Assembly (NCBI GenBank): GCA_964504665.1
Contig: CAZDEH010000003.1
Span: 1,140 to 65,139, forward strand
Direction of reading: 5' to 3'
Length of the DNA: 64,000 nucleotides
From: an uncultured Gammaproteobacteria bacterium
GTDB lineage: Bacteria > Patescibacteriota > Microgenomatia > Daviesbacterales > UBA10151
The position numbers and the translations under genes are program-made. This document shows, piece after piece, positions 1-64,000 of the stretch; the stretch's first letter is position 1, and the number at the start of each line of letters is the position of its first letter. A model generated the notes under the pieces. The model ran no database searches. It had not been told where the DNA came from and worked only from the letters and a program-made list of their open reading frames with translations.

Positions 1-1928
1 TTCTGGGGGCAAATATTTTATCGACCATATTTTCCATCGATACACATGTTTCCATTTGGGGATATTATTCCAGATCAAATGGGGGACTTGTATCAATTTT
101 CTCTTATACCTTACTTTATTTTGCTCTTGTGTCTAACATATCCCGTGAATATGCTATGAAATTCTTAAAATCGGCGGTAGCGGGAGGCACGGTAATCACT
201 CTTTATGCAATCCCAGAACATTTTGGCGTCTCTCCTTCCTGTATATTTTTAACAGGACAATTTAGTGCAAATTGTTGGGTGCAAGATGTCCAAACCAGGG
301 TATTTGCTACTCTTGGTCAGCCAAACTGGCTGGCAGCATACTTGGCGATGCTTATCTTCCCTGTTTTATATTTTGTTCTGACTACCAAAAACAAATTTTC
401 CACTATATTTTATGCTTTTACCTCTATACTTTTTTATCTCGCTTTTACCTTTACATATTCCAGAGGAGCAACTTTAGGACTTCTGGCAGGATTTGCAGTT
501 TTCCTGGGGGCATTTTTATGCGTCCACCTCGGAGGTGGAAAGCTAAATCTAAATAAATCCATACTAATAATTTTATCGGCGTTTATCCTTATTAATCTAT
601 TTTTTGGTTCTGCTCTTACCAGCTTTAAATTATTATCCAAATTTGCCCCTCCTCCCAGACCTGGGGTAATTACCAAAGTCCCACCTAACTCTGGTACCCA
701 ACTGGAAAACGGAGGCACAGAATCCGGGGCTATCAGATTAATTGTGTGGCGCGGGGAAATAGACATCTGGAGGCACTTTCCTGTCCTGGGTACCGGAGTA
801 GAAACGTTTGCTTTTTCCTACTACAGTTTTAGACCTCCGGAACACAACCTGGTTTCCGAGTGGGATTTTCTTTATAACAAAGCCCACAATGAGTTCTTAA
901 ATTATCTTGCTAATACTGGTTTAGTGGGATTTTTAAGCTATACGATACTGATATTAACCTTCATATTTTGGTCAATTAAAAAAATTATTTCTCCTAAAGC
1001 AGACAATCGTTTACTGCTTATCGCAATTTTAGCATCGCTTGTAAGTTATCACGTTCAAAATTTTTTTGGTTTTTCTGTAGTAATTATCGCTGTTTTTTTC
1101 TACCTATTCCCAGCCTTAGCATTTATTACCACAGATTCTCTAAGACCATTTAAAATTCCCTCCAGCTTCTATCTTCTATCTTCCGGCTTCCAGCTAATCT
1201 ACCGTCGTCCAATTTACACCAAACTGGCAAAGATAGCGGTTATCATCATTTCAACCTCAATCATCATCACTCTTACCAGACATTATTGGGCTGATACTTA
1301 TTTTGCCTCAGGTAATAGTGCCTCTGACGCGGGTAATTCTGGAAAAGCTTATAATAAATTTATCGAGGCAGTATCTCTGAGTCCAGGAGAACCATATTAT
1401 CGTTCAGAGTTAGCATATGCTGCAGCAGCGTCTGCTGTAGCCTTATCGGAAGAAGACGCCACAATTAGCGCCAGATTAAAAACTGAAGCAATAAAAGTAA
1501 CTGAACAGGTGTTGAAAGAAAGTCCTAAAAATGTATCTTTTTATAGAACAGCCATCAGAACTTATTACTATCTCTCAATTCTTGACAAGCAATTTACAGC
1601 AAAAACTTTACAAACTCTCAATCAAACCATTACTTTAGCTCCTACTGATGCAAAATTACTTTACAATAAGGCTGTAATTTTAGGACAGACAGGCAGAAAT
1701 CAGGAAGCTATTCAAGCACTTGAAAAAACTGTTATTTTAAAACCAAATTACCGGGATGCTTATTATACTTTAGGACTTTTCTATTTTGATAGCGCTAGCG
1801 ATCAAAAGAGCTCCGCTCATCTTGATGATAAGCAAAAAGATAAAGCTAGGGAGCAAATGAAAAAAGTACTTCAACTAATTCCGGGAGATTCAGAGGCTAC
1901 AGAAAAGTTAAAGGAATGGGGTCAGTGA
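1..1928 (+). CDS. O-antigen ligase-like (Wzy_C) polytopic membrane protein with C-terminal TPR repeats; 5' end probably beyond the window (frame is open from nt 3, and the GTG at 129 is only the first in-window start)
   Basis: Multi-TM N-terminal region; motif GTGVETFAFSYY...EWDFLYNKAHNEFLNYLANTGLVGF typical of the Wzy_C/O-antigen ligase family; C-terminal TPR-like repeats (YNKAVILGQTGRNQEAIQALEKTVILKPNYRDAYYTLGLFYF). No in-frame stop between nt 3 and 129. Confidence 0.6.
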   Translation, partial: LGANILSTIFSIDTHVSIWGYYSRSNGGLVSIFSYTLLYFALVSNISREYAMKFLKSAVAGGTVITLYAIPEHFGVSPSCIFLTGQFSANCWVQDVQTRVFATLGQPNWLAAYLAMLIFPVLYFVLTTKNKFSTIFYAFTSILFYLAFTFTYSRGATLGLLAGFAVFLGAFLCVHLGGGKLNLNKSILIILSAFILINLFFGSALTSFKLLSKFAPPPRPGVITKVPPNSGTQLENGGTESGAIRLIVWRGEIDIWRHFPVLGTGVETFAFSYYSFRPPEHNLVSEWDFLYNKAHNEFLNYLANTGLVGFLSYTILILTFIFWSIKKIISPKADNRLLLIAILASLVSYHVQNFFGFSVVIIAVFFYLFPALAFITTDSLRPFKIPSSFYLLSSGFQLIYRRPIYTKLAKIAVIIISTSIIITLTRHYWADTYFASGNSASDAGNSGKAYNKFIEAVSLSPGEPYYRSELAYAAAASAVALSEEDATISARLKTEAIKVTEQVLKESPKNVSFYRTAIRTYYYLSILDKQFTAKTLQTLNQTITLAPTDAKLLYNKAVILGQTGRNQEAIQALEKTVILKPNYRDAYYTLGLFYFDSASDQKSSAHLDDKQKDKAREQMKKVLQLIPGDSEATEKLKEWGQ

Positions 1929-2191
1929 AAAAAATTGGTCAAATTATTGATGAAACTAAACATCCAAACCGCCCTAAAAATCTTTCTACAGAGTTCCAGG
2001 TTTATGGTGTATATTTAGCCGAAGAATTAGATGATACCAAACATTATTCTCTTTATATTAAGCTAGCTAAAATTCATAAACGTGAGATGCTGGACGACGC
2101 TTTAACTTATGCCAAGGATTACACCAGAGCCAAATCCAAAGCCAAAATCTTCATGTGGAAATTAAAACAACTTAAGCAAATCAACCTATAG
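1916..2191 (+). CDS. hypothetical small protein
   Basis: ORF only; Lys-rich, no recognisable motif. Confidence 0.3.
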   Translation: MGSVKKIGQIIDETKHPNRPKNLSTEFQVYGVYLAEELDDTKHYSLYIKLAKIHKREMLDDALTYAKDYTRAKSKAKIFMWKLKQLKQINL

Positions 2192-2261
2192 TGGTTTGAC
2201 TTCTTTCCCCAGACTGATTATAATTCGCTTAGAATAATCTTGATAATGATCAAACCATAAT

Positions 2262-3044
2262 ATGATTTACGAGTTTGAACCGAAACAATTTATTTATAAC
2301 CGAACCGGTATCCTTGCAACAACTACTGCTGTTAATGAGGAAATTGCAGCACAATTTATGCGTCTTTCAGATCTTCGACGTAATATTGTCATTGTTGATT
2401 CTGGTAAAGAACCTGAATCTAATACTGTAACAGTTAGTTCTGACACTTTAGCCTGGCGTGCTGTTGCACCGTTAAGTGAACTTACAAAAACTGTTTTAAG
2501 ACCTAAACAATTTCATCAAATAGAAATTGTTGATCAGCAATATGTAGTCCAAATCCATGAGCAAATAATTGATGATAATATCAGAAAGAAAAGTTATTTT
2601 GATCACGAAGATTACGAAAGAAAATATCTTACAAGACTCAAAAAAGAAGTTAAAGATGCATCAGCTGAGATTTTATGGAATGAAAAGATTGGATTTTCTC
2701 AACAAACAAGAAATTGGTTATTATATTCTTTACCACTAGCAGTAATAGTTACGGATCTTATTAGAAGAGACTACCCCGGCGCATTAATTCAAGCAGGGAT
2801 ATTAATTGGATTTACAAACCCGATGCTAAACGTAATGGAAAATGACTATTTCAATAGAACTATGCAATATTTGAACCAAAGAAGACCCTTTTCTGTACCG
2901 GGATTTCAAGTGTTTATACCTCCTTATAGAAACCCAAGATCTTGGAAAAAAGCATTTTACCCTCTTTTCCCTATTGATAAATGGGTTCAGGGAAGAATAT
3001 TTTTAGCAAAACATGGACAAGAACTAATTACTGCTAAAACTTGA
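2262..3044 (+). CDS. hypothetical protein
   Basis: 260-aa ORF with coding-like composition and no family motif recognised; followed by a GC-rich hairpin. Confidence 0.4.
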   Translation: MIYEFEPKQFIYNRTGILATTTAVNEEIAAQFMRLSDLRRNIVIVDSGKEPESNTVTVSSDTLAWRAVAPLSELTKTVLRPKQFHQIEIVDQQYVVQIHEQIIDDNIRKKSYFDHEDYERKYLTRLKKEVKDASAEILWNEKIGFSQQTRNWLLYSLPLAVIVTDLIRRDYPGALIQAGILIGFTNPMLNVMENDYFNRTMQYLNQRRPFSVPGFQVFIPPYRNPRSWKKAFYPLFPIDKWVQGRIFLAKHGQELITAKT

Positions 3045-3117
3045 TCTTTAGCCACACAAGTGGACGTCTTGTGTGCCTAAATTAGAAAAACAGCCTCAAG
3101 TCTGGTAAAATACACTA

Positions 3118-3636
3118 ATGCAAATTGTGAAGGCACCTGATCAAAGACTGAGGACAAAAACTAAAATTGTAAAAAAAATAACTCCAGAGCTGTTAAAACT
3201 GGCATCCAGTATGATCAAATTTGCCCAAAGTTTCCAGGATCCTGAAGGAGTTGGGTTATCTACTAATCAAATAGGCAAAACAGAAAGATTTTTCGTGGCT
3301 AAAATAGGAGAGGAATTTCTCCCTTTCTTTAATCCAATGATCCATTCTTTTTCTCCTAAGACCAAAATCTTTTTTGAAGGATGTTTATCTATTCCGGATT
3401 ATTATGGAGAAACAAAACGCCCTATTTCTGTAAAAGTTTCTTATCAAAATGAAAAAGGAGAAAAAATCTCCAAAACCCTAAGGGGTATCTCTTCCTGGAT
3501 TTTTCAGCATGAAGTTGACCATATGAACGGTATATTATTCATGGAGAGGGTACTTGAATCTAAAGGTAAGGTTTTTAAACTGGCTGGAAAAGATAAAGCA
3601 GGGTCTGATGTTTTTGAGGAGATAAAAATACTTTAA
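3118..3636 (+). CDS. def: peptide deformylase
   Basis: The three PDF motifs are present: GVGLSTNQIG (motif 1), EGCLSIPD (motif 2), HEVDHMNG (motif 3). Confidence 0.85.
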   Translation: MQIVKAPDQRLRTKTKIVKKITPELLKLASSMIKFAQSFQDPEGVGLSTNQIGKTERFFVAKIGEEFLPFFNPMIHSFSPKTKIFFEGCLSIPDYYGETKRPISVKVSYQNEKGEKISKTLRGISSWIFQHEVDHMNGILFMERVLESKGKVFKLAGKDKAGSDVFEEIKIL

Positions 3637-4391
3637 GCTTTTCTAACTACAATCATCACTTTATTTATACCATCTATAGGTTGATGATAACCAGTAGGAT
3701 AATCTCTGATAGCGCGATAAAATATTTGTTCAGGGTACCTATACAGTTCCCCTTCTTTAATGCCTGGATCATTAGTAATAATTTCACCCTTTGTATCATC
3801 AAATCCCCGCACCACAATATTGTGCCTTTCCGGACCAGGAGGAGTAAAATGAGGATTGTTTAAAGCTTGTCCATTAGCTGGTACTATGACCAAATTTCCC
3901 TTGATAATCTCCGTTTTAATATCTTCCAGTGTGATATTATCCCTCACTTCAAATTGATCATAGTTGAAATAGCCTGAAATCAATCTGTTGGCAGTATCTT
4001 TCGTAGATGTATCCCTAAATTCCTGATATTTTTCACTTTGATATGCTGACATCGCTAAAATTTCCTCGCGAGCTTTGGCTTTATCAATTGTTAATCCTTT
4101 AGCCCAAAAAACAACCAACAGAGCTGCTGCTTCTTCACATCCATCCTGAAACCTAGGGTCTTTCCACTCAGCAAAGGGAGCTTGGGGGGCAAAAGGAACA
4201 TTTTCAATTAGAATCTGGGATTGACGAGTTATAGTTGGTTTTATCTGGGTTAATGTAACTGTTGGCATTAGTGTTGGCGTTGGTTTTGGTGTTAGTGGGA
4301 TTGGTCTTTCCAAGCTGACTTGCTTTGGTATTATTATATATATGACTACAATCACAAAAATCAACATAAATAACACTAGAAATCTGTTCAT
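3633..4391 (-). CDS. membrane-anchored papain-fold (peptidase C39-like) cysteine peptidase candidate
   Basis: N-terminal TM helix (probable start MNRFLVLFML at 4391), a Pro/Thr linker, then a domain with QDGCEEAAALLV resembling the catalytic Cys region of C39_2-like peptidases common in CPR. Upstream in-frame codons to 4574 would overlap fmt. Confidence 0.4.
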   Translation of the reverse strand: MNRFLVLFMLIFVIVVIYIIIPKQVSLERPIPLTPKPTPTLMPTVTLTQIKPTITRQSQILIENVPFAPQAPFAEWKDPRFQDGCEEAAALLVVFWAKGLTIDKAKAREEILAMSAYQSEKYQEFRDTSTKDTANRLISGYFNYDQFEVRDNITLEDIKTEIIKGNLVIVPANGQALNNPHFTPPGPERHNIVVRGFDDTKGEIITNDPGIKEGELYRYPEQIFYRAIRDYPTGYHQPIDGINKVMIVVRKA

Positions 4392-4431
4392 TTTATGGAT
4401 AATATCATTTTTCTGGTAAAATATCCCATAT

Positions 4432-5286
4432 ATGAAAAAACCTAAGTTGAAAGTGGTCTTTTTTGGGACACCTGATTTTGTGATTCCGGTTTTAACAACT
4501 TTAATCAAAAATTTTGATGTTGTTGGAGTTGTGACTGCACCAGATAAAGCAGTTGGCAGAAAACAAATCCTCACTCCCTCACCAATTAATTTAGCCTCAC
4601 AAGCCGAGGGCTTGCGAGGCTATAATCTTAAAATATTTACTCCCGAAAAATTAGATGAGGAGTTAGCCAAAAAAATATATAAATTAAAATCTGATCTATT
4701 TGTAATGGCTTCTTATGGCAAAATTATTCCACAATTTATTTTAGATATTCCCAAATTTGGTGCTATCAATATCCACCCGTCACTACTACCAAAGTACCGA
4801 GGACCTTCTCCCATCCAATCTGCTATTTTAAATGGTGATAAAATTTCCGGGATTTCCATTATGAAGATGGATGCCAAAATGGACCATGGACCTGTTATTT
4901 ATGCAGAAGAGTTTAGATTATCAAGTCTAGATAATTTTCAAACTTTGAGTATAAATATGTTTCTTCGTTCTGCCGAAATTTTATCTAAAATAATTACCGC
5001 ATTTATAAGCGGTAAATTAATTCTTACATCACAAGACGATATAAAAGCTACTTATTGTAAGTTGGTTACTAAAGAAGATGGATATTTTGATATTGATAAT
5101 CCTGCCTCTCCAGTAAAATTAGATCAAATGGTCAGAGCCTATTATCCCTGGCCCACAGCTTGGACTAAGTGGGAAGGTAAAATTGTTAAATTTTTACCAG
5201 GAAATATGGTCCAGCTAGAAGGCAAAAAGCCAGTTCAATTAGAAGATTTCTTAAGAGGTTATCCTAATTTCCCGTTAAAATCCTGA
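4432..5286 (+). CDS. fmt: methionyl-tRNA formyltransferase
   Basis: KVVFFGTPDFVIPVL N-terminus; NIHPSLLPKYRG plus a formyltransferase SLD-like motif; def-fmt neighbourhood. Contains an in-frame GC-rich palindrome (4592-4622). Confidence 0.85.
   Translation: MKKPKLKVVFFGTPDFVIPVLTTLIKNFDVVGVVTAPDKAVGRKQILTPSPINLASQAEGLRGYNLKIFTPEKLDEELAKKIYKLKSDLFVMASYGKIIPQFILDIPKFGAINIHPSLLPKYRGPSPIQSAILNGDKISGISIMKMDAKMDHGPVIYAEEFRLSSLDNFQTLSINMFLRSAEILSKIITAFISGKLILTSQDDIKATYCKLVTKEDGYFDIDNPASPVKLDQMVRAYYPWPTAWTKWEGKIVKFLPGNMVQLEGKKPVQLEDFLRGYPNFPLKS
4592..4622. repeat. REP-like GC-rich palindrome, family A (tagcctcacaagcc-gag-ggcttgcgaggcta), in-frame inside fmt, encoding LASQAEGLRG
   Basis: Imperfect inverted repeat seen directly; same core (gcctcgcaagg...ccttgcgaggc) at 28989-29017 and 48006-48035, all in the same codon phase. 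Confidence 0.7.
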
Positions 5287-5394
5287 TCTAATCAAACTCT
5301 TGACAAGAATAGTTTGTAAAAGGTAAACTCTTTTCTAAATTCCCTGCCTTTATCTCCTGCTCAATTAAAATGCCAGAAGCAGTTCTTTATTTAA

Positions 5395-5727
5395 ATGAAA
5401 CTTATGAACGAACGTGAAAGTAAGGGATTAAAATTAACAGTACAAGAGTTACCTTTTGATCCACCTGATTTATGGATACCAGAATTAAGAGTTGGTGTCA
5501 TTGGTATAAAGAATCAGTTCTTAAGGAGAGCGAAATTACTACAAGCAGCAACTTTAAAAGCACAGGGGATAATCGATGCCAATCAAAGCGATACCAGATT
5601 GACTGAAGGAGATCCAAGAATAGAACTTCTACCTACTGCTATGTTTTTCATGGAAAATTTAGAACAAGTAAGTAGGTCTTTACGAGCCGGACATGAATTG
5701 CTTATAGAGAAAGACATTATAGAATAA
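5395..5727 (+). CDS. hypothetical protein
   Basis: ORF only. Confidence 0.35.
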   Translation: MKLMNERESKGLKLTVQELPFDPPDLWIPELRVGVIGIKNQFLRRAKLLQAATLKAQGIIDANQSDTRLTEGDPRIELLPTAMFFMENLEQVSRSLRAGHELLIEKDIIE

Positions 5728-5949
5728 TGAGCTTCTAAATTAAAGAAAGATCTTTAATAATTAATAGAACTCTTAAAAGAACTTAACCTCACCAGGCGTT
5801 GCCTGGGAGTTTATTAACCTTACTAACCTTTCATAACCTTCATCTTCCATTTTTGTCAATGAAGTTAATGGAGACAAGGAGCAACATTGTAAGAATTTTT
5901 ACTTTAAAAAATACCTTCTTCTGTGTTATATTATTATTGATTAAATATT

Positions 5950-6186
5950 ATGGAACAGCGAGAAAAACGTTGCAGGAGTTGTGAATTTATTAAACGATTG
6001 TCCTCAGAAGATATAATTGCAGTCAACAAAGCTCTGGCAGGAATGAGAGACCGCCCATATACCAATCATTGTGGCAAATTAAGATTATTAGTTGCCAGAG
6101 AAGATCTTCCCTTTACCACCCGATTTCCAGAAGAAACATTTCCTAACGTACAAGTAAAATCTTGTCACTCTCCTCGCTTAATCTAA
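5950..6186 (+). CDS. hypothetical small Cys-containing protein
   Basis: ORF only (RCRSCEF...HCGKL). Confidence 0.25.
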   Translation: MEQREKRCRSCEFIKRLSSEDIIAVNKALAGMRDRPYTNHCGKLRLLVAREDLPFTTRFPEETFPNVQVKSCHSPRLI

Positions 6187-6287
6187 AAAGATAGACTTAT
6201 AGCAATTTATTAAGAAAACCTATAATATATAAATAGCTTTATTTTAGAGCTTCCATTAACACACTATTATCGAATCTCTCTATGTTA

Positions 6288-7394
6288 TTATCGGAGACCT
6301 TCTAGTAACATAGAGTAGAACCTGAGATTGTGGATTGTAGCTAACCTAATAGATAAAACGTCCTGGATTTTAAATAAATGATGTAAATAGGCACGGGAAT
6401 ATTCCCTACAGGTTAAACAATCACAAAATTTACTGACTGGATCCATCGATTTTTCATATTTAGCGCTCCCAAAGTATAAGTTCGAGTAACAACTTCCTTC
6501 AATTAATCCTTGTTTAGTAGGAAGTTTGGTAAAAACGTATAACTTTTTATGGCGGGCTTCCCGGGTTGGGATCACGCAGTCAAAGATTCCATAACCCCAA
6601 CCAACACAGTCAACAATATTTTCCGGTCTACCCACCCCCAAAGCATATTTTGGTTTATTGTCTGGTAATAATGAGGCTGTATACTTTACAATTTCAGACA
6701 AAAATTTCCCATCAGCAACCGGAAAACCACCAAAACAATAACCATCAAAGCCAATTTTGATCAGCTCTTTAGCACAATATTTCCTTAAATTTTTATCATT
6801 TCCACCCTGAACAACTGCAAAAAGAAGAGGTTTAGCCTTGCAAGGATACACCTTGCGAAGCTGGGGCTGGCTAGTAGTTAATTTATTAAACTCATCTTTT
6901 GACCTTTTTGCCCACTTAATAGTCCTTTCTACTGAAATTTTTTGTTCATCAAATGAGCATTCCGGCTTAGTACAATCATCCAAAACTATAGCTATATCTG
7001 TACCCAACCGTAGTTGTAACTGAATTGATTTTTCAGGAGTCAGAACTATTTTTTGTGCTCCATTTGGCTTAAAAATAATTTCTTTATCCCTGATAACTCC
7101 AAATTGTGGATTATCATGGATCAAAGACATTACCTGGAAGCCCCCAGAATCGGTTATGATGGGTCTTGTCCACCTCATAAAGTAGTGAATACCGTCAAAA
7201 CTTTTAATTCTTTGGCTGAGTGCATCTGATAACAGATGATAGGTATTAATAACTAAACCCTCAACCTGAGCATTTTCTAAATCCGTGGCATCAACTCCCC
7301 TTACTACTCCCCTTGTTCCATCAGGGAAAAAGGTAGGCAGAGTTATTTGACCATGAAGAGTCTGTAAGTGACTTAAGCAACTGGATGAGAACAT
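6288..7394 (-). CDS. tgt: queuine tRNA-ribosyltransferase (tRNA-guanine transglycosylase)
   Basis: DSGGFQV, ALGVGRPE, FDCVIPTR and the zinc motif CDCLTCREYSRAYLHHL. Confidence 0.85.
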   Translation of the reverse strand: MFSSSCLSHLQTLHGQITLPTFFPDGTRGVVRGVDATDLENAQVEGLVINTYHLLSDALSQRIKSFDGIHYFMRWTRPIITDSGGFQVMSLIHDNPQFGVIRDKEIIFKPNGAQKIVLTPEKSIQLQLRLGTDIAIVLDDCTKPECSFDEQKISVERTIKWAKRSKDEFNKLTTSQPQLRKVYPCKAKPLLFAVVQGGNDKNLRKYCAKELIKIGFDGYCFGGFPVADGKFLSEIVKYTASLLPDNKPKYALGVGRPENIVDCVGWGYGIFDCVIPTREARHKKLYVFTKLPTKQGLIEGSCYSNLYFGSAKYEKSMDPVSKFCDCLTCREYSRAYLHHLFKIQDVLSIRLATIHNLRFYSMLLEGLR

Positions 7395-7396
7395 TT

Positions 7397-7630
7397 TTAT
7401 AAAGTTGCAGGAGAAATAGGAATAGCTCTATTAGCTTCTACTGATTTTCGAACAATCCTTAAACATTTACTACACAGTTTCATTCCCTGATAAGTATGTA
7501 AGTTTGGGTACTGGGTCTTTTTGTGAATTTGAGCACGGAGAGACCACTGGGATGCTCCCGATGAACCCTTTTTATGTTTAGAAACCGCTACCTTATGAAT
7601 TCCTTTTGCACAAAGTTGACACATCATCAT
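7397..7630 (-). CDS. rpmB: ribosomal protein L28-like (zinc-ribbon type) candidate
   Basis: Starting from the MMM run: MMMCQLCAKG...SKH...KKTQYPNLHTYQ...KLCSKCLRIV parallels Zn-binding L28 (M..C..CGK...SH...KRT.R.F.PNL...C..C). Call is weak. Confidence 0.4.
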   Translation of the reverse strand: MMMCQLCAKGIHKVAVSKHKKGSSGASQWSLRAQIHKKTQYPNLHTYQGMKLCSKCLRIVRKSVEANRAIPISPATL

Positions 7631-7649
7631 AAAGGTAAATATACCATGT

Positions 7650-8684
7650 TTATCGCGTTTCTGCAACGCTATCATCAGATCTCCCTAACCCAGTAATTTC
7701 CTTCAGCCTTTGAGTAGCTAAAGTAAAAGATTTGCTGTCTCCATCCATTCCAAAATGATAGGTATATGTATTTGCTGCAAACAGAGTTTTATTTTCCGAC
7801 CTCAATTTCCGAATTTCATGACTAGTCGGTTCATGTTGTAGAATTTTATTTAAACAAAACCATTCATCGATTATCTCCCTCTCTGACGTACAATAATGTT
7901 TGCCTATACGGTTTCTCAACTTCTCCAGTTGGGCTTCTTTTTTTGGAGTAACTGAGTGAACATGTTCTGCAAAGACTTTTTGGTCTCGTAAAACACCAAT
8001 ACAGACACCACTTATTCCTTCGTGTTTACTATGATCACGTTGTAATCTGGAACTAGAAACACCTCCTGTGTAGAGTAAATCCCCTAAACAATTGGCTATC
8101 TTTGTATAACTTGTATTTAGTTTAATATAATTAGACCTTACACTCCCTCTTAACTCGAAAAATCCTTCCAAAAAACCCCATATGTAATCAGGATTTGTAT
8201 AAATCCAATTATGCTTATTAACTAAAGTTTCAGTCCACAAAGAACGCCTGAGATCACCAAAAGCTATAGCTAAAGATTTTGAATAGAAAATTGCATTATC
8301 TCTCATTAAATATACATTAACTCTGAACAAATCCTCCACGACCGACTGAAAAGTTTCTAACAGTTCTTTGTTTGAGCTATAAACTTCTACATTATACCCC
8401 CTATTTCCAAGTGCAACATAACCACCTCCAGAGACTAAACCTACTAACCAAGCTAACTTGCGTGAAGGTGTTAGTACCTCTGGGTAAATTATTTTTGACA
8501 TAAAATGCCTTTCCCGAGTCAAGTCTGCTCTCTTTAATGTATTGGATACACTATAAACACTTTTATAACGAAACCTTTCCTGAAGTTCTTCTAATGAAGA
8601 TAGCTTCCTAATTTCCCTAGCTTTATATTGTTCAATTTCTGTTCTGACAAACTGTCTTAATGCATCTGCTCTTTCTTTTGACAT
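7650..8684 (-). CDS. double-motif LAGLIDADG-like protein (paralog 1)
   Basis: LAWLVGLVSGGGYV and IWGFLEGFFELRGSV resemble LAGLIDADG motifs 1 and 2; clear paralogy to the next ORF (HNWIYTNPDYIWGF / HSWIMSNPEYIWGF; FAEHVHSVTPKKE / FAEYVHSVCPEKE; TYHFG / SYHFG). Confidence 0.5.
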   Translation of the reverse strand: MSKERADALRQFVRTEIEQYKAREIRKLSSLEELQERFRYKSVYSVSNTLKRADLTRERHFMSKIIYPEVLTPSRKLAWLVGLVSGGGYVALGNRGYNVEVYSSNKELLETFQSVVEDLFRVNVYLMRDNAIFYSKSLAIAFGDLRRSLWTETLVNKHNWIYTNPDYIWGFLEGFFELRGSVRSNYIKLNTSYTKIANCLGDLLYTGGVSSSRLQRDHSKHEGISGVCIGVLRDQKVFAEHVHSVTPKKEAQLEKLRNRIGKHYCTSEREIIDEWFCLNKILQHEPTSHEIRKLRSENKTLFAANTYTYHFGMDGDSKSFTLATQRLKEITGLGRSDDSVAETR

Positions 8685-8690
8685 AGATTT

Positions 8691-9848
8691 TTATCTTTCC
8701 TGATCTTCAATTATCCTTTCCAAATTAACTCTGGCAACACTAAATTTTCCCTCTCCGAAATGGTAAGAAAAGGTTGTAGCAGAATGCTCAATAATACCTT
8801 TTTCTCTTAAGTTTTCTATAAATGGAATTGTAGGTAGTTTGCCTCTTTGTTTTAAACTGAATTCTCTTACCAATAAATATTGTTCAACCAACTGTCCCTC
8901 TGATAATACTCTAGTATAAGGTGTAGGTAACTTGGCTTCTACTAAGGATAAATTTCTATAGTAATTAAGTTTTTCTTCTTTTTCAGGGCAAACAGAATGA
9001 ACATATTCGGCAAAAAATTTTAAATCACGGAGATTGAGAACACCTAATCCACTAATGCCTCCACTCTCCGTTTGCGACATAAGTAATCTCGGTCTTGCAA
9101 TATTAACTCTTTGGAAAAGTTCAGCCATAAAATTAATGTTGTTTGGATAGTTTGTTGAATAAACAAGTCCTTTTCCGTATTGTAAATACATACTAGTTTC
9201 AAAAACAGCTCGAATAAAACCCCAGATATACTCGGGATTAGACATAATCCAGGAATGTTTTATGGCAACTGTATCCGACCAATGATCCTTACGTAAATCT
9301 CCTAAAAATCGTGCAGATGGACGATCATAAAATCTGGCTAGCTCATATTGACGACCTTTTTTATCTGTTCTAATATCAATTCTTGCCATGTCACTCTGAA
9401 AGAGTTCTTCACCGACATTCTGAAATTGGGCAATCAGACGAGGATTAAACGTCGGTATTGAAATTGCTCCGCTTGATCGCTGTACTGTTCCCTCCTCCGA
9501 TAATAAACCTATCATCCAGGCTAAATTATAAGAAGGTGAGATCCTGGTACCAAACTCTACTCTAGCTAAACGTCTTTGTTCTACTAACCCTTCAGATCTC
9601 AATATATTGTAAACCGAGGCAAAACCGCGATAACTAAACAATAACCCCAATTCATCAGGAGTTGACAGGTGATTGATTTCTCCACTACGGAGTCTATTGA
9701 TTTCTTCTCTAGAAAAATCTAGTAATGCTTCTCTTCTAAATTTTCTCTCTGGGTTCATATTTTCAAATCTCCTGAGGTAAAAGGATGCGCCTGATATACT
9801 ATCGTCCAGTGCGGGCGTCTTTTTGTGCATCTTCAAGATCTCGGTCAA
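8691..9848 (-). CDS. double-motif LAGLIDADG-like protein (paralog 2)
   Basis: LAWMIGLLSEEGTV and IWGFIRAVFETSMYL; tandem paralog of 7650-8684. Confidence 0.5.
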   Translation of the reverse strand: MTEILKMHKKTPALDDSISGASFYLRRFENMNPERKFRREALLDFSREEINRLRSGEINHLSTPDELGLLFSYRGFASVYNILRSEGLVEQRRLARVEFGTRISPSYNLAWMIGLLSEEGTVQRSSGAISIPTFNPRLIAQFQNVGEELFQSDMARIDIRTDKKGRQYELARFYDRPSARFLGDLRKDHWSDTVAIKHSWIMSNPEYIWGFIRAVFETSMYLQYGKGLVYSTNYPNNINFMAELFQRVNIARPRLLMSQTESGGISGLGVLNLRDLKFFAEYVHSVCPEKEEKLNYYRNLSLVEAKLPTPYTRVLSEGQLVEQYLLVREFSLKQRGKLPTIPFIENLREKGIIEHSATTFSYHFGEGKFSVARVNLERIIEDQER

Positions 9849-12012
9849 TTCTAATCACTCTTAACAAACGATTTTGCTCTTCTAAAAATACTATACGTTC
9901 TTGTTTATCTTTAATTTGTGCAATAATATCAGGATAACCCCAACCAAATTTACCAATCACTTTCATTGCTTCACTGAGACTATTTAAATTAGTTGGTGAG
10001 ATACTACCATAATCCAGGTCGTAATTTTGAATAGCATCAACAAAAGGTCTTAAGTGAATACCAATTTCCCGCTGTAATCTTCGGTTAAGCTCGTCAAGCC
10101 GTCTTTTCTCATTCTCTCCCTCGCTAATAATTGGTTGTTCTATGATGTCTGGTCTTGTAGTGGGCAAAGGAGTTCGCATCTCAGGTGGTCTAACAGGAAC
10201 TTGCTGAGAAGGTGCTGAAGGAACAACTGCTACTATTGGTTTTTCCGGTACTGAAGCAATTGGTTTTGGTGGAATTGCAGCTTTTGCACTACGCTCATCT
10301 CTTTCTTTCTGTTTCGCTAATGCAAATTTTATCGTCATCAGACCACCTTCTTCAATAACCTCTGATTGCAAATCACGGTCAAGCTTCGTTAAATCTTGGA
10401 TTCTTTGTTGGATTTCTCTCACTTCTTGCTCATTTAATACCACGCCTCGATCCCTTATCGAAAAGTTTCTCATGATATACCGGTAAATCATTTGACCCAA
10501 TAAACTCCCTGTGCCTGCTCTAGTATCTGTAAAAGAGTGCTCTACTAAACGGTCCACAAGATAGCTATTTTGCTGTACATTAATACTCTTTCTTCTCTCC
10601 ATATAAACTACTTCTAATTGTTGTTTAGCAAAATTCAAATCACCTACAGTTATCGATGAGAAAACAGACCTTTGATTACTTTTTAACTTTCCGATTGCTT
10701 CATCGATCGTGACTGCATCAACACCCCGTTGAACTAATGCTCCGCGGTTTGCTACCAGATTTTCAATAAATTGACTCGTTTGCATAATCTGCTTATTGGC
10801 TTCGATTATATTACGGGCTATTGTTGCTGGTTGAACAGATTTAAAATCCATAACAAATCCCAGGCGTTCAAGTAAATTAACTTCAGTGGATGTTAAATTA
10901 TCAGCAGGTTTTTTTGAAACTTCCAAATATATTCTTCTTAACAACTTTCGGTTATAACCCTTTTTTACTTCACTATATTTTTGCACTGGCTGTTCTGCTG
11001 CAAATACCTCCGAAACTTGTGATAAATTTAGTCTTTGATCTTCCAGGATGGCTGGCACGTTATCAAACAGATTTTCTCTCTGCACAGAGTCAACCACTTT
11101 CCCCAGAGAGGTAAGGATAGTTCTGGCGAGCTCGTCTCTTACCCTTTCCCGACTAGTACCCTCGGGAACAGATGCTAATTTCTTCTCTATCTCTGGTGTG
11201 TGTAACATACCATATATATTGCGGATTGCAGCCTGTTCGCCACCGATCGCTGGTGAAAGTTTTGCTACTAATTCAAGTGCTGCTCTAGCCACGTTAAAGC
11301 TTCGCAAATTGGATAATTGGATAACTTCCGCCATTTCCAGAAAAGCTTGTATTATCCTCTGTTTTTGTTCTTGTGTTTCATTCACCAAAATAGTTTCTTT
11401 TTTCAGTTGAGTCTCAAGTATACTTGGAGCGAGTGAACTTTTGGTAGCCAGAAATCCAAGGGCGGCTGTGGCTGAATATTGAGCAGCAATCTCAGGTCCA
11501 ACCATATTATTCCAACCATTCATCAGGTGACCAGCAATTCTACCCGGAACTATTTCTTGATGCGCCCTGGTAGAGGGGATAACAGCGCGCAGATATTGCA
11601 GCCAAGTCAGAGCTTGTTGATCGTCGCACTGTTCGTCACGATGGACAACTGTTAAATCATGAAGGAAAGTTGCTGTCACATCTTTGACTTCAAAAACAAA
11701 GTCAGGTTTGGCCCGCTGAATAATTTCTGGATGATCAGCAGCAAATTTGGTACGGTTCAAACCGTCAAGTACGAAATAACGAGTGGTCTCTTTCCCATCT
11801 GGTAAAGGTGTTAATACCCTCACTACTTGAGGCTTATCCCAAGCCTCAATACTAAAATTATGTTCCAGACGGTTATAAATTTCTGGACTAATAATATTTG
11901 CAGCCGGATTTCCTCTAACTAATTCCAGAGGGTCAACGGCAAATATTCTTCCGTTCTCCGGATTTTGATATCCTTCTGTTTTATTTTCCTTACTAATATC
12001 TGGTGAAGCCAT
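9799..12012 (-). CDS. large protein with an N-terminal ParB/Srx-fold-like domain, a long helical/coiled-coil region and a Pro-rich C-terminal segment
   Basis: FAVDPLELVRGNPAAN...VVRVLTPLPDGKETTRYFVLDGLNRTKFAA parallels the ParB N-domain (I..I..NP...VVR....Y.VAGERRWRAA) with DGxxR in place of GERR. Probable start MASPD at 12012 (the GTG at 12030 is also possible). PPKPIASVPEKPIVAVVPSAPSQQVPVRPPE is low-complexity. Confidence 0.45.
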   Translation of the reverse strand: MASPDISKENKTEGYQNPENGRIFAVDPLELVRGNPAANIISPEIYNRLEHNFSIEAWDKPQVVRVLTPLPDGKETTRYFVLDGLNRTKFAADHPEIIQRAKPDFVFEVKDVTATFLHDLTVVHRDEQCDDQQALTWLQYLRAVIPSTRAHQEIVPGRIAGHLMNGWNNMVGPEIAAQYSATAALGFLATKSSLAPSILETQLKKETILVNETQEQKQRIIQAFLEMAEVIQLSNLRSFNVARAALELVAKLSPAIGGEQAAIRNIYGMLHTPEIEKKLASVPEGTSRERVRDELARTILTSLGKVVDSVQRENLFDNVPAILEDQRLNLSQVSEVFAAEQPVQKYSEVKKGYNRKLLRRIYLEVSKKPADNLTSTEVNLLERLGFVMDFKSVQPATIARNIIEANKQIMQTSQFIENLVANRGALVQRGVDAVTIDEAIGKLKSNQRSVFSSITVGDLNFAKQQLEVVYMERRKSINVQQNSYLVDRLVEHSFTDTRAGTGSLLGQMIYRYIMRNFSIRDRGVVLNEQEVREIQQRIQDLTKLDRDLQSEVIEEGGLMTIKFALAKQKERDERSAKAAIPPKPIASVPEKPIVAVVPSAPSQQVPVRPPEMRTPLPTTRPDIIEQPIISEGENEKRRLDELNRRLQREIGIHLRPFVDAIQNYDLDYGSISPTNLNSLSEAMKVIGKFGWGYPDIIAQIKDKQERIVFLEEQNRLLRVIRIDRDLEDAQKDARTGR

Positions 12013-12106
12013 TGGGGGGCATTTTAGCACTACATATAATATTTTTCAAGTACAACTACATCCTATCGCTATATACATCAAAATTGCTTTTAGGTAAAAT
12101 GATGGA

Positions 12107-12769
12107 ATGGATCCAACTATTTTTGCCGGAGCAATTGTTATTTTACTTTTTTCAGTTATAGTCCATGAAGTTATGCATGGTTTAGTGGCTTTAAAGTTTG
12201 GTGACAGGACAGCCCAAAATGCTGGCAGGTTAACTTTAAATCCACTCCCCCATATTGATCCTATAGGCACAATTCTGGTACCAACCATACTTATATTATC
12301 AGGATTATTACTTCCAGGTGGTAATAGTTTTATTATTGGGTGGGCCAAACCTGTACCAGTAAATCCGTTAAATTTCTCCAATTTCAGAACAGGCGAGTTG
12401 TTTGTATCTTTAGCAGGCGTCGGATCAAATTTTGCTTTAGCTATTTTTGCTGCTATAATTTATCATTTGTTTATCCTCTTGTTACCTCAAGCAATCCTTG
12501 AATTACTAAAATTTACCGTTACAATTAATCTACTTTTAGGTATATTTAATTTATTGCCTATTCCTCCTCTTGACGGGTCAAAAGTTCTCATGTCCAGATT
12601 ACCAACAACATTAGCTATCCAGTATCAAAGCATTGAAAGATATGGCATGTTTATATTGCTATTCCTTTGGTTTGTCCCAATTGGAGGAATACCAATCCTA
12701 AGTCTAATTATAGGTATTGCAGTTAGTACAATTAATTTAATCTTAAGAGTTCCTTTAAGGCTTTTTTGA
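12107..12769 (+). CDS. site-2 protease family (peptidase M50) zinc metalloprotease
   Basis: HEVMHG (HExxH) in TM1; polytopic; LDGS motif region. Confidence 0.75.
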   Translation: MDPTIFAGAIVILLFSVIVHEVMHGLVALKFGDRTAQNAGRLTLNPLPHIDPIGTILVPTILILSGLLLPGGNSFIIGWAKPVPVNPLNFSNFRTGELFVSLAGVGSNFALAIFAAIIYHLFILLLPQAILELLKFTVTINLLLGIFNLLPIPPLDGSKVLMSRLPTTLAIQYQSIERYGMFILLFLWFVPIGGIPILSLIIGIAVSTINLILRVPLRLF

Positions 12770-12778
12770 GACTAAACT

Positions 12779-13099
12779 TTAATTTTTTCTCAGTTCATGA
12801 GCAATAACTGGAATTTTTCCAATATCTTTCAACTTTTTCTCATGCTCAAAAACAGTTTCATCTACATGTTCAGCAAACTCTAGAATAGTATCAGCTTTTT
12901 CATTTAATTCTTTAAATTTATCACCAAATTTTCTTTCAATTCTTTTAATATCATCTTTGACTTCTTGCATATCTTCTTTAATACCGCCAACATCCTTTTT
13001 AATCCCTTGAACATCAACTTTTACTTCTTGAATATCATCTTTAGAAGCCACAGCTTCTATTAGCCTTGTTACTAATTTAGTAATATCTTTATCATTCAT
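12779..13099 (-). CDS. small coiled-coil protein
   Basis: Heptad-like repeats VKVDVQGIKKDVGGIKEDMQEVKDDIKRIE. Confidence 0.4.
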   Translation of the reverse strand: MNDKDITKLVTRLIEAVASKDDIQEVKVDVQGIKKDVGGIKEDMQEVKDDIKRIERKFGDKFKELNEKADTILEFAEHVDETVFEHEKKLKDIGKIPVIAHELRKN

Positions 13100-13251
13100 A
13101 AATACATTTTAGTTTTAACTTTCCAAGAACACAATCTAGTACTAATAGATCAAATTACTTCAATTATTAATAACTACTTGAATAGCCCTTTATGAAGCCT
13201 TAAACATAAGTCTAAATCATAAATTTAGGCACGATTTTGAGCATTTTTAAC

Positions 13252-13280
13252 TTGACAAGAAACTTAATAATTGTTAGTAT
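13252..13280 (+). promoter_or_regulatory. sigma70-like promoter TTGACA-17-TAGTAT
   Basis: -35 at 13252-13257, -10 at 13275-13280, 17-nt spacer. Confidence 0.5.
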
Positions 13281-13286
13281 TAAGAT

Positions 13287-13540
13287 GTCCGAAAGGACAA
13301 GTAGATGGTCCGCCTTAGGCGAGACTCCCTACGAGGTACGTTAAAAGTTTGAGGATTACATTTTTCCTCCATCGTTAATAAACTTTGGAGATCCGGAGTG
13401 TCCCGGCGTAAAGTCGGACCAGGATTTCCACCTGAAAGTATTAGGGGAAAAAACCTCAAGCCACGGCTGAGTAGGGTGGAATTATTTTTTTTATTTTGAA
13501 TTCTGCCCAGTCCCTCGAAACTTCGAGGGGCTGGTTTTTG
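13287..13540 (+). ncRNA. unidentified structured ncRNA candidate (~255 nt) between a promoter and an intrinsic terminator
   Basis: Several GNRA-type hairpins (GUCCGAAAGGAC; CGCCUUAGGCG; CCGGCGUAAAGUCGG), GC content well above the flanks, bounded by a promoter and a terminator. No match to RNase P, tmRNA or SRP conserved motifs could be made by eye. Confidence 0.4.
13506..13539 (+). terminator. Rho-independent terminator (cccagtccctcgaaacttcgaggggctgg + TTTTT)
   Basis: 11-bp stem with a G-U pair, a GAAA-containing loop, then a T-run. Confidence 0.6.
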
Positions 13541-13594
13541 TATTATCAGCTTCCAGTTCCCAATCAACCAACTTTTTGTTAAAATATACACTGT

Positions 13595-13666
13595 GCCGAT
13601 GTAGCTCAGAAGTAGAGCAGACGCTTTGTAAGCGTAAGGTCGAGATTGCGATATTCTCCATCGGCT
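13595..13666 (+). tRNA. tRNA-like gene, anticodon UGU (Thr), atypical
   Basis: Perfect 7-bp acceptor stem (GCCGATG/CATCGGC) and D-arm TAGCTCAG..GAGC; anticodon loop TTTGTAA. The D-loop lacks GG and the T-loop reads TGCGATA rather than TTCRANY, so this may be a pseudo-tRNA or unusual tRNA. Confidence 0.5.
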
Positions 13667-13725
13667 CAGACTTATGGTTATTTTAGTATCTTGATATTTG
13701 TGTTTTATTTGGGTAACATATAATT

Positions 13726-14361
13726 ATGCGTCCTGCCTTTTATGATGATCTTCAATATAAACAAAAACAATCAGAGATTATCCATAAATATTGGCAAAAT
13801 GGAATATATAACAAGTTAGTAAAACCCTTAGAAATCAGATACTGTAAAAACATTAGCTGCAATTCTCCTTTTAAAATTAAGCCTTATGGAAAGAAAATAT
13901 ATTGTAGTTCTAGGTGCGCTGCCATTATCAATAACATAAATAGATTTCGAAAAATTGTTTTTTGTAGAACATGTAATAAACAATTAAATCGATCTAATCG
14001 GGTTTACTGTTCTGTAAAGTGCCAGATGATATATCAACATAAAATCCTAATAGAAGATTGGCAGAAAAAATCAATTGATGGAAATCCAATTTTAAATACT
14101 AAAAATATATCAAGACATCTTAAGCGCTTTTTACTAGAAAAATACGGAGAAAAGTGCTTAGCTTGCGGATGGGATAATATTAATCCCCTAACTAATAAAG
14201 TTCCTTTGGAAATAGACCATATAGACGGAAATTCTAGTAATAATAAGGAAGGAAATTTGAGATTACTTTGTCCTAATTGCCATTCATTAACTCCTCATTT
14301 TAGAAACCTAAACAAAGGTAACGGAAGAGCCTGGAGACAAAAACAATCCAAAATAATATAA
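13726..14361 (+). CDS. HNH endonuclease with N-terminal Cys-rich zinc-ribbon region
   Basis: LEIDHIDGNSSNNKEGNLRLLCPNCHSLT (HNH motif); multiple CxxC pairs N-terminally; sits between two tRNA genes. Confidence 0.75.
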   Translation: MRPAFYDDLQYKQKQSEIIHKYWQNGIYNKLVKPLEIRYCKNISCNSPFKIKPYGKKIYCSSRCAAIINNINRFRKIVFCRTCNKQLNRSNRVYCSVKCQMIYQHKILIEDWQKKSIDGNPILNTKNISRHLKRFLLEKYGEKCLACGWDNINPLTNKVPLEIDHIDGNSSNNKEGNLRLLCPNCHSLTPHFRNLNKGNGRAWRQKQSKII

Positions 14362-14471
14362 TTTTGTGGCAAGCTGGCATAACTAAGTGATAAGAACAGC
14401 AGTTTGTAACAGTCCGATCCCGACATCAACAGGGACAGGATCTCTGAGCGGAGCGAAAGGTTCTTATTCTG

Positions 14472-14699
14472 TTAGGAGACTCCTATATTACACCCTAAAA
14501 CTTCTGACAGAATCTTAAAACAATCAGCCCTTAATTGTCTTACGTATCCTTGACGGATCATATAAATTAATACTTCTGAAAGACCCTGATTACTTAATCG
14601 TTCATCAATAACTTGAGCATCCCCTCTAACCCAAGCATCTTTGATGACCTGATGGGATATTGGTAAATAAGACCATTCTGTGCTTATTTCTTTTTTCAT
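14472..14699 (-). CDS. hypothetical small protein
   Basis: ORF only. Confidence 0.3.
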   Translation of the reverse strand: MKKEISTEWSYLPISHQVIKDAWVRGDAQVIDERLSNQGLSEVLIYMIRQGYVRQLRADCFKILSEVLGCNIGVS

Positions 14700-14749
14700 A
14701 AAATATGTTTCTGGTTAATTTTATCAGAATTTGATAAAATTTTCCCACT

Positions 14750-14824
14750 GCCGACGTAGCTTAGTGGTAAAGCACTTCATTGGTAATGAAGAGACCATGG
14801 GTTCGATCCCCATCGTCGGCTCCA
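14750..14824 (+). tRNA. tRNA-Thr (anticodon GGU), CCA encoded
   Basis: Canonical cloverleaf: acceptor GCCGACG/CGTCGGC, D GCTT/AAGC, anticodon stem CTTCA/TGAAG with loop TTGGTAA, T-arm ATGGG-TTCGATC-CCCAT, then 3' TCCA. Confidence 0.85.
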
Positions 14825-14873
14825 ACCTTAAAACTTATTGAATTTCTATCATTTATATGTATATGATTAACTT

Positions 14874-15449
14874 ATGCATGGTTTTACTGCCTTACCTTTA
14901 GTTATTATTTTAGTCATTGCTGGTGTTGTGGGTGTTGGTTGGTACACATTCTCAGCTAACCAACAAGCTAAAGTTACAGTTTCTCCCAGCATTAAGCCTA
15001 CTGTTCTATCAACACCCAGTCCAACATTAACTCCTACATTTACTCCCAAACCCACTTTAAAACCTACTATCAAATTAAGTCCTACGCCTTCCCCGAGTCC
15101 CTCTCCTACACCAACTCCTACACCTACCCCAACTAGCAGTTCACAATCATCGGGTTGTAATACAAGTACTGATTTAGGAAATTTAACAGTTAATATTCAA
15201 CCAAACTCAGGTGAGTCATTAGTTGGAGATGCCTCAGTAAATATGAGCAACGGTAGCGGTGACTGTGCCGGAAATGATTCCAGACTGCCTTACACACAGA
15301 TTATCCGTCAAGGATCAACCTCAATTACATTCCCCAGTTTTAGACCAGGGAAATTCCATATCCAGGTTGGCTATCATGGGAATAATTATGACAATGATGT
15401 AAATATAAACCCAGGGGATAATTCAATAACTGTGACGGTAAATAATTAG
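14874..15449 (+). CDS. secreted/anchored protein with a Pro-Thr-Ser-rich linker
   Basis: N-terminal TM/signal; [40 protein letters not shown]. Confidence 0.5.
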
Positions 15450-15464
15450 GGGTTCCTAAGGAAT

Positions 15465-15995
15465 TTATTTTTTAGAAGGATACTTTGGTCTGTGATGTTT
15501 AGCAAACTCAAGCATATCTTCCAATCTGATTCCTTTTACCACTTTATCACAACTAACAGCCACTCCCTGATCTGTTTCAACTAATAACTCTTTTTGTAAT
15601 GATGGTAAAGCACCTCGTCTTATCGCTGAGTAGATTGTTTGTAATGGGATTTGGGTAATATCCGAAGTTCTTCCAGGAGTGTAAAAATCATTTCTTTCTA
15701 AAAGCACTAAAGCTACACGTCTCCTTAACTGCCAGTCCTTACCCATCAAACTACTTAATTCTTGCTTATCTGGTCTTTCCTGTATTCTCCTTCTAACTTC
15801 TGCGTATTCTTGAGAATTTAGTGGTTCATCATCACTAATCCCATACGCTTGTCTATATTCTGCTTGAGATTTGTAACCATGAACCTTTAAATGTGATCTA
15901 TGCAGAAGATTAAACCCACCGCCACATTCCTGACAAACAACTTTGTCAGGTCTTTCAACAGCCTTTTTTCCGCCTAAAACTTTTTCTGGACCCAT
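15465..15995 (-). CDS. MucR/Ros-family zinc-finger DNA-binding protein with a C-terminal extension
   Basis: [36 protein letters not shown] closely parallels Ros/MucR [45 protein letters not shown] matches AYAEARSRLAKE. Confidence 0.65.
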   Translation of the reverse strand: [176 protein letters not shown]

Positions 15996-16061
15996 AAAGG
16001 CTAATTTTACTTGATAACTATGGGATTGTCAAAACTAACTCTAACAGAGGGATATTAAGAG

Positions 16062-16688
16062 TTATTTACAGACAGTTAGATCAGAACCAGCTTCATATAA
16101 GTTAGGATTATCACCTTTGTCTTGGCTGGCATATTTGGTTTTATCTTGCTGGGATTCCATCGGAACTTCAATTTCCCAATTTTTACCATCTGAACAATAT
16201 CTGTAATACAATTCAGTTGAGTTAACCGGATCTATAGGCAACAGGTCAGTGGATAATATTTTGGTTTTAGATAGATCTACTTTTACCCAACCACTACCAT
16301 CAATATTTTTAACGTCTGGCTCAGTTGAACTAGACCTACCTTCGCAGGGTGCTTGAGTTTTGTAACAAAGCGCGTTTAGATCAGTGGCATTTTCTACAGC
16401 AATATTAACAGCTTGTTGAACATTAGCTACATCAGACAATCTAGCAGCATCTCTGGCCCGTCTTGTTAGTTCCAAAGGATTGATAGTCACAACCACGATA
16501 GCTGCCAAAATTGGGATCATAATAAGGAACAATACTGCAATTCCAGCTGATAAAAGTATCTTAACCCATAAAGGCCACTTCATCCAAAGAAACATAAATA
16601 AAACTCCTAGGGGAAAGAAAAATAATAAAGATAGTACAGTTACTACTGTTTTCCAGGTAGGGACAGGTTGATTTTGATTAGCAGCCAT
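16062..16688 (-). CDS. membrane protein with a type IV pilin-like segment but no canonical prepilin cleavage motif
   Basis: Hydrophobic helix followed by TRRARDAARLSDVANVQQAVNIA (pilin-like R..RD..R.SD motif); two extra N-terminal TM helices; no G/FTLIE site. Confidence 0.4.
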   Translation of the reverse strand: MAANQNQPVPTWKTVVTVLSLLFFFPLGVLFMFLWMKWPLWVKILLSAGIAVLFLIMIPILAAIVVVTINPLELTRRARDAARLSDVANVQQAVNIAVENATDLNALCYKTQAPCEGRSSSTEPDVKNIDGSGWVKVDLSKTKILSTDLLPIDPVNSTELYYRYCSDGKNWEIEVPMESQQDKTKYASQDKGDNPNLYEAGSDLTVCK

Positions 16689-16812
16689 TAAATCCAGTTT
16701 AAGAATAACCTTGTAACAATGTCAATAGTCATTTGATTTTTAAGCACCAATTGACTATTTACAAAACTTACATAATCACATTACTATAGAATTAGATCGA
16801 AAAGATTGAAAT

Positions 16813-17820
16813 ATGGAAGAAAAAGATAAAGACTGGAGTATTTCTGAACTTTATAGTAAGAGCTGGCAAATCATCAAGGATAACAAAATTCTCTGGTTAT
16901 TTGGTATGGCTGCTGTTGGCATTAGTTCAGGCAGTTCAAGGACAAACATCAGTTCAAAAAACCTTGATTCCATAAAAAAGTTTTTTCAAAACAACGACCC
17001 TGGCACTACCTCAAATAAACTCACTCAAGTATTAGGGGCGTCAACAGACACTTTTGCTGAGACTATCAAGAATCTATTCTTTGCGGTTCCAATATGGCTG
17101 TATGTTCTACTTGGCTTGGGTATACTGCTACTTATTCTAGTAAATATCGTTTTGGGTATGATCTATCAAGCCTGGACAAATGGGGCACTAATTGCTGGTG
17201 TAAATGCTGGTGCGGTTAATCAGAAACCTACTATTAGCCAAAATTCAAATAATGCTTTCCCAGCCATTAAAGGACTCATCTGGCTAAATATAATCCCCAC
17301 CTTAGTGTTCTTTTTAATTGCAGCTGTAGTATTTGGTATTCTTATCTTTGCAATTGTCTTACTGCCTTCTTTTACAAAGGCTATACCAATAATAATTACG
17401 ATTGTGGCTGTAATCGGTGCTTTTATCGGATGGATTCTCCTCACCTTAACTCAAATTTGGGCTAGCAGAAGAGTTGTGTTGGATAAGAGGTCTGCTGCTC
17501 AATCATTTTCCAGTTCATTTAGGATAGTAAAGAAAAAATTTTGGCATATGTTTGCCTTAGCTATAGTTAATACCATGCTTTCACTTGTTGCGATGTTTAT
17601 TATGGCAGTCCCACTTATTATTGTAGGAGGAGTTGCGGTATTTAGCTTTATTTTCTCGAAACCCAACCTTTCCTTATTGCCTCTCCTTATTGTCGTCGGT
17701 ATAGTGTTATTCCTACTTTATACTGTAGGCTACACAATTTTCTCCGGCATTCTTAACTCTTTCAAGGCTAGTGTTTGGACTCTTGCTTACAACCATATAA
17801 AAGGAGCCTACAATGAGTAA
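16813..17820 (+). CDS. polytopic membrane protein, hypothetical
   Basis: Multiple TM helices; no motif. Confidence 0.45.
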   Translation: MEEKDKDWSISELYSKSWQIIKDNKILWLFGMAAVGISSGSSRTNISSKNLDSIKKFFQNNDPGTTSNKLTQVLGASTDTFAETIKNLFFAVPIWLYVLLGLGILLLILVNIVLGMIYQAWTNGALIAGVNAGAVNQKPTISQNSNNAFPAIKGLIWLNIIPTLVFFLIAAVVFGILIFAIVLLPSFTKAIPIIITIVAVIGAFIGWILLTLTQIWASRRVVLDKRSAAQSFSSSFRIVKKKFWHMFALAIVNTMLSLVAMFIMAVPLIIVGGVAVFSFIFSKPNLSLLPLLIVVGIVLFLLYTVGYTIFSGILNSFKASVWTLAYNHIKGAYNE

Positions 17821-19240
17821 TCCGCCTCCGGCCGGTTTCTTTTTGAGATTACTTGCCTACCTCAATGAAAAGTTAGTTTTTCTTCTTGTAGCTTCTCTAG
17901 TTGTATGGAACCTATCAAAAAATAATACGTTGAGCAGCATCTATCAGGGGATTGTGGTTCTGTTGGTAATTATTGTTTTCTATTTTCTACTTAGTATGAT
18001 ATATAACGTTCTATTTACTCATTATTTCGGAGGCAACTTAGGTAAACTGATTGGTGGCTTGAGGGTTAGAGATGAATCCGGTAACAAATTGGCTTTTAAT
18101 AAAATCCTTTTTAGGCAATTGCTATCTTATAAATTCTCTTGGTTAGTATTCGGGTTGGGATTTTTATCAATACTGAAAGACCCTAATAAACAAGCATGGC
18201 ACGATAAAACAGTTGATTCTAATGTTTTTAAAGTACAGCCACTTTTACCACTAGCTCTCTTAGTCTTTCTTTTAACACTTGGTGGCAGCGGATATCTTTT
18301 GAAATCGAGTTTTGACAGCTTTCTCAACAGTCCTGTTAAACAGGAAGTACTAGGTTTGGTCGCAGCCTTCCAGGAGCAAAGCAAGAACAGCAAAACTCCT
18401 ACTAGCCAGAAAATCTCAAAAGAAATTCAAGATCAGCAACTTAAGGTTTATGATTTAATGAAGGCTAATAAACTAGACGAAGCTAGTAAAGTCGCTCAGC
18501 AAATGCTGGATAGCTCCAAAACAGATAGCGAGAAAGCCATATCTATGCAGGTTATTGGAGAAGTATACGCTTCTAAGCTAGATTACCCCACGGCTAAAAA
18601 ATACTTCATGGATGCCTTAAAATTAGACAATAACCTACCAGGATCCTACATAGGTTTAGCAGCTGCTAACATTCGAGAAAAAGATTTCCAGCAAGCTATA
18701 ACTAATGCTCAAAAGGCTATTGATTTGGCTCCTAACAGAACTGATTTCTATTATCTATTAGGCTTAGCTTATTATGGAGCAGGAGAAAAAGATAAGGCTA
18801 TCGAAAGCATTGAAAAGGCAATTCAGGGTAATCCGACTGTAGGAGAGTATAAAAAGACTTTAGAAGATATTAGAAAATCAACTCCTCAAACTACTTCCTC
18901 ACAAACTAAACCTCAAGTTGCTACTCCTACTCAATCCACTGGTCCAGGATATACAAAGCAGGATATAGACAACCTAGTTACAGACTTAAATAATGCCGAC
19001 AAAGATTATCAGGCAATTCAGCAATTCAAAGGTAGCTCTTCTTATAATCAACAGACAATTAACAGAATTATTGAAATTATTCCTCAACGCAAAGCACTAG
19101 CCCAGAAGCTTTTAGATAAAATGGGCAAAGATCAAAGTTTGACCCAAGCTGATTTTGCTACTTGGGATCAATATGATGCCTTAAGTGCCGAACAAAATAA
19201 GCTAGTGACCAGCTTATATAATGGTAATGGTGGGTTTTAA
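17813..19240 (+). CDS. RDD-family membrane domain protein fused to TPR repeats
   Basis: N-terminal TM region ending LRVRDESGNK...WHDKTVDSNVF (RDD-like); C-terminal TPR repeats (AISMQVIGEVYASKLDYPTAKKYFMDALKLD...). Confidence 0.55.
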   Translation: MSNPPPAGFFLRLLAYLNEKLVFLLVASLVVWNLSKNNTLSSIYQGIVVLLVIIVFYFLLSMIYNVLFTHYFGGNLGKLIGGLRVRDESGNKLAFNKILFRQLLSYKFSWLVFGLGFLSILKDPNKQAWHDKTVDSNVFKVQPLLPLALLVFLLTLGGSGYLLKSSFDSFLNSPVKQEVLGLVAAFQEQSKNSKTPTSQKISKEIQDQQLKVYDLMKANKLDEASKVAQQMLDSSKTDSEKAISMQVIGEVYASKLDYPTAKKYFMDALKLDNNLPGSYIGLAAANIREKDFQQAITNAQKAIDLAPNRTDFYYLLGLAYYGAGEKDKAIESIEKAIQGNPTVGEYKKTLEDIRKSTPQTTSSQTKPQVATPTQSTGPGYTKQDIDNLVTDLNNADKDYQAIQQFKGSSSYNQQTINRIIEIIPQRKALAQKLLDKMGKDQSLTQADFATWDQYDALSAEQNKLVTSLYNGNGGF

Positions 19241-20127
19241 GATTGAGAGCCTGTTGTAACCGGAGTTGCTACAATATTCTTGGTTACTGGAGTAGTTGGT
19301 AAAAAGGATTGTGATAGAAATAGGTACGTTGGGATTAGAACACCATCAGAAATCCAGCCGAAGAAGTAATTTAGTAACAGACCTCCACCACCTAGCGTTA
19401 AGATTAAAATTGTCTGATATAAACGCAATTGTGAATCATCATGTCTTGAAATAAGAATATTGGCATATTCTTTCCATTTTCTTTTTCTCTCCTCCCAACT
19501 ATCATGTTTATCGCCAGGTAACACCAGCATATAGATAAAACATAAATTTGCCATGAGTGTAAAGGCTGTGAAACCTGTTAAAAACGCATCATAAGGTGAA
19601 GCGAAATGTAGTTTGGAATAATCCCAAAGAGATATTTCATTTGAAAAAAGATAAAAGAATATAAAAAATACATTCATCAAAATAAACCAGACATAGAAAA
19701 ATAACTTAAAATATGGAGCCAATTGTAAGTTCACAAAAGATAAGTAAATTATCAAAACAGAAGGTACCAGCACCAATAACAATAGGTATTCAGTGTCTGG
19801 ATAATGGAAGAGGACATATTTCACAAAACTATATAGAAATATCAAAGTCATAATTAAGAGTGAATGCTCTCTTATGCGAGGTAAGATATTTTTATAGAGG
19901 AAAAGAGTTATCATAAAACCAAAGGCTAGAAAAGTTGCAAGTAGAAACTGTTCTAATGTAGGTGTATGGTTTTTATAGATCCTGGCAGCTCCGTACAAAG
20001 CAAAAAACCAACTAGCACCCCACCACAACAAGTCTTTCCATCTTTTAATAGCAAAAAGACTTTTTACTGAAATGCCAGCTCCAAATATTAACAATAAAGT
20101 AAGAGGGTCAACTAAATTAATATCCAT
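19237..20127 (-). CDS. polytopic membrane protein, hypothetical
   Basis: About 8 predicted TM helices. Confidence 0.45.
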   Translation of the reverse strand: MDINLVDPLTLLLIFGAGISVKSLFAIKRWKDLLWWGASWFFALYGAARIYKNHTPTLEQFLLATFLAFGFMITLFLYKNILPRIREHSLLIMTLIFLYSFVKYVLFHYPDTEYLLLLVLVPSVLIIYLSFVNLQLAPYFKLFFYVWFILMNVFFIFFYLFSNEISLWDYSKLHFASPYDAFLTGFTAFTLMANLCFIYMLVLPGDKHDSWEERKRKWKEYANILISRHDDSQLRLYQTILILTLGGGGLLLNYFFGWISDGVLIPTYLFLSQSFLPTTPVTKNIVATPVTTGSQS

Positions 20128-20432
20128 CCGTATCTATCATATCTCAAAATATATTCTAGTAAAAGTTTATACCATATTTTGGAAATTACCACCTAGATGG
20201 CTTTTAAGTAAGCTTAACTGAAATGCTAGTAATTTAGCTTCTTCAGAGTTATCATTGAATAAGTTTTGGAGTCCGACCCTAATACCGACTCCCGCTCCCA
20301 TCCTACGCCATATGACAACCTTATGGCTTCGGAATGGCAAGTAAGTGAAACTGGAAGAGTGGTTTTAGATTGTTTTGGTAGCCTCTAAGTGGTACTTTTA
20401 TGCCTATATTGGATTAACTGATAGGTAAGGTG

Positions 20433-20461
20433 TTGACAAAAACTCCTTACTATTATATAAT
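20433..20461 (+). promoter_or_regulatory. consensus sigma70 promoter TTGACA-17-TATAAT, probably giving a near-leaderless vapBC transcript
   Basis: -35 at 20433-20438, -10 at 20456-20461; ATG at 20471 with no SD. Confidence 0.55.
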
Positions 20462-20470
20462 CTCCTTACC

Positions 20471-20716
20471 ATGAATTATATTGCCACTATTACTAGTAAA
20501 AGACAGTTAACCCTGCCTTCTAAGCTGACCCACAAATTAAATCTCAAGCCAGGAGAAAAAATAGCTATTAAAGAAGAAAATGGCCGCCTGGTCATGACGC
20601 CTGCAATTAGATTAGTAGAAGAACTAGCTAATTCTTTAAAACTTCCCGATAAGTTTAAGGGTCTGGATACCGAGCAAATGATTGAAAAGGCGAAGAAAGA
20701 GTATTTTTCTAAATGA
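20471..20716 (+). CDS. AbrB/SpoVT-type antitoxin (VapB-like)
   Basis: ITSKRQLTLPSKLTHKLNLKPGEKIAIKEENGRLVMTP swapped-hairpin motif; 4-nt overlap (ATGA) with the downstream PIN gene. Confidence 0.6.
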   Translation: MNYIATITSKRQLTLPSKLTHKLNLKPGEKIAIKEENGRLVMTPAIRLVEELANSLKLPDKFKGLDTEQMIEKAKKEYFSK

Positions 20717-21108
20717 TTTTTGTTGATACTAACTATTTCTTACGTTTTCTCCTAGGTGATAATATTTCCCAACATAAAGAAGCTAAAGAAATCTTTTTAC
20801 AAGCTGCTGAAGGGAAAATAGAGCTTTTTACATCCCTTTTAGTAATTTTTGAAATATATTGGGTGCTTACTAGTTTTTATGAGAAACAAAAGGATGAGAT
20901 TAGTAAAACACTTACTGATATTTTAAATCTAGAGTTTATTTTACTTGAAGAAAAAGAGATTCTTAGAAAAGCAGTTTCAACTTATGAGACAACTAGCTTT
21001 GACCTTGAAGATTCTTTTAATCTGTCATTTGCTAAGTCCAAAAAAACAATAGATTTTAAAACCTTTGATATTAAGTTGCAAAAAGTCTTTTTTGGCAAGT
21101 TGGCTTAG
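20713..21108 (+). CDS. PIN-domain toxin (VapC-like)
   Basis: IFVDTNYF (Asp5), FEIYW, DLEDSF, TFD acidic quartet pattern. Confidence 0.6.
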   Translation: MIFVDTNYFLRFLLGDNISQHKEAKEIFLQAAEGKIELFTSLLVIFEIYWVLTSFYEKQKDEISKTLTDILNLEFILLEEKEILRKAVSTYETTSFDLEDSFNLSFAKSKKTIDFKTFDIKLQKVFFGKLA

Positions 21109-21283
21109 GCTTAATAGGTTATTTAAAAAATTAAGGAAAAGAGAATTTCGTGGAATCTGGAAGTTTTGGCATACATCAACCTCCTCAATCATCAATCAAA
21201 CCTGCTCTAATTATAACAGTCGACACAAGAAGATTTACTATTGATGTATAATAAGGATACTGTCTGAATACGAGTCCTATAGT

Positions 21284-21312
21284 TTGACTTGAAGATAAAA
21301 AGGCGCTATAAT
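21284..21312 (+). promoter_or_regulatory. sigma70-like promoter TTGACT-17-TATAAT
   Basis: -35 at 21284-21289, -10 at 21307-21312; upstream of ORF 21377. Confidence 0.5.
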
Positions 21313-21376
21313 ACGCAATACTAAAGTTACAACTTACTGAAGTAATTACTGCACAGGAAGGTTTTAAATTATAACT

Positions 21377-22117
21377 ATGACAGAAGCATCTGAAAAACCA
21401 GCAACAGAAAGTGGGCCTAAGTTAAACCCTGAAGTTGGCAAACTTCTTGATGAGCTTCCACTAGGCAGTAGATTATTCGCAACTCCAGAGGCAATTCAGA
21501 AAATAGCAAAACAAGAAGATAATCCTTCGGATGAAAATCCTTGGTACGATTACTATAACGATATTCAAGCCTATGAGACTACATTTAGAGATGTATTGGG
21601 CGAGACGCATATCGTTGATTATTTACAGGGAAGAAAAAAACAAGAAAAGGGCGCCGTTGTTCTTGATTTAATGGGACCGGGTTTTGTGCTGAGAAGTTTA
21701 CCTTATGATGCTGCTTTAGCAGTTACACTAGGAGATAGGCGGGTTCAAGAGCAAAAAGATATTGATACACAAAAAGATTTAACAGTGATAGCGGGAGATG
21801 TAAGAAAAAGTTGGGATAGGGTAAAAGAGTGGTTAAATAAACATGAAGTAGTAGGATTTGATCTGATTCTTTGTCGTCCTTTAAAAGGATACGACACCTT
21901 ACCTCGAGATAACGAAACTTATTACTCATTGCTTCAATCAATTTGGGAAGTGCTAAATAAAGATGAAGGTATGCTTCTTTTTGAAGTACCTGGGTATAAA
22001 CAAAGAACGTTATCTAGTTGGGCTAAAAGGATTAGCAGAATTCCTGGCGTAAAAACTAATTTTAAAGAGAATCTTTTAATAATTAAGGAAGCCATTGCTC
22101 CCGATAAAATAATATAA
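21377..22117 (+). CDS. hypothetical protein, possibly Rossmann-fold methyltransferase-like
   Basis: VVLDLMGPG (motif I-like), DLILCRP; weak. Confidence 0.35.
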   Translation: MTEASEKPATESGPKLNPEVGKLLDELPLGSRLFATPEAIQKIAKQEDNPSDENPWYDYYNDIQAYETTFRDVLGETHIVDYLQGRKKQEKGAVVLDLMGPGFVLRSLPYDAALAVTLGDRRVQEQKDIDTQKDLTVIAGDVRKSWDRVKEWLNKHEVVGFDLILCRPLKGYDTLPRDNETYYSLLQSIWEVLNKDEGMLLFEVPGYKQRTLSSWAKRISRIPGVKTNFKENLLIIKEAIAPDKII

Positions 22118-22198
22118 GCTATGGAAAAAACAAAACCCAGAAAGAATTTTAAGAGTTGTGGTTGCAAAAGATATAGCAGTTAAGGTAAAATCTAAAAC

Positions 22199-22369
22199 AT
22201 GGCTAAAAAGGGAAACAGACAATCATTTAATTTAGAATGTTCTATCTGTAAAAATAAAAATTATATTACTTCTAAAAATGTGACTAAAACTAAAGAAAAA
22301 TTGGCTTTTAAGAAGTTTTGTAAAAAATGCCGCCGACAAACAATTCATAATGAAGCTAAAGTTAAATAA
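22199..22369 (+). CDS. rpmG: ribosomal protein L33 (56 aa; absent from the ORF track because it is under 60 aa)
   Basis: MAKKGNRQSFNLECSICKNKNYITSKNVTKTKEKLAFKKFCKKCRRQTIHNEAKVK; C-x2-C...C-x2-C zinc ribbon typical of L33. Confidence 0.8.
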   Translation: MAKKGNRQSFNLECSICKNKNYITSKNVTKTKEKLAFKKFCKKCRRQTIHNEAKVK

Positions 22370-22746
22370 GTTAAGTGTTTATTGGTGCCAGTTTCATCCA
22401 GGATCGTTTCTCTTTGTCTGGTATCAGTTCTTCATTACCAAAGCCATTTCCATTCAACCCATATCCATTTATCCTATATAGTACTTGCATAAAGTGTGAT
22501 AAGTGACATCCTTCTGCCCATCCTGCACAAAAAAGACTATCAAGCCTACAAGTAGGAATAGAGCTTATGGTGTTATTTTCTGTTTGATCAGTTTTAAGAA
22601 GATCAGTAAAACAAGCACATCGTTTTTCACTAGTTTCCAAAGGCATGATAAGTATTAATGCCACTTTTCCTCTTTTTCTGCAATACCCCACTTATTACTG
22701 AAATCGTAGTAAACACCTTTAAATCTTGATATACTTACCTTTGCGT

Positions 22747-22817
22747 ACGGGTGTGGTGAAATGGTATCACGAAAGTCTCCAAAACTTTCTTTCCAGGTTC
22801 GAGTCCTGGCACCCGTG
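22747..22817 (+). tRNA. tRNA-Trp (anticodon CCA)
   Basis: Acceptor ACGGGTG/CACCCGT, D GTGA/TCAC, anticodon stem AAAGT/ACTTT with loop CTCCAAA, T-arm CCAGG-TTCGAGT-CCTGG, discriminator G. Confidence 0.8.
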
Positions 22818-22824
22818 CCCGAAT

Positions 22825-23142
22825 TTACTCCCGTATCAAATCCATTGCGTGTTTAAGATAAACAGCTCTAACTATACTTTTAGGTAAAAAGTTGTGTAAT
22901 TGTGTTATCTGCCCCCACATATAAGCTCTTGCTTCTTGATCTGTTCCCGAAACCTTATCTTTTAAGCAACTAGGGTCAATTGGATGATGTGAATCTACTT
23001 GCTGCAAAAGACTGTACAGTTGATCCACATAAAATCTCTGATCTTGGCTTGAAAATCTTCTACCTCTGATCTTAACAAAAGACAGATCTCCCTCAGGAGA
23101 TTGTTCTGCAGCTTTTTTTATATCTTTTTCCATAAATATCAC
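22825..23142 (-). CDS. hypothetical protein
   Basis: ORF only. Confidence 0.3.
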   Translation of the reverse strand: MIFMEKDIKKAAEQSPEGDLSFVKIRGRRFSSQDQRFYVDQLYSLLQQVDSHHPIDPSCLKDKVSGTDQEARAYMWGQITQLHNFLPKSIVRAVYLKHAMDLIRE

Positions 23143-23210
23143 CTCTTTTTATGTCATTTTATGACTGTTGGAATCCTAACCTATTAAAATAATAAGTCAA
23201 ATTGAGAAGT

Positions 23211-23564
23211 CTAGTAAGCTTTAATAAAGTAATGATTATCTTTACCCCAAAGAAGCATTTTGTGACCAGGGAGTTTTAACCATAGATAAGTATCTACTTT
23301 TCGGAATGTCTTTGGTAAAAGATGATAACGGTGATAATAAAACTCTAAAGGAACAGCTCCAGCTTGATTAATTTCCTTAGAAAGGCATTTACTTTCCTGA
23401 AATATCATCCAGGGTTCTTCGATATACATCAAAATACCTACTTCTAACGCCCTAGCTTCTATTAATATTCTAGGAATTCTCCTTTTACTGGGAGATTTCC
23501 AAAGATAAGCAGCATGTAATATTTTCCCCTCTTTCAGATGATACTTAGCACCAATAGCACTCAT
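23211..23564 (-). CDS. hypothetical protein
   Basis: ORF only. Confidence 0.3.
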   Translation of the reverse strand: MSAIGAKYHLKEGKILHAAYLWKSPSKRRIPRILIEARALEVGILMYIEEPWMIFQESKCLSKEINQAGAVPLEFYYHRYHLLPKTFRKVDTYLWLKLPGHKMLLWGKDNHYFIKAY

Positions 23565-23715
23565 GTTTTTAAATTAAGTTAAAAAGTTTGTTAAATCAAG
23601 TCCTTGTGCTGACAGGCCTACAACTTCTTATTAATTTTTTTATAAACTTTAAAGCTTGTTGGAATTGAAGGTCCTGTGATCTAAAGAGTAATTTGGTATA
23701 ATTTATTACTTATTT

Positions 23716-24327
23716 ATGAAAGAAAGAGCAGCAGTTAGTATTGAAGACCTTCAAGCTGGTGATTTAAAACCTGGAGTAGTTATCACTGGTTTAAATGAGC
23801 CTGCAGAAATTAATAGATTTGTTGGTTTATCAGGTAAACTAAAATTCGCACCTAATTTAGGTTCTGAATTTCAACTTTGCTACAATGGCTTAAGAAACGC
23901 CCCCTATTTTCAGGACTTATTAAGACGGAGGATTCTTACCCCGGACCTACTTCCGTCACGTTTGTTTACTTCTGCTTTAAAAAGACCTGGAATAAGTGAA
24001 GAAGAGATTTTAGCTAATTTGGGGAAGGTTTTTATTATGGTTGAAGAACCTGAGTCTAGTCAAACTAAAGGAATGGACCATAGTAGCATTGATCCAGATA
24101 AAATCTTAAGTTTCCTAGTTCTAGCCCATCTTTATCGTCCTTCAAATAATACTTCTAAAGAAGTATTCGGAAATGTTAGGGCTGAATATACTTTATATAC
24201 TAATCCAGAGAACCCAAGAACTCTGTGGATGGGTTTTAGAATGAGAGACCAGGAACAGTTAAAAATACTTATGGATCAGCTAGCTTACCATCTCAGACAT
24301 ATCAAACATAATAGAAGACAAAAATAG
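23716..24327 (+). CDS. hypothetical protein
   Basis: ORF only. Confidence 0.4.
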   Translation: MKERAAVSIEDLQAGDLKPGVVITGLNEPAEINRFVGLSGKLKFAPNLGSEFQLCYNGLRNAPYFQDLLRRRILTPDLLPSRLFTSALKRPGISEEEILANLGKVFIMVEEPESSQTKGMDHSSIDPDKILSFLVLAHLYRPSNNTSKEVFGNVRAEYTLYTNPENPRTLWMGFRMRDQEQLKILMDQLAYHLRHIKHNRRQK

Positions 24328-24408
24328 GATTCTTGCAGAAGAAAGAGATTTAGAAGAATCTAATTTACTATGTTGACAAAGTAATTCTTAGGGTGAATAC
24401 TAAAGGTA

Positions 24409-24876
24409 ATGGCAAACACTTCAGATAATATGGATTATAAATCTTACCTACTACAGCTGGAAAATCTGCTTGATGATTATCTGGTGAAAAAAGCTCCCTC
24501 ACTTCCGAAGAACATAACAGATTTTATTGTAATGGTAATGCCCTATCTAACCGTAATCTTTTTAGTTCTTGCCCTACCTATTATTCTGGCATTAATTGGT
24601 ATTACTGCTTTAGTTCTACCATTTTCCCTTGTAGGAGGGCTGGGAACTGGATTCTCTTACGTTGCAGGAGTGATTGTAACAATTATTACTGTGATACTTG
24701 AAATAATTGCTTTGCCAGGACTATTTAAAAGACAAAAGAAGTCGTGGACGCTGCTTTATTATGTAGCCTTAATTGGTGGAGTCAACAGTATTTTATCTCT
24801 TAATCTGTGGGGACTAGTACTTGGTACAGGTATTTCTCTCTATATTCTTTTTCAAATTAAAAGCTACTATAAGTGA
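24409..24876 (+). CDS. small polytopic membrane protein
   Basis: About 4 TM helices. Confidence 0.4.
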   Translation: MANTSDNMDYKSYLLQLENLLDDYLVKKAPSLPKNITDFIVMVMPYLTVIFLVLALPIILALIGITALVLPFSLVGGLGTGFSYVAGVIVTIITVILEIIALPGLFKRQKKSWTLLYYVALIGGVNSILSLNLWGLVLGTGISLYILFQIKSYYK

Positions 24877-24877
24877 A

Positions 24878-25627
24878 TTAAAAAATAATTTTAATCCTGG
24901 CGTTTTGCACAGTGGAGGCATAACCAGTGGTTGTCTTTAGCTGCATATTGTAAGTTTTTTTACCTGAAGACAGAGAAAAATTTGAAGATGAAACCCAGGT
25001 AAAATCAATAGCACTAACAGAAACCTCTGAGCCTCCGATAGCCTGGGAAGCTGTGGCGTCATTAAGCCTGGCATAGGCTTTACCATTTCCCTGGTATGGC
25101 ATCAGAAAAACTTCAAATACAGCACTGGTATAACCCGGGTAATCATTAGTATCAATAATTATAGAAGGGGTTGTTACAGTAGTCCAATCAAAAGCTGAAG
25201 ATGAAGCCACCCACCCCAGAGGAATATATGAAGGAGCTTGTTTGATGCTGGTACTTACAACTGGGGTTTGTGTTACAGTTGCGGTTGGTGCTAAAGGCAC
25301 TCCAGGTTGAAGCTGACTAATTTGCCTTTGCAAGGCAGTAACTTTATCTTCCAGACTGCTTACTCTACTATCCAAACCGGTAGTAGCACTGGTAGACTTG
25401 GTCTCTCCGTTTATTTTTTTCGCCAGAACTATAACTGCATCTTCTAAAATTTTTATCCTATCACTACTTGATATCGGAGCAAAAGAGTTGACATTAGTCT
25501 GACCAGATATCTCTGTCAGTTGTTTTATCACCGGAGTTGGCTGGATCTGTGATCTTTTTATTAATAAATAACCGCTTACAGCTATTATTAATAGAATTAA
25601 TACTCCTACAGGCAGGAACTTTACCAT
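24878..25627 (-). CDS. N-terminally anchored extracytoplasmic protein, hypothetical
   Basis: Single N-terminal TM; coiled-coil LEDKVTALQRQISQLQ; Ser/Thr-rich. Confidence 0.4.
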   Translation of the reverse strand: MVKFLPVGVLILLIIAVSGYLLIKRSQIQPTPVIKQLTEISGQTNVNSFAPISSSDRIKILEDAVIVLAKKINGETKSTSATTGLDSRVSSLEDKVTALQRQISQLQPGVPLAPTATVTQTPVVSTSIKQAPSYIPLGWVASSSAFDWTTVTTPSIIIDTNDYPGYTSAVFEVFLMPYQGNGKAYARLNDATASQAIGGSEVSVSAIDFTWVSSSNFSLSSGKKTYNMQLKTTTGYASTVQNARIKIIF

Positions 25628-25672
25628 ATAGTTATCATAACACTTAACCCTTTTTTATGTTATCCTAAAATA

Positions 25673-26569
25673 ATGACCCACCTGCCTTTTACATTATTGG
25701 CTTATTTTTTTAACGCTTCTGCAGTGACTATAGATAAGTTTATGTTATCCCGACATATTCCCAACCCTTTAGTTTACATTTTTTATTTTAGCGCTTTTTC
25801 TGCTTTAGCCTTAATTTTATTACCTTTTACAAAGATCCCAACTTTAGTTGTTTTTCTTTTAGCTTCACTCTCCAGTGTTCTTTGGACAACTGGAGCTTAT
25901 TTTATGTTTAAAGCCTTGCAAATTGGCCAGGTTTCCAGGGTAATCCCAATAATAGGTACACTGGTACCTGTATTTTTGCTATTCCAATCAATAATTACGG
26001 GCAATATCACGGCTCAGGAAATTTTAGCAGTCTTCATCTTAATTTTAGGACTCGTGGCTTTAACAATTCTTGATTGGAAAGGATCAATTAAAAAGTCTGA
26101 AGTGCTTTATGAAATTTTAGCTGCTCTGCTTTTTGCTGTTTCTTATATAATCTTGCGGGAAGCCTATCTTAGAGCAGAGTTTTTAACAGTGCTGGTTTGG
26201 TCCAGATTCATCATTTTACCTGTTAGTATCATCATTTTACTTATTCCTAGTCTTAAAAAGATAGTTTTTGAAAGTAGAGGCAATCAACCGGCTTTCAATA
26301 TTATTTCCAAATCAGGACTATTATTCCTCATAGGTCAGGGAGCAGGTGGAGCCAGTGAACTGTTATTAACATATTCCATCTCTTTAGCTAATCCTGCTCT
26401 TGTCAACTCTCTTCAAGGCTCACAGTATATTTTTCTGTTTATCTTTAGCCTACTACTCGCTAAGAAATATCCCGGTGTTTTTACGGAAAAATTTACTGCG
26501 TTGAAACTGATCCCAAAAATCTTAGGAATCTTATTAATTGGGACAGGTTTATTTTTGCTCGCCAAATGA
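25673..26569 (+). CDS. DMT/EamA-like 10-TM transporter candidate
   Basis: Two 5-TM halves; no strong motif. Confidence 0.4.
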   Translation: MTHLPFTLLAYFFNASAVTIDKFMLSRHIPNPLVYIFYFSAFSALALILLPFTKIPTLVVFLLASLSSVLWTTGAYFMFKALQIGQVSRVIPIIGTLVPVFLLFQSIITGNITAQEILAVFILILGLVALTILDWKGSIKKSEVLYEILAALLFAVSYIILREAYLRAEFLTVLVWSRFIILPVSIIILLIPSLKKIVFESRGNQPAFNIISKSGLLFLIGQGAGGASELLLTYSISLANPALVNSLQGSQYIFLFIFSLLLAKKYPGVFTEKFTALKLIPKILGILLIGTGLFLLAK

Positions 26570-27597
26570 TTATTAAATATATTGCTAAAAAATATCAGGC
26601 AACTGAGCATATAAAAATATATCTTCTGCTTGGATTAATTGTCCTGGCTTTAATGTTTTTCTTTATTGCCAAAGCCTATGATAGGATAAACAGCTCTTCT
26701 CCTGTTATTTTTGGAGTTACTTTTTCCCCAGATTATGCTAAAACACTAGGATTTGATCCCAAGAAAATCTATCAGCAAATGTTTCAGGATTTAAAAATTA
26801 AAAAAATCAGATTATTAGCTTATTGGGATACCCTGGAACCCAAACCAAATGAATTTGATTTTAAAGATCTTGATTTTTATGTGGACTGGGCTACCCTAAA
26901 TAATGCCCAGGTCATTTTAGCCATAGGATATAAGCTTCCCCGTTGGCCAGAATGCCGGGTTCCGGATTGGCTGAAAAATAAAGGGATGAAGATCCGTCAA
27001 GAAAGACAGTTAATTTATCTACAAGCCATCATCAGCCGTTATGAAAACAATAAAACTATTAGTGCTTGGCAAATTGAAAACGAACCCTTATTCTCTTTTG
27101 GAGAATGTGATCCGGTTGATGAATTATTCCTAAATAAGGAGGTGGCATTCGTGAGAAACCTTTCAAATAAACCTATACTGCTCACAGATTCCGGAGAATT
27201 AAGTTCCTGGATTACTCCGATGAGGCTTTCAGATTATTTTGGGACTACTATGTATAGAACTGTCTATAATCCGGTTGTGGGGTGGTTGCCCTACCCACTT
27301 CAACCTTGGTACTACAGAATCAAATCTGATGTAATCAGGACTTTTTTAGCTCCTCAAAACAAGAAAACAATCACTATCGAGTTACAGGCAGAACCTTGGG
27401 CGGAAGATTTTATTGCTGATAAACCAATTAAGGAACAGTTAGAACATTTTACTGTTCAAGATGTTCAAGATAATATCAACTTTGCCAAAAAGGTTGGTAC
27501 TCCGGAAATCTATTTATGGGGTGTGGAATGGTGGTATTGGATCAAAACTCAAGGCCACCCTGAATTTTTAGACTATGCCAAACAGATCATCAGATAA
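26566..27597 (+). CDS. TIM-barrel glycoside hydrolase-like protein (GH5-like NEP motif)
   Basis: N-terminal TM anchor; AWQIENEP catalytic-acid-like motif. Confidence 0.4.
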   Translation: MIIKYIAKKYQATEHIKIYLLLGLIVLALMFFFIAKAYDRINSSSPVIFGVTFSPDYAKTLGFDPKKIYQQMFQDLKIKKIRLLAYWDTLEPKPNEFDFKDLDFYVDWATLNNAQVILAIGYKLPRWPECRVPDWLKNKGMKIRQERQLIYLQAIISRYENNKTISAWQIENEPLFSFGECDPVDELFLNKEVAFVRNLSNKPILLTDSGELSSWITPMRLSDYFGTTMYRTVYNPVVGWLPYPLQPWYYRIKSDVIRTFLAPQNKKTITIELQAEPWAEDFIADKPIKEQLEHFTVQDVQDNINFAKKVGTPEIYLWGVEWWYWIKTQGHPEFLDYAKQIIR

Positions 27598-27625
27598 TAA
27601 ATAATAGGTGTATACTGTTTAAGGT

Positions 27626-28384
27626 ATGCCAGAAACTGAAGATTCTTCCCCTCCAGAAATAAAACCTTCCAAAACTAGCTTTCATGAATCATCTTTTATC
27701 CCAAGATTTATCCAAAATTTAGGTTATTGGATTCAAGAAAAAGTGCCTTATGGAGATATTACTCTTCCTGAGAAGGCAGAAAATTTAGTCATACAAGCTA
27801 AAATATTAAACTATTTACAGCCTGGTGGGACTTATTTAGATGTTGGAGCAGGACTTGGACATGTTGTAGAAAAAATCTTAAAAGCAAAGGGTGAAACAGG
27901 TATAAAGTACTTATCTTCTGACCCAATTAGAAATCCCACTAAAGCTGTTCAAAATAGAGTTGCCCAAAACTTCCCTACCCAAGGTATGTTTTTAAAAGCC
28001 ACTGGAGAATCTTTACCTATAGCTGATAATTACTTAGATGGGGCTTCTTTGTTTTTTGTGATGCATCACGCTTCCAAGGAGCAACAAGACCAAATTGTGA
28101 GCGAGCTCAAAAGGGCTATCAAATCAGAAGGATACTTCTTCTTAATTGAAGATACTCCTGAAACTGAGGAAGAAAAACAGAGAAATATTAATTGGGACAG
28201 AAGATTAAACTTAGAGTCGACAGAACCAATTCATACCTATAGAACTTCTGCTGAGTGGATAAAAGCTGTAGAACAGTTAGGGTTTAAACTTGTTGAAGAA
28301 GTACCTTTTAAGAGCCAGTCAGGTAAGAAAAATGAAGGGATCATTAAACATACCAGTTTAATCTTCCAAAAGCTGAGTTCCTAA
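27626..28384 (+). CDS. class I SAM-dependent methyltransferase
   Basis: YLDVGAGLGHVVEKI (motif I), FFVMHHA, FFLIED. Confidence 0.6.
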   Translation: MPETEDSSPPEIKPSKTSFHESSFIPRFIQNLGYWIQEKVPYGDITLPEKAENLVIQAKILNYLQPGGTYLDVGAGLGHVVEKILKAKGETGIKYLSSDPIRNPTKAVQNRVAQNFPTQGMFLKATGESLPIADNYLDGASLFFVMHHASKEQQDQIVSELKRAIKSEGYFFLIEDTPETEEEKQRNINWDRRLNLESTEPIHTYRTSAEWIKAVEQLGFKLVEEVPFKSQSGKKNEGIIKHTSLIFQKLSS

Positions 28385-28501
28385 ATCCTTTCCTCAAAAC
28401 AATTTTGAGATAGTTTGCCCTAGATTGTTATCTTAAATACTACTTATATTTATAGCTTATCAACAGCTAAAATAAGTTCAAATTAGCCTGTCCGAGAAAT
28501 T

Positions 28502-30697
28502 ATGCCCAGGCATTATAAAAAACCAGTTAAATCAAGTTCGTGGATACTACCTCTTCTTGCTGTGGCTTTTATTTTGATCAAAATTGGGCAAATACCTCTT
28601 TTTTTATGCAAAGTCATCATATTACTACTGACAATAAAATTACCTAGCAGATTTTTGGCTGGGTTACCAAAAGTCATTAAATTTCAAACTGTTATTTTCC
28701 TTTTTGCTATTTTTATCATTCTCTATTCTTATATTTTGTTAAAACTAGCTGTTCAGCTTCCTTCACCGGAGTTACTATCTGTTACCCCCCGCCCATTAAC
28801 TACGCAGGTTTTTGACAGAAACGGCAAGTTATTATTTCAGTTTTATGAAGGACAAAACCGTCAACCAATTGATATCAATACGCTGCCAAAATATATACTG
28901 CAAGCAACAATCGCCATCGAGGACAAACATTTTTATTCCCATCTTGGTTTTGATGCAGAAGGAATCATCCGTGCTCTGAAAGTCCGTCTAGCCTCGCAAG
29001 GATCAACCTTGCAAGGCGGATCAACAATCACCCAACAATTAATTAAAAATACCTTACTCACCCCTGACAAAACCCTAAAACGAAAAATTAAGGAGGTTAT
29101 TTTAGCTTTTTGGGCTGAAAGATTATACACCAAAGATCAAATTCTCCAGATGTATCTAAACGAGGCACCTTTTGGTGGACCATCCTGGGGAATTGAATCT
29201 GCTGCACAAACGTATTTTAACAAAAGTGCGAAAGATTTAAGTTTGGCCGAAAGCTCATTCCTGGCAGGACTTCCCGCTGCTCCTACAGAATACTCTCCTT
29301 TTGGTATTTATCCGGATAAGGGGAAGACAAGACAAATAGAAGTTCTACGCAGGATGGTAGAAGATGGGTATATCACCAAAGAGCAAATGACCCAAGCTCT
29401 CTCTGAAACTTTATCCTTTAAATCTCAAATTTTAGATATTAGAGCTCCCCACTTTGTAATGTACGTCCGTTCTCTACTGGCTGCTAAATACGGCGAAAAA
29501 GTAGTTTCCCAAGGAGGCTTGAAAGTTATTACCACACTTGATTTGAGTCTCCAGGAAATGGCAGAAAATATAGTTACACAAAATATGATTCCGTTGGCAA
29601 ATTTAAAAGTTGGAAACAGTGCAGCTATGATCACCGATAGTAGAAATGGTCAAATTTTAGTGATGGTGGGATCAAAGGATTATTTCGAAACAAACAGTGG
29701 TAATTATAATGTGGCTTTGGCAACCCGTCAACCAGGCTCATCTATTAAACCTGTAACCTATGCCACAGGATTTATGCAAGGCTTTACTCCAGGTACAACC
29801 CTTCTTGATTCCCATACAACATTCCCTCAAGCTGGGAGTAAACCTTATTCCCCGGTTAATTATGATGGCAGATTTCATGGACCTGTTTCGATAAGAACAG
29901 CTCTTGGATCTTCATATAATGTTCCTGCTGTCAAAATGTTAGCTCTGGTTGGAGTTCCCCAAATGATAAATACAGCTAAAGACTTAGGCATTACCACATT
30001 TAGTGATCCAGATAATTACGGATTATCCCTCACTCTTGGAGGTGGTGGAGTCAGACTAATTGATATGATGACAGTTTACGGCACTTTTGCTGCAAACGGT
30101 ATTAAACATCCCTCGCAAGCAATCTTAAAAATATATGACCCATACGGAAATGTGTTGGAAGACCACAGTAAAGATCAAGGAAAGCGTGTATTGTCGGAAG
30201 AAGTGGCATATCTTATAAATAATATTTTATCTGATAATAACGCCAGAACACCTGCTTTTGGAGTTAACTCACTTCTACAAATTTCTGGACATATAGTAGC
30301 AGTTAAAACAGGTACTTCAGATGATAAACGGGATAACTGGACCTTTGGGTATACTCCGGAGTATACAGTCGGGGTTTGGGTTGGGAATAATGATAACTCA
30401 CCCATGAACCCTATTCTTACTTCAGTCATCACAGGCGCTACTCCTATCTGGCATGATCTGATGACACAGATTTTAGTAGACAAATCAGATTTAGCATTCC
30501 AGAAACCGCCCGGGATAATTAATGCTGTAGTAGATAGCAGACACGATTTGGCAATTGCTGGAGTTCCGCCAAAATCAGTAACCAGGCTCAGTAAAATTCG
30601 AGGGAAGAACGGAACAACTGGCGAAGAAAAAGAAACTACAGCTTTTTCTGATCAATTCTCTAATTTTAAGCCTAATCAAAAAACAGTCATTCAGTAA
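28502..30697 (+). CDS. bifunctional class A penicillin-binding protein (GT51 transglycosylase + transpeptidase), PBP1A-like
   Basis: AIEDKHFYSHLGFD, QGGSTITQQL, RKIKE (GT51 motifs); SSIKP (SxxK), SYN, KTGTSDD (KTG). Contains an in-frame REP-A palindrome at 28989-29017. Confidence 0.85.
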   Translation: MPRHYKKPVKSSSWILPLLAVAFILIKIGQIPLFLCKVIILLLTIKLPSRFLAGLPKVIKFQTVIFLFAIFIILYSYILLKLAVQLPSPELLSVTPRPLTTQVFDRNGKLLFQFYEGQNRQPIDINTLPKYILQATIAIEDKHFYSHLGFDAEGIIRALKVRLASQGSTLQGGSTITQQLIKNTLLTPDKTLKRKIKEVILAFWAERLYTKDQILQMYLNEAPFGGPSWGIESAAQTYFNKSAKDLSLAESSFLAGLPAAPTEYSPFGIYPDKGKTRQIEVLRRMVEDGYITKEQMTQALSETLSFKSQILDIRAPHFVMYVRSLLAAKYGEKVVSQGGLKVITTLDLSLQEMAENIVTQNMIPLANLKVGNSAAMITDSRNGQILVMVGSKDYFETNSGNYNVALATRQPGSSIKPVTYATGFMQGFTPGTTLLDSHTTFPQAGSKPYSPVNYDGRFHGPVSIRTALGSSYNVPAVKMLALVGVPQMINTAKDLGITTFSDPDNYGLSLTLGGGGVRLIDMMTVYGTFAANGIKHPSQAILKIYDPYGNVLEDHSKDQGKRVLSEEVAYLINNILSDNNARTPAFGVNSLLQISGHIVAVKTGTSDDKRDNWTFGYTPEYTVGVWVGNNDNSPMNPILTSVITGATPIWHDLMTQILVDKSDLAFQKPPGIINAVVDSRHDLAIAGVPPKSVTRLSKIRGKNGTTGEEKETTAFSDQFSNFKPNQKTVIQ
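28989..29017. repeat. REP-like family A palindrome in-frame in PBP1A (tagcctcgcaagg-atcaa-ccttgcaaggc, encoding LASQGSTLQG)
   Basis: Seen directly; same codon phase as the other two family A copies. Confidence 0.7.
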
Positions 30698-30777
30698 ACA
30701 TTTACTTTTAGCCTCGTAATATTATGATATAGAAAATCTATCTTGTTATCAACAAACACCTGTAATATTATAATTAA

Positions 30778-31098
30778 ATGAATAATGACGATTTAAATAA
30801 AATCCGTGGACTTATACAAGAAGAATTAGAACCAGTTAAAAAGATACTTACCCAGCATACTTAGGTTTTAGATAAACATACCAACACACTTACTACACTT
30901 TGGGAACAAACTACTAAATTAACAGAAGATTTGGGTGAAGTACAAGAAACTTTAAATCATCATACTAATTCTCTAAAAAGAATTGAAGAAAAAGTGGAAG
31001 CAAGTAATGATAATATATTCAGGCTTGATAAAAGAGTAACTGCAACTGAAACTCAGCTCGGGATTGTCCCTCCAGTGGAATTTGCTGTGATTAAATAA
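30778..31098 (+). pseudogene. coiled-coil small ORF interrupted by one in-frame TAG (30862-30864)
   Basis: A continuous single frame of 106 codons except for the amber codon; the heptad-rich product resembles other small coiled-coil proteins here. Confidence 0.35.
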
Positions 31099-31167
31099 TA
31101 TCACTTTGTAACTCTATGCTTACTTTTTTTCCAACACCACCCATCCTCTTTGGTCTATTTTTTTGAA

Positions 31168-31189
31168 CCTCCAAGGAGAGTCCTTGGAG
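31168..31189. repeat. REP-like family B palindrome (cctccaagg-agagt-ccttggag) 40 nt upstream of the RAYT-like gene start
   Basis: Perfect 9-bp arms seen directly. Confidence 0.7.
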
Positions 31190-31227
31190 TCTTGACAAAA
31201 ACATTACTATATGTAATAAATGTATCT

Positions 31228-31914
31228 ATGCCTGCAAGAAACGCCATAAAACAATATCAGGAAAATGGATATTATCATCTTTATAATAGAGGTGTGGAAA
31301 AGAGGATTATCTTTCTGGACTCCCAGGATTATGGTGTATTCCTCTCTTATCTGAAAGAGTATCTTCTTCCTAAAGATGATGTTGGTTTGAGTAAACAACT
31401 CTCAAATTCCAATATTACTCCTAGAGAAAAGGATAAGATTCTTAAAGCTCTTAGATTAAATAATTTTTTTGGCGAAATAACCTTATTCACCTACTGCCTA
31501 ATGCCTAATCATTTTCACCTATTGATTAGACAAAAAAGTGCTGGTTCAATTAATAAATTTATGAGATCAATCGGAACAAGATACACCATGTATTTTAATA
31601 AAAAATATAAAAGGGTTGGAGCTCTCTGCCAGGCAGTGTACAAAGCAGTACTCATAGAAAATAACAACCAACTATTACACCTTAGCAGATATATTCATAA
31701 ACAATCCTTAGCTTCGCAAGGAGAGTCCTTGGAGGCACAACCATGCTCATATTTTGATTATCTTGGTAAAAGAAAAACTGAATGGGTAAAACCAGAAGAA
31801 ATTTTAGCCTATTTTTCTTCCACAAATCCCTTCCTCTCCTACCAAGCTTTTGTAGAAGAGAAAGATGATGAACTAATTCCCCACAAACTCCTTTTAGAAG
31901 AAGGCTGGCCATAA
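31228..31914 (+). CDS. HUH/Y1 transposase family protein (IS200/IS605 TnpA-like, REP-associated tyrosine transposase-like), paralog 1
   Basis: GYYHLYNRGVEKR (YHV.NRG-like), HUH motif MPNHFHLL, Tyr region RYIHKQ; ATG at 31228 lies downstream of the REP; paralog of 36343-37017. Confidence 0.65.
   Translation: MPARNAIKQYQENGYYHLYNRGVEKRIIFLDSQDYGVFLSYLKEYLLPKDDVGLSKQLSNSNITPREKDKILKALRLNNFFGEITLFTYCLMPNHFHLLIRQKSAGSINKFMRSIGTRYTMYFNKKYKRVGALCQAVYKAVLIENNNQLLHLSRYIHKQSLASQGESLEAQPCSYFDYLGKRKTEWVKPEEILAYFSSTNPFLSYQAFVEEKDDELIPHKLLLEEGWP
31707..31732. repeat. REP-like A/B hybrid palindrome (gcttcgcaagg-agagt-ccttggaggc) inside the RAYT-like CDS, encoding LASQGESLEA
   Basis: Seen directly; the left arm is family-A-like and the right arm family-B-like. 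Confidence 0.6.
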
Positions 31915-31959
31915 AAAATCACGCTTGACAGTAAGAGATAGATTTTATAGCATTGTTTA

Positions 31960-32241
31960 ATGAATGAATCTTTGAGGGATGTTAGCGGGGCTATAATATC
32001 AGAAACCCCTCTTGAAGGATCAAAAGTGATTCAATTACCACCCCAAAATGCTGATGAAGTCCGACGAAGATTGGGCTTAGATCAAGTATCCCCTCTCCAC
32101 CATCCACGTAATTTTGGAGCTATCGCCGCAACTCATAATGACTATGAAGGAACAATGGGAAGAACATCTCCAGGAATAGCTTTGAAATTAAATCGACACA
32201 ATAAGAATCGATTTGGACAAGTTAAAAAAGTCTCTGTTTAA
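31960..32241 (+). CDS. hypothetical small protein
   Basis: ORF only. Confidence 0.3.
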   Translation: MNESLRDVSGAIISETPLEGSKVIQLPPQNADEVRRRLGLDQVSPLHHPRNFGAIAATHNDYEGTMGRTSPGIALKLNRHNKNRFGQVKKVSV

Positions 32242-32645
32242 TTTATTACCATCCAACCCCTTTGGTCTGATTTTTTAATCTTAATTGGGGATGTAATAAA
32301 CCTCTCTGAATCACCAATAAAGATTAAAGTCCCATATTTAGATTGTTTTTTATTTATATGATATTTATTGTCTTCTTCTATTTGTCCTATCCCAATCTGA
32401 TTACCATACTTCATAAAAATATCATCAATATCTTGTTCAGTTAGGCCGTCAAAAGAGAACACTTTTTTTACTCTAAATTGACCGATTACCTCTTCCCCTG
32501 GTGGCTTCATATAAATCAAATCTTCCTTGGAAATAACACCAAAAGGGGCAATTTTATGCAGAGAAAAACGGGTTTCAATGGTTTTTTTACCATTAAGTAT
32601 TGCTTCTATAGTAGCCTTATTCATTATTGCTAAGTGCTTTTTCAT
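32238..32645 (-). CDS. ASCH (PUA-like) domain protein
   Basis: MNKATIEAILNGKKTIETRF... typical ASCH N-terminal signature. Confidence 0.6.
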   Translation of the reverse strand: MKKHLAIMNKATIEAILNGKKTIETRFSLHKIAPFGVISKEDLIYMKPPGEEVIGQFRVKKVFSFDGLTEQDIDDIFMKYGNQIGIGQIEEDNKYHINKKQSKYGTLIFIGDSERFITSPIKIKKSDQRGWMVIN

Positions 32646-32721
32646 AGTATGATCTTAACCTACTCCGAATATACTCTTAAAGTCATGGAACTTCAAGCCA
32701 GGTTATGTTAAACTTAAGGTT

Positions 32722-32910
32722 ATGAATAAAGCACTTGATTTTATTAGTGAGGTTAGGGTAGAATTACAAAAAGTCGTTTGGCCTACACCAAATGCTACAC
32801 TACGGCTTACAGTAATTGTTATTTTAGTAACTCTTACCGTAGGCTTTTTTGTTGGAGGAGTAGATTTTGTGCTAACAAAAGCACTTGAACTTTTGTTAAA
32901 TAAAAAATAA
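32722..32910 (+). CDS. secE: preprotein translocase subunit SecE
   Basis: 62-aa single-TM protein; ...VRVELQKVVWPT...; immediately upstream of nusG-rplK-rplA. Confidence 0.75.
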   Translation: MNKALDFISEVRVELQKVVWPTPNATLRLTVIVILVTLTVGFFVGGVDFVLTKALELLLNKK

Positions 32911-32912
32911 AT

Positions 32913-33737
32913 ATGAATGAAGATCAAACTATAAAACAGGATGACCCACAAACAACCCCAATTGATGAGGCAAATCCAGTTGTGGAAGAACCAGAAGCAA
33001 CTGAAGCAAAACCCGACGAAATAGATACTGCGGGTGACGCAGAGGAGAGATCTCAGGCGTCGACCGCAAGTGAGCCTGCGAACGAGGAGGCACCTGAAAT
33101 ACCACCAGCAAAGGACCCGCAGACAGAAGAACCAGCAGAAACAACAGAAGAAGGAACTGAAGAATCTGATGTCGCCGACGAGCCGGCTCCCCAACCTGAA
33201 CCTGATATCCCTGGTTCCCATTGGTATGTAGTCCATACTTATTCTGGACAAGAAAACAGAGTGGCAGCAGCTTTAAAGCAAAGAGTTGAATCAGAACATT
33301 TGGAAAATCAAATCTTGGATATACTAGTTCCTACCCAGGAGAAAATTGAAATCAGGGGTGGAAAAAAAGAAAATGTGAAAGAAAAAATATTTCCTGGTTA
33401 TATTTTAGTCAGAATGGTTTTGGATGATATTTCCTGGCTGGCAGTTCGGACCACACAAGGAGTCACATCATTTGTAGGAATGAGCAATAAACCAACCGCC
33501 ATCCCTGATTCCGAGGTCAAATCAATCGTTTCTTATTTGTCTCAAGGAGCTCAACCTACTTATAAAACAACTTTCTCGGAAAATGATACTGTCAAAATCA
33601 TTGACGGACCGTTTGCTGAATTTATCGGCAAAGTGGAATCTGTTGATAAAGAAAGAGGTAAAATTAAAGTCCTGGTTTCTATCTTTGGCAGAGAAACACC
33701 AGTGGAGCTAGACTTTCTTCAAGTTGCGAAATTATAA
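32913..33737 (+). CDS. nusG: transcription termination/antitermination factor NusG with a ~100-aa acidic low-complexity N-terminal extension
   Basis: NGN domain HWYVVHTYSGQENRV; KOW motif DTVKIIDGPFAEFIGKV; conserved secE-nusG-rplK order. Confidence 0.85.
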   Translation: MNEDQTIKQDDPQTTPIDEANPVVEEPEATEAKPDEIDTAGDAEERSQASTASEPANEEAPEIPPAKDPQTEEPAETTEEGTEESDVADEPAPQPEPDIPGSHWYVVHTYSGQENRVAAALKQRVESEHLENQILDILVPTQEKIEIRGGKKENVKEKIFPGYILVRMVLDDISWLAVRTTQGVTSFVGMSNKPTAIPDSEVKSIVSYLSQGAQPTYKTTFSENDTVKIIDGPFAEFIGKVESVDKERGKIKVLVSIFGRETPVELDFLQVAKL

Positions 33738-33746
33738 CCCAAAACT

Positions 33747-34172
33747 ATGGCAAAGAAGATTAAGACCTATATTAAATTAAATGTTCCAGCAGGATCAGCT
33801 ACAGCTGCCCCTCCTGTGGGACCTGCTTTAGGTCAACACGGTCTTCCTATCATGGAATTTGTCAAGGCTTTTAACGAGAGGACAGCCGATAAAAAAGGCA
33901 ATATTTTACCTGTAGTTATTACAGTTTATATTGATAGAACTTTTTCTTTTATTACCAAAGAACCACCGGTAGCAGAAATGATTAAGAAATCTTTAAATAT
34001 CGAAAAAGGTTCAGGTAAAGCCGGTAAAGAGTCTGCTGGAACTTTAAGCCAGGATCAAATTAGAAAAATTGCCGAAGCTAAACTACCTGATTTTAATACC
34101 AAGCAGGTGGAATCTGCTATGAAAATGGTTGAGGGAGTTGCCAAATCAATGGGAGTAAAAATCCAAAAATAA
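33747..34172 (+). CDS. rplK: ribosomal protein L11
   Basis: KLNVPAGSATAAPPVGPALGQHGLPIMEFVKAFN. Confidence 0.9.
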   Translation: MAKKIKTYIKLNVPAGSATAAPPVGPALGQHGLPIMEFVKAFNERTADKKGNILPVVITVYIDRTFSFITKEPPVAEMIKKSLNIEKGSGKAGKESAGTLSQDQIRKIAEAKLPDFNTKQVESAMKMVEGVAKSMGVKIQK

Positions 34173-34173
34173 T

Positions 34174-34965
34174 ATGGGTAAAACTAAAATAAAAAAAATT
34201 GAGGAAATTGAAGAAGTAAAAACAAATACCATACCAGAAATGAGTGAGGATGCACGGCGGGAAACCGAGCTGGCAGGACCCCAAACCAAGGACGAAAAGA
34301 AAAGTAAGAAACCAAAAAAAGGTCAGCCTAAAATCCGTTCTAAAAAATATCAGGAAGTTTTAGAAAAAATAGATAAAAACCAAAAATTAGCAGCAAACTT
34401 AGCTGTAGAAGCCACCCAAAAAGGTTCCTATTCTAAATTTGAAGGAACAATAGAGGCTCATATTAATACTAATGCTAAAAATCTACGCGGTTTAGTTAAT
34501 TTGCCTTTTGCCCAAGGTAAGAAATTAAGGATTTTAGCTTTTGGAACTAATGCAGATAAATCCGGTGCTGACATTATTGGATCAGAAGAGGCAATTGGAG
34601 AAATTGAAAAAGGCAAAATTAATTTTGATATTGTAGTTACAACCCCAGAGTGGATGCCCAAATTAGCTAAAATTGCTAAAATCCTGGGACCCAAAAGTTT
34701 AATGCCTAACCCCAAAAATGGAACTATCACAGAAAATTTAGAAAAAGCTGTCACAGAGCTTCAAGCCGGTAAAACCGAATATAAAACCGAAAACAATGGG
34801 CAGGTAATTCATCTATCCGTTGGAAAGTCTAATCAAAACCCGGAAGAAATAGTAGCAAATCTTAAAGTGATTTATAATACTGTGGGCAGATCAAAAATCA
34901 AAAAGATCTTTCTTTCCCCCACCATGGGCCCATCTGTGAAAGTAGATTTATCAACTCTAAATTAA
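34174..34965 (+). CDS. rplA: ribosomal protein L1 with a Lys-rich N-terminal extension
   Basis: FEGTIEAHINTNAKNLRGLVNLPFAQGKK...; 1-nt spacing from rplK. Confidence 0.85.
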   Translation: MGKTKIKKIEEIEEVKTNTIPEMSEDARRETELAGPQTKDEKKSKKPKKGQPKIRSKKYQEVLEKIDKNQKLAANLAVEATQKGSYSKFEGTIEAHINTNAKNLRGLVNLPFAQGKKLRILAFGTNADKSGADIIGSEEAIGEIEKGKINFDIVVTTPEWMPKLAKIAKILGPKSLMPNPKNGTITENLEKAVTELQAGKTEYKTENNGQVIHLSVGKSNQNPEEIVANLKVIYNTVGRSKIKKIFLSPTMGPSVKVDLSTLN

Positions 34966-34970
34966 TTTTT

Positions 34971-35237
34971 ATGAAAGAAGATTTTTTGAGAACTACTGAA
35001 AATGTTTTAAAAGAAGGACCTCCATTAGAATGGTACTATGGATTTGGAAGAAAAGATGCTGGAATTACACATATAGATTATTCAGATATCTTTAGACAAT
35101 CTTTTAATGGAAGATTAGATCGCTATTTTGGGCAGTGGTCTCATATTGGTGTCATGCCAAGGGTTTTTGGAATTCCTGAAGGAGAAGAAGATCAATATGA
35201 ACAGTTAATTATGCAACTGCATGTACAAGATCTATAA
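34971..35237 (+). CDS. hypothetical small protein
   Basis: ORF only. Confidence 0.3.
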   Translation: MKEDFLRTTENVLKEGPPLEWYYGFGRKDAGITHIDYSDIFRQSFNGRLDRYFGQWSHIGVMPRVFGIPEGEEDQYEQLIMQLHVQDL

Positions 35238-35270
35238 GATATCTGGATTTTGGCCTGAAGAAATCGTACA

Positions 35271-36185
35271 TTCTAGGTGGAAGTGCACCACTTGCTTAGG
35301 ATAATACCTCCATCATTTTCTCATATGGTGTCAAGTATCCCAGACATTTTCTGGGAGTTGAATTTAATCTGTACTCCAACTCCTTGATCTGATCCTCTGT
35401 TAAATTATCCAGACTCAACCTTTTAGGAATGAATCTTCTTATCCTGCCATTAGTATTTTCAACTGTCCCTTTCTCCCAGGAATGGTAGGCATGACAGAAA
35501 AACATAGATAATTTAAGTTTACTGGCAATCTCCTGATGGTTGGTATTTTCTGCTCCATTGTCAGCTGTTAAAGTTACTCTGGGAAAAGTAGCCAATCTTT
35601 CAATTAAGCTTTCTGTTTTAGACTCAGCAGATCTACTGGTAAGAGATAATATCGTCAGTCTTGTTAACCTTTCAACTGTCACAGACAAGGCAGTTTTATC
35701 TGTCTGTTTACCAATAACATTATCTGTTTCCCAGTCTCCAACCCTGGATCTTAAGCTGACTGTCTCAGGTCTTAAATCAATACTGACTGCAAAGGGTATT
35801 TTTGAGGCTCTTTGAACCCTTCTACCCATCTTTTTCATCCTCTTTTTCCTGGCATGAGGTAGTAGTTTCCAAAGATTATATCTTTTTGATTTCTTTGAAT
35901 AAATGTACTGGTAAATTGCCTCAGTACAAATACTTTCACCAGGATGTATCTTTGGTAATCTTCCACTAATTTCCTCCGGAGTCTAGCTAAATGGAGCTCT
36001 TAAATGTTCCCTGACAAAACTTGAATGGGATCTGCCTAATCTTTTAGCAATATCCCGAAGAGATAATCCAGCCTCTTTAAAAGCTACTAATTTTTCTCTT
36101 TCTTCCAAACTTAGATGTTTATATTTATTCATTAAGTGCACCTCCTTCCCCAGGTATGAATTTTACTCTAGGTGGTGCACTTCGT
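35271..36185. mobile_element. degenerate IS30-family insertion sequence (~0.9 kb)
   Basis: DDE transposase with IS30 hallmarks; imperfect terminal inverted repeats sharing the core GAAGTGCACCAC (35280-35291 and, as reverse complement, 36172-36183); direct tctaggtgg at both ends. Confidence 0.6.
35296..36132 (-). pseudogene. IS30-family transposase, disrupted by an in-frame TAG (35983-35985) and missing ~50 aa between the HTH and DDE regions
   Basis: N-terminal HTH (LSLEEREKLVAFKEAGLSLRDIAKRLGRSHSSFVRE), then TAG, then TPEEISGRLPKIHPGESICTEAIYQYIY, GDWETD, TADNGAE, HSWEKGTVENTNGRIRRFIPK. Confidence 0.65.
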
Positions 36186-36284
36186 TTTAGAATCTATGAA
36201 TAGTAGGAAAAAAGATGCTCTTTTAATAATTTATGAAGGACTAGAATCTGCTCCATTTCAAGTCTTATTAATAAATTGATTTGT

Positions 36285-36309
36285 GCCTCCAAGGGGACGC
36301 CTTGGAGGT
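36285..36309. repeat. REP-like family B palindrome (gcctccaagg-ggacg-ccttggaggt), 5' flank of the RAYT-like gene
   Basis: Seen directly; an identical 23-nt copy at 37039-37061. Confidence 0.75.
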
Positions 36310-36342
36310 TGACATTTCTCACAGTCATGCTATTTTATATAT

Positions 36343-37017
36343 ATGCCCAGCAAAAATTCCATCAAACAGTATACAGAAAATAGCTATTATCATATCTATA
36401 ATCGAGGAGTTGAGAAAAGAAAAATTTTTCTTGATGAACAAGATTATGGAGTATTCCTCTCCTATCTTAAAGAATACCTTTTATCAAAAGATGAAAAAGA
36501 CTTATTAAATCAACTTTCTATTCCAACTATCTCTGCTCAAGAAAGGGACCGGGTACTTAAAAAACTTAGACTGAACAATTTTGCTGATGAAATAACTTTG
36601 TTAGCTTATTGTTTGATGCCGAATCATTTTCACTTCTTTATTAAGCAAAAAAACGAAAAGTCCATTGATAAGTTTATGAATTCCCTCTTAACTAGATATA
36701 CTATGTATTTTAATAAAAAATATAAACGAGTTGGGGCTTTATATCAGGATGTTTATAAAGCAGTTACGGTTGACCGCGAAGATCAATTTCTTTATCTTAC
36801 TAAATATATTCATAAACAGGCTTTAAAAACCCACAAAAGACAACCGTCTTCCCTACCTGATTATCTTGGAAACAGAAAAACTGAATGGGTTCACCCCGAA
36901 GAAATATTAGCTTATTTTTCCAAAACCAAACCCTCTCTTAGTTATAAAGATTTCCTTGATCTAGAAGAATCTGAAGATCTATTAACTATCCAAGACTTAA
37001 TGATTGATATCAAATAA
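36343..37017 (+). CDS. HUH/Y1 transposase family protein (RAYT/IS200-like), paralog 2
   Basis: SYYHIYNRGVEKR, MPNHFHFF (HUH), KYIHKQ; flanked by identical palindromes. Confidence 0.65.
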   Translation: MPSKNSIKQYTENSYYHIYNRGVEKRKIFLDEQDYGVFLSYLKEYLLSKDEKDLLNQLSIPTISAQERDRVLKKLRLNNFADEITLLAYCLMPNHFHFFIKQKNEKSIDKFMNSLLTRYTMYFNKKYKRVGALYQDVYKAVTVDREDQFLYLTKYIHKQALKTHKRQPSSLPDYLGNRKTEWVHPEEILAYFSKTKPSLSYKDFLDLEESEDLLTIQDLMIDIK

Positions 37018-37038
37018 CTCTCCACTCTCCCTCTTCAT

Positions 37039-37061
37039 GCCTCCAAGGGGACGCCTTGGAG
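37039..37061. repeat. REP-like family B palindrome (gcctccaagg-ggacg-ccttggag), 3' flank of the RAYT-like gene
   Basis: Identical to 36285-36307. Confidence 0.75.
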
Positions 37062-37063
37062 AT

Positions 37064-38059
37064 TCATTTTCCTTTTCCTTTGATTTTTCTCCACACTAAA
37101 TTTAAATCAAACTTAAGAAAATATAACGAGGCAGTTCCTAAGATTGCCAGAACTATCAGCGTCAAGATATGGGCAAAAACTGTGCCTGCTGAAGCAACAT
37201 CAGCATTAATACCTAACACACCTCCAAATACTGCTAAACCTGCTGCTTCAGCTGAACCAATAAAACCAGGGGCAGATGGCATTAAATAGGTAAAAGCATT
37301 TAAGGCGTTACCCAAAATTCCCTGACTTAAACTAAAATCAGGCATAAATTGACGGAAACAGACCAGCATTAAAAATCCATCTGAGGTTGCCGCCAAAAAA
37401 CTTAAGAATATAAATAAAGCTAGTTCTTTGGGATGACGATCTAAGACTTCAAACCCTTCAATAATTGTCACACTAAAATTAACGAATTTTTGCTTCAAAC
37501 TTGGGAATATTAAAACTCCGCTGACAAGCTTTATTAGTTTTTTGAGATTATGTGATTTTTTAACAGCCATGGTTAATAGAACCATTAAAACAATAAAAAT
37601 CAGTGAAATTACTTTGAAAAAATCAGCAGGTAAATTTGTTGGCACAAAATTAATAAATACCACCACTATCATGACAAACGTTAGAAAATCCATGAAACGG
37701 TCGATAAATATCCAAGTTAAAGTTTTAGCAAAAGGAACTTTAAATTGATGTGATAAATAAACGCTTTTAGCAATCTCCCCTGCCCTGATAGGAATCAGCA
37801 GAGATAAAAACTGACTCAAAAAATTTAACAGCCATAAATCTTTCCAAGCCAAATTTGGTATATTAAGTATTTTTTGGAGTCTTAAGGCCTTAAACCCTGC
37901 GGAAGCCACAAAGAACAATAAGAAAGGAAAAATTACACTCGGGCTGGCTGAAAACACTTTGGCCAAAACATCACCTAAATTAACAAACCTACTCCAAATA
38001 ATAATCAGCACAACACCTAAAATGGTGTTTAAAACAATCTTGGGAAGAATTTGCCTCAT
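37064..38059 (-). CDS. UPF0104/lysylphosphatidylglycerol-synthase-TM-like (flippase-like) membrane protein
   Basis: 8-TM protein; N-terminal KIVLNTILGVVLIIIWSRFVNLGDVL...FKALRLQKIL pattern typical of the family. Confidence 0.45.
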   Translation of the reverse strand: MRQILPKIVLNTILGVVLIIIWSRFVNLGDVLAKVFSASPSVIFPFLLFFVASAGFKALRLQKILNIPNLAWKDLWLLNFLSQFLSLLIPIRAGEIAKSVYLSHQFKVPFAKTLTWIFIDRFMDFLTFVMIVVVFINFVPTNLPADFFKVISLIFIVLMVLLTMAVKKSHNLKKLIKLVSGVLIFPSLKQKFVNFSVTIIEGFEVLDRHPKELALFIFLSFLAATSDGFLMLVCFRQFMPDFSLSQGILGNALNAFTYLMPSAPGFIGSAEAAGLAVFGGVLGINADVASAGTVFAHILTLIVLAILGTASLYFLKFDLNLVWRKIKGKGK

Positions 38060-38100
38060 CTGGAGATTATACTTTATTTGTGCTAATCTTAAAATAAACT

Positions 38101-39066
38101 ATGCCAGGCTTAACAAAAACTCAGATCATTGGTTTGATCGGTTTCTTATTAATATTAATCAGCATCCCAATTTCCTTCTCTTTAGCCAAGAGATCCCAAA
38201 TTTTCCGCTCCCGGGCATCTGAATTAAAAACTACTGCTACAACCACCGGAACAGTTTCCGGAACAGTGACAAAATCCCGCGAAGTTCCTGCTTCTTCCCC
38301 CCTGACTGATTTACAAAAATTACTACAGGGAGAATCCCCAACCCCAGACAGTACTACAAACCCAAGTATTTCCCCTACTCCCACATCTGAAGTTAGCCTG
38401 GCTTTCGGGCCAACTTTAAATCTTAAGGTTTCTATCGAAGGTAGGCCTGAAGCTAAACAATCAGATAGAATATTTATCGGTATTGCTTCAAACAGTACTG
38501 CTCCCCCAACATACATTTTGACTTTCACTATCGATATGCCTGATTCAGGAATATTTAAAGGTATCTCCCTGGCAGGTCTAAATCCGGGTTCTCAGTATAC
38601 AGCTTTTATCAAAGGAACATCACAAATTGACGTTTCCTCAACTTTTACCATGGATCCAACAGAAAGCAATCTTAATAATGATCAACCAATAACCTTAATT
38701 TCCGGTGACTTAAATGAGGATAATACTATCAATACTACAGATTATTCTCTTGCCCAAAACCTATATGGCACTACATCATCTTCCAGTAATTGGAATGCCC
38801 GAGCTGATTTTAACAAGGATAATATAATTAATAACTATGACCTGGCTATTATTTCTAAAAATATAGGCAAAGCAGGAGCATCTGGATCCTGGATTTCTTC
38901 CCCAAGGCCATCTACCCAATCAGCCTCATTAACTACTAAACCAGGTGTGGGTGGTCCACCTACAAATTTTGGTGATCTACTTTTATCATCCAGCCCCTCT
39001 GCCTCACCTACAGAACCATCTAATAATACTTCTAATTCTTCTAGTTATTGGCTACGGGTTCCATAA
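38101..39066 (+). CDS. membrane-anchored secreted protein with dockerin-like Ca-binding repeats
   Basis: GDLNEDNTINTTDYSL ... ADFNKDNIINNYDLAII (dockerin type I-like pair); Ser/Thr/Pro-rich. Confidence 0.45.
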   Translation: MPGLTKTQIIGLIGFLLILISIPISFSLAKRSQIFRSRASELKTTATTTGTVSGTVTKSREVPASSPLTDLQKLLQGESPTPDSTTNPSISPTPTSEVSLAFGPTLNLKVSIEGRPEAKQSDRIFIGIASNSTAPPTYILTFTIDMPDSGIFKGISLAGLNPGSQYTAFIKGTSQIDVSSTFTMDPTESNLNNDQPITLISGDLNEDNTINTTDYSLAQNLYGTTSSSSNWNARADFNKDNIINNYDLAIISKNIGKAGASGSWISSPRPSTQSASLTTKPGVGGPPTNFGDLLLSSSPSASPTEPSNNTSNSSSYWLRVP

Positions 39067-39173
39067 AAGAATTCTTAACTTGGACTTCAGCCGGATCTTG
39101 TAAACCCAGTCTTTTCCAAACGGTAAAATGCCTTGACAAATTTGGATTTGTGTAATACAGTATATACAATTGA

Positions 39174-39467
39174 ATGAAAGTTATCAAATCTGCTTTAGAG
39201 TTTGTATGGGATAAAGGAAATAGTGGAAAAAACTTAAAACATAAAGTAGAAGATCAGGAAGCAGAGGAACCGTTTCTTGATGAAAATAAAGTAATTTACA
39301 AAGATCTACTCCCCTCTGAAAAGGAGAACCGGTTTATTTTAGTTGGAAAGAGCAAACAAGACAGATTATTATTTATATCTTTTACATATAGAAATAATAA
39401 AATTAGAATAATTTCAGCAAGAGATATTAATAGAAAGGAGGTGTCAATTTATGAAAAAGCCATTTAA
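39174..39467 (+). CDS. brnT: BrnT-family ribonuclease toxin (DUF497)
   Basis: FVWDKGNSGKNLKHKV...RIISARDINRKE signature. Confidence 0.7.
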   Translation: MKVIKSALEFVWDKGNSGKNLKHKVEDQEAEEPFLDENKVIYKDLLPSEKENRFILVGKSKQDRLLFISFTYRNNKIRIISARDINRKEVSIYEKAI

Positions 39468-39717
39468 ATTACCTAAATTTAAAAACGAAGATGAGGAAAG
39501 AGAATTTTGGTGGAAGATAGATCTTTCCGAATATTTTGAGCCTTCAGATTTTGAAAGAGTAAGTTTTCCAAACTTAAAACCTACTTCAAGATCTATTTCT
39601 ATTAGAATTCCAGAATATCTTTTAAATAGAGTTAAAGAGAAGGCTAACCAGATCAATATTCCTTACCAATCTCTAATCAAGGAATATATTCAAAAAGGAG
39701 TTTTTTCTAATGAGTAG
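39451..39717 (+). CDS. brnA: BrnA-family antitoxin (CopG/RHH-like)
   Basis: ISIRIPEYLLNRVKEKANQINIPYQSLIKEYIQKGV; overlaps brnT by 17 nt, in the toxin-first order typical of brnTA. Confidence 0.6.
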   Translation: MKKPFKLPKFKNEDEEREFWWKIDLSEYFEPSDFERVSFPNLKPTSRSISIRIPEYLLNRVKEKANQINIPYQSLIKEYIQKGVFSNE

Positions 39718-39802
39718 GCCGAGATACATCGATAACATTTCTAAGTTAGATGTATTTATTAATAAATACACTATACAATCCTAAAAGCATCCTAAAAACG
39801 CT

Positions 39803-40306
39803 ATGTCATCAGAGAATAGATTAGTTAGAATACAAGAAATATTAGCAAGAAGAGAAGAACTTATTCCGCTGCTTGATCCAGCAAATGTTATAACAAGAGA
39901 TAAAGCAGCTGTATTTCGACAGATGGAGGAACAGGCTGCTATGGATGTTACATCGGAATTAAAAATAATTGTCGCACCATATGCAACTACTATTCATGCA
40001 ATGATTGCTGATAAATTACATCATCCAGAGGATATTCTTGTGAGAGATAAGGATAAACGTATCCAATTTTCAATGGTAAGTTCAGATCCCGATTTTATAA
40101 CCTTAGTCACCATGAAGTTACAGCAAATTAAAATGTCAGAGAAAAAAGAATTAATATGTAAAGAAGTTGTTTTTGGGGAAATTCCAACGAGCTGTTTTAC
40201 TCCATTTACAGAAAATTTTATAGACGTTCGATTTTTGAACCAATTATGTACGATTTACACTGGTACCATTATATACCTCAATTTTTTAAATATCTTACTA
40301 CAATAG
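39803..40306 (+). CDS. hypothetical protein
   Basis: ORF only. Confidence 0.3.
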   Translation: MSSENRLVRIQEILARREELIPLLDPANVITRDKAAVFRQMEEQAAMDVTSELKIIVAPYATTIHAMIADKLHHPEDILVRDKDKRIQFSMVSSDPDFITLVTMKLQQIKMSEKKELICKEVVFGEIPTSCFTPFTENFIDVRFLNQLCTIYTGTIIYLNFLNILLQ

Positions 40307-40617
40307 CTTTCTCAAAAACAGGTTCTCTTGATTTTATCTTTTATGATAATGGGGAAATGAGATACCACCCTACTTTTTATACACTTGCAAAAGATAGGTT
40401 TATCTCAGGGTCTGTTTCTCAAAGAGCTGTTAATAGTAAATACGGCACTGATTATAGACAGGATACTGAATATAGATATCGATACTGCCAAGATGGTTTG
40501 TTTCGTCGTGAACCAGTTACCAATGAAACTCTAACAATACAAGAAGAGGTTGGTACTATTCTCCTACAGTTACCTTTTACAGGCTTTGATGTTTCCTCGT
40601 TTAGACAACTAAAATAA
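40246..40617 (+). CDS. hypothetical protein
   Basis: ORF only. Confidence 0.25.
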   Translation: MYDLHWYHYIPQFFKYLTTIAFSKTGSLDFIFYDNGEMRYHPTFYTLAKDRFISGSVSQRAVNSKYGTDYRQDTEYRYRYCQDGLFRREPVTNETLTIQEEVGTILLQLPFTGFDVSSFRQLK

Positions 40618-40685
40618 TACAAACAAAAAAACAAACAAAAACCGTATTGACATTTTTATAAGCTGAATAATATACTTAATAAAAT

Positions 40686-41210
40686 ATGAGCGCTGAAAAT
40701 AGAAGTGAAGAATTAACTGTTATTATTATGGGGTCTGGTGGTGATGAAAAGCACGCTGATGTAATAGCAGCGGTTATGCAAAAATTTGGAGTAGATTATG
40801 TCAAAAGGGTAGGCTCTGCTCATAAAACTCCTAAGCATGTTTTAGGAATAGTAAACAAATATGATGCTTTAGTAGATAGACGAATCGCTTATATTACCGT
40901 CGCAGGTCGAGCTGATGCCTTAAGTGCTTTTGTGGATGGCGCTTCTTCCAATCCTGTCACCGCAGCTCCTCCTTATGGTGAAAAATATGCCGGGCAGGAT
41001 GTTTTATCCTCACTACGGGTTCCTTCTGGTATTGGCACTGCTGTTTGTATTGAAGCAGAAGCTGCTGCTTTACATACAATAAAAATATTTGCCTTAAGCA
41101 ACCCCAAACTCAGACATGCTTTAGATGAGTACCACCTACAGTCTGCTCTTAAAGTTACTTCTGCTGATGCTAGAATGCAGGTACAAAATCAAACTAGAGG
41201 AGTTGAATAA
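40686..41210 (+). CDS. PurE/AIR-carboxylase-family protein
   Basis: VIIMGSGGDEKHADV, SAHKTP, ITVAGRADAL, VPSGIGTAVCIEAEAAAL parallel PurE-fold motifs. Confidence 0.5.
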   Translation: MSAENRSEELTVIIMGSGGDEKHADVIAAVMQKFGVDYVKRVGSAHKTPKHVLGIVNKYDALVDRRIAYITVAGRADALSAFVDGASSNPVTAAPPYGEKYAGQDVLSSLRVPSGIGTAVCIEAEAAALHTIKIFALSNPKLRHALDEYHLQSALKVTSADARMQVQNQTRGVE

Positions 41211-41246
41211 ATTCTGGTCTTAAGTGTAAAAAACCGCTAAAATCCA

Positions 41247-41275
41247 TTGACAATTGTTACTCTTACTAGTACAAT
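41247..41275 (+). promoter_or_regulatory. sigma70-like promoter TTGACA-17-TACAAT for rplJ-rplL
   Basis: -35 at 41247-41252, -10 at 41270-41275. Confidence 0.55.
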
Positions 41276-41289
41276 ATCAAAGCTTAAGA

Positions 41290-41431
41290 AAGTGAGCATG
41301 TTATAAGTCTCACCGAGGCGAATGAAATAGCTATCAGTCATCAGCTATCAGCTTTCAGATATCTTTTTTGTCTGAAGACTGAAGACTGACTACTGAAGAC
41401 TACCAAATACCTCGCTTAAGCGGGGTTTTTT
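41290..41431 (+). promoter_or_regulatory. rplJ leader: a long imperfect inverted repeat plus a terminal GC hairpin/T-run attenuator
   Basis: tcagtcatcagctatcagctttcag opposes ctgaagactgaagactgactactgaagac; cctcgcttaagcgggg + TTTTTT at 41410-41431, 10 nt before the rplJ ATG. Confidence 0.45.
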
Positions 41432-41440
41432 AATATCAAA

Positions 41441-41971
41441 ATGAAGACAAGAGCACAAAAAGAAGAATCTGTAAAAAATCTGACTGAAAAGTTCAGGTCT
41501 GCTAAATCTGTAGTTTTTACAGATTATCGTGGGATGACTATGAGTCAACTGTCAAACCTTCGCAATAAACTTACTGAGGCTGATGCACAATTTATTATTA
41601 CTAAAAATACTCTGGTAGATATTTCTTTAAAAGCAGCAGGACTCTTTGGTAAGTCTAATAATATTGCCAAAGGACCTACTGCTACTTTATTTAGTTTTAA
41701 TGATGAAATTTTACCTATCAAAACACTGGCAAAAGCACTACAAGACAACCAAGTAGGTAAATTTAAGGGTGGATTTTTAAACGGAGAATTTATGGAGGCT
41801 CTATCTATTACTAGACTAGCTGAACTGCCAAGTAAACTAGAATTACAAGCCAAAATTGTTGGTTCACTCTCTTCTCCACTTTATGGAATGGTGAATGTCC
41901 TTCAAGGTAACCTAAGAAATTTAGTATATGCACTCGATCAAATTAGAATCTCGAAAGGTGGTGAACTTTAG
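41441..41971 (+). CDS. rplJ: ribosomal protein L10
   Basis: [41 protein letters not shown]; ends with TAG. Confidence 0.85.
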
Positions 41972-41975
41972 ATAT

Positions 41976-42542
41976 ATGTCAGATGATACACAAGAAAATG
42001 TACAAGAAGAAAAAATTGAAGAAGCTGTAGAACAAGCAACTGAATCTGCTGAAGAAGCTAAAGAGGCTGTTGAAGAAGTTAAAGAAACAGTCGCAGAGAT
42101 TAAAGAGGAAATCAAAACAGACGCACCAAAAACTTCCAAAAAAGCTTCTAAAGCAGTTTCTAAAGACTTAGAAAAAATTATTGAGCAAATTGAAAAATTG
42201 ACAGTTTTAGAACTGGCTGATTTAGTTCATGCCTTAGAAGAAAAGTTTGGTGTGAGTGCCGCTGCTCCTATGGCAGTAGCTACTGCAGGCGCTGCTCCAG
42301 CTAATGGCGCAGAACCAGTGGAAGAAAAAACTACCTTTAATGTCATTTTAAGCTCTGGTGGAGCTAACAAAATAGCTGCTATTAAAGCAGTGAGAGAAAT
42401 TGTACCAACACTTGGCTTAAAAGAAGCGAAAGATTTAGTTGAAGCTGCTCCAAAACCAGTCTTAGAAAGTGTTAACAAAGCTACAGCTGAAGAAGCAAAG
42501 GCAAAATTAACAGCAGCTGGTGCAACCGTAGAATTACAGTAA
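41976..42542 (+). CDS. rplL: ribosomal protein L7/L12 with an acidic N-terminal extension
   Basis: [29 protein letters not shown] (NTD) and [29 protein letters not shown] (CTD); ATG at 41976 just after the rplJ stop. Confidence 0.8.
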
Positions 42543-42555
42543 ACCTTGCAATCAA

Positions 42556-42609
42556 TTAAGCTTCTGGATATGAGTTTTTAGATCTAAAATCCATAACAGA
42601 AGCTTTTTT
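42556..42609 (+). terminator. possible terminator after rplL (aagcttctgga...tccataacagaagctt + TTTTT)
   Basis: 9-bp outer stem, long bulged interior, T-run. Confidence 0.4.
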
Positions 42610-42688
42610 GTATTTCTGAGGCTCCAATGAAAAATAGATTCTAAAACTGTTGACAAGTACCCTATAACATGGTAAGATTCTGACTATT

Positions 42689-43375
42689 ATGATTGAGAGA
42701 GCTTTTGAAGAAGCACAATTACATCAGGATAATAAAGGAAACGCTACTAGGCGGTTTGCTATTGAGCAAGCTTGGAATCTATTAAGAGCTGCTGGGGTAA
42801 CTGATCCTGCTATTACCGATCAGGCTGTAGCTACAAGACTCCAAAGAGCAGTAGAATCTCTATATTTTATCACTGAAGGATTGGGAGTAAGAAGCATTCT
42901 GGATATTGGGGGTAAGTCAGTAGATCGACTAGAAGCTGATGTCAAAAGGGTAAGAAATATAGGCGGATATGCTTCAGATGTGGTGCATAATCCTAAATTT
43001 ACGACTCTTGAGAAAGTTACACCCATAGAAATAATTAAACTACCAGTTTCTGCTTTAGGATTGGATGGTACTCCTACTACCAAACAAGTTCTTGGAAGAA
43101 TCCCACAATGTAGAGTAGGAGATATGGCTTTAGAGCTTTGTCCTGTAGAAGTAGGACTACATCTGGCGATAAAAGATACAGAACAACCTTTAAGTGACTG
43201 TTACTATATTATGCACGAACCAATTCCCGACCGTCACGGCTCTCCGCTCGTGTTCGGGCTGGAGCGTGACGCTCGCGGACTTTGGTTGAGCGTTTCTTGG
43301 GCTAGACCTGACCGCAGGTGGCTTCCTGAGTATCAGTTAGTTTGTGCTCTCCGAAGGTTGCAGTACTGCGTTTGA
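42689..43375 (+). CDS. hypothetical protein with visibly higher GC and a GC-rich 3' end
   Basis: ORF with Arg/Ala/Gly-rich composition, unlike its neighbours; preceded by a TTGACA-18-TAAGAT promoter (42649-42678); occupies the position where rpoB normally follows rplL. Confidence 0.4.
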   Translation: MIERAFEEAQLHQDNKGNATRRFAIEQAWNLLRAAGVTDPAITDQAVATRLQRAVESLYFITEGLGVRSILDIGGKSVDRLEADVKRVRNIGGYASDVVHNPKFTTLEKVTPIEIIKLPVSALGLDGTPTTKQVLGRIPQCRVGDMALELCPVEVGLHLAIKDTEQPLSDCYYIMHEPIPDRHGSPLVFGLERDARGLWLSVSWARPDRRWLPEYQLVCALRRLQYCV

Positions 43376-43867
43376 ACAATAAACTGTCTTAAGAAAAAGT
43401 ACTTTTCTTTTGGAATCTATCACATAAGGTACAGCATAAGCATATTCTTCTCTCTTTATTACCAATATTCTTTGGTAAGTATATTTTTTATTAGCATGTA
43501 TTAAATCATCTATTATCTTTTTTCTTCAATAGTAACGATAACATCCTCAAGCCCTATCTATCTCGTTTCTTTTAGTAACAGATTTTTCTCCTCAGAGAAC
43601 TCAATTCTATAACCTTAAAAAGGTTTCAAGCTTTGCTTATAACCTTTATAATTCACAAGTATATTATACTTTTTTGTACATACTTTATCAATACTAAAAG
43701 AGGAACTTCTTTAGTATTTCCCAGTAGCGTCATTGCGAGGAGGGAGTATCCAACCGACATGGCAATCTTCCGGGCAAAATGATTAATATCCTGCCATGGA
43801 AGATTCCTCGGTTGCACTCGGAATGACAAATCTGCCGGGAAGAACTAATTAGTTACTACAACGGAGG

Positions 43868-44821
43868 TTATGGAAGCAAACCGACATCTCTGAGGATTTT
43901 AGTGAGTTTTGAATAATCAAACACATTAACTACCCCATCTTGATTCATGTCTGCTTTCAGAGTACCTTGACCTTGACTACCCCAGGCAGAAAGAAGCACA
44001 CTTAAATCCTGCAAGTCTACTTTTGTGTCCTGATTAACATCTCCTTCCAGAGACCCTATTGGAGTAGGGGTTAAGGTAGGAGAAGGCAACACCTCTATCG
44101 TGGGAGTCACAGTTGATGAAGGAGATGCAATCGGCGTTTCCCCCAAAATTTTGATAGTGACTCCTGTTTTGGAAGATAAAATATTGGCATTATCCGAGTT
44201 TCGATAAATTGTGGAAGTATCATTAAAGGAAATAGTAGCCTCCCCAGGAGATTTAGGGGTAAAAATTACATCTGCCATAGCAGAACCGCTTGATTCAGGC
44301 TGTGACTGAAAACCAGGGTTAGGCACACCTCCTACTAAACTAACAGATCCGGTCTCGTTATCAATAGTGTTTTCCACCCAATTACTAATAAACCAATTTT
44401 TGATAAACCCACTTGCTGTGGCTTCTGATCGGAGGTCAATACTTTTAGCCTGAAGAATATTGTTGGGAAATTTTAATTTGGCTACAAATAGATTTGCACT
44501 GTCATTATCTGATTTAACTAAAACAGATACCTTAATTTGGCCTCCCAGGGTAGCTTCTGTAGGACTTGCATTTAAAATAAAGCTAGCACCGTGTGAGGAT
44601 ACCGGGGGCACCTGAGGCTCTTCCTGGGGCTTTGGCTTTGCTTTTAAAAAATATGCTGCACCTAAAATTACTATAAGAAGCAACAATATACCAACTGCCA
44701 GAATCATTTTTTTTGGAATAACAGCACTGGGTTTTTTCTTTATACCAGGATCTATGAGAGTTGTTTGGGGCAGTTGTTGATCCATTAATTTAAGTATAGG
44801 AGGCATGGCGTGGTTTCGCAA
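43868..44821 (-). CDS. membrane-anchored secreted protein with C-terminal dockerin-like repeats
   Basis: GDVNQDTKVDLQDLSVLL ... ADMNQDGVVNVFDYSKL; N-terminal TM. Confidence 0.45.
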   Translation of the reverse strand: MRNHAMPPILKLMDQQLPQTTLIDPGIKKKPSAVIPKKMILAVGILLLLIVILGAAYFLKAKPKPQEEPQVPPVSSHGASFILNASPTEATLGGQIKVSVLVKSDNDSANLFVAKLKFPNNILQAKSIDLRSEATASGFIKNWFISNWVENTIDNETGSVSLVGGVPNPGFQSQPESSGSAMADVIFTPKSPGEATISFNDTSTIYRNSDNANILSSKTGVTIKILGETPIASPSSTVTPTIEVLPSPTLTPTPIGSLEGDVNQDTKVDLQDLSVLLSAWGSQGQGTLKADMNQDGVVNVFDYSKLTKILRDVGLLP

Positions 44822-44912
44822 CTCTTTAAGATCCGGAACACTTTAATAGCTCTTTTGCGATCAATTAACTACTTTAAATATATCTTTTCTATCTAATATT
44901 AAGTTCTACTCT

Positions 44913-44941
44913 TGACACTGTCTGAAGATGTGTGATATAAA
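44913..44941 (+). promoter_or_regulatory. sigma70-like promoter TTGACA-17-TATAAA with extended -10 TGn
   Basis: -35 at 44913-44918; -10 at 44936-44941. Confidence 0.45.
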
Positions 44942-44951
44942 TTTTACTAGT

Positions 44952-45167
44952 ATGGCAGAGAAAATTTCACTCGAAAATCTCCCGGATTTATTAACAGTCA
45001 AAGAAGTAGCAGAAGTACTGCGTGTTTCTCCACTCACTATAAAAAGGTGGGGTAAAAGAGGAAAACTTCCTGCTATTAGAATCAATTCCAGAGGTGATAG
45101 AAGATATAAGAAAGAAGCTGTTCTTTGGCTCTTAGGAATTACTCAGAAAGTAGCTTCTGTTGTTTAA
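44952..45167 (+). CDS. small MerR/excisionase-type HTH DNA-binding protein
   Basis: LTVKEVAEVLRVSPLTIKRWGKRGKLPAIRINSRGDRRY. Confidence 0.55.
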   Translation: MAEKISLENLPDLLTVKEVAEVLRVSPLTIKRWGKRGKLPAIRINSRGDRRYKKEAVLWLLGITQKVASVV

Positions 45168-45445
45168 TTAAAACTATATAAAAAAGGGGGTTCTCTCAAA
45201 AAGACAGTTCGCTCACTTTAACTGACGGAATAATTCTTAGTGGCAAACCTGTCAAGGTCAGTTTTAGTAGCAAAAACTGTTTTTAAGTTTTTTAACATCA
45301 ATATCAGTAATCATAAAAAATAATATACCAAAAAAAAGTTGTAATATCCAAGAGAGACAAAAGAGATTAAAATTATTTGACTAAATCAGCACTCGGAATA
45401 ATATATTGCTAATACTACTAGATTAGATTTTTGGGAGAGTGTAAA

Positions 45446-45955
45446 CTACACCGTAGAGATCTGGGGATGGATATGATAGTTAGGATTTGGCTCAAATCCC
45501 ACCTCACCCTTTTTATCTATGATATAGTATGCCAAACCATGTTTATCTTTAATATCTTTTATACTATTTTCCTGTACCCCTAACGGTGAATTTTCAATCA
45601 CCACTAAATAATTTTTACCGACATTAGCAATAGTGTGTCCATACCCTGCGGGAATTTCAACTATGGATGTGGGTCTTAACCCCACTATTCTAATTTCTTT
45701 AGCTTCCCCATTATCATCATTTCTTTGCATAATCAAAACTCCTTGACCATATACAACATGATAAATTTCCACCTCTTTATAATTATGAAAGTGACCATAA
45801 ATTTTATTAAACTCTATTCCGTTAACACCAGGACTAATGATAATAATATTTTGTCCCCCTTCTCCGGATATTATAAAATACGGTTCTTTTACCCCCGGAG
45901 CTTTGTCATCCATTAGTACATCTTTAAGTTCTTGGTGAGTACAGGCAGTAATCAT
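45446..45955 (-). CDS. cupin-type glucose-6-phosphate isomerase-like protein
   Basis: YGHFHNYKEVEIYHVVYGQGVLIMQ matches the cPGI metal-binding GH.H....E.Y pattern. Confidence 0.5.
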   Translation of the reverse strand: MITACTHQELKDVLMDDKAPGVKEPYFIISGEGGQNIIIISPGVNGIEFNKIYGHFHNYKEVEIYHVVYGQGVLIMQRNDDNGEAKEIRIVGLRPTSIVEIPAGYGHTIANVGKNYLVVIENSPLGVQENSIKDIKDKHGLAYYIIDKKGEVGFEPNPNYHIHPQISTV

Positions 45956-45987
45956 TTCCTTACTATTTCAGCTTACACAAACCAAAT

Positions 45988-46701
45988 CTATTTAGTCAAG
46001 ACTAACCATAAAAATTTTATCAAAACAGATTGTCTTTTAACTCTCCACGGTTGAAGTATTAGTCTAAATAACCACTCCAAACCTAATACCCTCATCCCCC
46101 ATGGGGCTCTTAATACTTTTCCTGATAGATAATCAAAAGCGCCTCCTATCCCTATTGCCACTTTAACAGGCAATTTATCCAGGTTGTTAACGATCCACTT
46201 TTCCTGCTTAATATGACCAAAACCTACAAATAAAATATCTACACGTAATTTCCTGTGTTTATCACTGGAAAACAAGGCAGTCTCCTTACCATTCTTATCA
46301 ACCATAGGACCATCTTCTGCATATAATATCTTCAGTTTTTGATATTTTTTCCGTAAGCGCTCAGCAGCCTTCTTTGCTACTCCCTTTTTACCACCTAAAA
46401 AGCCTACACTAAAGCCCTTATCGGCTAAAACAAGACAAAGTTTTTCCATCAAATCAATACCAGTAGTGGTGTGTTTAATACTTCTTGATAACTTTAAACC
46501 TACCCCATCAGGAATAGCTAAATCAGCTCTGTTTAGAATCTCTTTAAATTCGGAATCTGTTTGGGCAGCCATAATAAATTCAGGATTTGGAGTAACTACA
46601 TATCTTTTTTTATCTGACTTCAACCAGTTTATCACTATATCAACGGCTTCCTTCAAAGAAACGTCGTCAATGTTTACTCCCAGAATATTTACTTTTTCCA
46701 T
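45988..46701 (-). CDS. WecB/TagA/CpsF-family (GT26) glycosyltransferase
   Basis: ILGVNIDDVSLKEAVDIV...YVVTPNPEFIMAAQTD...AIPDGVGL family signature. Confidence 0.7.
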   Translation of the reverse strand: MEKVNILGVNIDDVSLKEAVDIVINWLKSDKKRYVVTPNPEFIMAAQTDSEFKEILNRADLAIPDGVGLKLSRSIKHTTTGIDLMEKLCLVLADKGFSVGFLGGKKGVAKKAAERLRKKYQKLKILYAEDGPMVDKNGKETALFSSDKHRKLRVDILFVGFGHIKQEKWIVNNLDKLPVKVAIGIGGAFDYLSGKVLRAPWGMRVLGLEWLFRLILQPWRVKRQSVLIKFLWLVLTK

Positions 46702-46798
46702 TTTTAAACAGTATATTTATCTATTATACATTATACATTCTGACATATTTAATATATCTTGTGACATGGTGAATGCTAAGGTATAGTGCAAATGTATC

Positions 46799-47821
46799 AT
46801 GTTTAACTTTGGAAAACGTATTGCTATTGATCTTGGAACAGCTAACAGTTTGGTCTATGTGGCAGGAGAAGGAATCATTCTGAACGAACCCACTGTGGTG
46901 GCTGTAGGGACGGATGATAACCGGGTTTTGGCTGTGGGGAATGAAGCCAAAGAGATGCTCGGCCGAACTCCTGGTAATATCACGGCTTCAAGACCGATGC
47001 GAGACGGTGTGATTGCCGATTATGTTATTACTGAAGCAATGCTGCGCTATTTTATCGATAAGGTTTGCGGTCACTCTCGGCTTTTTAAGCCGGAGGTAAT
47101 GATTTGTGTTCCGGCCGGAGTCACCTCAGTTGAGCGAAGAGCGGTGTTGGATGCCACTCTCTCAGCCGGTGCCAAAACTGCTTACCTTATTGATGAACCA
47201 CTTGCAGCCGCAATTGGTGCCAAAATCCCCATTGCCAATCCTTCTGGCAATATGATCGTGGATATAGGTGGAGGTACTGCTGAGGCAGCTGTGATCTGTT
47301 TGGGAGGTGTTGTTGTTCACTCTTCTATCCGTGTTGGTGGAAATAAGATTGATGAGGCTATTGCCTCTGCTATCAGGAAAAAATACAGTTTGATTATAGG
47401 AGAAAATCAGGCTGAAGACGTAAAAATTAAAATTGCCTCTGCCATCCCTATCAAAAGAACCCAGGATGAGAAAACTATGGAAGTCCGTGGTAGAGATAGT
47501 ATTACCGGACTTCCCAGAACTATCATACTTTCAACATCCGAGGTTCATGAGATGATCGAATCCGCTGTTTTAAAAATTATTTCCGCGGTCAAAGGAGTTT
47601 TAGAACAAACTCCTCCGGAGTTAGCCTCAGATATTATTGATAAAGGAATCGTTCTATCCGGAGGTACAGCACTTCTTTGTAATCTGGACAAATTAATGAC
47701 TTCGGCAACAGGTGTCCCTTGTCATGTGGCTGAAAACCCTTTGATGTGTGTAGCTTACGGCACAGGTATGGCCTTAGAAAATCTGGATTTGTATAAGCGT
47801 TCAGTCAGCTCAAAACGCTGA
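46799..47821 (+). CDS. mreB: rod shape-determining protein MreB
   Basis: IDLGTANSLVYV, DIGGGTAEAAV, actin-fold motifs. Confidence 0.9.
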   Translation: MFNFGKRIAIDLGTANSLVYVAGEGIILNEPTVVAVGTDDNRVLAVGNEAKEMLGRTPGNITASRPMRDGVIADYVITEAMLRYFIDKVCGHSRLFKPEVMICVPAGVTSVERRAVLDATLSAGAKTAYLIDEPLAAAIGAKIPIANPSGNMIVDIGGGTAEAAVICLGGVVVHSSIRVGGNKIDEAIASAIRKKYSLIIGENQAEDVKIKIASAIPIKRTQDEKTMEVRGRDSITGLPRTIILSTSEVHEMIESAVLKIISAVKGVLEQTPPELASDIIDKGIVLSGGTALLCNLDKLMTSATGVPCHVAENPLMCVAYGTGMALENLDLYKRSVSSKR

Positions 47822-47872
47822 CTTCTCGCTTGCGACAAGAGTCTTAAAAAAAGTGTATCAACCAAAAGATAG

Positions 47873-49063
47873 ATGAAAATAGGTTTTGATGGATCCCGTG
47901 CTTTTTTCAATAATAAGACCGGCACGGAAAATTATTCCTTTCAACTCTTAAAACACCTAGCTAAAATTGACAGTAAAAACCAATATATCATTTATTTAAG
48001 ACCTTTAGCCTCGCAAGGACCAGCCTTGCAAGGCTGGCCGACTAATTTCCATTTTACTATGATTCCTTATTCAAGACTATGGACTCAATTTGGCTTAGCT
48101 CAACAAACTTTTAAAGATAAAATTGATGTGCTATTTGTTCCTGCCCACACACTCCCCTTAATTAGAAAACCCGGACTTAAAACTGTAGTCACAGTACATG
48201 ACTTAGGTGCAGAGTACTTACCACAAACTCATCAATTAAAACAAAGGGTATATTTAAAATTGATAACTGATTTTCAACTTAAATCTGCCGGATATCTTAT
48301 TGCCGTATCAAGGAATACTAAAGATGATCTGGTGAAAAAAGTCCATATTAATCCTAATAAAATCACTGTTATATATGAAGGATATGATAAAACAGCATTT
48401 AAACCCTTAAAAACTGATGAATTAAAAGATACTTTAAACTATTACGATTTAGAAAGAGATAGATATTTCTTATTTGTGGGAACCATCCAACCAAGAAAGA
48501 ATTTAGAAAGGTTAATTAAAGCTTTTGCTAATTTTTTAGCGGGTGGTGCGAGCCGGGGCGCCCCATATTTTTATTATGGGGCTGGCGAGCAACAGGACCC
48601 GTTAAAGCCCCGAACAAAAAAAATACAACTTATCCTAACTGGTTCTAAAGGTTGGCTTTCAGAAGAAATTTATGAACTTCCTAAAAAGCTTGGTATCGAA
48701 AATCAAGTGAAGTTTTTAGGCTATGTTCCTGACAAGAATTTACCGGCGCTTTACAGCGGAGCTACCGCCTTACTTTTCCCTTCCTTATTTGAAGGTTTTG
48801 GACTACCTCTACTTGAAGCTATGGCTTGTGGAACACCGGTTTTAACATCTAATCTTTCTTCTATGCCGGAGATTTCAGGAAAAGCAGCACTCCTTGTAGA
48901 TCCTTACTCTGAAGAACAAATCGCGCAAGGAATTAATAGGCTATTTTACGATCAAAAACTAAAAAATCAGCTGAAAAAACTGGGAATTGCGCAAGCCCAA
49001 AAATATTCCTGGGAAAGATGTGCTGAGGAAACCTTAAAACTACTTGAAGCTACTTCAGATTAA
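47873..49063 (+). CDS. GT4-family glycosyltransferase carrying two in-frame GC-rich inserts
   Basis: EGFGLPLLEAMACGTPV (GT4 E-x7-E region); inserts at 48006-48035 (LASQGPALQG) and 48540-48613 (AGGASRGAPYFYYGAGEQQDPLKPRT). Confidence 0.75.
   Translation: MKIGFDGSRAFFNNKTGTENYSFQLLKHLAKIDSKNQYIIYLRPLASQGPALQGWPTNFHFTMIPYSRLWTQFGLAQQTFKDKIDVLFVPAHTLPLIRKPGLKTVVTVHDLGAEYLPQTHQLKQRVYLKLITDFQLKSAGYLIAVSRNTKDDLVKKVHINPNKITVIYEGYDKTAFKPLKTDELKDTLNYYDLERDRYFLFVGTIQPRKNLERLIKAFANFLAGGASRGAPYFYYGAGEQQDPLKPRTKKIQLILTGSKGWLSEEIYELPKKLGIENQVKFLGYVPDKNLPALYSGATALLFPSLFEGFGLPLLEAMACGTPVLTSNLSSMPEISGKAALLVDPYSEEQIAQGINRLFYDQKLKNQLKKLGIAQAQKYSWERCAEETLKLLEATSD
48006..48035. repeat. REP-like family A palindrome in-frame in the GT4 gene (tagcctcgcaagg-accag-ccttgcaaggct)
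   Basis: Seen directly. Confidence 0.7.
48540..48613. repeat. GC-rich element family C (gggtggtgcgagccggggcgccccat ... atggggctggcgagcaacaggaccc), in-frame in the GT4 gene
   Basis: Near-identical arms recur at 56326-56400 with a different central segment. Confidence 0.7.
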
Positions 49064-50243
49064 TTCCAAATAAATTTGGGATTGTGGCTGTTGGGGTATT
49101 AAAGGTAGTTAAAACCACCAACCTACTAGAATCTAACCAGGGAAAAACGTTTACATCTTCAAATTTACCGGCAAAAATAGCTGATATATTTAATCCATCA
49201 TACTCCCCTATACTGATTTTATCCTCCAGAATTAAGATTATATGCCTAGAATCAGGTAACCAATAATATGCTTTTGCCTCAAGTAAATCAAACTCTTTAT
49301 TAGTCATCAGATCATAAACTTTAAAGCCTTTAAGCAAGTCTCCAGTCTTCAGATTCGTCCCGATTTTATCGGAACTGTCAGCTTTCAGACTACCAGTTAT
49401 TATTTTTGATTCATCAGGAGACCATTTTAAAACAGCGGAGCTAGACGCAATCTGTTGAATTTTTAAATTAGGAATAAGTGCTAGTCTTACCTCATCCTTA
49501 ATCTTTTGATCTTCATCCCAACCCTTCAGTGTATTTTCAATCAAAGGAGTTATATCTTTTAAATCACTGAGCGAGGTTTGATAGTCAGCAGATATCAAAA
49601 AATTTCTGGCAGCAGCATCACCTACTACTCCCCCTTCTTGCATAGTTACTAACAGTTGTTTGGAATCCGGTGACCATTTAAAAGTGCTTTTCGAAAAATC
49701 CAAGGTAGTCGTTGAAATAACTACTTGATGAGGTTCTGCTCCTCTGTTAAATGATAAGGGTTGTGTGGTCATAGTCCAAACCCAAATACCTCCTTTTTGC
49801 CTTGAATGCTGATCAGAGGTTAAAGGGACAGCAAAGACAAGTTTCTGCCCATCCGGAGATAATATTGGATTTATCACACCGTTATAGGTTAGGGGATAAA
49901 TGGTGGGTAAAGCAGGAAATAGCGTGGCTTTAATCTCCGAAACTATTCCCTCTTTAACCTCAATATTTTTTTCCCAGGGGATAAACCCTTCTTTAATAAG
50001 TTTAATGTTATAAGATTTAGGAGTCAGTTGTGAAAGAGTCGCATTTGTAGCAGTAGCCAAATGCCCGTCTATATAGACTGAAGCTCCATCAGGAACTGAG
50101 GTAGCTGTAATAATACCTGTTCCTGATATCCTTTTCTCTGTAGGAGAAAAAGTATAACCCTTACTTAGATATATCGTTATCCCGGCAATAATCCCAATAA
50201 ATAATATTGTGGCTAATGTAATAACAAACCTCTTACTAATCAT
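49050..50243 (-). CDS. membrane-anchored PEGA-domain protein with a TolB-like beta-propeller repeat region
   Basis: PDGASVYIDGHLATATNATLSQLTPKSYNIKLIKEGF (PEGA); repeated SPDGQKL / WSPDSKQL / WSPDESKI / WLPDSRHI blades. Confidence 0.55.
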   Translation of the reverse strand: MISKRFVITLATILFIGIIAGITIYLSKGYTFSPTEKRISGTGIITATSVPDGASVYIDGHLATATNATLSQLTPKSYNIKLIKEGFIPWEKNIEVKEGIVSEIKATLFPALPTIYPLTYNGVINPILSPDGQKLVFAVPLTSDQHSRQKGGIWVWTMTTQPLSFNRGAEPHQVVISTTTLDFSKSTFKWSPDSKQLLVTMQEGGVVGDAAARNFLISADYQTSLSDLKDITPLIENTLKGWDEDQKIKDEVRLALIPNLKIQQIASSSAVLKWSPDESKIITGSLKADSSDKIGTNLKTGDLLKGFKVYDLMTNKEFDLLEAKAYYWLPDSRHIILILEDKISIGEYDGLNISAIFAGKFEDVNVFPWLDSSRLVVLTTFNTPTATIPNLFGINLK

Positions 50244-50246
50244 TAG

Positions 50247-50966
50247 TTAATTATACCCTGCGAGTCTTGCCCGTACAACTAAACGGTTGATAGTCGTTCC
50301 CGGAGGGTCACAGGTTTGCAAAGTTAAGACAGGTTGGTCATAGGTTTGGACTAAAAAATTTATGTTACTTGGCTCAGTGATGGTTTTATCATAAACAATA
50401 TAATCAAAACGTTTGCCTTTATAAAAAAGTATGATCTTATCTCCAGTATCCATCTTTCCCAGAAGATAAAACACAGCATTGTACCTTACTACATCCCAGG
50501 GGGCATTTACTGAGTGGGAAAATAAATAAATATTACCATTTTCCCCAGGGAATACAGTACCTTTAGCATGAGCTATACCTTGTGACAATGCCTGCATATA
50601 TTCTTTTTCATTACCCGGATCAACATTCGCAATAATTTTAGCATTAGCATTTATTTTTTCTATCACAATTCCAAAATCGGTTGAGACAGGAACAATTGTT
50701 TTTTGCTCTTCACCAAATATATCACCAAAACCAGATCTATTTTCTTTAGGTGTGGGTGTTAATGTGGGGATTTCTTCCCCCACGGATGTAACTACTTTAG
50801 GTAAAACTGCTTTTCTCCCTGTAGCTTCCCCTAAATTATACTTAACCTCTTCCAAAGAAACCGGTTCAATAATCAAAATCACGGTCACAATACCTATTAA
50901 TATAAACAAATAGCTCAAAAAATGAACTATAAAAGCACTATAATAGTGTGATAATATTTTTTTCAT
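50247..50966 (-). CDS. sortase-family transpeptidase candidate
   Basis: N-terminal TM; IYLFSHS (His), VLTLQTCDPPGT (TLxTC Cys), RLVVRARL (Arg); start MKKIL at 50966 avoids overlap with the tRNA. Confidence 0.55.
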   Translation of the reverse strand: MKKILSHYYSAFIVHFLSYLFILIGIVTVILIIEPVSLEEVKYNLGEATGRKAVLPKVVTSVGEEIPTLTPTPKENRSGFGDIFGEEQKTIVPVSTDFGIVIEKINANAKIIANVDPGNEKEYMQALSQGIAHAKGTVFPGENGNIYLFSHSVNAPWDVVRYNAVFYLLGKMDTGDKIILFYKGKRFDYIVYDKTITEPSNINFLVQTYDQPVLTLQTCDPPGTTINRLVVRARLAGYN

Positions 50967-50969
50967 CAG

Positions 50970-51042
50970 TATCCCTGGAGGGATTTGCACCCCCGACCTT
51001 TCCCTTAGGACGGGACCGCTCTATCTACTGAGCTACAGGGAC
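50970..51042 (-). tRNA. tRNA-Arg (anticodon CCU)
   Basis: Reverse complement gives GTCCCTG-TA-GCTC..GAGC, anticodon loop GTCCTAA, T-arm GGGGG-TGCAAAT-CCCTC, acceptor CAGGGAT (G-U at 1:72). Confidence 0.65.
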
Positions 51043-51059
51043 AAAACATCTATAATAAT

Positions 51060-51205
51060 GATTATACCAGTTATAATTGTTATAATCTTCTAAATTATAC
51101 GGGGACTAGTTCACCCGCCTGCTAGCGCCTGAGCGCCCGCCTGCTTCGATAGGCGAAGCATTTCGGGCAGGCAGCGATGGCGGGCAGGTCGGTAGCCCGC
51201 CAAAA
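51060..51205. repeat. GC-rich structured block between divergent tRNA genes
   Basis: cccgcctgc / gcaggc, cttcg-ataggc-gaag, gcggg...cccgc inverted repeats; composition unlike the AT-rich surroundings. Confidence 0.45.
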
Positions 51206-51208
51206 TTT

Positions 51209-51280
51209 CGGGGATTGGCGCAGTGGTAGCGCGCTCGGTTCGGGACCGAGAGACCGGCAGTTCAAATCTGCCATCCCCGA
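51209..51280 (+). tRNA. tRNA-Pro (anticodon CGG)
   Basis: Acceptor CGGGGAT/ATCCCCG, D GCGC/GCGC, anticodon stem CTCGG/CCGAG with loop TTCGGGA, T-arm GGCAG-TTCAAAT-CTGCC. Confidence 0.85.
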
Positions 51281-51298
51281 CAAATAGAAGACTAAAAA

Positions 51299-52156
51299 TT
51301 AAGCTGAAAGAGAGTCTGGTTCTGTAGTTAACAATCTACTGTCTAAATCACGAGGATTATAGCTGATGGCCCTTAAGGCACTTACCACCAGTGACCCACG
51401 CTCTTCAAACACCCTTTGTATTGCTAGAAGTTCTCTTCCTCTACCAACACCCAACATCCTCTTAGGTTCTTTTTCTGAAAAAATAAACATGGATTTTCTA
51501 GTTGCAACAGATCGTCCTGCAAGCTCCATGACTATTCTTCTTAACTCCCCAACTTCTCTTTGCACAGATAAAATAGAATCACTGCCATGTACCAAATTAT
51601 TGGGCAGGTTTTCTTCAATGGCATGTCTCCCGCGGATAGAATCCGGGTCTGCCTGTTTGGGGTGAGTTGCCCCCATTCTACCTCTCCACCAGCTGACAGC
51701 ATCTCCCTGCTCACGGTAAATTAACATAAAGGTTAAGGGGCCTGACTGAGCATGGCTGGAAATCATATCCCAAATCTCTCTAGGATATTTATCCTTAGCA
51801 TCCTGATAAAATCGTTCTACATCATGGTTTGAGAGTTTGGTAGAAAAAGTAAAAACAACATTATCATGCTCAGTCTCATCCATAAGCATATCTGCAGCTG
51901 CTTGGTCATCAGAAGACAATCCCTTACTTACATTTACCTGAGGTTTAATTAACCCTAAGGTTATTTTCCCCTCTGCTATAAGCTTGTCAAGTTCCGGATG
52001 ATGTAATACCTTATTAATTCTATTTAATTTTTGCTGTTCCAACTCTCCTAAAGCTACTTCACCGGAACGGATACCATCTGTAACCTCCGCTGCTAATCCT
52101 CTGTTATGAGAATTAAATACATATGGTGTTTCTATATTAAATATTTCTCTACTCAT
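51299..52156 (-). CDS. ndk: nucleoside diphosphate kinase with N- and C-terminal extensions
   Basis: ITLGLIKPQ, HAQSGPLTFMLIY, GATHPKQADPDSIRGRHAI, NLVHGSDS (active-site His). Confidence 0.7.
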   Translation of the reverse strand: MSREIFNIETPYVFNSHNRGLAAEVTDGIRSGEVALGELEQQKLNRINKVLHHPELDKLIAEGKITLGLIKPQVNVSKGLSSDDQAAADMLMDETEHDNVVFTFSTKLSNHDVERFYQDAKDKYPREIWDMISSHAQSGPLTFMLIYREQGDAVSWWRGRMGATHPKQADPDSIRGRHAIEENLPNNLVHGSDSILSVQREVGELRRIVMELAGRSVATRKSMFIFSEKEPKRMLGVGRGRELLAIQRVFEERGSLVVSALRAISYNPRDLDSRLLTTEPDSLSA

Positions 52157-52429
52157 TTTTTTGGCGCTTCCCTTTCTTATTTCTTTTTATCAAGGAATTT
52201 TATAAAATTATCCAGAACTTGAATCTCTTTGAGGATTTTTTTCTTTTTAATGTTCTGCTTATTATCCTGATCGCTTATCATTATTGCATCAAAAAACAGA
52301 TTGACTTTTTTTGTGAAGCCACGATATCATAGCATCTTATTGTCTAAAATTCAAGTAGCTATCCACCACAAAAAATCTGTGAATTTCACAGCTAACGAGA
52401 CTTAAAAAGTTTATTAGCCCAAGAAGAAA

Positions 52430-53503
52430 TTACTCTTCTGTTAAAATTTTAGCCATTTGTTTAAGTAAAGCTACCACTACCGGAGCAGGCATCAAACTAT
52501 GAGATTCCACTCCTTGGTTATCTTGCACTACCCAAGGACTTTCATGAGTACTCACGGTCTTGGTTTGTTCATCAAATTGATAGCTAAAAGCAGGTGTCAG
52601 CTCATATTTATCAAAAAGTTCTTCTGCCTGGCTTACAGGAATAGAATTCCGCAACAGTATGTTGGGGATACCGGAAAGTTTAAAAGACTCATCTATAATT
52701 TCCTGATCTTTTGCAAGCCTCTCTTTAATTGGGTCTATCCCTAATTCATCACCCTCTTTACTAACCATAATGGCTTTATTGCAAGATGGATTATCGCATC
52801 TCAGATAATATTCTTTTGTCTTTTCATCATATTCTACAATAGAGGTTGGTAATAATCTGATGTTGCGTGGAGCTTGACAGATAGGACAGATCCGGCGGAA
52901 TTTAATTCTTTCATTGATCACAGAGTCCGGAATATCAATCAAAATGTACATGTCTTGATCCGCTCCTCTCCCAACAATTTCCTTAAAATATAATGAGCAA
53001 GATATTTGATCAATTTCTCGCGGGTATCCATCCAGAAAAACACTTTTTCCGGCTAACTCATCAAATTTTACCCTGAGCATTGCCAGGATAAACTCTGAGG
53101 GGAGTAATTTACTGGCAGAACGACCCAAGAATCTTTCAACTGCCTCGTCAAAACTCAAAGGTCCCCTATAAAATGATTTTAATTTTTTGCCTTGCTCACC
53201 TTTAGAATAATTCTCCCAATCAGCATGTACTTCCCTCACCAAATCACCCACAGAAAGATGAACTATTTTTTCTTTTCCGATCAAATTGGAAAATATTTTT
53301 GAATACGTTCCTTTACCGGCATTCTTTTTCCCCACAAAGAAAGCAATGAAGTTTCGTTTTTCTAAAGCTTTTTTGATAATTTCAATTTCTTTTCCTGTTT
53401 TAGCTTGAAAATACGCCTGCAACGAATCGGGATTGGTTAAATCATAAACTTTAGTCACATCTTGTGTTTTAGCACCAATTAAAGGAAAATTAGTTTTTGT
53501 CAT
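52430..53503 (-). CDS. adenylate kinase-family protein (extended, Zn-lid type)
   Basis: GKKNAGKGTY (P-loop), SVGDLVRE, LDGYPRE, and lid CPICQ...CDNPSC. Confidence 0.55.
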   Translation of the reverse strand: MTKTNFPLIGAKTQDVTKVYDLTNPDSLQAYFQAKTGKEIEIIKKALEKRNFIAFFVGKKNAGKGTYSKIFSNLIGKEKIVHLSVGDLVREVHADWENYSKGEQGKKLKSFYRGPLSFDEAVERFLGRSASKLLPSEFILAMLRVKFDELAGKSVFLDGYPREIDQISCSLYFKEIVGRGADQDMYILIDIPDSVINERIKFRRICPICQAPRNIRLLPTSIVEYDEKTKEYYLRCDNPSCNKAIMVSKEGDELGIDPIKERLAKDQEIIDESFKLSGIPNILLRNSIPVSQAEELFDKYELTPAFSYQFDEQTKTVSTHESPWVVQDNQGVESHSLMPAPVVVALLKQMAKILTEE

Positions 53504-54642
53504 TATTCCACCTCTATATCTGAAATATTGTAACTGCCATCAGCATAAACGTCAACGGTAGCAAATCTGGGAGCCTCTGTATTCCGTTCTTTGGTTATTG
53601 CTCCAACTGTAACCATATTCATATTACTTGCCATATCAGTGTATGAAGTATATGCATGAATATCACCGGCAAAGATTCCTGCCACACCCGCATTTTTAAA
53701 ATTATTTAGCAGCTCCTTAGCCTGCTCTTTAATTTTAGTATTTTCCAATATGGCTGGATCTGTTTTTCTGGCAGAGCCCGCTTCGCCGAATCGAGACGAG
53801 TCCGCTTCGCCAGTCTTGCGAGGCGAGCCCATGACTTGATCTGAGGTTGGATGAACCAATGGTTCATGTAGAAAGATATAGATTGACTTAGATTGATTAG
53901 TCTGCACCTTATTTAATTCATTTTTTAACCAGTTAAATTGTAAATCGTCTACCCCATTATAATTATCAGAGTTAAAAGTAAGAATAAATCTGACACCGGA
54001 ATCGGAAAAAGCCTGATAAGGCATACCAAATACCTGGCTATAATTATTGACCGCAACACTACCTTTATCCCGAGAGTCCCACAAATCATGATCTCCCGGG
54101 ATGACATAAAAAGGTAAGCCGCTTGTCTCAAAAACCTGCTTGGCATCCTCCAACTCCTTAATTGTTCCCACATCACTAAAATCTCCCAAACCAATCACAA
54201 ACTTTGCTCCACCTGCTTTAGCTTGAGCTAAGGCTTTTTTTAAATCTTCATTGTTGTTATGTGAATCTGCTACAAGGGCAAATTTAAAAAGCGGAGATCC
54301 GCTTTTCTTTGTGGGACGGGAAGTATTGTTATTTTCCGGTGCATCGTTGTTATTCAAGGACAATTTTAGATCTTTAGCAGGACTAAAACTTAAGACACCG
54401 GCAATCATTTTGGTCGTTTCCTCTGAAGTAATAAGCCCAATAATTGCCTGTTTAGGGTTAGCTGGAAACTCATTCACAGCTTTCGTAATAGGATCACCCT
54501 CAAGTATATTCCCTGAAAAATATTTAAAAGCCTGAATCAGAGCTACTCCTAAAATTAAAAATAAAACCAGGGAAATAAACAGCCTCAAGATAGTCAAAGG
54601 CAGTGGTACTCCGTGTCTCCGATTTTCAGACCGATGAAACAT
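53503..54642 (-). CDS. calcineurin-like metallophosphoesterase, membrane-anchored, with an in-frame GC-rich insert
   Basis: ALVADSH, GLGDFSDVG, YVIPGDHDLW, GDIHAY; insert GSPRKTGEADSSRFGEAGSA encoded by 53776-53829. Confidence 0.65.
   Translation of the reverse strand: MFHRSENRRHGVPLPLTILRLFISLVLFLILGVALIQAFKYFSGNILEGDPITKAVNEFPANPKQAIIGLITSEETTKMIAGVLSFSPAKDLKLSLNNNDAPENNNTSRPTKKSGSPLFKFALVADSHNNNEDLKKALAQAKAGGAKFVIGLGDFSDVGTIKELEDAKQVFETSGLPFYVIPGDHDLWDSRDKGSVAVNNYSQVFGMPYQAFSDSGVRFILTFNSDNYNGVDDLQFNWLKNELNKVQTNQSKSIYIFLHEPLVHPTSDQVMGSPRKTGEADSSRFGEAGSARKTDPAILENTKIKEQAKELLNNFKNAGVAGIFAGDIHAYTSYTDMASNMNMVTVGAITKERNTEAPRFATVDVYADGSYNISDIEVE
53776..53829. repeat. GC-rich element family D (cccgcttcgcc ... 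ttgcgaggcgagcc), in-frame in the metallophosphoesterase
   Basis: Shares both termini with 59094-59134. Confidence 0.65.
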
Positions 54643-54659
54643 AATATTAATTATACACG

Positions 54660-56294
54660 CTACATTCTTTCCGGCGCTTCAATCCCCATAATTTTAAGTG
54701 TATTACCCAAAACAATTTTGCAGGCTGAAACTAAAGCCAGTCTGGATTTTTTTAAATCATCCGTTTCAGCATTAAGTACTCTGCAGGATTCATAAAACTT
54801 ATGGAATAAATCTGCCAATTTTATAACATAAGCTGTTAATTTATGAACATGATAGGTTTCCGCTATCTCTGCTATCAAATCAGGAAACTGAACTAAATGT
54901 TTAATTAAGGATAGTTCTAAGTGATTTAATTTAGCCACGCCAAGCGAGGCTTGGGAGCCCACATCGGCTTTATTTAAAATATTAGACATTCTGGCATGAG
55001 CATATTTAACATAATAGACAGGGTTTTTTTGTGATTTTTCTTTGGCTAAATCCAGATCAAAATTCATATGAGTATGCATATCATACATTAGAAAGAAAAA
55101 ACGGATTTCGTCTTTACCAATTGTCTGCAATAGCTCATCCAAAGCAACATAAGTACCTGCCCTTTTACTCATTCTTACTTCTTGTCCATTTTTTATAAGC
55201 TTCACCATCTGGAATAGGACAAAATCTAACCACTCAGTTTTAGTAATAGCTTCCACACTCAACTTTAATCTAACTACATAACTATGATGGTCAGCTCCCA
55301 GAAAATTTATCCTTTTTACGTAACCACGCTTGAACATCTCCAGGTGATGAATAATATCTGGCAGCAAATAGGTGGGTTCGGCTCTACCACGCACATCAAC
55401 TGACGTCATCAACACCCGATCTTTTTCATCCCCAAATTGACTTGATTTGAACCAGACTGCTCCGTCTTTTTTATAAGATAATCCTTTCTCTTCTAATAAT
55501 TTAACTGTTTTTTGGATTAAATCTCTTTCATGCAGACTTCGTTCGGAATAATACTCATCAAATTTAATTCCCATTTTTTTTATTGCCGGCTTAATTTCAT
55601 GATCCATAAGATAATCTGCCAGGATATAACCTAATTCCTGAGACTCTAAATCCAGTTTGTCTACAAATTTAACAGCTAATTCTTTAATATATTCACCCTG
55701 ATAATGTTCTTCTTTAGACTCAATTTTTCCTGCAGCAGAGAGCACAGATTCACCAAGTATTCTGATCTGATTACCAGTATCATTAACATAATATTCTCTA
55801 TTGACCTCAAATCCATTCCAGCTTAAAACGTTAGCTAGTGTATCCCCAAGTGACCCTCCCCTACCATTAGCTAGTGTTAAAGGACCTGTTGGATTAGCAG
55901 AAATATACTCAACCTGAATTTTTTTACCCTTCCCAAAATCAGACTTGCCAAAATCTTCACCCTCTTTTAAAATAACCTCCAAGCTTTTTACTAATATCTC
56001 ATCTTTAATATAAAAGTTAATAAAGCCCGGACCAGCAACTTCTATTTTATCCAAATATGGAAGGGTTCTTAAATTTTCCAAAATTTTATTAGCAATCTCT
56101 TGCGAAGTTTGCTTGCCTTTTTCTGATTTCTGTTTAGCAAGCTGCAAAGCGATGTTCGAAGTATAGTCTCCAAAGGATGAATTTTGTGGAATATCACAAA
56201 CTATATCAATGGTTTTAAAAACCTGCCTGTCGGCAGGCAGACCTAAATCTTCTACAGCTTTTTTTAAGTCACCAACTAACTGCTGCTTAATCAT
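54660..56294 (-). CDS. argS: arginyl-tRNA synthetase
   Basis: ISANPTGPL...GRGG (HIGH-region equivalent), C-terminal DALR/anticodon-binding region HKFYESCRVL. Confidence 0.85.
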   Translation of the reverse strand: MIKQQLVGDLKKAVEDLGLPADRQVFKTIDIVCDIPQNSSFGDYTSNIALQLAKQKSEKGKQTSQEIANKILENLRTLPYLDKIEVAGPGFINFYIKDEILVKSLEVILKEGEDFGKSDFGKGKKIQVEYISANPTGPLTLANGRGGSLGDTLANVLSWNGFEVNREYYVNDTGNQIRILGESVLSAAGKIESKEEHYQGEYIKELAVKFVDKLDLESQELGYILADYLMDHEIKPAIKKMGIKFDEYYSERSLHERDLIQKTVKLLEEKGLSYKKDGAVWFKSSQFGDEKDRVLMTSVDVRGRAEPTYLLPDIIHHLEMFKRGYVKRINFLGADHHSYVVRLKLSVEAITKTEWLDFVLFQMVKLIKNGQEVRMSKRAGTYVALDELLQTIGKDEIRFFFLMYDMHTHMNFDLDLAKEKSQKNPVYYVKYAHARMSNILNKADVGSQASLGVAKLNHLELSLIKHLVQFPDLIAEIAETYHVHKLTAYVIKLADLFHKFYESCRVLNAETDDLKKSRLALVSACKIVLGNTLKIMGIEAPERM

Positions 56295-56325
56295 AAATTA
56301 ATCATAACATATATACGATGGGTGG

Positions 56326-56400
56326 TGCGAGTCGGGGCGCCCCATCGAACACCCGCAACGAAGTGAGGATGTCGGATGGGGCTGACGAGCAATAGGACCC
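56326..56400. repeat. GC-rich element family C, intergenic copy (atgggtggtgcgagtcggggcgccccat ... atggggctgacgagcaataggacccat)
   Basis: Both arms match 48540-48613 with 3-4 substitutions. Confidence 0.7.
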
Positions 56401-56401
56401 A

Positions 56402-57394
56402 TCATTTTTTTGATAATTTCCATACCCCTACTCCCAACATTAAATAATACCCTATCCACATCAATATCCCTGTTTGGTTAATATTAATACTGGCCCCAGG
56501 TATTTTGGAAAATAGCTGAACGATATAAATAAAGTAGGTCAGTAAAATTCCCGGTATTAAACCCACAATTTGACCCAAGAGTTGACTGATCAAACCTAAA
56601 ATCATAGCCACAAAACCTGAAATCATCACGATTGGCACACTCCAAAGAACTAAACTATTTGTAAGGAGTCCTGCAATAGAAATTTGATTAAAATTATAGG
56701 CAATCACTGGTAATACCATCAGTTGAGCAGCTAAAGTTACGGCAAAATCTTCTCTCATTAGCTTGGGGATCTTTTTTATAGCTTCAGAAAAAATTGGAGC
56801 TACCACTATTACTCCAAATGTAGCCAGAAAACTGAGCTGAAAAGAAATATTTAGCAACCAATTTGGTTGATAAAGTAACATCAGGCCTCCGGTAAACAGT
56901 AAAATCCACCAACCAGTTCCCTCCCTGCCTAACAGCTTTCCTGTATAGGAGAGTCCTGCCATAATAGCCGCCCTAACTACCGGCACTCCAAAGCCTGTTA
57001 ACACACTATAAAATATAATTACTCCTAAAGTGAATATTATTGTTTTTCTCCTGCCTAATAAACTTACCAGACTCATGACAAATCCTGCCAAAATAGTTAA
57101 ATTTTGACCTGAAACTACCACAATATGAATGGTTGAAGTTATCTGTAATTGCTTTTTAAAATAAAATGGTAAACTCGACTGATTCCCTAAAATAATGCCT
57201 GAAAGTAGGGCTGACTGAGGATAAGGTAAGATACGGTCAATAGTTTGAGATAGCGACGATCTAAGAGGCAAAAATAGCTGAACACCTTCTTCTTTATAAG
57301 TGGGGTCAACTCCCCCAATTTGGATTACCCTAAAACTAAATAATATAGCCCAAATTATGATAATCCCAATAATAACCTTGTACATTGTTACCAA
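56402..57394 (-). CDS. comEC: ComEC/Rec2-family competence channel protein (TM core only)
   Basis: SALLSGIILGNQSSLP...IHIVVVSGQNLTILAG (Competence domain); adjacent to comEA. Confidence 0.65.
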   Translation of the reverse strand: MVTMYKVIIGIIIIWAILFSFRVIQIGGVDPTYKEEGVQLFLPLRSSLSQTIDRILPYPQSALLSGIILGNQSSLPFYFKKQLQITSTIHIVVVSGQNLTILAGFVMSLVSLLGRRKTIIFTLGVIIFYSVLTGFGVPVVRAAIMAGLSYTGKLLGREGTGWWILLFTGGLMLLYQPNWLLNISFQLSFLATFGVIVVAPIFSEAIKKIPKLMREDFAVTLAAQLMVLPVIAYNFNQISIAGLLTNSLVLWSVPIVMISGFVAMILGLISQLLGQIVGLIPGILLTYFIYIVQLFSKIPGASININQTGILMWIGYYLMLGVGVWKLSKK

Positions 57395-58041
57395 ACATTA
57401 ACTAACCCCTTGATCTTTTCATAAACTGACCTGGAGACTACTTTTTTAGTTAAGAGATCCTCTATGCCTGAATATGGTCTATTATCAATAATTTTCTGGG
57501 CAGTAACCGGTCCAACACCAGATAATTTATCTAAATCAGCCGGGGTGGCAGTGTTAATATTTATAAGTACTTGCTGGTTTGAAATGGTGTCATTTGACAC
57601 CAACACAGAACTTACCTGTGATGTTTCCCCTGTTGATGGCACATAAATCTTCATTCCATCTACCACCTTTTGGGCTAAATTTATAGTTTTTGATAAATAT
57701 GTCGGGTCTACTGACTCTGTTACTCCTCCGGCTATTTTTAGGGCATCTTCAACCCTAGCATCAAAAGGCAATGAATAAACACCGGGAGTTTTTACTGCAC
57801 CTGAAACATCAACTTTTACTTCTTGTACTTTTTTAACACCGCTGACTTCAGAAGCAGAAACTAAAGGTGGTAATTGTTTTGAGGACTTAATGAAAGTTTT
57901 GGGGATAATCCCGGAAGAAATAATACCACCAATCAGTAGAACAAAACCCACTATTCCCACAATAATTGGCACTTTTAATCTAGCTAGCGAATCATCCAGA
58001 TTACTTTCCAAGTTCATATTTAATATAAACCAAACCTCCAA
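57388..58041 (-). CDS. comEA: ComEA-like helix-hairpin-helix DNA-binding competence protein
   Basis: ININTATPADLDKLSGVGPVTAQKIIDNRPY... Confidence 0.7.
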   Translation of the reverse strand: MEVWFILNMNLESNLDDSLARLKVPIIVGIVGFVLLIGGIISSGIIPKTFIKSSKQLPPLVSASEVSGVKKVQEVKVDVSGAVKTPGVYSLPFDARVEDALKIAGGVTESVDPTYLSKTINLAQKVVDGMKIYVPSTGETSQVSSVLVSNDTISNQQVLININTATPADLDKLSGVGPVTAQKIIDNRPYSGIEDLLTKKVVSRSVYEKIKGLVNVW

Positions 58042-58496
58042 ATAGACCTTTTAATCTTAACTTTTCTCTTATACTGTTCTTTTAACTCTTCCCGGTAACT
58101 TTTAATCCATGCTCTGTAAGCATTAAATAGGTGTACCAAACCCCTAGTTTCCATCTCTTTCTTAATCACTCCTCCTTCATGCGGAAATCTGTGTAACCTT
58201 TGGTGGGGTGAAGAAAAACCATGGGCATAATGACAAAGTTCATGGGCAATTGTATGGTCAACTACCTCCTCTGCAACACTAAGGTCTTTAAACATAGCAG
58301 TAATAGTAATGTATGTTTTACCTGAAGCTGGATCAAGCTTGATTGAACCGAGCCTGAGTTTTGAATAACGACCAAAGCGGATTAAGATTAGGTTCAGTCG
58401 AGGTACATCTTTAAAATAAACTGACCAGAGGAAGTTAAGCCTACCAAACAACCAGGAGTTATCTCGGGTATAAGATGTAGTTGCTAAATTAGGCAT
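58020..58496 (-). CDS. DUF45/YgjP-like HExxH metal-dependent hydrolase
   Basis: TIAHELCHYAHGFSSPHQRLH. Confidence 0.5.
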   Translation of the reverse strand: MPNLATTSYTRDNSWLFGRLNFLWSVYFKDVPRLNLILIRFGRYSKLRLGSIKLDPASGKTYITITAMFKDLSVAEEVVDHTIAHELCHYAHGFSSPHQRLHRFPHEGGVIKKEMETRGLVHLFNAYRAWIKSYREELKEQYKRKVKIKRSIWRFGLY

Positions 58497-58525
58497 TATT
58501 AATTATTGTATGAATTTAAAAATAT

Positions 58526-61150
58526 TTAGTCAACTTCATTAATCAGCCACCAATCAAAAGTAATATCTTTAGATGCATTTTTAGAAGCAGTCACAGTAAA
58601 TTTTTTAGCTTCTTCTTTAGCAGTCACTGCCAACACTGTATCTGTCTCCGTTGTGGGTGTTACCAGAATTCTTGATCTTGTTGAAACTATTAAGTTATCG
58701 ATCTCCACTGATTTTTCACCCAAAGTAATTTTTGCATTACCTGATGTCTTTCCCCCTTTTATTTTAAGTTCAGAAACTTCAGCTGTTTTGGCTTTGACAG
58801 TTCCTGTCTTATCAATAGTAACCATCCCGTTAAAAAAATCTACCAAAGCTGTCAAATCTGATTTTTGAATGAATAGAGTGGGTAAAGCATTGATGGCATT
58901 GCCATCAGTCAGGAAAAGTGTCCCATCTTGAACAATATCACCAGCAGCAATCACAGTACCCACCAGAGTTTCTCCCAAGGATTTTAAAGTTTTGGAAAAT
59001 GTTGCGGTTTCATATGTTAATAAGGAACCTGATAAGGTTGCTTCCATAGGAGGCTCTAGAGTGAGGTTGAGATTGTCTACCGACTGCTGACTTCCCGCTT
59101 CGCCCGTCTTTGACGAGGCTTCGCGAGGCGAGCCGACTTCTGCTAAACCAGCAGAAGGAGTAGCAGAGGAAGAAGCGGATTGTTGTGCTGAAGTACTGGA
59201 CTCCTCGGATGGTGGCAACGACCTGTCCGCCGAAGCCGTGGCGAAGGAAGAAGGAAACTCCTCCGAGGTGAACAGAGTGGCTGAGATGGAAGATTCTAAA
59301 TTATTTAATCTCAAATCTGTATCTTTTAATACTGCTACAATATCAAGAGTGAGGTGATAGCTGCTGCTAACCTCTGTTGCTAACTCCTGGATAGACTTAA
59401 CTAAAACTGGGATCATTCCGATGGTATTTAATGATTTTAACCCTGTTTCACTCTCAGTTGTTACCAGTTTAGGTATAACTTGTTCTACCTCTTGGGCAAT
59501 AAACCCAAGATTTTTAGTAATAGCATCAGATTCTGTTTTCCAGTTATACCAAACAGGCCGAAGAGACATTACAGCATCCAGTCCATAATTTAGATCATCA
59601 ATATTTTTCTTTAAGTTAACATCTGAAGAACAGGAAATTGTTCCTCCTGTAGCCAAAGTACACCCTGTGGTATTCACATCAGTAAATTTAGCTATAGTTG
59701 CTCCTGTGCCTGTGCCTTTTACCTCAAAAGGAGCAGAAGGATTGGTGGTGCCAATTCCTACATTGCCAGTCGAACTGTCGACAGTTAATGAATCACTCCA
59801 CATAGGATTACCTGATGTCCCTATGATCATAGTACTTCCTTGATTACCAGCACTCAGCGCTGAAAATGAAGTAGTTGAGTCAGCAAATAATAAGTCACCA
59901 GCTAAAAAAGAGGATAAACCAGTACCACCATGCTCAGGGCTTAACTCCCCTTGTTTAATAGAGCCTGCATCAACATGACCATCATATGATATAGAAATAC
60001 TATCTTGTATATCAGAATCTATCAAGCAATTATCACAACCACCCCTATCTCTGACAGAAAATAAAGTAGATGTGTCACTAATAACTAAACCATCAACCGC
60101 AATGTCATTACCTCCAATAAGTTTCAAATCTCCACTAAGTCCCCCTAAAGAGCTGACTAAAGCTGGTAATTTTAAACTTATTTTCGGTGTTTGCCCACCG
60201 GAAATAACCACATTATCACCGGCTATTAGACCATAAATAATATTAGGAGCAGTTAATAGTCCCTCCACAATAGTGCTGCCTTTAAGCATAATCTGGTTAA
60301 CAGCATCTGTTGATTCTCCAAGAACCTTGGTATCAGAATTTATTTGTTGACGATTAAAAGTCGAAGATGAAATTTTAACGTTTGTAGATAACTGGCGTAT
60401 TTGATCAGTCATTTCCAAAACTTCATCCATCTCTGTTTGTATACCAGCTACTTTCTGGTTAATAAAATTAGTATTGCTATTAACTTTATCTAACTTATCC
60501 ATAATTTGAAAACCAGTATACAACCCAATAGATACTCCTGCTGACATAATGAAAAGAAAAAGAATGACTGCCAACGAATAATGAATTACGTTTGTTCTGC
60601 TAGATCTATTATTACTATTTTTTGGTTGATCAGGGGAAACAGCTCCGGGAATGTTCATCTCCTCTTGTAGCTTTAAAATTAATTTTTTGGAAAAACGCCT
60701 GGCTCCTCCACTGGCTCTTTGACTGGCAATTAACCCTTTTTTATCCCAGTTCCTAATAGTATCCGGGGAAACCTGAAGTAATCTGGCTGCCTTAGAAACA
60801 GACAAACCGGTAATTAGGGCGTTAACTTGAGTCTTATTTTTAGTATTTAGTTGTTTTTGCATCTCTTCCAATTCAATTAGGTTGTAGCGCCTGGATCCAC
60901 CTTGCGTTCTATCCGGTATCAGCCTTCCTTGTTTTTCCCAATTTCGGAGAGTGTCAGGATTCACTTGTAAAATTTGGGCTGCTTTAGAAATTGGGATGAA
61001 ACTTTTGGCTATCTTTCTCGGCTTACTAGATGGGATACTTACTCTCATCTCAAATAGTCTATTTTGACCTATAATTAAAGAGTTTCCAGCAGCACTTTTT
61101 TCTTCGTGTAGTTCTAGAGTTGGTAATCTTTTAAGTGTTAATTTAGGCAT
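58526..61150 (-). CDS. large membrane-spanning protein: two N-terminal MerR-type HTH domains, one TM, an extracytoplasmic beta-rich region with an S74-like intramolecular-chaperone domain, and a Ser-rich tail
   Basis: VNPDTLRNWEKQGRLIPDRTQGGSRRY and VSPDTIRNWDKKGLIASQRASGGARRF (MerR HTH + wing); TM VIHYSLAVILFLFIMSAGVSIGL; NLKKNIDDLNYGLDAVMSLRPVWYNWK...LGFIAQEVEQVIPKLV resembles the tailspike chaperone (peptidase S74) motif; in-frame family D repeat at 59094-59134. Confidence 0.5.
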   Translation of the reverse strand: MPKLTLKRLPTLELHEEKSAAGNSLIIGQNRLFEMRVSIPSSKPRKIAKSFIPISKAAQILQVNPDTLRNWEKQGRLIPDRTQGGSRRYNLIELEEMQKQLNTKNKTQVNALITGLSVSKAARLLQVSPDTIRNWDKKGLIASQRASGGARRFSKKLILKLQEEMNIPGAVSPDQPKNSNNRSSRTNVIHYSLAVILFLFIMSAGVSIGLYTGFQIMDKLDKVNSNTNFINQKVAGIQTEMDEVLEMTDQIRQLSTNVKISSSTFNRQQINSDTKVLGESTDAVNQIMLKGSTIVEGLLTAPNIIYGLIAGDNVVISGGQTPKISLKLPALVSSLGGLSGDLKLIGGNDIAVDGLVISDTSTLFSVRDRGGCDNCLIDSDIQDSISISYDGHVDAGSIKQGELSPEHGGTGLSSFLAGDLLFADSTTSFSALSAGNQGSTMIIGTSGNPMWSDSLTVDSSTGNVGIGTTNPSAPFEVKGTGTGATIAKFTDVNTTGCTLATGGTISCSSDVNLKKNIDDLNYGLDAVMSLRPVWYNWKTESDAITKNLGFIAQEVEQVIPKLVTTESETGLKSLNTIGMIPVLVKSIQELATEVSSSYHLTLDIVAVLKDTDLRLNNLESSISATLFTSEEFPSSFATASADRSLPPSEESSTSAQQSASSSATPSAGLAEVGSPREASSKTGEAGSQQSVDNLNLTLEPPMEATLSGSLLTYETATFSKTLKSLGETLVGTVIAAGDIVQDGTLFLTDGNAINALPTLFIQKSDLTALVDFFNGMVTIDKTGTVKAKTAEVSELKIKGGKTSGNAKITLGEKSVEIDNLIVSTRSRILVTPTTETDTVLAVTAKEEAKKFTVTASKNASKDITFDWWLINEVD
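59094..59134. repeat. GC-rich element family D, in-frame in the 874-aa protein (encoding GSPREASSKTGEAGS)
   Basis: cccgcttcgcc ... ttcgcgaggcgagcc. Confidence 0.65.
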
Positions 61151-61609
61151 AAAAGTTATGAAAAACTTATGAAAAAGTTAGAAGACTTTTCCTAACTTAA
61201 GTGTTATAAATATCTAATACTTTGTCAAGATATCAAAATGACTTATAAGCGTTAGTTAGTCTTTGTAACAGACATCTTTTTCTTTTTATGTTACTCCCTA
61301 TCAGTAAATTTTATGGCTAATCAGAATTATTTTGATAAAACTATTAAGTTAATTAGTTAGTATCTTCAAGAGATTGTAGTCTTACACTTTGTGTATGATA
61401 ATTTTTGACTTATACTATGGTTTACAGTTAATTTTTTAGTTCAAATTGTTCTAAGCAAACTTTGAAACTAGATGATTAGTAAAAAAATCATTCTGTCAGT
61501 GAATTGGGATTAGCAATTTAAATTATTGATTGCTAAGTTTTTAAACAGGTATTTTAGATTGTTAAATCAACCAAATCGTGTTTTGTCTTTTAATCTAAGC
61601 AAAATAACT

Positions 61610-64000
61610 TTAGATAACAATGTTAAATATTTTACCCGGAACGTAAATTATTTTTTTGATAGAGTTTTCTCTAATATATTTGTCAATTTTTGGTAATTTT
61701 AAGACCATTTCTTCAATGATTTTTTTATTATTTACTATATCTTTTTGTATCAAAATGTTTTCCCGTAGTTTACCGTTTATCTGTATAACCAAAATGGTCT
61801 GTTCATCTTCCAGGTATTTTTTATCAAATTCAGGCCAGGGTTGGTTATGGATAGAATACTTATTCCCCATTATCTCCCACAGTTCTTCAGTAATAAACGG
61901 CGCTATTGGAGATAACATAATCAGCAGCTTTTGAATGGTATCTTTGGAGGCTGTTTTTTGTCTGGATAGAAAGTTTAATAGCTCCATTAGACTTGCCACA
62001 ACAGTATTGTATCGCAGGTTTTCAAAATCATTATCAGTTTTTTCGATAGTTTTGTTCAAAATTCTCTTTTCTTCTTCTGTCGCCTCAATATCTTTATAAT
62101 TTTGTACTAAACCCCACACCCTGTTAAGAAAACGATAGGTTCCATTTAAACCGTCATCCCGGAAATCACCCCCACCAGTAAATGGTCCCATAAACATTAG
62201 ATAGGCTCTGAATACATCGGCTCCCCAATCTTTAATGTATTTATCAGGCACAACTACATTACCTTTAGATTTACTCATTTTAGCTCCGTCTTTAATAATT
62301 AAACCGTGAGCCCTAAATTTTGTGAATGGTTCTTCGAAATCAATAAATCCCAGATCCTTAAAAGCCATGGTGATAAACCGCGAGTAAAGCAAGTGAAGAA
62401 CTGAGTGCTCTGCCCCACCAATATACATATCTACAGGCAGCCATTTCTTAGTTCTACTGTCATCAAAAAATTTGTCATCTAAATCCGTGGTTAAATATCT
62501 AAAAAAATATAAAGCTGAGTCAAAAAAATTATCCGATACATCAGTCTCACGCCTGGCTTTTCCCCCACACTTAGGGCAAGTAGTATTAACAAAATCTGGA
62601 TCTGAAGCTAAAGGCCCTAAACCTGTACCCGTAGGCTTAAAATCTTTAACATAAGGCAACTCTACTGGCAAATCTTTTTCCGGCACGGGCTGGGTTCCAC
62701 ACTTATCGCAGTAAATTATTGGAATTGGTGGACCCCAATACCTTTGCCTGGAAATTAACCAATCACGCAGATGATATTGAATTTTAATTGAGCCCAGATG
62801 ATGCTCTACGAGATAGTTTGTTATCTTCTCTCTCGCTTCCGGGGAATTCATACCATTATACTCTCCGCTATTAACAAGTACTCCTTCACCCTCATAAGCT
62901 TCTTCTGATATCTCAGCTTCACAAGGTGTATCCTTGCGAAGCTGAATAACAGTTTGGATGGGTAAATTATATTTCTTAGCAAACTCAAAATCCCTTTGAT
63001 CGTGTGCCGGAACAGCCATAATTGCGCCTGTTCCATAACCCATCAACACATAATCAGCCACCCACACAGGAATGTCTTTCCCAGTGAGAGGATTTTTAAC
63101 AAATGTACCTGTAAAAATACCTGTTTTTTCCTTATCTCCTTGGCGTTCAATATCAGATTTTTCCTTGGCTGCTTGAACATAATCTGAAACTTTGCCTTTC
63201 TGCTCTTTAGTAACTAGTTGATCTATTTTTGGGTATTCCGGACTAATAACCAAGAAAGTTGCTCCAAAAACAGTATCCGGCCTGGTAGTAAACACTTCTA
63301 ATTCGCCGAATTTTATTAAGGCTCCCTCTGATTTTCCTATCCAATTGCGCTGAGCTGTTTTGACTAATTCCGTCCAGTCTAAGGAATCTATATTTAAAAG
63401 CAGTTTTTCTGCATAATCTGTGATCTTTAGAAACCATTGGTCCACTTCTTTTTGAACCATTGTTCAAGTTCTTTTTTCGTCACCCGAGAAGAACATCTCT
63501 CACACTCTCCGGAAATAACCTGCTCATCAGCGAGTACTGTCAGACATGATGGACACCAATTTACCTCTGCTCTTTTCCGGTAAGCCAATCCCTTTTTATA
63601 TAGCTGAAGAAAAGCCCACTCCGTCCATTTGTAATAGTTTGATTTATATGTATCGACTGTTTTCTGCCAATCAAAAGCATTCCCAATTAATAAAAACTGC
63701 TCATAAAAATGCTTTTCTGTTCTTTTACTCACCTCCATTGGATGCTCATTTATTTTCATTGCATAATTTTCGCCATGAATTCCAAAACCATCCAGGCCAA
63801 TAGGTTCAAATACATCATACCCTTGTAGCCTTTTAAACCTGGAGTAAACATCTGATCCTGTAAAAGCATACATATTACCTACATGCATACCCTCAGCTGA
63901 AGGATAAGGAAACATCATCAGAGAATAATATGGTTTTTTTGATTCATCTAAATCAGGGCTAAATAGACCATCTTCTTTCCACTTTTTTGCCCATTTAGGT
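61610..64000 (-). CDS. leuS: leucyl-tRNA synthetase, split by a frameshift near 63430-63475; N-terminus extends beyond the window
   Basis: FPYPSAEGMHVGN (HIGH), CERCSSRV, then WFLKITDYAEKLL in the second ORF; KMSKS at MSKSKGN; upstream frame remains open to nt 64000. Confidence 0.8.

Follow-up and report, generated by a model that had tools for sequence, protein, structure and literature searches.

Palindromic, probably REP-like mini-elements lie in frame within housekeeping genes of Daviesbacteria-type bacteria

How does one GC-rich palindrome come to lie in frame inside several unrelated housekeeping genes of one bacterium? An initial annotation of a 64-kb stretch of DNA (here, the window) had drawn attention to three such palindromes, in fmt, in PBP1A and in a GT4 glycosyltransferase gene, and had taken them for a REP- or RPE-like mini-element that enters protein loops in frame and is plausibly moved by RAYT-like HUH transposases encoded in the same window. 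We found all three palindromes where it had placed them, and Pfam confirmed the identities of their hosts. The fmt copy (4591-4623, plus strand) is a variant with a 3-nt loop, AGCCTCACAAGCC-GAG-GGCTTGCGAGGCT at 4593-4621, and is translated as LASQAEGLRG within the peptide L-A-S-Q-A-E-G-L-R-G-Y. In the transglycosylase domain of PBP1A (28988-29020, plus strand), the sequence AGCCTCGCAAGG-ATCAA-CCTTGCAAGGCG at 28990-29018 encodes LASQGSTLQG, and in GT4 (48005-48037, plus strand), AGCCTCGCAAGG-ACCAG-CCTTGCAAGGCT at 48007-48035 encodes LASQGPALQG within L-A-S-Q-G-P-A-L-Q-G-W. We refer to these palindromes as Family A.

The three copies were not the full set; four further ones had been missed. One lies in tgt (6832-6864, core 6834-6862, minus strand, as is the gene), has the loop TGTAT, and is read as Q-L-R-K-V-Y-P-C-K-A. 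Another lies in the editing-domain loop of leuS (62913-62945, core 62915-62943, gene and copy on the minus strand), where it has the loop ATACA and the ends CAGC...GCTG and is read as Q-L-R-K-D-T-P-C-E-A. A hybrid, with its left arm of the A type and its right arm of the B type, sits inside a Y1 transposase gene, Y1 gene 1 (31708-31740, core 31710-31738, plus strand; L-A-S-Q-G-E-S-L-E-A). An intergenic relative, TTAGCCACACAAG-N7-CTTGTGTGCCTAA (3048-3080, no strand assigned), begins 4 nt past the stop codon of the open reading frame (ORF) at 2262-3044. Thus, six of seven copies in the window are inside ORFs, a proportion equal to the coding density of about 87%. The fmt, tgt, PBP1A, GT4 and Y1 hosts are full-length with intact domains; leuS is split over two overlapping ORFs, and its copy-bearing segment is open and domain-complete.

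From the 146 Family A copies among the matches listed, we defined a unit of 33 nt, or 11 codons, TTAGCYTCGCAAGG-N5-CCTTGCGARGCTAA, which is a GC-rich, nearly perfect, symmetric hairpin. Its ends are symmetric too (consensus TTAG...CTAA; a G at position -2 in only 7% of copies). Information content drops to zero more than 3 nt outside the 27-nt core GCYTC…GARGC, and across the 146 listed copies we identified neither flank conservation beyond the unit nor a conserved target tetranucleotide. The 11-nt arms are perfectly complementary in 98 of 142 listed copies, and four loop types account for 54% of those 142. Of 36 pairs of copies on the same contig, 17 had a common loop, where 3 would be expected. 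Single-stranded DNA folding gave a stable hairpin for every window copy, and most copies are singlets rather than REPIN doublets or BIMEs.

The palindrome is far too frequent in the window to be a chance product. The 11-mer at up to 2 mismatches matched 24 times against 5.96 expected, a count reached in 0 of 100 shuffles, and the full 33-nt pattern at up to 3 substitutions per arm matched 6 sites against 0 in 50 Markov simulations; in total, there are 7 palindrome copies in 64 kb, with 0 expected. The earlier statement that chance is negligible therefore stands on these simulations. The identity of phase, which it had also invoked, is weaker evidence because the element has built-in stop codons and occurs in a second phase. 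Rfam found only tRNAs in the window, and the palindrome matched no Rfam or other known family. Readings of the palindrome as a CRISPR-like array or a plain transcription terminator were rejected, and an assembly artefact was ruled out by the same palindrome in independent ENA, JGI and Logan assemblies. A TA target duplication would be compatible with the symmetric TTA/TAA ends; it was not adopted because a 29-nt insertion would shift the reading frame.

Family A also recurs in metagenomes of groundwater or sediment, on at least 120 contigs. Among the contigs listed, it is dispersed over many unrelated genes and intergenic DNA, in three phases and on both strands; the hosts include genes for ArgRS, a ThrRS-type enzyme, PheRS, TsaD, TopA, a P-type ATPase, DegT and others. 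Pfam domains were found in 17 of 20 host ORFs tested, so the hosts are real genes. There were no copies in 1.36 Mb of other CPR/Chloroflexi loci, which were listed from the PBP1A alignment and are mostly distant (best identity, 58%), and none matched in the viral contigs scanned. Family A is probably lineage-specific to Microgenomates (Daviesbacteria-type) CPR bacteria.

Next, we considered the enzyme. Y1 (HUH) transposase gene 1, which is RAYT-like, lies at 31228-31914 (plus strand; 228 amino acids), and gene 2, which is without an internal palindrome, lies at 36343-37017 (plus strand; 224 amino acids). Pfam Y1_Tnp scored the window Y1 above its cutoff (40.8 bits for gene 1), whereas NCBIfam REP_Tyr_transpos gave the window Y1 proteins 35-39 bits (35 for gene 1) against a cutoff of 80. 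In a profile search, Y1 matched ISDra2 TnpA, with NHFH and VYKA aligned to the HUH motif and the catalytic tyrosine; both motifs are invariant in two Y1 alignments. A phmmer search of Y1 against the PDB returned no match. For an AlphaFold model of gene 2 (pLDDT, 84.6), the best PDB fold match was 4ER8 (Foldseek E=4.6e-5; target-normalised TM, 0.63), the E. coli REP-associated transposase in complex with a REP hairpin, followed by IS200/IS605 TnpA structures.

Both window genes are flanked by hairpins of a variant B type, CCTCCAAGG-N5-CCTTGGAGG, and not by Family A, and no A-type cognate Y1 gene was found within the 64-kb window. The hairpin upstream of gene 1 (31168-31190, plus strand), CCTCCAAGG-AGAGT-CCTTGGAG, abuts a TTGACA box, and its loop is also that of the hybrid palindrome inside the gene. 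Upstream of gene 2 (36286-36308, plus strand), CCTCCAAGG-GGACG-CCTTGGAGG is immediately followed by a promoter-like TTGACA-16-TATTTT; downstream (37040-37062, plus strand), a terminator-like hairpin repeats it directly, with the same loop GGACG. In about 26 contigs picked by the palindrome alone (L111, L123, L132, L153, L160 and L179 among them), a Y1 homolog of 48-73% identity is bracketed by the hairpin. The loops of the two bracketing hairpins are usually the same, and variant hairpins go with variant genes; the stop codon of the gene is often the hairpin's own TAG. The hairpins are direct repeats: in at least 10 loci, the loops and the imperfections common to both copies have an identical one-strand reading to the left and right of the gene, and no inverted case was found. 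The proposed link of the palindrome to RAYT-like HUH genes gained support from these contigs, and the window's own pair is laid out in like manner, with B-type hairpins.

These observations fit a REP/RAYT-like system, and they also bear on the best-placed alternative, namely, that an ordinary multicopy IS200/IS605 element, moving whole as hairpin-Y1-hairpin, gave rise to the hairpins as solo ends or as MITE-like (PATE-like) derivatives, and that they do not belong to a domesticated, vertically inherited REP/RAYT. We consider this unlikely, though it deserves weight. IS200/IS605 elements and PATEs likewise have a Y1 HUH transposase and one-strand subterminal hairpins at both ends, and same-strand direct repeats are what a left end (LE) and a right end (RE) would provide; as here, the upstream hairpin may also regulate the gene. 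ISDra2 TnpA is the best sequence-profile match, the TnpA structures of ISDra2, IS200 and IS608 rank next in sequence and fold, and the NCBIfam RAYT model is not reached. The Y1 family is very abundant, with 7882 proteins at E<=1e-10; many of them are encoded on contigs of only about 1 kb, a size typical of assembly-breaking repeats, and the window has two Y1 copies within 5 kb. However, these two are only 63% identical and have different loops, so they are old paralogs rather than recent transposition products. Solitary hairpins far outnumber full hairpin-Y1-hairpin units, and the best fold match is a RAYT. The same symmetric hairpin stands at both ends, in place of distinct LE and RE hairpins, and the dispersed Family A units are single 33-nt hairpins, whereas IS200/IS605 miniatures consist of LE plus RE. 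Finally, IS200/IS605 elements insert 3' of a fixed tetranucleotide, and none was identifiable at Family A copies.

We then compared orthologous sites. Tgt orthologs at 86-87% identity have an ancestral T-KGKKQ-KP loop at the site of the element in the window and in the relatives L207 and L209; the site is empty in L206 and L208 and filled in L207 and L209. The fmt ortholog of the close relative L206 also lacks the element. Because close relatives have empty tgt and fmt sites, these copies are acquisitions. In a neighbour-joining tree of tgt, the empty alleles nest inside the clade of filled alleles, which requires that the element was lost through allelic replacement or entered this site more than once. 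The initial annotation had counted an ancestral palindrome in orthologs against a mobile element. The tgt and fmt sites are not of this kind; in PBP1A, however, orthologs at 60-82% identity share the element and its loop position, which makes some insertions old or recurrent. An all-against-all blastn of element flanks among the fetched loci gave no near-identical filled/empty pair.

The same comparisons bore out the suggestion that the element partly replaces rather than purely adds sequence. The net gain at intragenic sites is about -3 to +9 codons, against the 11 that the element encodes, and is far below 11 at five of six sites. In tgt, 15 native nucleotides are missing at the site, and the copy amounts to +13 amino acids against PDB Tgt. 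GT4 homologs at 40% identity have 8 residues opposite 11 in the window; in fmt, the peptide ASQAEGL lies opposite the native helix AEEKGL in the alignment; and in PBP1A, the right arm overlaps native L-Q-G codons preceding GGSTITQQ (TTG CAR GGN) that even distant relatives without the element retain. Such small net gains, together with the nucleotides lost from tgt, are not predicted by simple cut-and-paste insertion. Two hosts vary widely around the element: the leuS loop between the conserved LPI and GxLVN anchors runs from about 10 to more than 50 residues across CPR (150 cluster representatives), and in the TopA alignment, the element is in a large variable region.

At orthologous sites that are about 70% identical, 25-28 of 28 arm positions are identical and the loops switch among the major types, which points to homogenisation or selection and not to plain decay of a dead insertion. 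Could the palindrome therefore be a cis-element useful to the host? It might be a DNA or RNA hairpin recognized by some factor, or a signal for pausing, termination, uptake or recombination; selection and gene conversion would have spread and kept it, and the Y1 genes would simply share or exploit it. The conserved arms in coding DNA would suit this reading, as would CPR bacteria being thought to rely on DNA uptake. The palindrome is also fixed in place inside the Y1 gene, its peptide being exact at the same position in 35 of 120 homologs and visibly decayed in many others, and the hairpins flanking Y1 adjoin the promoter upstream and are terminator-like downstream. Nevertheless, we regard it as improbable. 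Copies have no common position relative to genes, since they are found between genes as well as in loops of unrelated proteins, on either strand and in all three phases; close relatives do without the palindrome in tgt and fmt; and in the window PBP1A lineage, divergence of the arms kept pace with that of the flanks (23 of 28 versus 81%). The subfamily structure and the loop sharing within contigs fit amplification, and no Rfam family matched.

It is conceivable, although we hold it only tentatively, that in-frame hairpins are actively maintained in essential genes across species and are not passive hitchhikers. On this view, the arm and loop pattern would suggest an ongoing, Y1-dependent or recombinational refreshing in which an 11-codon cassette overwrites a short stretch of protein loop.

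The reading phases follow from the element itself. In the fmt, PBP1A and GT4 host ORFs, the G of GCC is codon position 1 (phase I). The identical codon phase that had been claimed thus held for those three, and for four of the six intragenic copies once the hybrid in Y1 gene 1 is counted; it did not hold for tgt and leuS, which share a second phase (phase II) with the reading Q-L-R-K..P-C-K/E-A. Family A carries its own stop codons, TAA in phase I, TAG in phase II and none in phase III, and these account for a family-wide bias in which phases I and III are about equally common and both far above phase II. Among 130 nonredundant listed metagenome copies, 72 (about 55%) lie within ORFs of at least 100 amino acids; 27 are internal in phase I, 7 are in phase I at a gene's C terminus, 32 are internal in phase III, and 2 are in phase II. 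At the TAA position, phase I copies mostly have a W or Y codon. Phase bias and intergenic copies, which the initial annotation had expected of a mobile element, were therefore both present in this tabulation, and the bias follows the element's stops. That the palindrome is a shared protein motif or a chance convergence in coding DNA, as the coincidence of the PBP1A right arm with native L-Q-G codons of element-free distant relatives and the alignment of the fmt peptide with a native helix might suggest, is effectively refuted, since identical nucleotides are read in three frames as three different peptides and also occur between genes, the host proteins are unrelated, and protein constraint cannot produce the palindromic symmetry and statistics.

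Taken together, these results make it probable that Family A is a set of lineage-specific REP-like mini-elements of Daviesbacteria-type Microgenomates and part of a REPtron-like Y1 system, in keeping with the mini-element first proposed: it is a dispersed family found in many unrelated genes, with empty sites at tgt and fmt. In this model, RAYT-like Y1/HUH single-strand DNA transposase genes would each have a copy of their own hairpin variant on either side, both on the same strand, and solitary hairpins would most likely be copied or moved in single-stranded DNA by Y1, or homogenised against other copies. The data show the repeat family, its connection with Y1 genes, the filled and empty sites and the rules of phase, whereas we infer both this mobilization by Y1 and the manner in which native codons are lost at insertion. 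A unit of 11 codons leaves the reading frame of an ORF unchanged, and the survival of insertions would be set by the element's own stop codons. Phase III would be open for insertion; phase I, which ends in TAA, would either terminate the gene or require that codon to change; and phase II, which begins with TAG, would be rare. Insertions would persist only in length-tolerant surface loops, such as fmt helix 2, the PBP1A loop that precedes GGSTITQQ, a tgt loop and the leuS CP1 loop, where they would be translated as short peptides and later trimmed or decayed.

How does this system compare with known ones? The REP/RAYT systems of Proteobacteria (REPtrons, REPINs) also consist of short GC-rich imperfect palindromes in many dispersed copies, with subfamilies within a genome and a Y1/HUH gene bracketed by its own cognate hairpins, whose type co-varies with the gene, and the window Y1 model is closest in structure to E. 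coli TnpA_REP. They are, however, predominantly extragenic, whereas Family A is mostly intragenic (6 of 7 copies in the window and about 55% of the metagenome sample listed); intragenic REPs are on record for several species, those of the GTAG type being most numerous in Opitutus terrae (PMC3733652). Canonical REPs have a one-sided GT(A/G)G or CGTC head (PMC2817692, PMC3733652), whereas Family A ends symmetrically, without a GT(A/G)G head, and the flanking copies, inverted in canonical REP/RAYT loci (PMC2817692), are direct repeats here. RAYT genes are single-copy and vertically inherited, and the 64-kb window has two diverged Y1 genes. Family A consists mostly of singlets instead of REPIN doublets or BIMEs, and its Y1, at about 225 amino acids, has a C-terminal extension, falls below the NCBIfam RAYT cutoff and belongs to a CPR bacterium.

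Mobile GC clusters and double-hairpin elements of fungal mitochondria are likewise GC-rich palindromes that have spread in an AT-rich genome and are tolerated in coding regions. To our knowledge, they are organellar, have no association with a Y1 transposase and are unrelated to Family A in sequence. RPE-1 of Rickettsia is a longer palindromic insertion, roughly 100-150 bp against 33 nt for the Family A unit, and is unrelated in sequence and host lineage (CPR, not Rickettsia). Family A shares with RPEs the in-frame palindromic insertion in still-intact genes. RPEs lie in frame in functional genes of a small AT-rich genome and are translated in tolerant loops of housekeeping proteins (PMC3733652). 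The short types RPE-4 and RPE-6 are classed as CGTC REPs, and no dedicated transposase is known for CGTC/RPE repeats (PMC3733652), whereas Family A has an evident cognate Y1 gene family. We therefore classify it as a REP/RAYT-like system of Microgenomates (Daviesbacteria) that is unusual in being mostly intragenic and symmetric and in having flanking direct repeats. It has precedents in intragenic REPs and in Rickettsia RPEs; this kind of selfish DNA is known, and no new principle is involved.

The genomes of CPR bacteria are tiny and densely packed with genes, and mobile DNA is usually considered scarce in them. No paper in the literature that we searched linked REP/RAYT systems to Patescibacteria. 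The window hairpins are placed as if coding sequence were no barrier. With hosts that include aminoacyl-tRNA synthetases, PBP1A, Fmt, TsaD and topoisomerase I, Family A shows how selfish single-strand-DNA elements can survive in genomes with little intergenic space: they measure 11 codons and settle in loops that tolerate them. Family A explains the recurrent 'LASQG..LR', 'SFAR..LAKL' and 'QLRK..PCEA' inserts in CPR protein alignments, and its copies mark insertion-tolerant loops. Because the element supplies stop codons, it also warns of assembly breaks and annotation artefacts. Active maintenance, if true, would represent a replacement-type (patch-conversion) integration mode for a REP-like element and a built-in generator of loop variation in CPR proteomes. 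The compact hairpin-enzyme pair offers a handle on how REP-like sequences get copied.

Family A is a family of GC-rich, REP-like palindromes that the initial annotation had placed in fmt, PBP1A, and GT4, all in one codon phase; the sequence bore this out, and Pfam backed the three host identities. The copies lie at 4593-4621 in fmt (encoding LASQAEGLRG), 28990-29018 in PBP1A (LASQGSTLQG), and 48007-48035 in GT4 (LASQGPALQG), each with the G of GCC at codon position 1. The window has further copies beyond those three: the ones in tgt (6834-6862) and leuS (62915-62943) are read in another phase, as Q-L-R-K-x-x-P-C-K/E-A, and have in common a loop, ATACA/TGTAT, that is rare elsewhere. A hybrid palindrome lies within a Y1 transposase gene (31710-31738), and a relative is intergenic (3048-3080). 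An 11-mer search allowing up to 2 mismatches gave 24 matches in the window versus 5.96 expected, with as many in 0 of 100 shuffles, and the full pattern occurred at 6 sites versus 0 in 50 simulations. The signal is far above chance, as had been claimed. Folding predicted a stable single-strand hairpin for all window copies. Because 6 of 7 copies are within open reading frames (ORFs) at a coding density of about 87%, there is no avoidance of coding DNA. About 10 nt past the PBP1A stop (30705-30725) is a half-site, TTTTAGCCTCG, matching the element's left foot and arm, with no right arm. A GC-rich inverted repeat that is not Family A (56339-56382; 19-nt arms, 79% complementary, 6-nt spacer) occupies the gap between ORFs 54660-56294 and 56402-57394. 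GC-rich low-complexity coding stretches at 53770-53830 and 59070-59130 (in ORFs 53503-54642 and 58526-61150) contain many GCTTCGCC/GAGGC words, short words common to the palindrome arms, but no family hairpin.

An exact-pattern scan of metagenome contigs found the palindrome in at least 120 stretches. Among the matches listed, 146 distinct copies define a conserved unit, TTAGCYTCGCAAGG-N5-CCTTGCGARGCTAA, of 33 nt or 11 codons, whose information content is zero more than 3 nt outside a 27-nt core, GCYTC…GARGC. Also among the matches listed, the arms are perfectly complementary in 98/142 copies, just 30 different loops occur (the top four make up 54%), and same-contig copies have a common loop in 17 of 36 pairs versus 3 expected by permutation. 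Arm perfection, the small number of loops, and loop sharing point to an amplifying repeat family and not to convergence. The family is lineage specific: no copies were found in 1.36 Mb of PBP1A neighborhoods from other CPR and Chloroflexi genomes or in the IMG/VR viral contigs scanned, and an Rfam search returned no family matching the palindrome. The window itself derives from an assembled groundwater metagenome (ENA ERZ28564264, ANAN16-1_SAMN03202994), and the best named homologs of its PBP1A, Tgt, and Y1 proteins belong to "Candidatus Daviesbacteria" and other Microgenomates/Patescibacteria.

The palindrome can be read in three codon registers. The phase I consensus, TTA GCT TCG CAA GGN NNN NCC TTG CGA AGC TAA, ends in TAA; the phase II consensus opens with a T-TAG stop; and the phase III consensus, S-F-A-R-x-x-L-A-K-L, is an open frame. 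We tallied 130 nonredundant copies with enough context among the matches listed, using an ORF threshold of at least 100 amino acids. Phase I copies were internal in 27 cases and closed the ORF in 7, phase III copies were internal in 32 and near the open-frame start in 4, and phase II copies were internal in 2; the remaining 58 had no such ORF. Phase bias and copies outside such ORFs, both of which were looked for, are thus present. Internal phase I copies among the matches listed have a codon for W (11), Y (8), Q (2), or K (2) in place of the TAA, and in the window's phase II copies (n = 2), CAG replaces the consensus TAG. The identical phase noted initially holds for fmt, PBP1A, and GT4 but not for tgt and leuS, and it therefore arises largely because the element's own stops set a survivorship rule. 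The host ORFs are genuine genes. Pfam domains were present in 17 of 20 tested, and hosts include ArgRS (two cases), a ThrRS-type synthetase, PheRS alpha, TsaD, topoisomerase I, a P-type ATPase, DegT aminotransferases, PMT_2 and GT4 transferases, and an M16 peptidase.

Orthologs were aligned to look for an ancestral palindrome. The tgt orthologs of metagenome loci L206 and L208 (86 to 87% identical) lack the element and have the loop T-KGKKQ-KP, which occurs in distant relatives too; the element is present in phase II in the window (loop TGTAT), L207 (CTGGT), and L209 (CCTGG). Filled alleles show a net gain of 6 to 8 codons with 15 native nucleotides missing, the window insert is 13 residues relative to solved Tgt structures, and in a neighbor-joining tree, the empty alleles nest inside the filled clade. 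The fmt ortholog in L206 has no palindrome and a different loop of similar length. Presence/absence polymorphism is thereby demonstrated, and with a dispersed family and intact Pfam hosts, the empty tgt and fmt orthologs uphold the proposal of a REP/RPE-like mini-element lying in frame in genes. The suggestion that it partly replaces sequence in fmt agrees with the L206 loop and with ASQAEGL lying atop the native AEEKGL helix; the window Fmt is 5 residues longer than the E. coli and Bacillus proteins. In PBP1A, the RA-to-GGSTITQQ spacing is 13 residues at baseline and 15 in the window and L202 (an 82% relative); the element is 2 and 3 codons farther upstream in L203 and L204, respectively, and the right arm, TTGCAAGGC, overlaps native L-Q-G codons. 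The gain is 3 residues in GT4 (versus homologs at 40% identity), about 2 in leuS, where loop length is very variable across CPR, and 12 in the TsaD host of L146. Net gain is usually well below 11 codons, which would reflect either trimming after insertion in fast-evolving loops or replacement of native sequence at integration; none of the compared loci gave a filled/empty pair close enough to separate the two.

Several of these host regions have other features. Tgt homologs P0126 to P0159 carry element-derived peptides in the same loop, in frames and registers differing by lineage (e.g., LASQG.., QGxALRS.., and PRK..PC..); elements appear to have landed or been retained there repeatedly. Beside tgt, adjacent paralogous ORFs on the minus strand (7650-8684 and 8691-9848; 32% identity over 335 amino acids), one with a faint LAGLIDADG_3 match, may be homing-endonuclease-like genes. 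In PBP1A, GGATCAAC occurs twice at 29000-29024, once on each side of the right arm, so the protein reads QGST-LQG-GST, as if slippage or a template switch had locally duplicated the conserved QGGST codons into the loop. Minus-strand leuS (61610-63918) comprises two overlapping ORFs of 163 and 616 amino acids in different frames, with a tandem near-duplication at their junction (63427-63460; KKELEQWF and then QKEVDQWF). Since 631-amino-acid database representatives have the same start, LeuRS looks genuinely split and not the product of sequencing error. Many CPR-type proteins among the LeuRS cluster representatives (P0362 to P0510) have 900 to 1,340 amino acids and match the query in 2 to 5 separate stretches, a pattern indicating large insertions in the enzyme.

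At orthologous sites in other lineages, flanks are 67 to 74% identical and arms are identical at 25 to 28 of 28 positions, while the loops differ, all being of major types (e.g., in pairs L102/L159, L109/L199, L126/L103, and L167/L187). This conservation suggests homogenization, reinsertion, or selection acting on the arms. Divergence in the window's PBP1A lineage is alike in arms (23/28) and flanks (81%), which fits a picture in which the Family A copies would be aging relics in a segment where the resident Y1 genes carry a variant hairpin, the B type.

The window's two Y1 genes (31228-31914 and 36343-37017) are paralogs that encode HUH transposases and are 63% identical. The Pfam Y1_Tnp match exceeds its cutoff, and scores against the NCBIfam RAYT equivalog are only 35 to 39 bits (cutoff, 80). 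The family profile matches ISDra2 TnpA, with the HUH motif and catalytic Tyr aligned. An AlphaFold model (pLDDT, 84.6; pTM, 0.81) has its top fold match in 4ER8, the structure of the REP-associated tyrosine transposase of E. coli with a REP hairpin bound, followed by IS200/IS605 TnpA structures. Among the matches listed, chosen by the palindrome alone, about 26 contigs have a Y1 homolog (48 to 73% identity) between two hairpins (e.g., in L111, hairpin 231-257, gene 283-954, and hairpin 957-983). These hairpins have an identical loop on one strand and are therefore direct repeats, the hairpin's own TAG is often the Y1 stop codon, and divergent Y1 genes accompany divergent hairpins. The proposed tie between Y1 genes and the palindrome is borne out at these loci, but the window genes, in the same layout, carry a variant (B-type) hairpin, CCTCCAAGG-N5-CCTTGGAGG, at 31168, 36286, and 37040. 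Upstream of the L095 Y1 gene is a three-arm array, GCCTTGCAAGG-TCA-GCCTTGCAAGG-TCTCA-CCTTGCAAACG; with T at arm position 5, the arm core CCTTGCAAGG is self-complementary, so that arms are also direct repeats and slippage can multiply them. A TTGACA -35 box directly follows the upstream hairpins of both window genes (31190-31227 and 36305-36342), with a predicted promoter-like TTGACA-16-TATTTT with TG upstream at 36309-36336, and the downstream hairpin (37040) is terminator-like. Thus, the upstream hairpin may be an operator or other regulator of the transposase promoter. The element-coded peptide ALASQGxxLR.. follows YIHKQ in 35 of 120 Y1 homologs, with visibly decayed forms in many more; it is present in window gene 1 and absent from gene 2, a difference of 12 nt. 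We infer that Y1 mobilizes the hairpins.

REPtrons, in which cognate REPs flank RAYT genes, are established (PMC2817692, PMC3733652); several species have intragenic REPs on record, and RPE-4 and RPE-6, two short Rickettsia elements, have been grouped with REPs (PMC3733652). The literature searched yielded no link between REP/RAYT and Patescibacteria. Unlike in those systems, intragenic placement of Family A is near random in the window, the ends are symmetric (TTAG...CTAA) where REPs have a GT(A/G)G head on one side, flanking hairpins are direct rather than inverted, units are mostly single rather than doublets, the Y1 protein is longer and under the curated RAYT cutoff, and the host is a CPR bacterium. 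Taken together, the present hairpin-Y1 system is a variant of REP/RAYT-type systems already known elsewhere.

Follow-up and report, generated by a model that had tools for sequence, protein, structure and literature searches.

A probable 6S RNA, missed by default Rfam annotation, in a Daviesbacteria-like Patescibacteria bacterium from groundwater

Most bacteria have a 6S RNA, which regulates transcription globally. Its defining architecture consists of a closing arm, a central bubble, and an apical arm (PMC8876501). In Escherichia coli, a 9-bp hairpin forms in 6S RNA when the synthesis of a short product RNA (pRNA) unwinds the downstream helix, and this hairpin promotes release (PMC8876501). 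The 6S-1 RNA (BsrA) of Bacillus subtilis relies on a 'central bubble collapse helix' and not on an extended 3′ hairpin. Its precursor has an 11-nt 5′ leader, which is removed by RNase J1 (PMC10578484). Ms1, identified in Actinobacteria, is structurally related to 6S RNA and replaces it in some lineages (PMC9130861). In the open-access full-text literature searched, no paper linking 6S RNA to CPR/Patescibacteria was found, and the sole co-mention of '6S RNA' and 'Patescibacteria' concerns the mitochondrial SRP.

Here I describe a locus in a 64,000-nucleotide stretch of DNA (hereafter the window, meaning the whole stretch analysed) which very probably encodes the 6S RNA (SsrS homolog) of a groundwater bacterium, a Daviesbacteria-like member of the CPR/Patescibacteria. 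Like E. coli 6S RNA, the RNA is predicted to form a rod of closing arm, central bubble, and apical arm, with a GU.CG/CGGC element in its closing arm and a 3′ bubble strand that opens with CACCU, and both RNAs have their own sigma-70 promoter and a precursor with a 5′ leader. In contrast to the 183-nt E. coli RNA, the core is about 150-165 nt in length, its P4 helix is A/U-rich, and its neighbours are an M50 peptidase gene and tRNA-Thr instead of zapA and the 5-formyltetrahydrofolate cyclo-ligase gene. Compared with the consensus of the Rfam 6S/SsrS model RF00013, some 29 nt are missing from the apical arm (6 versus 35 inserted positions), the '-35-like' region of E. coli 6S RNA has no verified counterpart in the window RNA, and most members of the present group are too diverged for the Rfam gathering score. 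B. subtilis 6S-1 RNA shares a low-GC host with the window RNA. Ms1 also forms a 6S-like rod, has a proposed RNA polymerase-binding role, and occurs in a lineage where standard searches miss canonical 6S RNA, but it binds the core polymerase, is about 300 nt long, is not a pRNA template, and has no sequence or Rfam relation to the window RNA.

Transcription unit and genomic neighbourhood

The following features delimit the locus.

12107-12769: M50 peptidase gene (Pfam PF02163)
13252-13280, + strand: sigma-70-type promoter (-35 TTGACA at 13252-13257, 17-nt spacer, -10 TAGTAT at 13275-13280, TG at 13272-13273)
13507-13539, + strand: intrinsic terminator (12-bp stem at 13507-13534 with 8 G-C pairs, GAAA-type 4-nt loop, then U5, TTTTT)
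13595-13666, + strand: tRNA-Thr(UGU)-like gene (Rfam 51.9 bits; missed by ARAGORN)

An earlier note, made from the sequence alone, had proposed that a GC-enriched segment between this promoter and a strong terminator is a structured non-coding RNA lying just before a tRNA-like gene. All of these elements were recovered, and the promoter turned out to be TG-extended. It agrees with the consensus at 10 of 12 positions and is the joint best among the 15 promoter-like sites found by a consensus scan of 12000-15000; with 12.3 sites expected, a single site alone is not above chance. The comparison with homologs is more telling. Forty-five full-length copies, comprising 37 distinct sequences, were collected from Daviesbacteria-like MAGs and groundwater metagenomes; one of them (L090) is identical to the window RNA. 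TTGAC[AT]-N16-18-TAnnnT lies at the equivalent place in 35 of the 37 distinct homologs, and one of the exceptions is cut by the contig end. The predicted transcription start is at about 13286-13288, at the foot of a 5′ hairpin.

The terminator stem (13507-13534) is the sole terminator-like site in the 3 kb scanned, with a fold energy of -22.6 kcal/mol, and the predicted primary transcript is about 253 nt long (approximately 13287-13539). The GC content is 0.44 in 13300-13499 versus 0.27 in the flanks. The 255-nt transcript has a minimum free energy (MFE) of -95.8 kcal/mol (z = -4.75), and none of 200 shuffled sequences folded as well. In the nhmmer comparison, the RNA is an island of conservation amid otherwise unalignable intergenic DNA. 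These observations support the reading of the locus as a structured, non-coding RNA that is transcribed on its own between a promoter and a terminator. Of three hairpins that the earlier note described as closed by GNRA loops, all exist on the + strand (13287-13298, 13311-13321, and 13404-13418), but only the first has such a loop (GAAA), the other two being closed by a UUA triloop and by GUAAA (5 nt), respectively.

The minus strand opposite the RNA carries a 103-aa ORF (13280-13591), and the earlier note was right to regard it as spurious. Apart from the existence of the ORF itself, the observations speak against a protein-coding gene: the ORF has no Pfam match, its frame is broken in the homologs (the longest stop-free stretch has a median of 46 aa out of about 95 possible in the 37 homologs), the substitutions are compensatory in the RNA helices, and public gene callers call nothing there. 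The coding reading therefore has practically no weight, and the ORF was rejected as a gene.

A comparable terminator was found in only 8 of the 37 homologs by a crude scan. The RNA family as a whole does not conserve the strong terminator seen in the window, and in many relatives the 3′ end may be produced by processing, possibly from read-through toward the downstream tRNA. Could the RNA, then, be the cis-acting leader or a spacer in a tRNA operon, made in one transcript with the tRNA-Thr gene and later removed by processing? The scarcity of terminators would suit this idea, as would the tRNA genes found 3′ of the RNA in nearly all loci. However, in the window the RNA is divided from the tRNA by the strong terminator and by a separate TG-extended promoter (13557-13585), the homologs have similar -10 elements upstream of their tRNAs, and one would not expect a spacer to form a 165-nt rod with 6S homology and 30 covarying pairs. 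I consider a tRNA spacer very improbable and treat the locus as a gene of its own.

The order of M50 peptidase gene, RNA, and tRNA genes is conserved among the homologous loci. The nearest relatives of the M50 peptidase are from Candidatus Daviesbacteria and unnamed Patescibacteria MAGs (55-67% identity), and the exact peptidase gene sequence is found on groundwater metagenome contigs. An nhmmer search with the RNA region detected homologs 3′ of the peptidase gene in six loci, directly after the gene in five of them and past an intervening stretch in L005. A seventh peptidase-linked homolog, L002, was spotted by reading the intergenic DNA.

Several further observations concern the neighbours. 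A 106-aa coiled-coil-like ORF (12779-13099, minus strand), with no Pfam family above the cut-off, lies between the peptidase gene and the RNA and is also present in L123-L126; since the RNA directly follows the peptidase gene in L001 and L007-L010, the ORF looks like a lineage-specific insertion. Further upstream, a 743-aa ORF (9799-12030, minus strand) has a proline-rich stretch near its C-terminal third and no Pfam match at E ≤ 0.01. The T-arm of the tRNA-Thr(UGU)-like gene is degenerate, with non-canonical pairs (GAGAU-UGCGAUA-UUCUC). In several of the loci whose downstream flank was read, the 6S-like RNA is followed by a tRNA that has the same anticodon loop, and in most loci tRNA genes come after it. 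Between the tRNA-Thr(UGU) gene and a tRNA-Thr(GGU) gene (14750-14824) there is an HNH endonuclease-like ORF (13726-14361, + strand; Pfam HNH, 21.8 bits, at the cut-off), which may be a mobile or homing element inside the tRNA cluster. Upstream of the RNA in L002 (about 6835-6890), L005, L098, L100, L101, L110, and L112, an inverted repeat, TTGTCAAG-N10-12-CTTGACAA, takes in the promoter -35 element as one of its arms and comes after ACATACACAT-like repeats. The inverted repeat likely represents back-to-back divergent sigma-70 promoters; an operator would be the alternative.

Family assignment and rod structure

An Rfam scan of the whole window at the gathering threshold reported five tRNAs only and nothing in the RNA region. 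An E-value-mode scan of 13150-13700 (551 nt) aligned 13323-13481 to the full 6S/SsrS model RF00013 (positions 1-187) with 33.8 bits and an E-value of 3.3e-5. The gathering score of RF00013, 46.4 bits, is thus missed by the window RNA, although this score is an operational criterion and not a biological one. The alignment places the closing arm, the downstream helix (UUUUUCCUCC/GGGGAAAAAA), the two bubble strands, and a shortened apical arm. The consensus blocks are in register, namely GU.CG/CGGC in the closing arm and CCACCUG / CCCACCU at the junction of the apical arm and the 3′ bubble. RF00013 also matched the RNA in nine further loci, each time over model positions 1-187 and coinciding with the match of a covariance model described below (R1).

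L087 (identical to L085): 50.1 bits, above the gathering score of 46.4; E 2.5e-9 in the local scan
L121: 42.2 bits
L118: 41.2 bits
L098: 38.5 bits
L097 and L102: 36.1 bits
L110: 33.5 bits
L082: 33.3 bits
L111: 32.7 bits

L087, which is recognised as 6S RNA above the gathering score, is a full-length homolog of the window RNA (R1 87.6 bits). In the Rfam scans of the window and the homologous loci, RF00013 was the only non-tRNA family matching the RNA; the sole other family listed at the homologous loci, Plastid-ycf2, overlaps tRNA genes and not the RNA. ARAGORN found neither a tmRNA nor a tRNA over the region.

The model R1 was built from six sequences and a hand-specified structure. It matches the window at 13322-13487 with 139.7 bits and recovers L002 and L005, both of which are outside the model, at 56-59 bits. 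It found no homolog in 70 other M50-peptidase loci from other phyla and other CPR groups, so the synteny with the peptidase gene does not extend beyond the Daviesbacteria-like clade. A pattern derived from the final ~57 nt of the RNA (CCACCT..CGRC..AGTAGG....WATTAT) selected 41 loci in a metagenome scan, of which 38 were matched by R1 across all 168 positions (56-147 bits). As the pattern is confined to these ~57 nt, the recovery of the conserved 5′ two-thirds did not depend on it. All homologs found belong to one lineage, the Daviesbacteria-like one. A second match of R1 in the window (41669-41766, + strand; 13.7 bits, E 0.84) is not significant. A 1136-nt metagenome contig, L105, carries the 6S-like RNA twice in inverted orientation (1-82, + strand, and 928-1090, minus strand), one copy being cut by the contig end; this is probably an assembly artefact and possibly a real inverted duplication.

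The structure assigned to the window RNA is as follows.

13323-13481, + strand: 6S RNA core (from the RF00013 alignment, R1, and covariation), with the rod at 13327-13476
13327-13332 with 13471-13476, + strand: helix P1
13335-13341 with 13463-13468, + strand: helix P2
13347-13354 with 13454-13461, + strand: helix P3
13361-13370 with 13444-13453, + strand: helix P4 (downstream helix)
13371-13386 (5′ side, 16 nt) and 13430-13443 (3′ side, 14 nt), + strand: central bubble
13387-13429, + strand: apical arm (single stem-loop)
13480-13499, + strand: conserved 3′ tail, in which a U-rich run comes after AAUUAU (among the homologs, A[A/U]UUAU hardly varies)

The core is 150 nt from P1 to P1, 159-165 nt with the conserved AAUUAU, and about 199 nt with the leader, compared with a 6S range of about 160-200 nt. 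With the first 8 sequences alone, MAFFT and RNAalifold had misaligned P3 and P4 and yielded a partial structure, which was superseded by the hand-specified structure and R1. In the model-fitted alignment, 86.5% of the cells are paired versus 44-55% in slid controls, and double-sided changes occur in 30 of 47 pairs, with covarying pairs at 8 of 8 positions in P3 and 5 of 9 in P4. Because model fitting biases such pairing counts, the 37 sequences were re-aligned with MAFFT without fitting. RNAalifold on the unfitted alignment of the 37 sequences arrived de novo at the same three parts (closing arm, central bubble, and apical stem); 96.5% of the cells are paired versus 45-62% in the slid controls, with double changes in 10 pairs and 63 cells, and 0 of 500 shuffles were as high. 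Thus, covariation among the sequences supports a 6S-type rod whose closing arm (P1-P4) is interrupted, whose central bubble is large, and whose apical arm is short.

The earlier note had considered the family unknown and the RNA possibly novel, and had suggested an Infernal/Rfam scan and a covariation analysis with homologous loci. The scan returned nothing beyond tRNAs by default and the whole RF00013 model in a sensitive mode, and the covariation analysis confirmed the 6S architecture with both fitted and unfitted alignments. In substance, the matches to a known family (33.8 bits for the window, 50.1 bits for L087) overturn the idea of an unknown family. The earlier note was correct in excluding RNase P, tmRNA, and SRP RNA; 6S RNA had not been considered there.

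A reciprocal search with R1 against E. coli ssrS with the filters off gave no match (best 5.3 bits, off-target); R1 is too narrow for a reciprocal test. What connects the RNA with the characterised 6S RNAs is therefore the broad Rfam model together with the shared architecture. Could the RNA belong to a new family of structured regulatory or housekeeping RNAs that resembles 6S RNA in having a long interrupted hairpin with an internal loop but does not bind RNA polymerase? The sub-gathering score of the window, the failure of R1 to find ssrS, the short apical arm, and an invariant leader motif without 6S precedent would fit such a family. On the other hand, ten loci align end to end with RF00013, one of them above the gathering score, the landmarks CCCACCU and GU.CG/CGGC are in register, no other Rfam family matches, and a candidate release hairpin has the position and topology seen in E. 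coli. A new family is quite improbable, because the RF00013 matches, the landmarks, and the bistable hairpin would all need to be coincidence. Most likely, the RNA is a diverged 6S RNA that default Rfam annotation misses; its recognition closes a gap in annotation and adds no new kind of RNA.

Release hairpin and the proposed 6S cycle

A candidate counterpart of the E. coli release hairpin lies on the 3′ side of the central bubble.

13431-13445, + strand: 3′-central-bubble hairpin CCUGA-AAGUA-UUAGG, present in the MFE and centroid folds

The hairpin shares G13444-G13445 with the 3′ strand of P4, so that the hairpin and the top of P4 are mutually exclusive. The 3′ side of the bubble starts with an invariant CCCACCU in the family and with UCCACCU in the window, and the part that begins with CCU can form pairs with the P4 3′ strand. 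In the majority clade, the hairpin is CCUCAG-AUUU-CUGAGG. Family-wide, 84.2% of its cells are paired versus 40-55% in slid controls, with 14 double-change cells; the compensatory variants include CCUCAA/UUGAGG, CCUUAGG/CCUGAGG, and CCUUAGC/GCUGAGG. In E. coli ssrS, an equivalent hairpin arrangement, CACCUUGAACC-AAG-GGUUCAAGG, begins at the same CACCU motif. In both RNAs, the hairpin joins the 3′ bubble to the P4 3′ strand from the same CCU (PMC8876501), although it has 5-7 bp here versus 9 bp in E. coli.

Thermodynamic folds of the free RNA contain P4 (at least 6 bp) in 34 of the 37 homologs and the release hairpin (at least 4 bp) in 17 of the 37. A short 3′-bubble hairpin in the free RNA is also a property of B. 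subtilis 6S-1 RNA (PMC8876501). When the 5′ strand of P4 and 8 nt of the 5′ bubble were blocked, as a pRNA would do, the release hairpin appeared in 31 of the 37. In these folding models, the structural capacity for pRNA-induced refolding is present, and I infer the release event itself. The hairpin at 13431-13445 is the candidate pRNA-triggered release hairpin.

By analogy with the characterised 6S RNAs, from which holoenzyme binding and templating are taken, an E. coli-type 6S cycle may be proposed. The rod would mimic an open promoter and occupy the active-site cleft of the RNA polymerase holoenzyme carrying the housekeeping sigma factor, and this sequestration of the holoenzyme would lower transcription under nutrient scarcity. 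During outgrowth, the polymerase would use the 5′ bubble strand as a template for a pRNA and continue into P4. The synthesis of the pRNA would unzip P4 and free its 3′ strand (GGGG/UGAGG), which could then pair with the CCU... start of the 3′ bubble, and the resulting hairpin would help to eject the RNA.

This cycle bears on whether the RNA might be of the Ms1 type, that is, a 6S-like RNA which binds the core RNA polymerase instead of the holoenzyme and is not used as a template. The replacement of 6S RNA by the structurally related Ms1 in some lineages gives this idea some ground, as does the ~253-nt primary transcript, which exceeds typical 6S RNAs. However, the Rfam matches are to 6S RNA only, and the bistable P4/release hairpin makes sense only for a templating 6S RNA. 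Moreover, PMC9130861 places Ms1 in Actinobacteria, and neither taxon nor size fits. The chance that this is an Ms1-type RNA seems very slim, and the templating 6S RNA remains the preferred reading.

The conserved 5′ leader

The leader upstream of the core has three parts in the window.

13286-13299, + strand: leader hairpin H1, U-GUCC-GAAA-GGAC-A (MFE fold), at or within 1-2 nt of the predicted 5′ end
13300-13308, + strand: invariant leader motif AGUAGAUGG, which resembles the P1 3′ strand
13307-13326, + strand: leader hairpin H2, GGUC-CGCC-UUA-GGCG-A-GACU (MFE fold)

H1 is probably a 5′-terminal stabilising hairpin. Every homolog has a hairpin at this position, and within the clade of the window the stems are unrelated in sequence (e.g. 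GUAC/GUAC and UCACAAUUA/UAAUUGUGA). The position of H2 is variable, with 0-3 extra hairpins among the homologs. GUAGA[U/C]G, usually AGUAGAUGGCC, is found in 34 of the 37 distinct homologs, 14-79 nt upstream of the model-matched start of the core, and GUAGAUGG is invariant in the conserved 5′ leader, being present in 34 of the 37 sequences. In the fetched DNA, the motif GUAGAUGGCC occurs once per locus and only in the leader, apart from one apparent chance match. GUAGAUGG was also considered as a general processing signal, which is unsupported, as it occurs once per locus and in this leader only. In the window, AGTAGATGGYC has 5 matches including the exact copy of the leader, versus 1.4 expected (1 of 100 shuffles reached 5). 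The one-mismatch copies are located at 38906-38916 (minus strand), 46308-46318 (minus strand), 62177-62187 (+ strand), and 63966-63976 (minus strand) and are probably due to chance.

In the majority clade, the motif forms the apex and the 3′ strand of one long 5′-terminal hairpin, UCCUAAAGGACAUUU-AGU-AGAUGGCCUAAAGGA. This hairpin is paired in 90.6% of the cells versus 32-62% in slid controls, with only 2 double-change cells; it is too conserved to covary. In the clade of the window, the motif lies between two separate hairpins (13286-13299 and 13307-13326). The resemblance of the motif to the 3′ strand of P1 (AGUAG-GG...) has a possible structural consequence: AGUAG pairs with CUACU of the P1 5′ strand in 8 of 34 folds of nascent transcripts but in none of the 34 full-length folds, in which the true P1 is preferred in 34 of 34.

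The leader is the most distinctive trait of the RNA. I know of no comparable conserved, structured 6S leader, and none was met in the literature searched. The E. coli RNA differs in lacking a conserved structured leader with GUAGAUGG, and the leader here, at 40-100 nt, structured and conserved in sequence, differs from the 11-nt leader of B. subtilis 6S-1 RNA. I infer that the 5′ leader (the terminal hairpin, AGUAGAUGG, and the second hairpin), the 3′ tail, and the terminator are probably precursor or stabilising parts. It is a more daring idea, and an unlikely one, that the 5′ module, i.e. the terminal hairpin together with the invariant AGUAGAUGG(CC) copying the P1 3′ strand, is a functional, lineage-specific addition to 6S RNA and not a disposable leader. 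In that case, the module could, as a placeholder or switch, keep the P1 5′ strand (CUACU) paired until transcription has produced the 3′ strand; alternatively, it could be a maturation checkpoint or a protein-binding handle. If so, the RNA would be a structural variant of 6S RNA specific to Daviesbacteria-like CPR bacteria. Either way, the conserved motif poses a small question on the maturation or folding of 6S RNA.

The gene and most of its relatives are overlooked by standard Rfam annotation. The 6S assignment removes a false ORF, and the alignment of 37 sequences, together with its structure, could be the starting point of a model for 6S RNA annotation across Microgenomates. The presence of a 6S RNA in a Daviesbacteria-like genome suggests that these very small, genome-reduced, probably symbiotic bacteria keep a polymerase-sequestering switch for starvation and outgrowth.

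Follow-up and report, generated by a model that had tools for sequence, protein, structure and literature searches.

The window analysed here is a stretch of 64,000 nucleotides from a Candidate Phyla Radiation (CPR) bacterium that is kin to the Daviesbacteria. The locus of interest is the start of a conserved tRNA cluster, Thr(UGU)-(Tyr)-Thr(GGU)-Trp, with neighbours of a housekeeping type, namely an M50 peptidase gene, a 6S-like RNA and further tRNAs. An earlier sequence-only reading had described an HNH endonuclease gene lying between a tRNA-like gene and tRNA-Thr(GGU), and Rfam, the open reading frame and ARAGORN confirm all three at the positions given below. The features of the locus are:

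13557-13585, plus strand: promoter-like site, TTCCCA-17-TAAAAT with TG, from a consensus scan only
13595-13666, plus strand: tRNA-Thr(UGU) with a non-canonical elbow (Rfam 51.9 bits, ARAGORN negative, 22 distinct homologues, position in the cluster)
13691-13719, plus strand: promoter-like site of the nuclease cassette, TTGATA-17-TAACAT (scan and conserved motif)
13726-14361, plus strand: free-standing HNH endonuclease gene, 211 aa (ORF; Pfam, PHROG and PADLOC matches)
13843-14022, plus strand: two N-terminal four-cysteine zinc-ribbon modules, residues 40-64 and 80-99 (invariant cysteines)
14155-14286, plus strand: HNH catalytic core, residues 144-187, CxxC ... DHIDGN ... N ... CPNCH (PF01844)
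14362-14749, no strand: spacer of 388 nt between the HNH gene and tRNA-Thr(GGU)
14750-14824, plus strand: tRNA-Thr(GGU), canonical (ARAGORN call; Rfam 76.1 bits)

The first tRNA gene is 72 nt long and gives a full-length match to the Rfam tRNA model that lies well above the gathering score of 29 but falls below the other four tRNA matches in the window, and ARAGORN, run on the window, made no call at 13595-13666. By the covariance model it is therefore clearly a tRNA, although a low-scoring one. Its anatomy is as had been reported from the letters: the acceptor stem (7/7) and D stem (4/4) are perfectly paired, the D-loop AGAAGUA lacks GG (A18 G19) and the T-loop is UGCGAUA (G55). The anticodon loop reads UUUGUAA, and the two tRNAs do indeed carry the threonine anticodons UGU and GGU. 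There are two stem mismatches, G27.A43 and U53.U61, and no CCA is encoded, while the 7-nt anticodon loop, a 5-nt variable loop, G19-C56 and U54/A58 are retained; minimum-free-energy folding (z = -2.7) yields a cloverleaf in which a T stem of 4 bp closes a loop of 9 nt. The sequence also has G1-C72, C2-G71, G35 and U36, all of which are threonine identity elements in E. coli, and the tRNA would be expected to be charged. The canonical elbow of bacterial elongator tRNAs consists of G18-Psi55, G19-C56, U54-A58 and G53-C61 (compare PMC4810234, PMC7912444). The tRNA-Thr(UGU) of the window shares the cloverleaf, G19-C56 and U54/A58 with these tRNAs; however, where they have G18 G19 / U54 U55 C56 and G53-C61 it has A18 G19 / U54 G55 C56 and U53.U61. 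As position 55 is G in place of U, pseudouridine at this position is impossible. Structurally, A18 with G55 would replace the near-universal G18-U55 contact whilst G19-C56 stays, and the unpaired U.U in place of G53-C61 would produce the shortened T stem and enlarged loop.

One possibility, put forward in the sequence-only reading, is that a mobile HNH element invaded the cluster and left 13595-13666 behind as a pseudogene, a tRNA degraded or duplicated. The blindness of ARAGORN to this segment, its low Rfam score together with the two stem mismatches, and the reading of threonine codons by both flanking tRNAs would be consistent with this. However, the same architecture is found in 22 distinct homologous sequences, with pairing in 92.9% of cells and compensatory double changes at 12 of the 21 pairs, values attained by none of 500 shuffles and to be compared with pairing in 30-52% of cells when the structures are slid by 1-3 columns. 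Even the deviations are shared, with position 53:61 unpaired in 21 of the 22 and the GG-less D-loop accompanied by an NGC T-loop in every one. The covariation and the Rfam score of 51.9 bits indicate that the cloverleaf has been kept by selection. Moreover, the segment fills the ancestral tRNA-Thr(UGU) slot, the usual place of this tRNA in the Thr-Tyr-Thr-Trp cluster also in genomes that carry no insertion, and the atypical tRNA is also found where the site is empty of any nuclease gene (L120, L124, L106). The UGU and GGU tRNAs are distinct isoacceptors rather than duplicates, and the unusual D-loop covaries with the unusual T-loop, both being seen again in a further isoacceptor of the window, tRNA-Arg(CCU) (50970-51042), which has the D-loop AGUAGAUA, the T-loop UGCAAAU and the same A18/G55 elbow. 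Since the elbow deviation is conserved and covarying, it speaks for a variant structure and not for decay. The pseudogene reading is thus largely refuted and we regard it as very unlikely; 13595-13666 is most likely a functional, resident tRNA-Thr(UGU), as judged from covariation and position. A second, canonical tRNA-Thr(UGU) may exist elsewhere in the genome, beyond the window.

The A18/G55 tRNAs form a conserved class with an altered elbow, in which the odd D-loop and the odd T-loop are the two halves of one variant. G55 is absent from all 68 sequences whose D-loop has GG, and all 39 tRNA-like matches with a visible T arm from a search with the D-arm pattern carry G55-C56 when read by eye, Val, Phe, Lys, Asn and Gly tRNAs among them, although the A18/G55 sequences were mostly fetched with that pattern and are related, so these co-occurrence counts are not counts of independent events. 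In the sister lineage L001/L002 the T-loop has an A54/U58 swap. ARAGORN failed on tRNA-Thr(UGU) of the atypical class at every locus examined, with the consequence for annotation that such genomes may appear to have no tRNA for ACA codons. The A18/G55 elbow with its unpaired 53:61 is a rare bacterial departure from near-universal positions, with implications for the demands that pseudouridine-55 synthase, RNase P, EF-Tu and the ribosome place on the tRNA elbow.

The gene downstream encodes a protein with the nuclease domain expected of a homing endonuclease. Pfam HNH (PF01844) matches residues 144-187 with 21.8 bits against a cut-off of 21.4, the best PHROG family is phrog_1271, HNH endonuclease (1e-22), PADLOC gives a 'homing endonuclease' match (7e-12), and there are more than 2,280 homologues. 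In a family alignment of 26 sequences the HNH core residues H165, N177, C182 and C185 are invariant and H186 nearly so; twelve cysteines in three groups of four (C40/45/60/64, C80/83/95/99 and C144/147/182/185) are invariant too, which supports the multiple zinc ribbons that had been proposed for this protein from its sequence. The N-terminal zinc-ribbon modules are presumed to be the DNA-binding part, and residues 1-77 share 53% identity with the N-terminal part of proteins that have a PD-(D/E)xK domain in place of HNH and are encoded at the same genomic site. The AlphaFold model has a mean pLDDT of 79.9, and with it Foldseek returned weak matches to the HNH core only (Cap5 and McrA, E about 0.01-0.03); a sequence-profile search of the PDB gave nothing below E = 0.17, and neither search provided an informative structural template for the N-terminal modules. 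Membership of the IscB or ZorE families was rejected, as the matches cover the HNH core alone and lie far under the family cut-offs.

The HNH gene appears to have its own expression signals. Its ATG lies 6 nt past the -10 hexamer of the site at 13691-13719 and is preceded by no Shine-Dalgarno sequence, from which we infer that the mRNA is probably leaderless. This site belongs to a cassette motif, cTTGAC(a/t)TTCGG..TTTGGGTAttCT, that is followed by ATG 5-8 nt later and is kept behind tRNA-Thr(UGU), where it precedes HNH genes, genes for chimeras of the zinc ribbon (ZnR) with PD-(D/E)xK, some LAGLIDADG genes and one lineage of an unclassified HTH ORF; it is thus a promoter-like motif shared by most cassettes, across several nuclease families. 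Further upstream, the site at 13557-13585 is placed such that transcription might start at about the 5' end of tRNA-Thr(UGU), a weak indication from a consensus scan; promoter-like sites in the region are not more numerous than expected from shuffles.

A different possibility is that the HNH gene is not free-standing but lies inside a group I intron. HNH homing endonucleases are encoded in group I introns of Patescibacteria tRNA-Asn genes, at position 35/36 of the anticodon loop, and divergent tRNA-Thr introns that standard models miss have also been reported (PMC13011429); phylum, nuclease superfamily and kind of host gene are thus the same as in the window. However, the tRNA of the window is uninterrupted, both flanking tRNAs are complete and contiguous, and no intron family is found in 13100-14900 even at E <= 10. 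Further, the ORF starts 59 nt past the discriminator base of the tRNA, behind the promoter-like motif, and the downstream spacer has no significant structure (14362-14480, z = -1.6). An intron, or an intein, is scarcely credible here, and the gene is free-standing, with a motif before its ATG that would serve as its promoter.

The site just 3' of tRNA-Thr(UGU) is a recurrent insertion hot spot. Behind the atypical tRNA, empty sites with 5-6 nt to tRNA-Tyr (L120, L124, L106) are found alongside sites occupied by cassettes of 666-886 nt. These encode an HNH protein (L092, L136), a ZnR-PD-(D/E)xK chimera (L095, L097, L101, L102, L105; frameshifted in L114, L125 and L135), a LAGLIDADG protein (L099, L131, L134), a GIY-YIG protein with a NUMOD3 motif (L094) or an unclassified HTH ORF (L115, L127; a deleted remnant in L098). 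A string in the L115/L127 ORF, 'LYWAEGSK', looks by eye like LAGLIDADG and was unconfirmed by Pfam. The site therefore shows both presence and absence of cassettes and their decay; the near-identical pair of an empty and an occupied site, L124 and L099, whose tRNAs are identical, concerns LAGLIDADG and not HNH, and for the HNH type itself no such pair of close genomes turned up. Contigs frequently break at cassettes. This polymorphism, the replacement of one nuclease by another, the decayed copies and the phage relatives described below bear out that part of the sequence-only reading which took the HNH gene to be of a mobile type; the part that made the tRNA its degraded or duplicated by-product did not hold.

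In several bacterial phyla, and in phages as well, the HNH family is found with tRNA-Thr genes. Of 80 species-representative loci, which derive from CPR groups, Pyrinomonadaceae, cyanobacteria and Chloroflexota, 75 have an HNH relative no more than 300 nt from a tRNA-Thr gene; in two of the other five, a contig end truncates the locus. Amongst relatives on viral contigs, 77 of 80 are within 400 nt of a tRNA, the nearest being Thr(UGU) in 32, and the relatives in isolated phages are located in tRNA clusters. The association with one conserved gene, the presumed target, thus holds across unrelated hosts, while the side and orientation of the HNH gene relative to the tRNA vary among loci. Nearer to the window, orthologues with 51-59% identity stand behind tRNA-Thr(UGU) in relatives L001-L013, several of them Daviesbacteria, and this shared place at such divergence means that the occupancy is old and recurrent and not a recent invasion. 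Synteny therefore gives a divided picture, as the gene is conserved in place in several Daviesbacteria, yet other relatives are empty or have other nucleases there.

The same observation might also be due to a useful gene having been inherited vertically for a long time, and it may be asked whether the nuclease has been domesticated, that is, whether it is a stable, vertically inherited gene tied to the tRNA-Thr locus for the benefit of the host, acting for example in the recombination or repair of this cluster, in defence or in regulation, with no homing. In support of this, the ORFs are intact and the catalytic residues invariant over more than 2,000 homologues, the position is shared in several Daviesbacteria, the HNH gene has a conserved putative promoter of its own, the Pyrinomonadaceae and cyanobacteria sequences form monophyletic clades, and there are weak matches to the defence-associated HNH proteins ZorE and Cap5. 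Against it stand the empty sites, the frameshifted or deleted copies and the substitution of LAGLIDADG, GIY-YIG and PD-(D/E)xK genes at the site, as well as the variable side and orientation, the abundance of phage relatives in tRNA arrays and the lack of adjacent partner genes of known defence systems. In addition, the HNH protein of the closest relative, L009, is 59% identical to that of the window, compared to 80% for the flanking M50 peptidase. On balance we consider domestication unlikely. The neighbour-joining tree in which these two clades appear was built from the short HNH domain; it is star-like and lacks support, and was set aside as proof of horizontal transfer, for which it gives weak support.

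Several known systems may be compared with the locus. The tRNA clusters of phages T4 and T5 provide the textbook cases of free-standing homing endonucleases, which have hardly been described in cellular chromosomes. That free-standing HNH homing endonucleases occur in phage tRNA clusters had also been noted in the sequence-only reading, and it is borne out by the phage relatives, including F-TflIV (hegA) of T5; F-TflI and F-TflII are further free-standing HNH endonucleases of the T5 tRNA region. Like the window's gene, hegA lies directly behind a tRNA in a tRNA cluster, starting 23 nt past tRNA-Ile2, and its core is 50% identical to residues 143-198 of the window protein (E = 3e-7). However, only this 56-residue core aligns and the relationship does not extend to full length: the accessory domains of F-TflIV are different ones (InterPro), without the two N-terminal four-cysteine modules matched in the window protein, and the window gene lies on the chromosome of a CPR bacterium and belongs to a family mainly tied to tRNA-Thr(UGU). 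The phage HNH proteins of phrog_1271 (Enterococcus phage iF6, Streptomyces phage Jollison, IMG/VR contigs) have the same architecture of one zinc module plus HNH, at 35-53% identity, and, as in the window, their commonest neighbour is Thr(UGU), iF6 having one by tRNA-Thr; they differ in being phage-borne, in large tRNA arrays and with a wider range of tRNAs (Gln, Ala, Lys and others). SegB of T4 represents the same concept of intronless homing (compare PMC2988022, PMC13096335): this GIY-YIG homing endonuclease, whose free-standing gene lies among the tRNA genes of T4, is thought to spread by cutting relatives with no cassette, co-converting adjacent tRNA genes. A GIY-YIG gene also occupies the site behind the atypical tRNA in L094, although SegB differs from the window's HNH protein in nuclease fold and in being phage-borne rather than on a cellular chromosome.

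The frequency of HNH relatives in phage genomes, together with the fact that tRNA genes are classic integration sites, might also suggest that the locus is the remnant of an integrative element, a prophage or genomic island that used a tRNA-Thr attachment site and carried the HNH gene as cargo. However, the insert measures just ~0.7-1.1 kb with one nuclease gene, no integrase is found among the neighbouring ORFs, the tRNA 3' end is not duplicated as a direct repeat, att-like direct or inverted repeats around the cassette amount to AT-rich chance matches only, and the neighbours are of the housekeeping type noted above. We therefore hold this to be extremely unlikely.

We propose that the locus consists of a resident, functional tRNA-Thr(UGU) with a variant elbow and a free-standing HNH homing endonuclease gene at a hot spot 3' of it, a reading which we consider probable. 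The HNH gene would be transcribed from its own promoter, and its protein would bind DNA in or beside a tRNA-Thr gene that has no cassette, probably via the N-terminal zinc ribbons, so that the HNH domain could nick or cut the cassette-free site. Repair off the cassette-bearing copy would then copy the cassette in, sometimes with the adjacent tRNA gene. Co-conversion of flanks of this kind is indirectly suggested by incongruent groupings, for which one flanking gene forms the basis: by M50 peptidase the window groups with L009 (80%) and L002 with L010 (78%), whereas by tRNA type the window groups with L010/L011 (88-92%) and L009 with L002 (83%). It is also suggested by the much greater divergence of the HNH protein than of M50 in the closest relative. 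The HNH gene is thus best read as a free-standing homing endonuclease gene, in which cleavage and homing are predicted from sequence comparison.

More speculatively, persistent attack by several homing-endonuclease families may have driven an essential tRNA-Thr(UGU) off consensus. The A18/G55 elbow, the unpaired 53:61 and the A54/U58 swap would then be escape alleles in which compensating tertiary changes preserve function, and the shared zinc-ribbon N-terminus and promoter a modular 'tRNA-Thr homing platform' for the exchange of nuclease domains. This idea is a long shot.

The locus is a new, chromosomal variant of a phenomenon known from phage tRNA clusters. Literature searches (HNH with tRNA-Thr; free-standing homing endonucleases at tRNA genes; CPR T-loop and D-loop variants) returned no description of the arrangement or of the tRNA class, which does not in itself prove novelty. 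Nuclease genes of no fewer than four confirmed classes have repeatedly colonised one small intergenic site in CPR bacteria; two of these classes have a common N-terminal zinc-ribbon module, and many of the cassettes have a common promoter-like motif. The site may therefore offer a natural system for the study of nuclease-domain swapping, target specificity for tRNA genes and gene flow in uncultivated bacteria.

The spacer at 14362-14749 lacks the tRNA-Tyr that is present after this site in many relatives. A decayed second nuclease or tRNA-Tyr was considered and dismissed (best tblastn among 44 nuclease queries, E = 0.055), Rfam at E <= 10 gave no tRNA remnant downstream of the HNH gene, and 14404-14430, tried as the remnant of an anticodon arm, had chance-level matches of 10-13 nt in a blastn-short comparison with 320 tRNAs from all loci. 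On the minus strand, an ORF of 75 aa (14472-14699) has itself as its sole match in 5.8 billion proteins and no family match, and is treated as orphan or spurious rather than as a real gene family. Eight contigs carrying this ORF represent one population; all retain the 3' end of the HNH gene, and there is no strain-level presence or absence of the gene among them. About 10 nt upstream of tRNA-Thr(GGU), TGATAAAAT forms an extended -10-like element.

The three elements that the sequence-only reading had named are present where it placed them, and with the promoter-like site of the cassette (the inserted segment that carries the nuclease gene) they are:

13595–13666: atypical tRNA-Thr(UGU), matched at full length by the Rfam tRNA covariance model
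13691–13719: promoter-like site of the cassette, TTGATA-17-TAACAT, with the ATG at 13726
13726–14361: HNH gene, an ORF of 211 aa
14750–14824: canonical tRNA-Thr(GGU)

Scoring of the first element as a tRNA, which that reading had suggested as a check, gave a divided answer. ARAGORN called four tRNAs in the window, tRNA-Thr(GGU) among them, and made no call at 13595–13666, whereas the Rfam model matched it over its full length, although at 51.9 bits (gathering score 29) this was the lowest of the five Rfam tRNA matches of the window. Read from the sequence, the molecule has an acceptor stem GCCGAUG/CAUCGGC (7/7 paired), a D stem GCUC/GAGC (4/4 paired), a D-loop AGAAGUA, an anticodon loop UUUGUAA, a variable loop AGGUC and a T arm GAGAU-UGCGAUA-UUCUC, with only two non-pairs, G27.A43 and U53.U61. 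At minimum free energy it folds into a cloverleaf with a T stem of 4 bp and a loop of 9 nt (z = -2.7).

The proposal that this is a tRNA degraded or duplicated by invasion of a mobile HNH element is not upheld, as the gene is conserved in relatives, its stems covary and it is present at empty sites, where there is no insertion. In two Daviesbacteria genomes, L010 and L011, a tRNA of this kind precedes the HNH orthologue (Rfam 53.4 and 52.1 bits, respectively), and ARAGORN calls neither. Across 22 distinct tRNA-Thr(UGU) sequences, 92.9% of cells in the cloverleaf are paired and 12 of the 21 pairs show compensatory double changes, values attained by 0/500 shuffles; when the structure is slid by 1–3 columns merely 30–52% of cells pair. 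Position 53:61 is unpaired in 21 of the 22. The atypical tRNA also occupies the normal first position of a Thr(UGU)-Tyr-Thr(GGU)-Trp cluster, including at sites without an insertion behind it. On the basis of conservation, covariation and cluster position, 13595–13666 is most likely a working tRNA-Thr(UGU).

Its oddity lies in the elbow, whose canonical pairs include G18-U55, G19-C56 and G53-C61. With all loci pooled, an NGC T-loop occurs in 22/22 distinct tRNA-Thr(UGU) with a GG-less D-loop and G55 in 0/68 of those with a GG D-loop, counts that are not independent events because the sequences are related. However, the variant is not confined to this isoacceptor. Scanning metagenome contigs with the D arm TAGCTCAGAAGTAGAGCAG gave 46 loci, of which, by eye from the printed sequences, 40 resemble tRNAs; a T arm is visible in 39, each with G55 and C56, and these include Val, Phe, Lys, Asn and Gly besides Thr(UGU). 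The window itself has a tRNA-Arg(CCU) (50970–51042, - strand; Rfam 55.7 bits) with a D-loop AGUAGAUA lacking GG and a T-loop UGCAAAU with G55, and since its T stem is a full 5 bp, ARAGORN and Rfam both find it. Thus two of the five window tRNAs lack the G18-U55 pair. The occurrence in other isoacceptors, including this tRNA-Arg(CCU), is independent recurrence, and A18 with G55 in place of G18-U55, with G19-C56 kept, thus has the appearance of a coordinated tertiary change. The unusual elbow is a lineage-wide feature, for which the cassette does not account.

Other departures at the elbow were seen in relatives. U54-C55-C56 T-loops, with C55 replacing U55 and a normal GG D-loop, are frequent in their tRNA-Thr(GGU), Tyr and Trp (loci L098, L102, L106, L119, L120, L124, L127 and others), and in this lineage position 55 therefore seems to be unconstrained in general; one may ask whether the pseudouridine-55 synthase (TruB) is absent. 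In a sister lineage (L001/L009 and L002–L007) a second non-canonical tRNA-Thr(UGU) type precedes the HNH gene, with D-loop AAAUGGAUA, T-loop AUCGUAC or AUCAUAC, and A54 with U58, reversing the usual U54-A58 (Rfam 50.7–55.4 bits). The tRNA-Thr(UGU) of locus L116 (1645–1716) equals that of L099 except at acceptor-stem positions 5–6, which match another allele and leave a U6.C67 mismatch; a gene-conversion tract may end here, within the tRNA.

The neighbouring protein agrees with the description of an HNH endonuclease with multiple zinc ribbons. Pfam HNH matches residues 144–187 barely over the cut-off, the phage HNH endonuclease family phrog_1271 matches residues 38–199 (1e-22) and the PADLOC 'homing endonuclease' model matches at 7e-12. 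Among 26 full-length homologues aligned, 12 Cys in three groups of four, H165, N177 and the CPNC of a CPNCH motif are invariant, H186 is nearly so and a C-terminal NLNKGNGR motif is conserved. We read the gene as encoding an intact nuclease with zinc modules. Its homologues number more than 2,280, the closest besides itself being 61% identical.

This family adjoins tRNA-Thr genes. Orthologues in L001–L008 (55–59% identity) start 54–68 nt behind tRNA-Thr(UGU) and, in L002–L008, precede tRNA-Thr(GGU), the L001 contig being too short to reach it. A scan of species-representative genomes with the family alignment found at least 558 relatives, and in 75 of the best 80 loci a tRNA-Thr gene lies within 300 nt of the HNH gene. 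Within these 80 the tRNA is mostly Thr(UGU), being Thr(CGU) in two Chloroflexota loci and Thr(GGU) in L023, with Thr(UGU) 150 nt away; the five exceptions comprise two at contig ends, one by tRNA-Ala, one in a 27-tRNA array and one with no nearby tRNA. Either the tRNA comes first (gap about 20–120 nt) or the HNH gene does (gap 0–60 nt), a few loci having the two on opposite strands, and the hosts include many Candidate Phyla Radiation (CPR) groups, Pyrinomonadaceae, cyanobacteria (Floridaenema, Phormidium) and Chloroflexota. On viral contigs a tRNA lies within 400 nt of the HNH relative in 77 of 80, with a mean of 7.7 tRNAs per 6.4-kb locus and Thr(UGU) nearest in 32; the relative adjoins tRNA-Thr in Enterococcus phage iF6 and sits between tRNA-Phe and tRNA-Gly in Streptomyces phage Jollison. 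Adjacency to tRNA-Thr genes thus extends over several phyla and to phages. The array locus, L062 (Oscillospiraceae, Firmicutes; CAJTCG010000002.1), has its HNH relative amid 27 tRNA genes within 8.5 kb, a tRNA array that could be of phage origin.

Metagenome loci carrying the atypical tRNA-Thr(UGU) show the site behind it in several states.

States of the site behind tRNA-Thr(UGU) in the surveyed metagenome loci
Empty, tRNA-Tyr next: L124, L120, L106 (gaps 5, 6 or 38 nt)
Empty, tRNA-Thr(GGU) next: L119 (gap 75 nt)
HNH gene, full-length: L092, L136
Chimera (zinc-ribbon N-terminus with a PD-(D/E)xK nuclease): L095, L097, L101, L102, L105 (first ~77 residues 53% identical to the HNH protein of the window)
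Frameshifted chimera copies: L114, L125, L135
LAGLIDADG gene: L099, L131, L134 (Pfam LAGLIDADG_3 49.7 bits in L131)
HTH ORF, unclassified: L115, L127; internally deleted remnant L098
GIY-YIG/NUMOD3 gene: L094 (Pfam GIY-YIG 25.6 bits)

The chimera keeps the second zinc module and has a C-terminus with RPDFYLP...IEVK, whose matches to Bax1 and T7 endonuclease I (E = 5e-4 to 3e-3) identify it as a PD-(D/E)xK nuclease; the comparison indicates an N-terminal module common to two nuclease classes. The tRNAs of L099 (LAGLIDADG) and L124 (empty) are identical in sequence. Empty, occupied and decayed states and turnover of nuclease families are all observed, and the site is a hot spot of several nuclease families. 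In the proposed synteny check the HNH gene is conserved in place among relatives, at 55–59% identity, but elsewhere the site is empty or otherwise occupied. That a free-standing mobile HNH gene entered a tRNA cluster is supported by this polymorphism and by the relatives in phage tRNA arrays; only the damage to the tRNA falls away.

Cassettes in these loci measure 666–886 nt. Most open with a promoter-like motif, cTTGAC(a/t)TTCGG...TTTGGGTAttCT, which heads the HNH genes, most chimeras, two of the three LAGLIDADG genes and the L127/L098 ORF and in the window reads TTGATA-17-TAACAT; its -10 element lies 5–8 nt from the ATG, a spacing which suggests that cassette genes are expressed as leaderless mRNAs. 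A TGATATAAT-like element ends several cassettes directly ahead of the next tRNA, and the window sequence has TGATAAAAT about 10 nt upstream of tRNA-Thr(GGU).

By the flanking M50 peptidase, the window pairs with L009 (80%) and L002 with L010 (78%); by tRNA type, the window goes with L010/L011 (88–92%) and L009 with L002 (83%). The HNH proteins of the window and L009 share just 59% identity, and L092 and L011 have identical tRNAs and HNH proteins 57% identical. These groupings, from one flanking gene and short sequences, fit cassette replacement, at times along with the tRNA gene, and so point to exchange more than to purely vertical inheritance. A neighbour-joining tree of the HNH domain is star-like.

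Intronless homing has been proposed for T4 SegB and the T5 F-Tfl enzymes. Here, the HNH protein would recognise DNA in or beside a cassette-free tRNA-Thr gene, probably via its zinc-ribbon modules, the HNH domain would cut there, and repair of the break from a cassette-bearing copy would copy the HNH gene in; phage tRNA arrays may carry cassettes from host to host. Among known systems, the locus comes closest to T4 SegB and to the free-standing HNH endonucleases in the tRNA region of T5, and to the extent that the comparative data show, it would work like them. In that T5 region hegA (F-TflIV) begins 23 nt behind tRNA-Ile2, and its HNH core is 50% identical to that of the window's protein; only this core is common to both, and the latter therefore lies outside the F-TflIV protein family. 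Intron-encoded HNH genes have been reported in Patescibacteria tRNA-Asn genes (PMC13011429), from which the present gene differs in being free-standing, because both flanking tRNAs are uninterrupted. In the literature, of which our coverage was incomplete, we found no description of a chromosomal multi-nuclease-family hot spot at tRNA-Thr(UGU) or of an A18/G55 tRNA class.

The spacer downstream of the HNH gene (14362–14749, 388 nt) lacks tRNA-Tyr and contains an antisense ORF of 75 aa that is an orphan. Searches of this spacer for remnants of tRNA or nuclease genes and for att-like repeats found none, and its fold is not significant. In L001, directly after the HNH gene (~5700–5882, the end of Daviesbacteria contig JAUSHL010000027.1), a 55-nt unit that opens like a tRNA 5' part (GCCGAAGTGGCTCAGTGGGAAA...) is repeated in tandem, in about three copies; this is either a genuine array of tRNA 5' fragments or an artefact of assembling a repeat. 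Eight Rifle groundwater contigs from the window's population (L137–L144) carry the 75-aa orphan ORF adjoining the HNH gene; six end within that gene and L139 just short of it, all at differing positions, and L144, at 510 bases, is too short to extend that far. Assemblies seem to break often at the cassette or the adjoining tRNA.

Upstream of tRNA-Thr(UGU), 13323–13481 (+ strand) matches Rfam 6S at full length (33.8 bits, E = 1e-4 in a 1.8-kb search), short of the gathering score of 46.4. The region's best promoter-like site (13252–13280, TTGACA-17-TAGTAT with TG) lies upstream of it and the sole terminator-like hairpin (13507–13534) downstream, and sub-threshold 6S matches also precede tRNA-Thr(UGU) in L011 (42.2 bits) and L009 (34.1 bits). 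It is probably a divergent 6S (SsrS) RNA gene with a transcript of about 13287–13540 (+ strand), and the 103-aa ORF at 13280–13591 (- strand) is probably spurious. ROS/MucR regulators are mostly known from Alphaproteobacteria; here, in a CPR genome, 15465–15995 (- strand) encodes a protein of 176 aa whose zinc-finger domain is of the ROS/MucR type (Pfam 45.6 bits).
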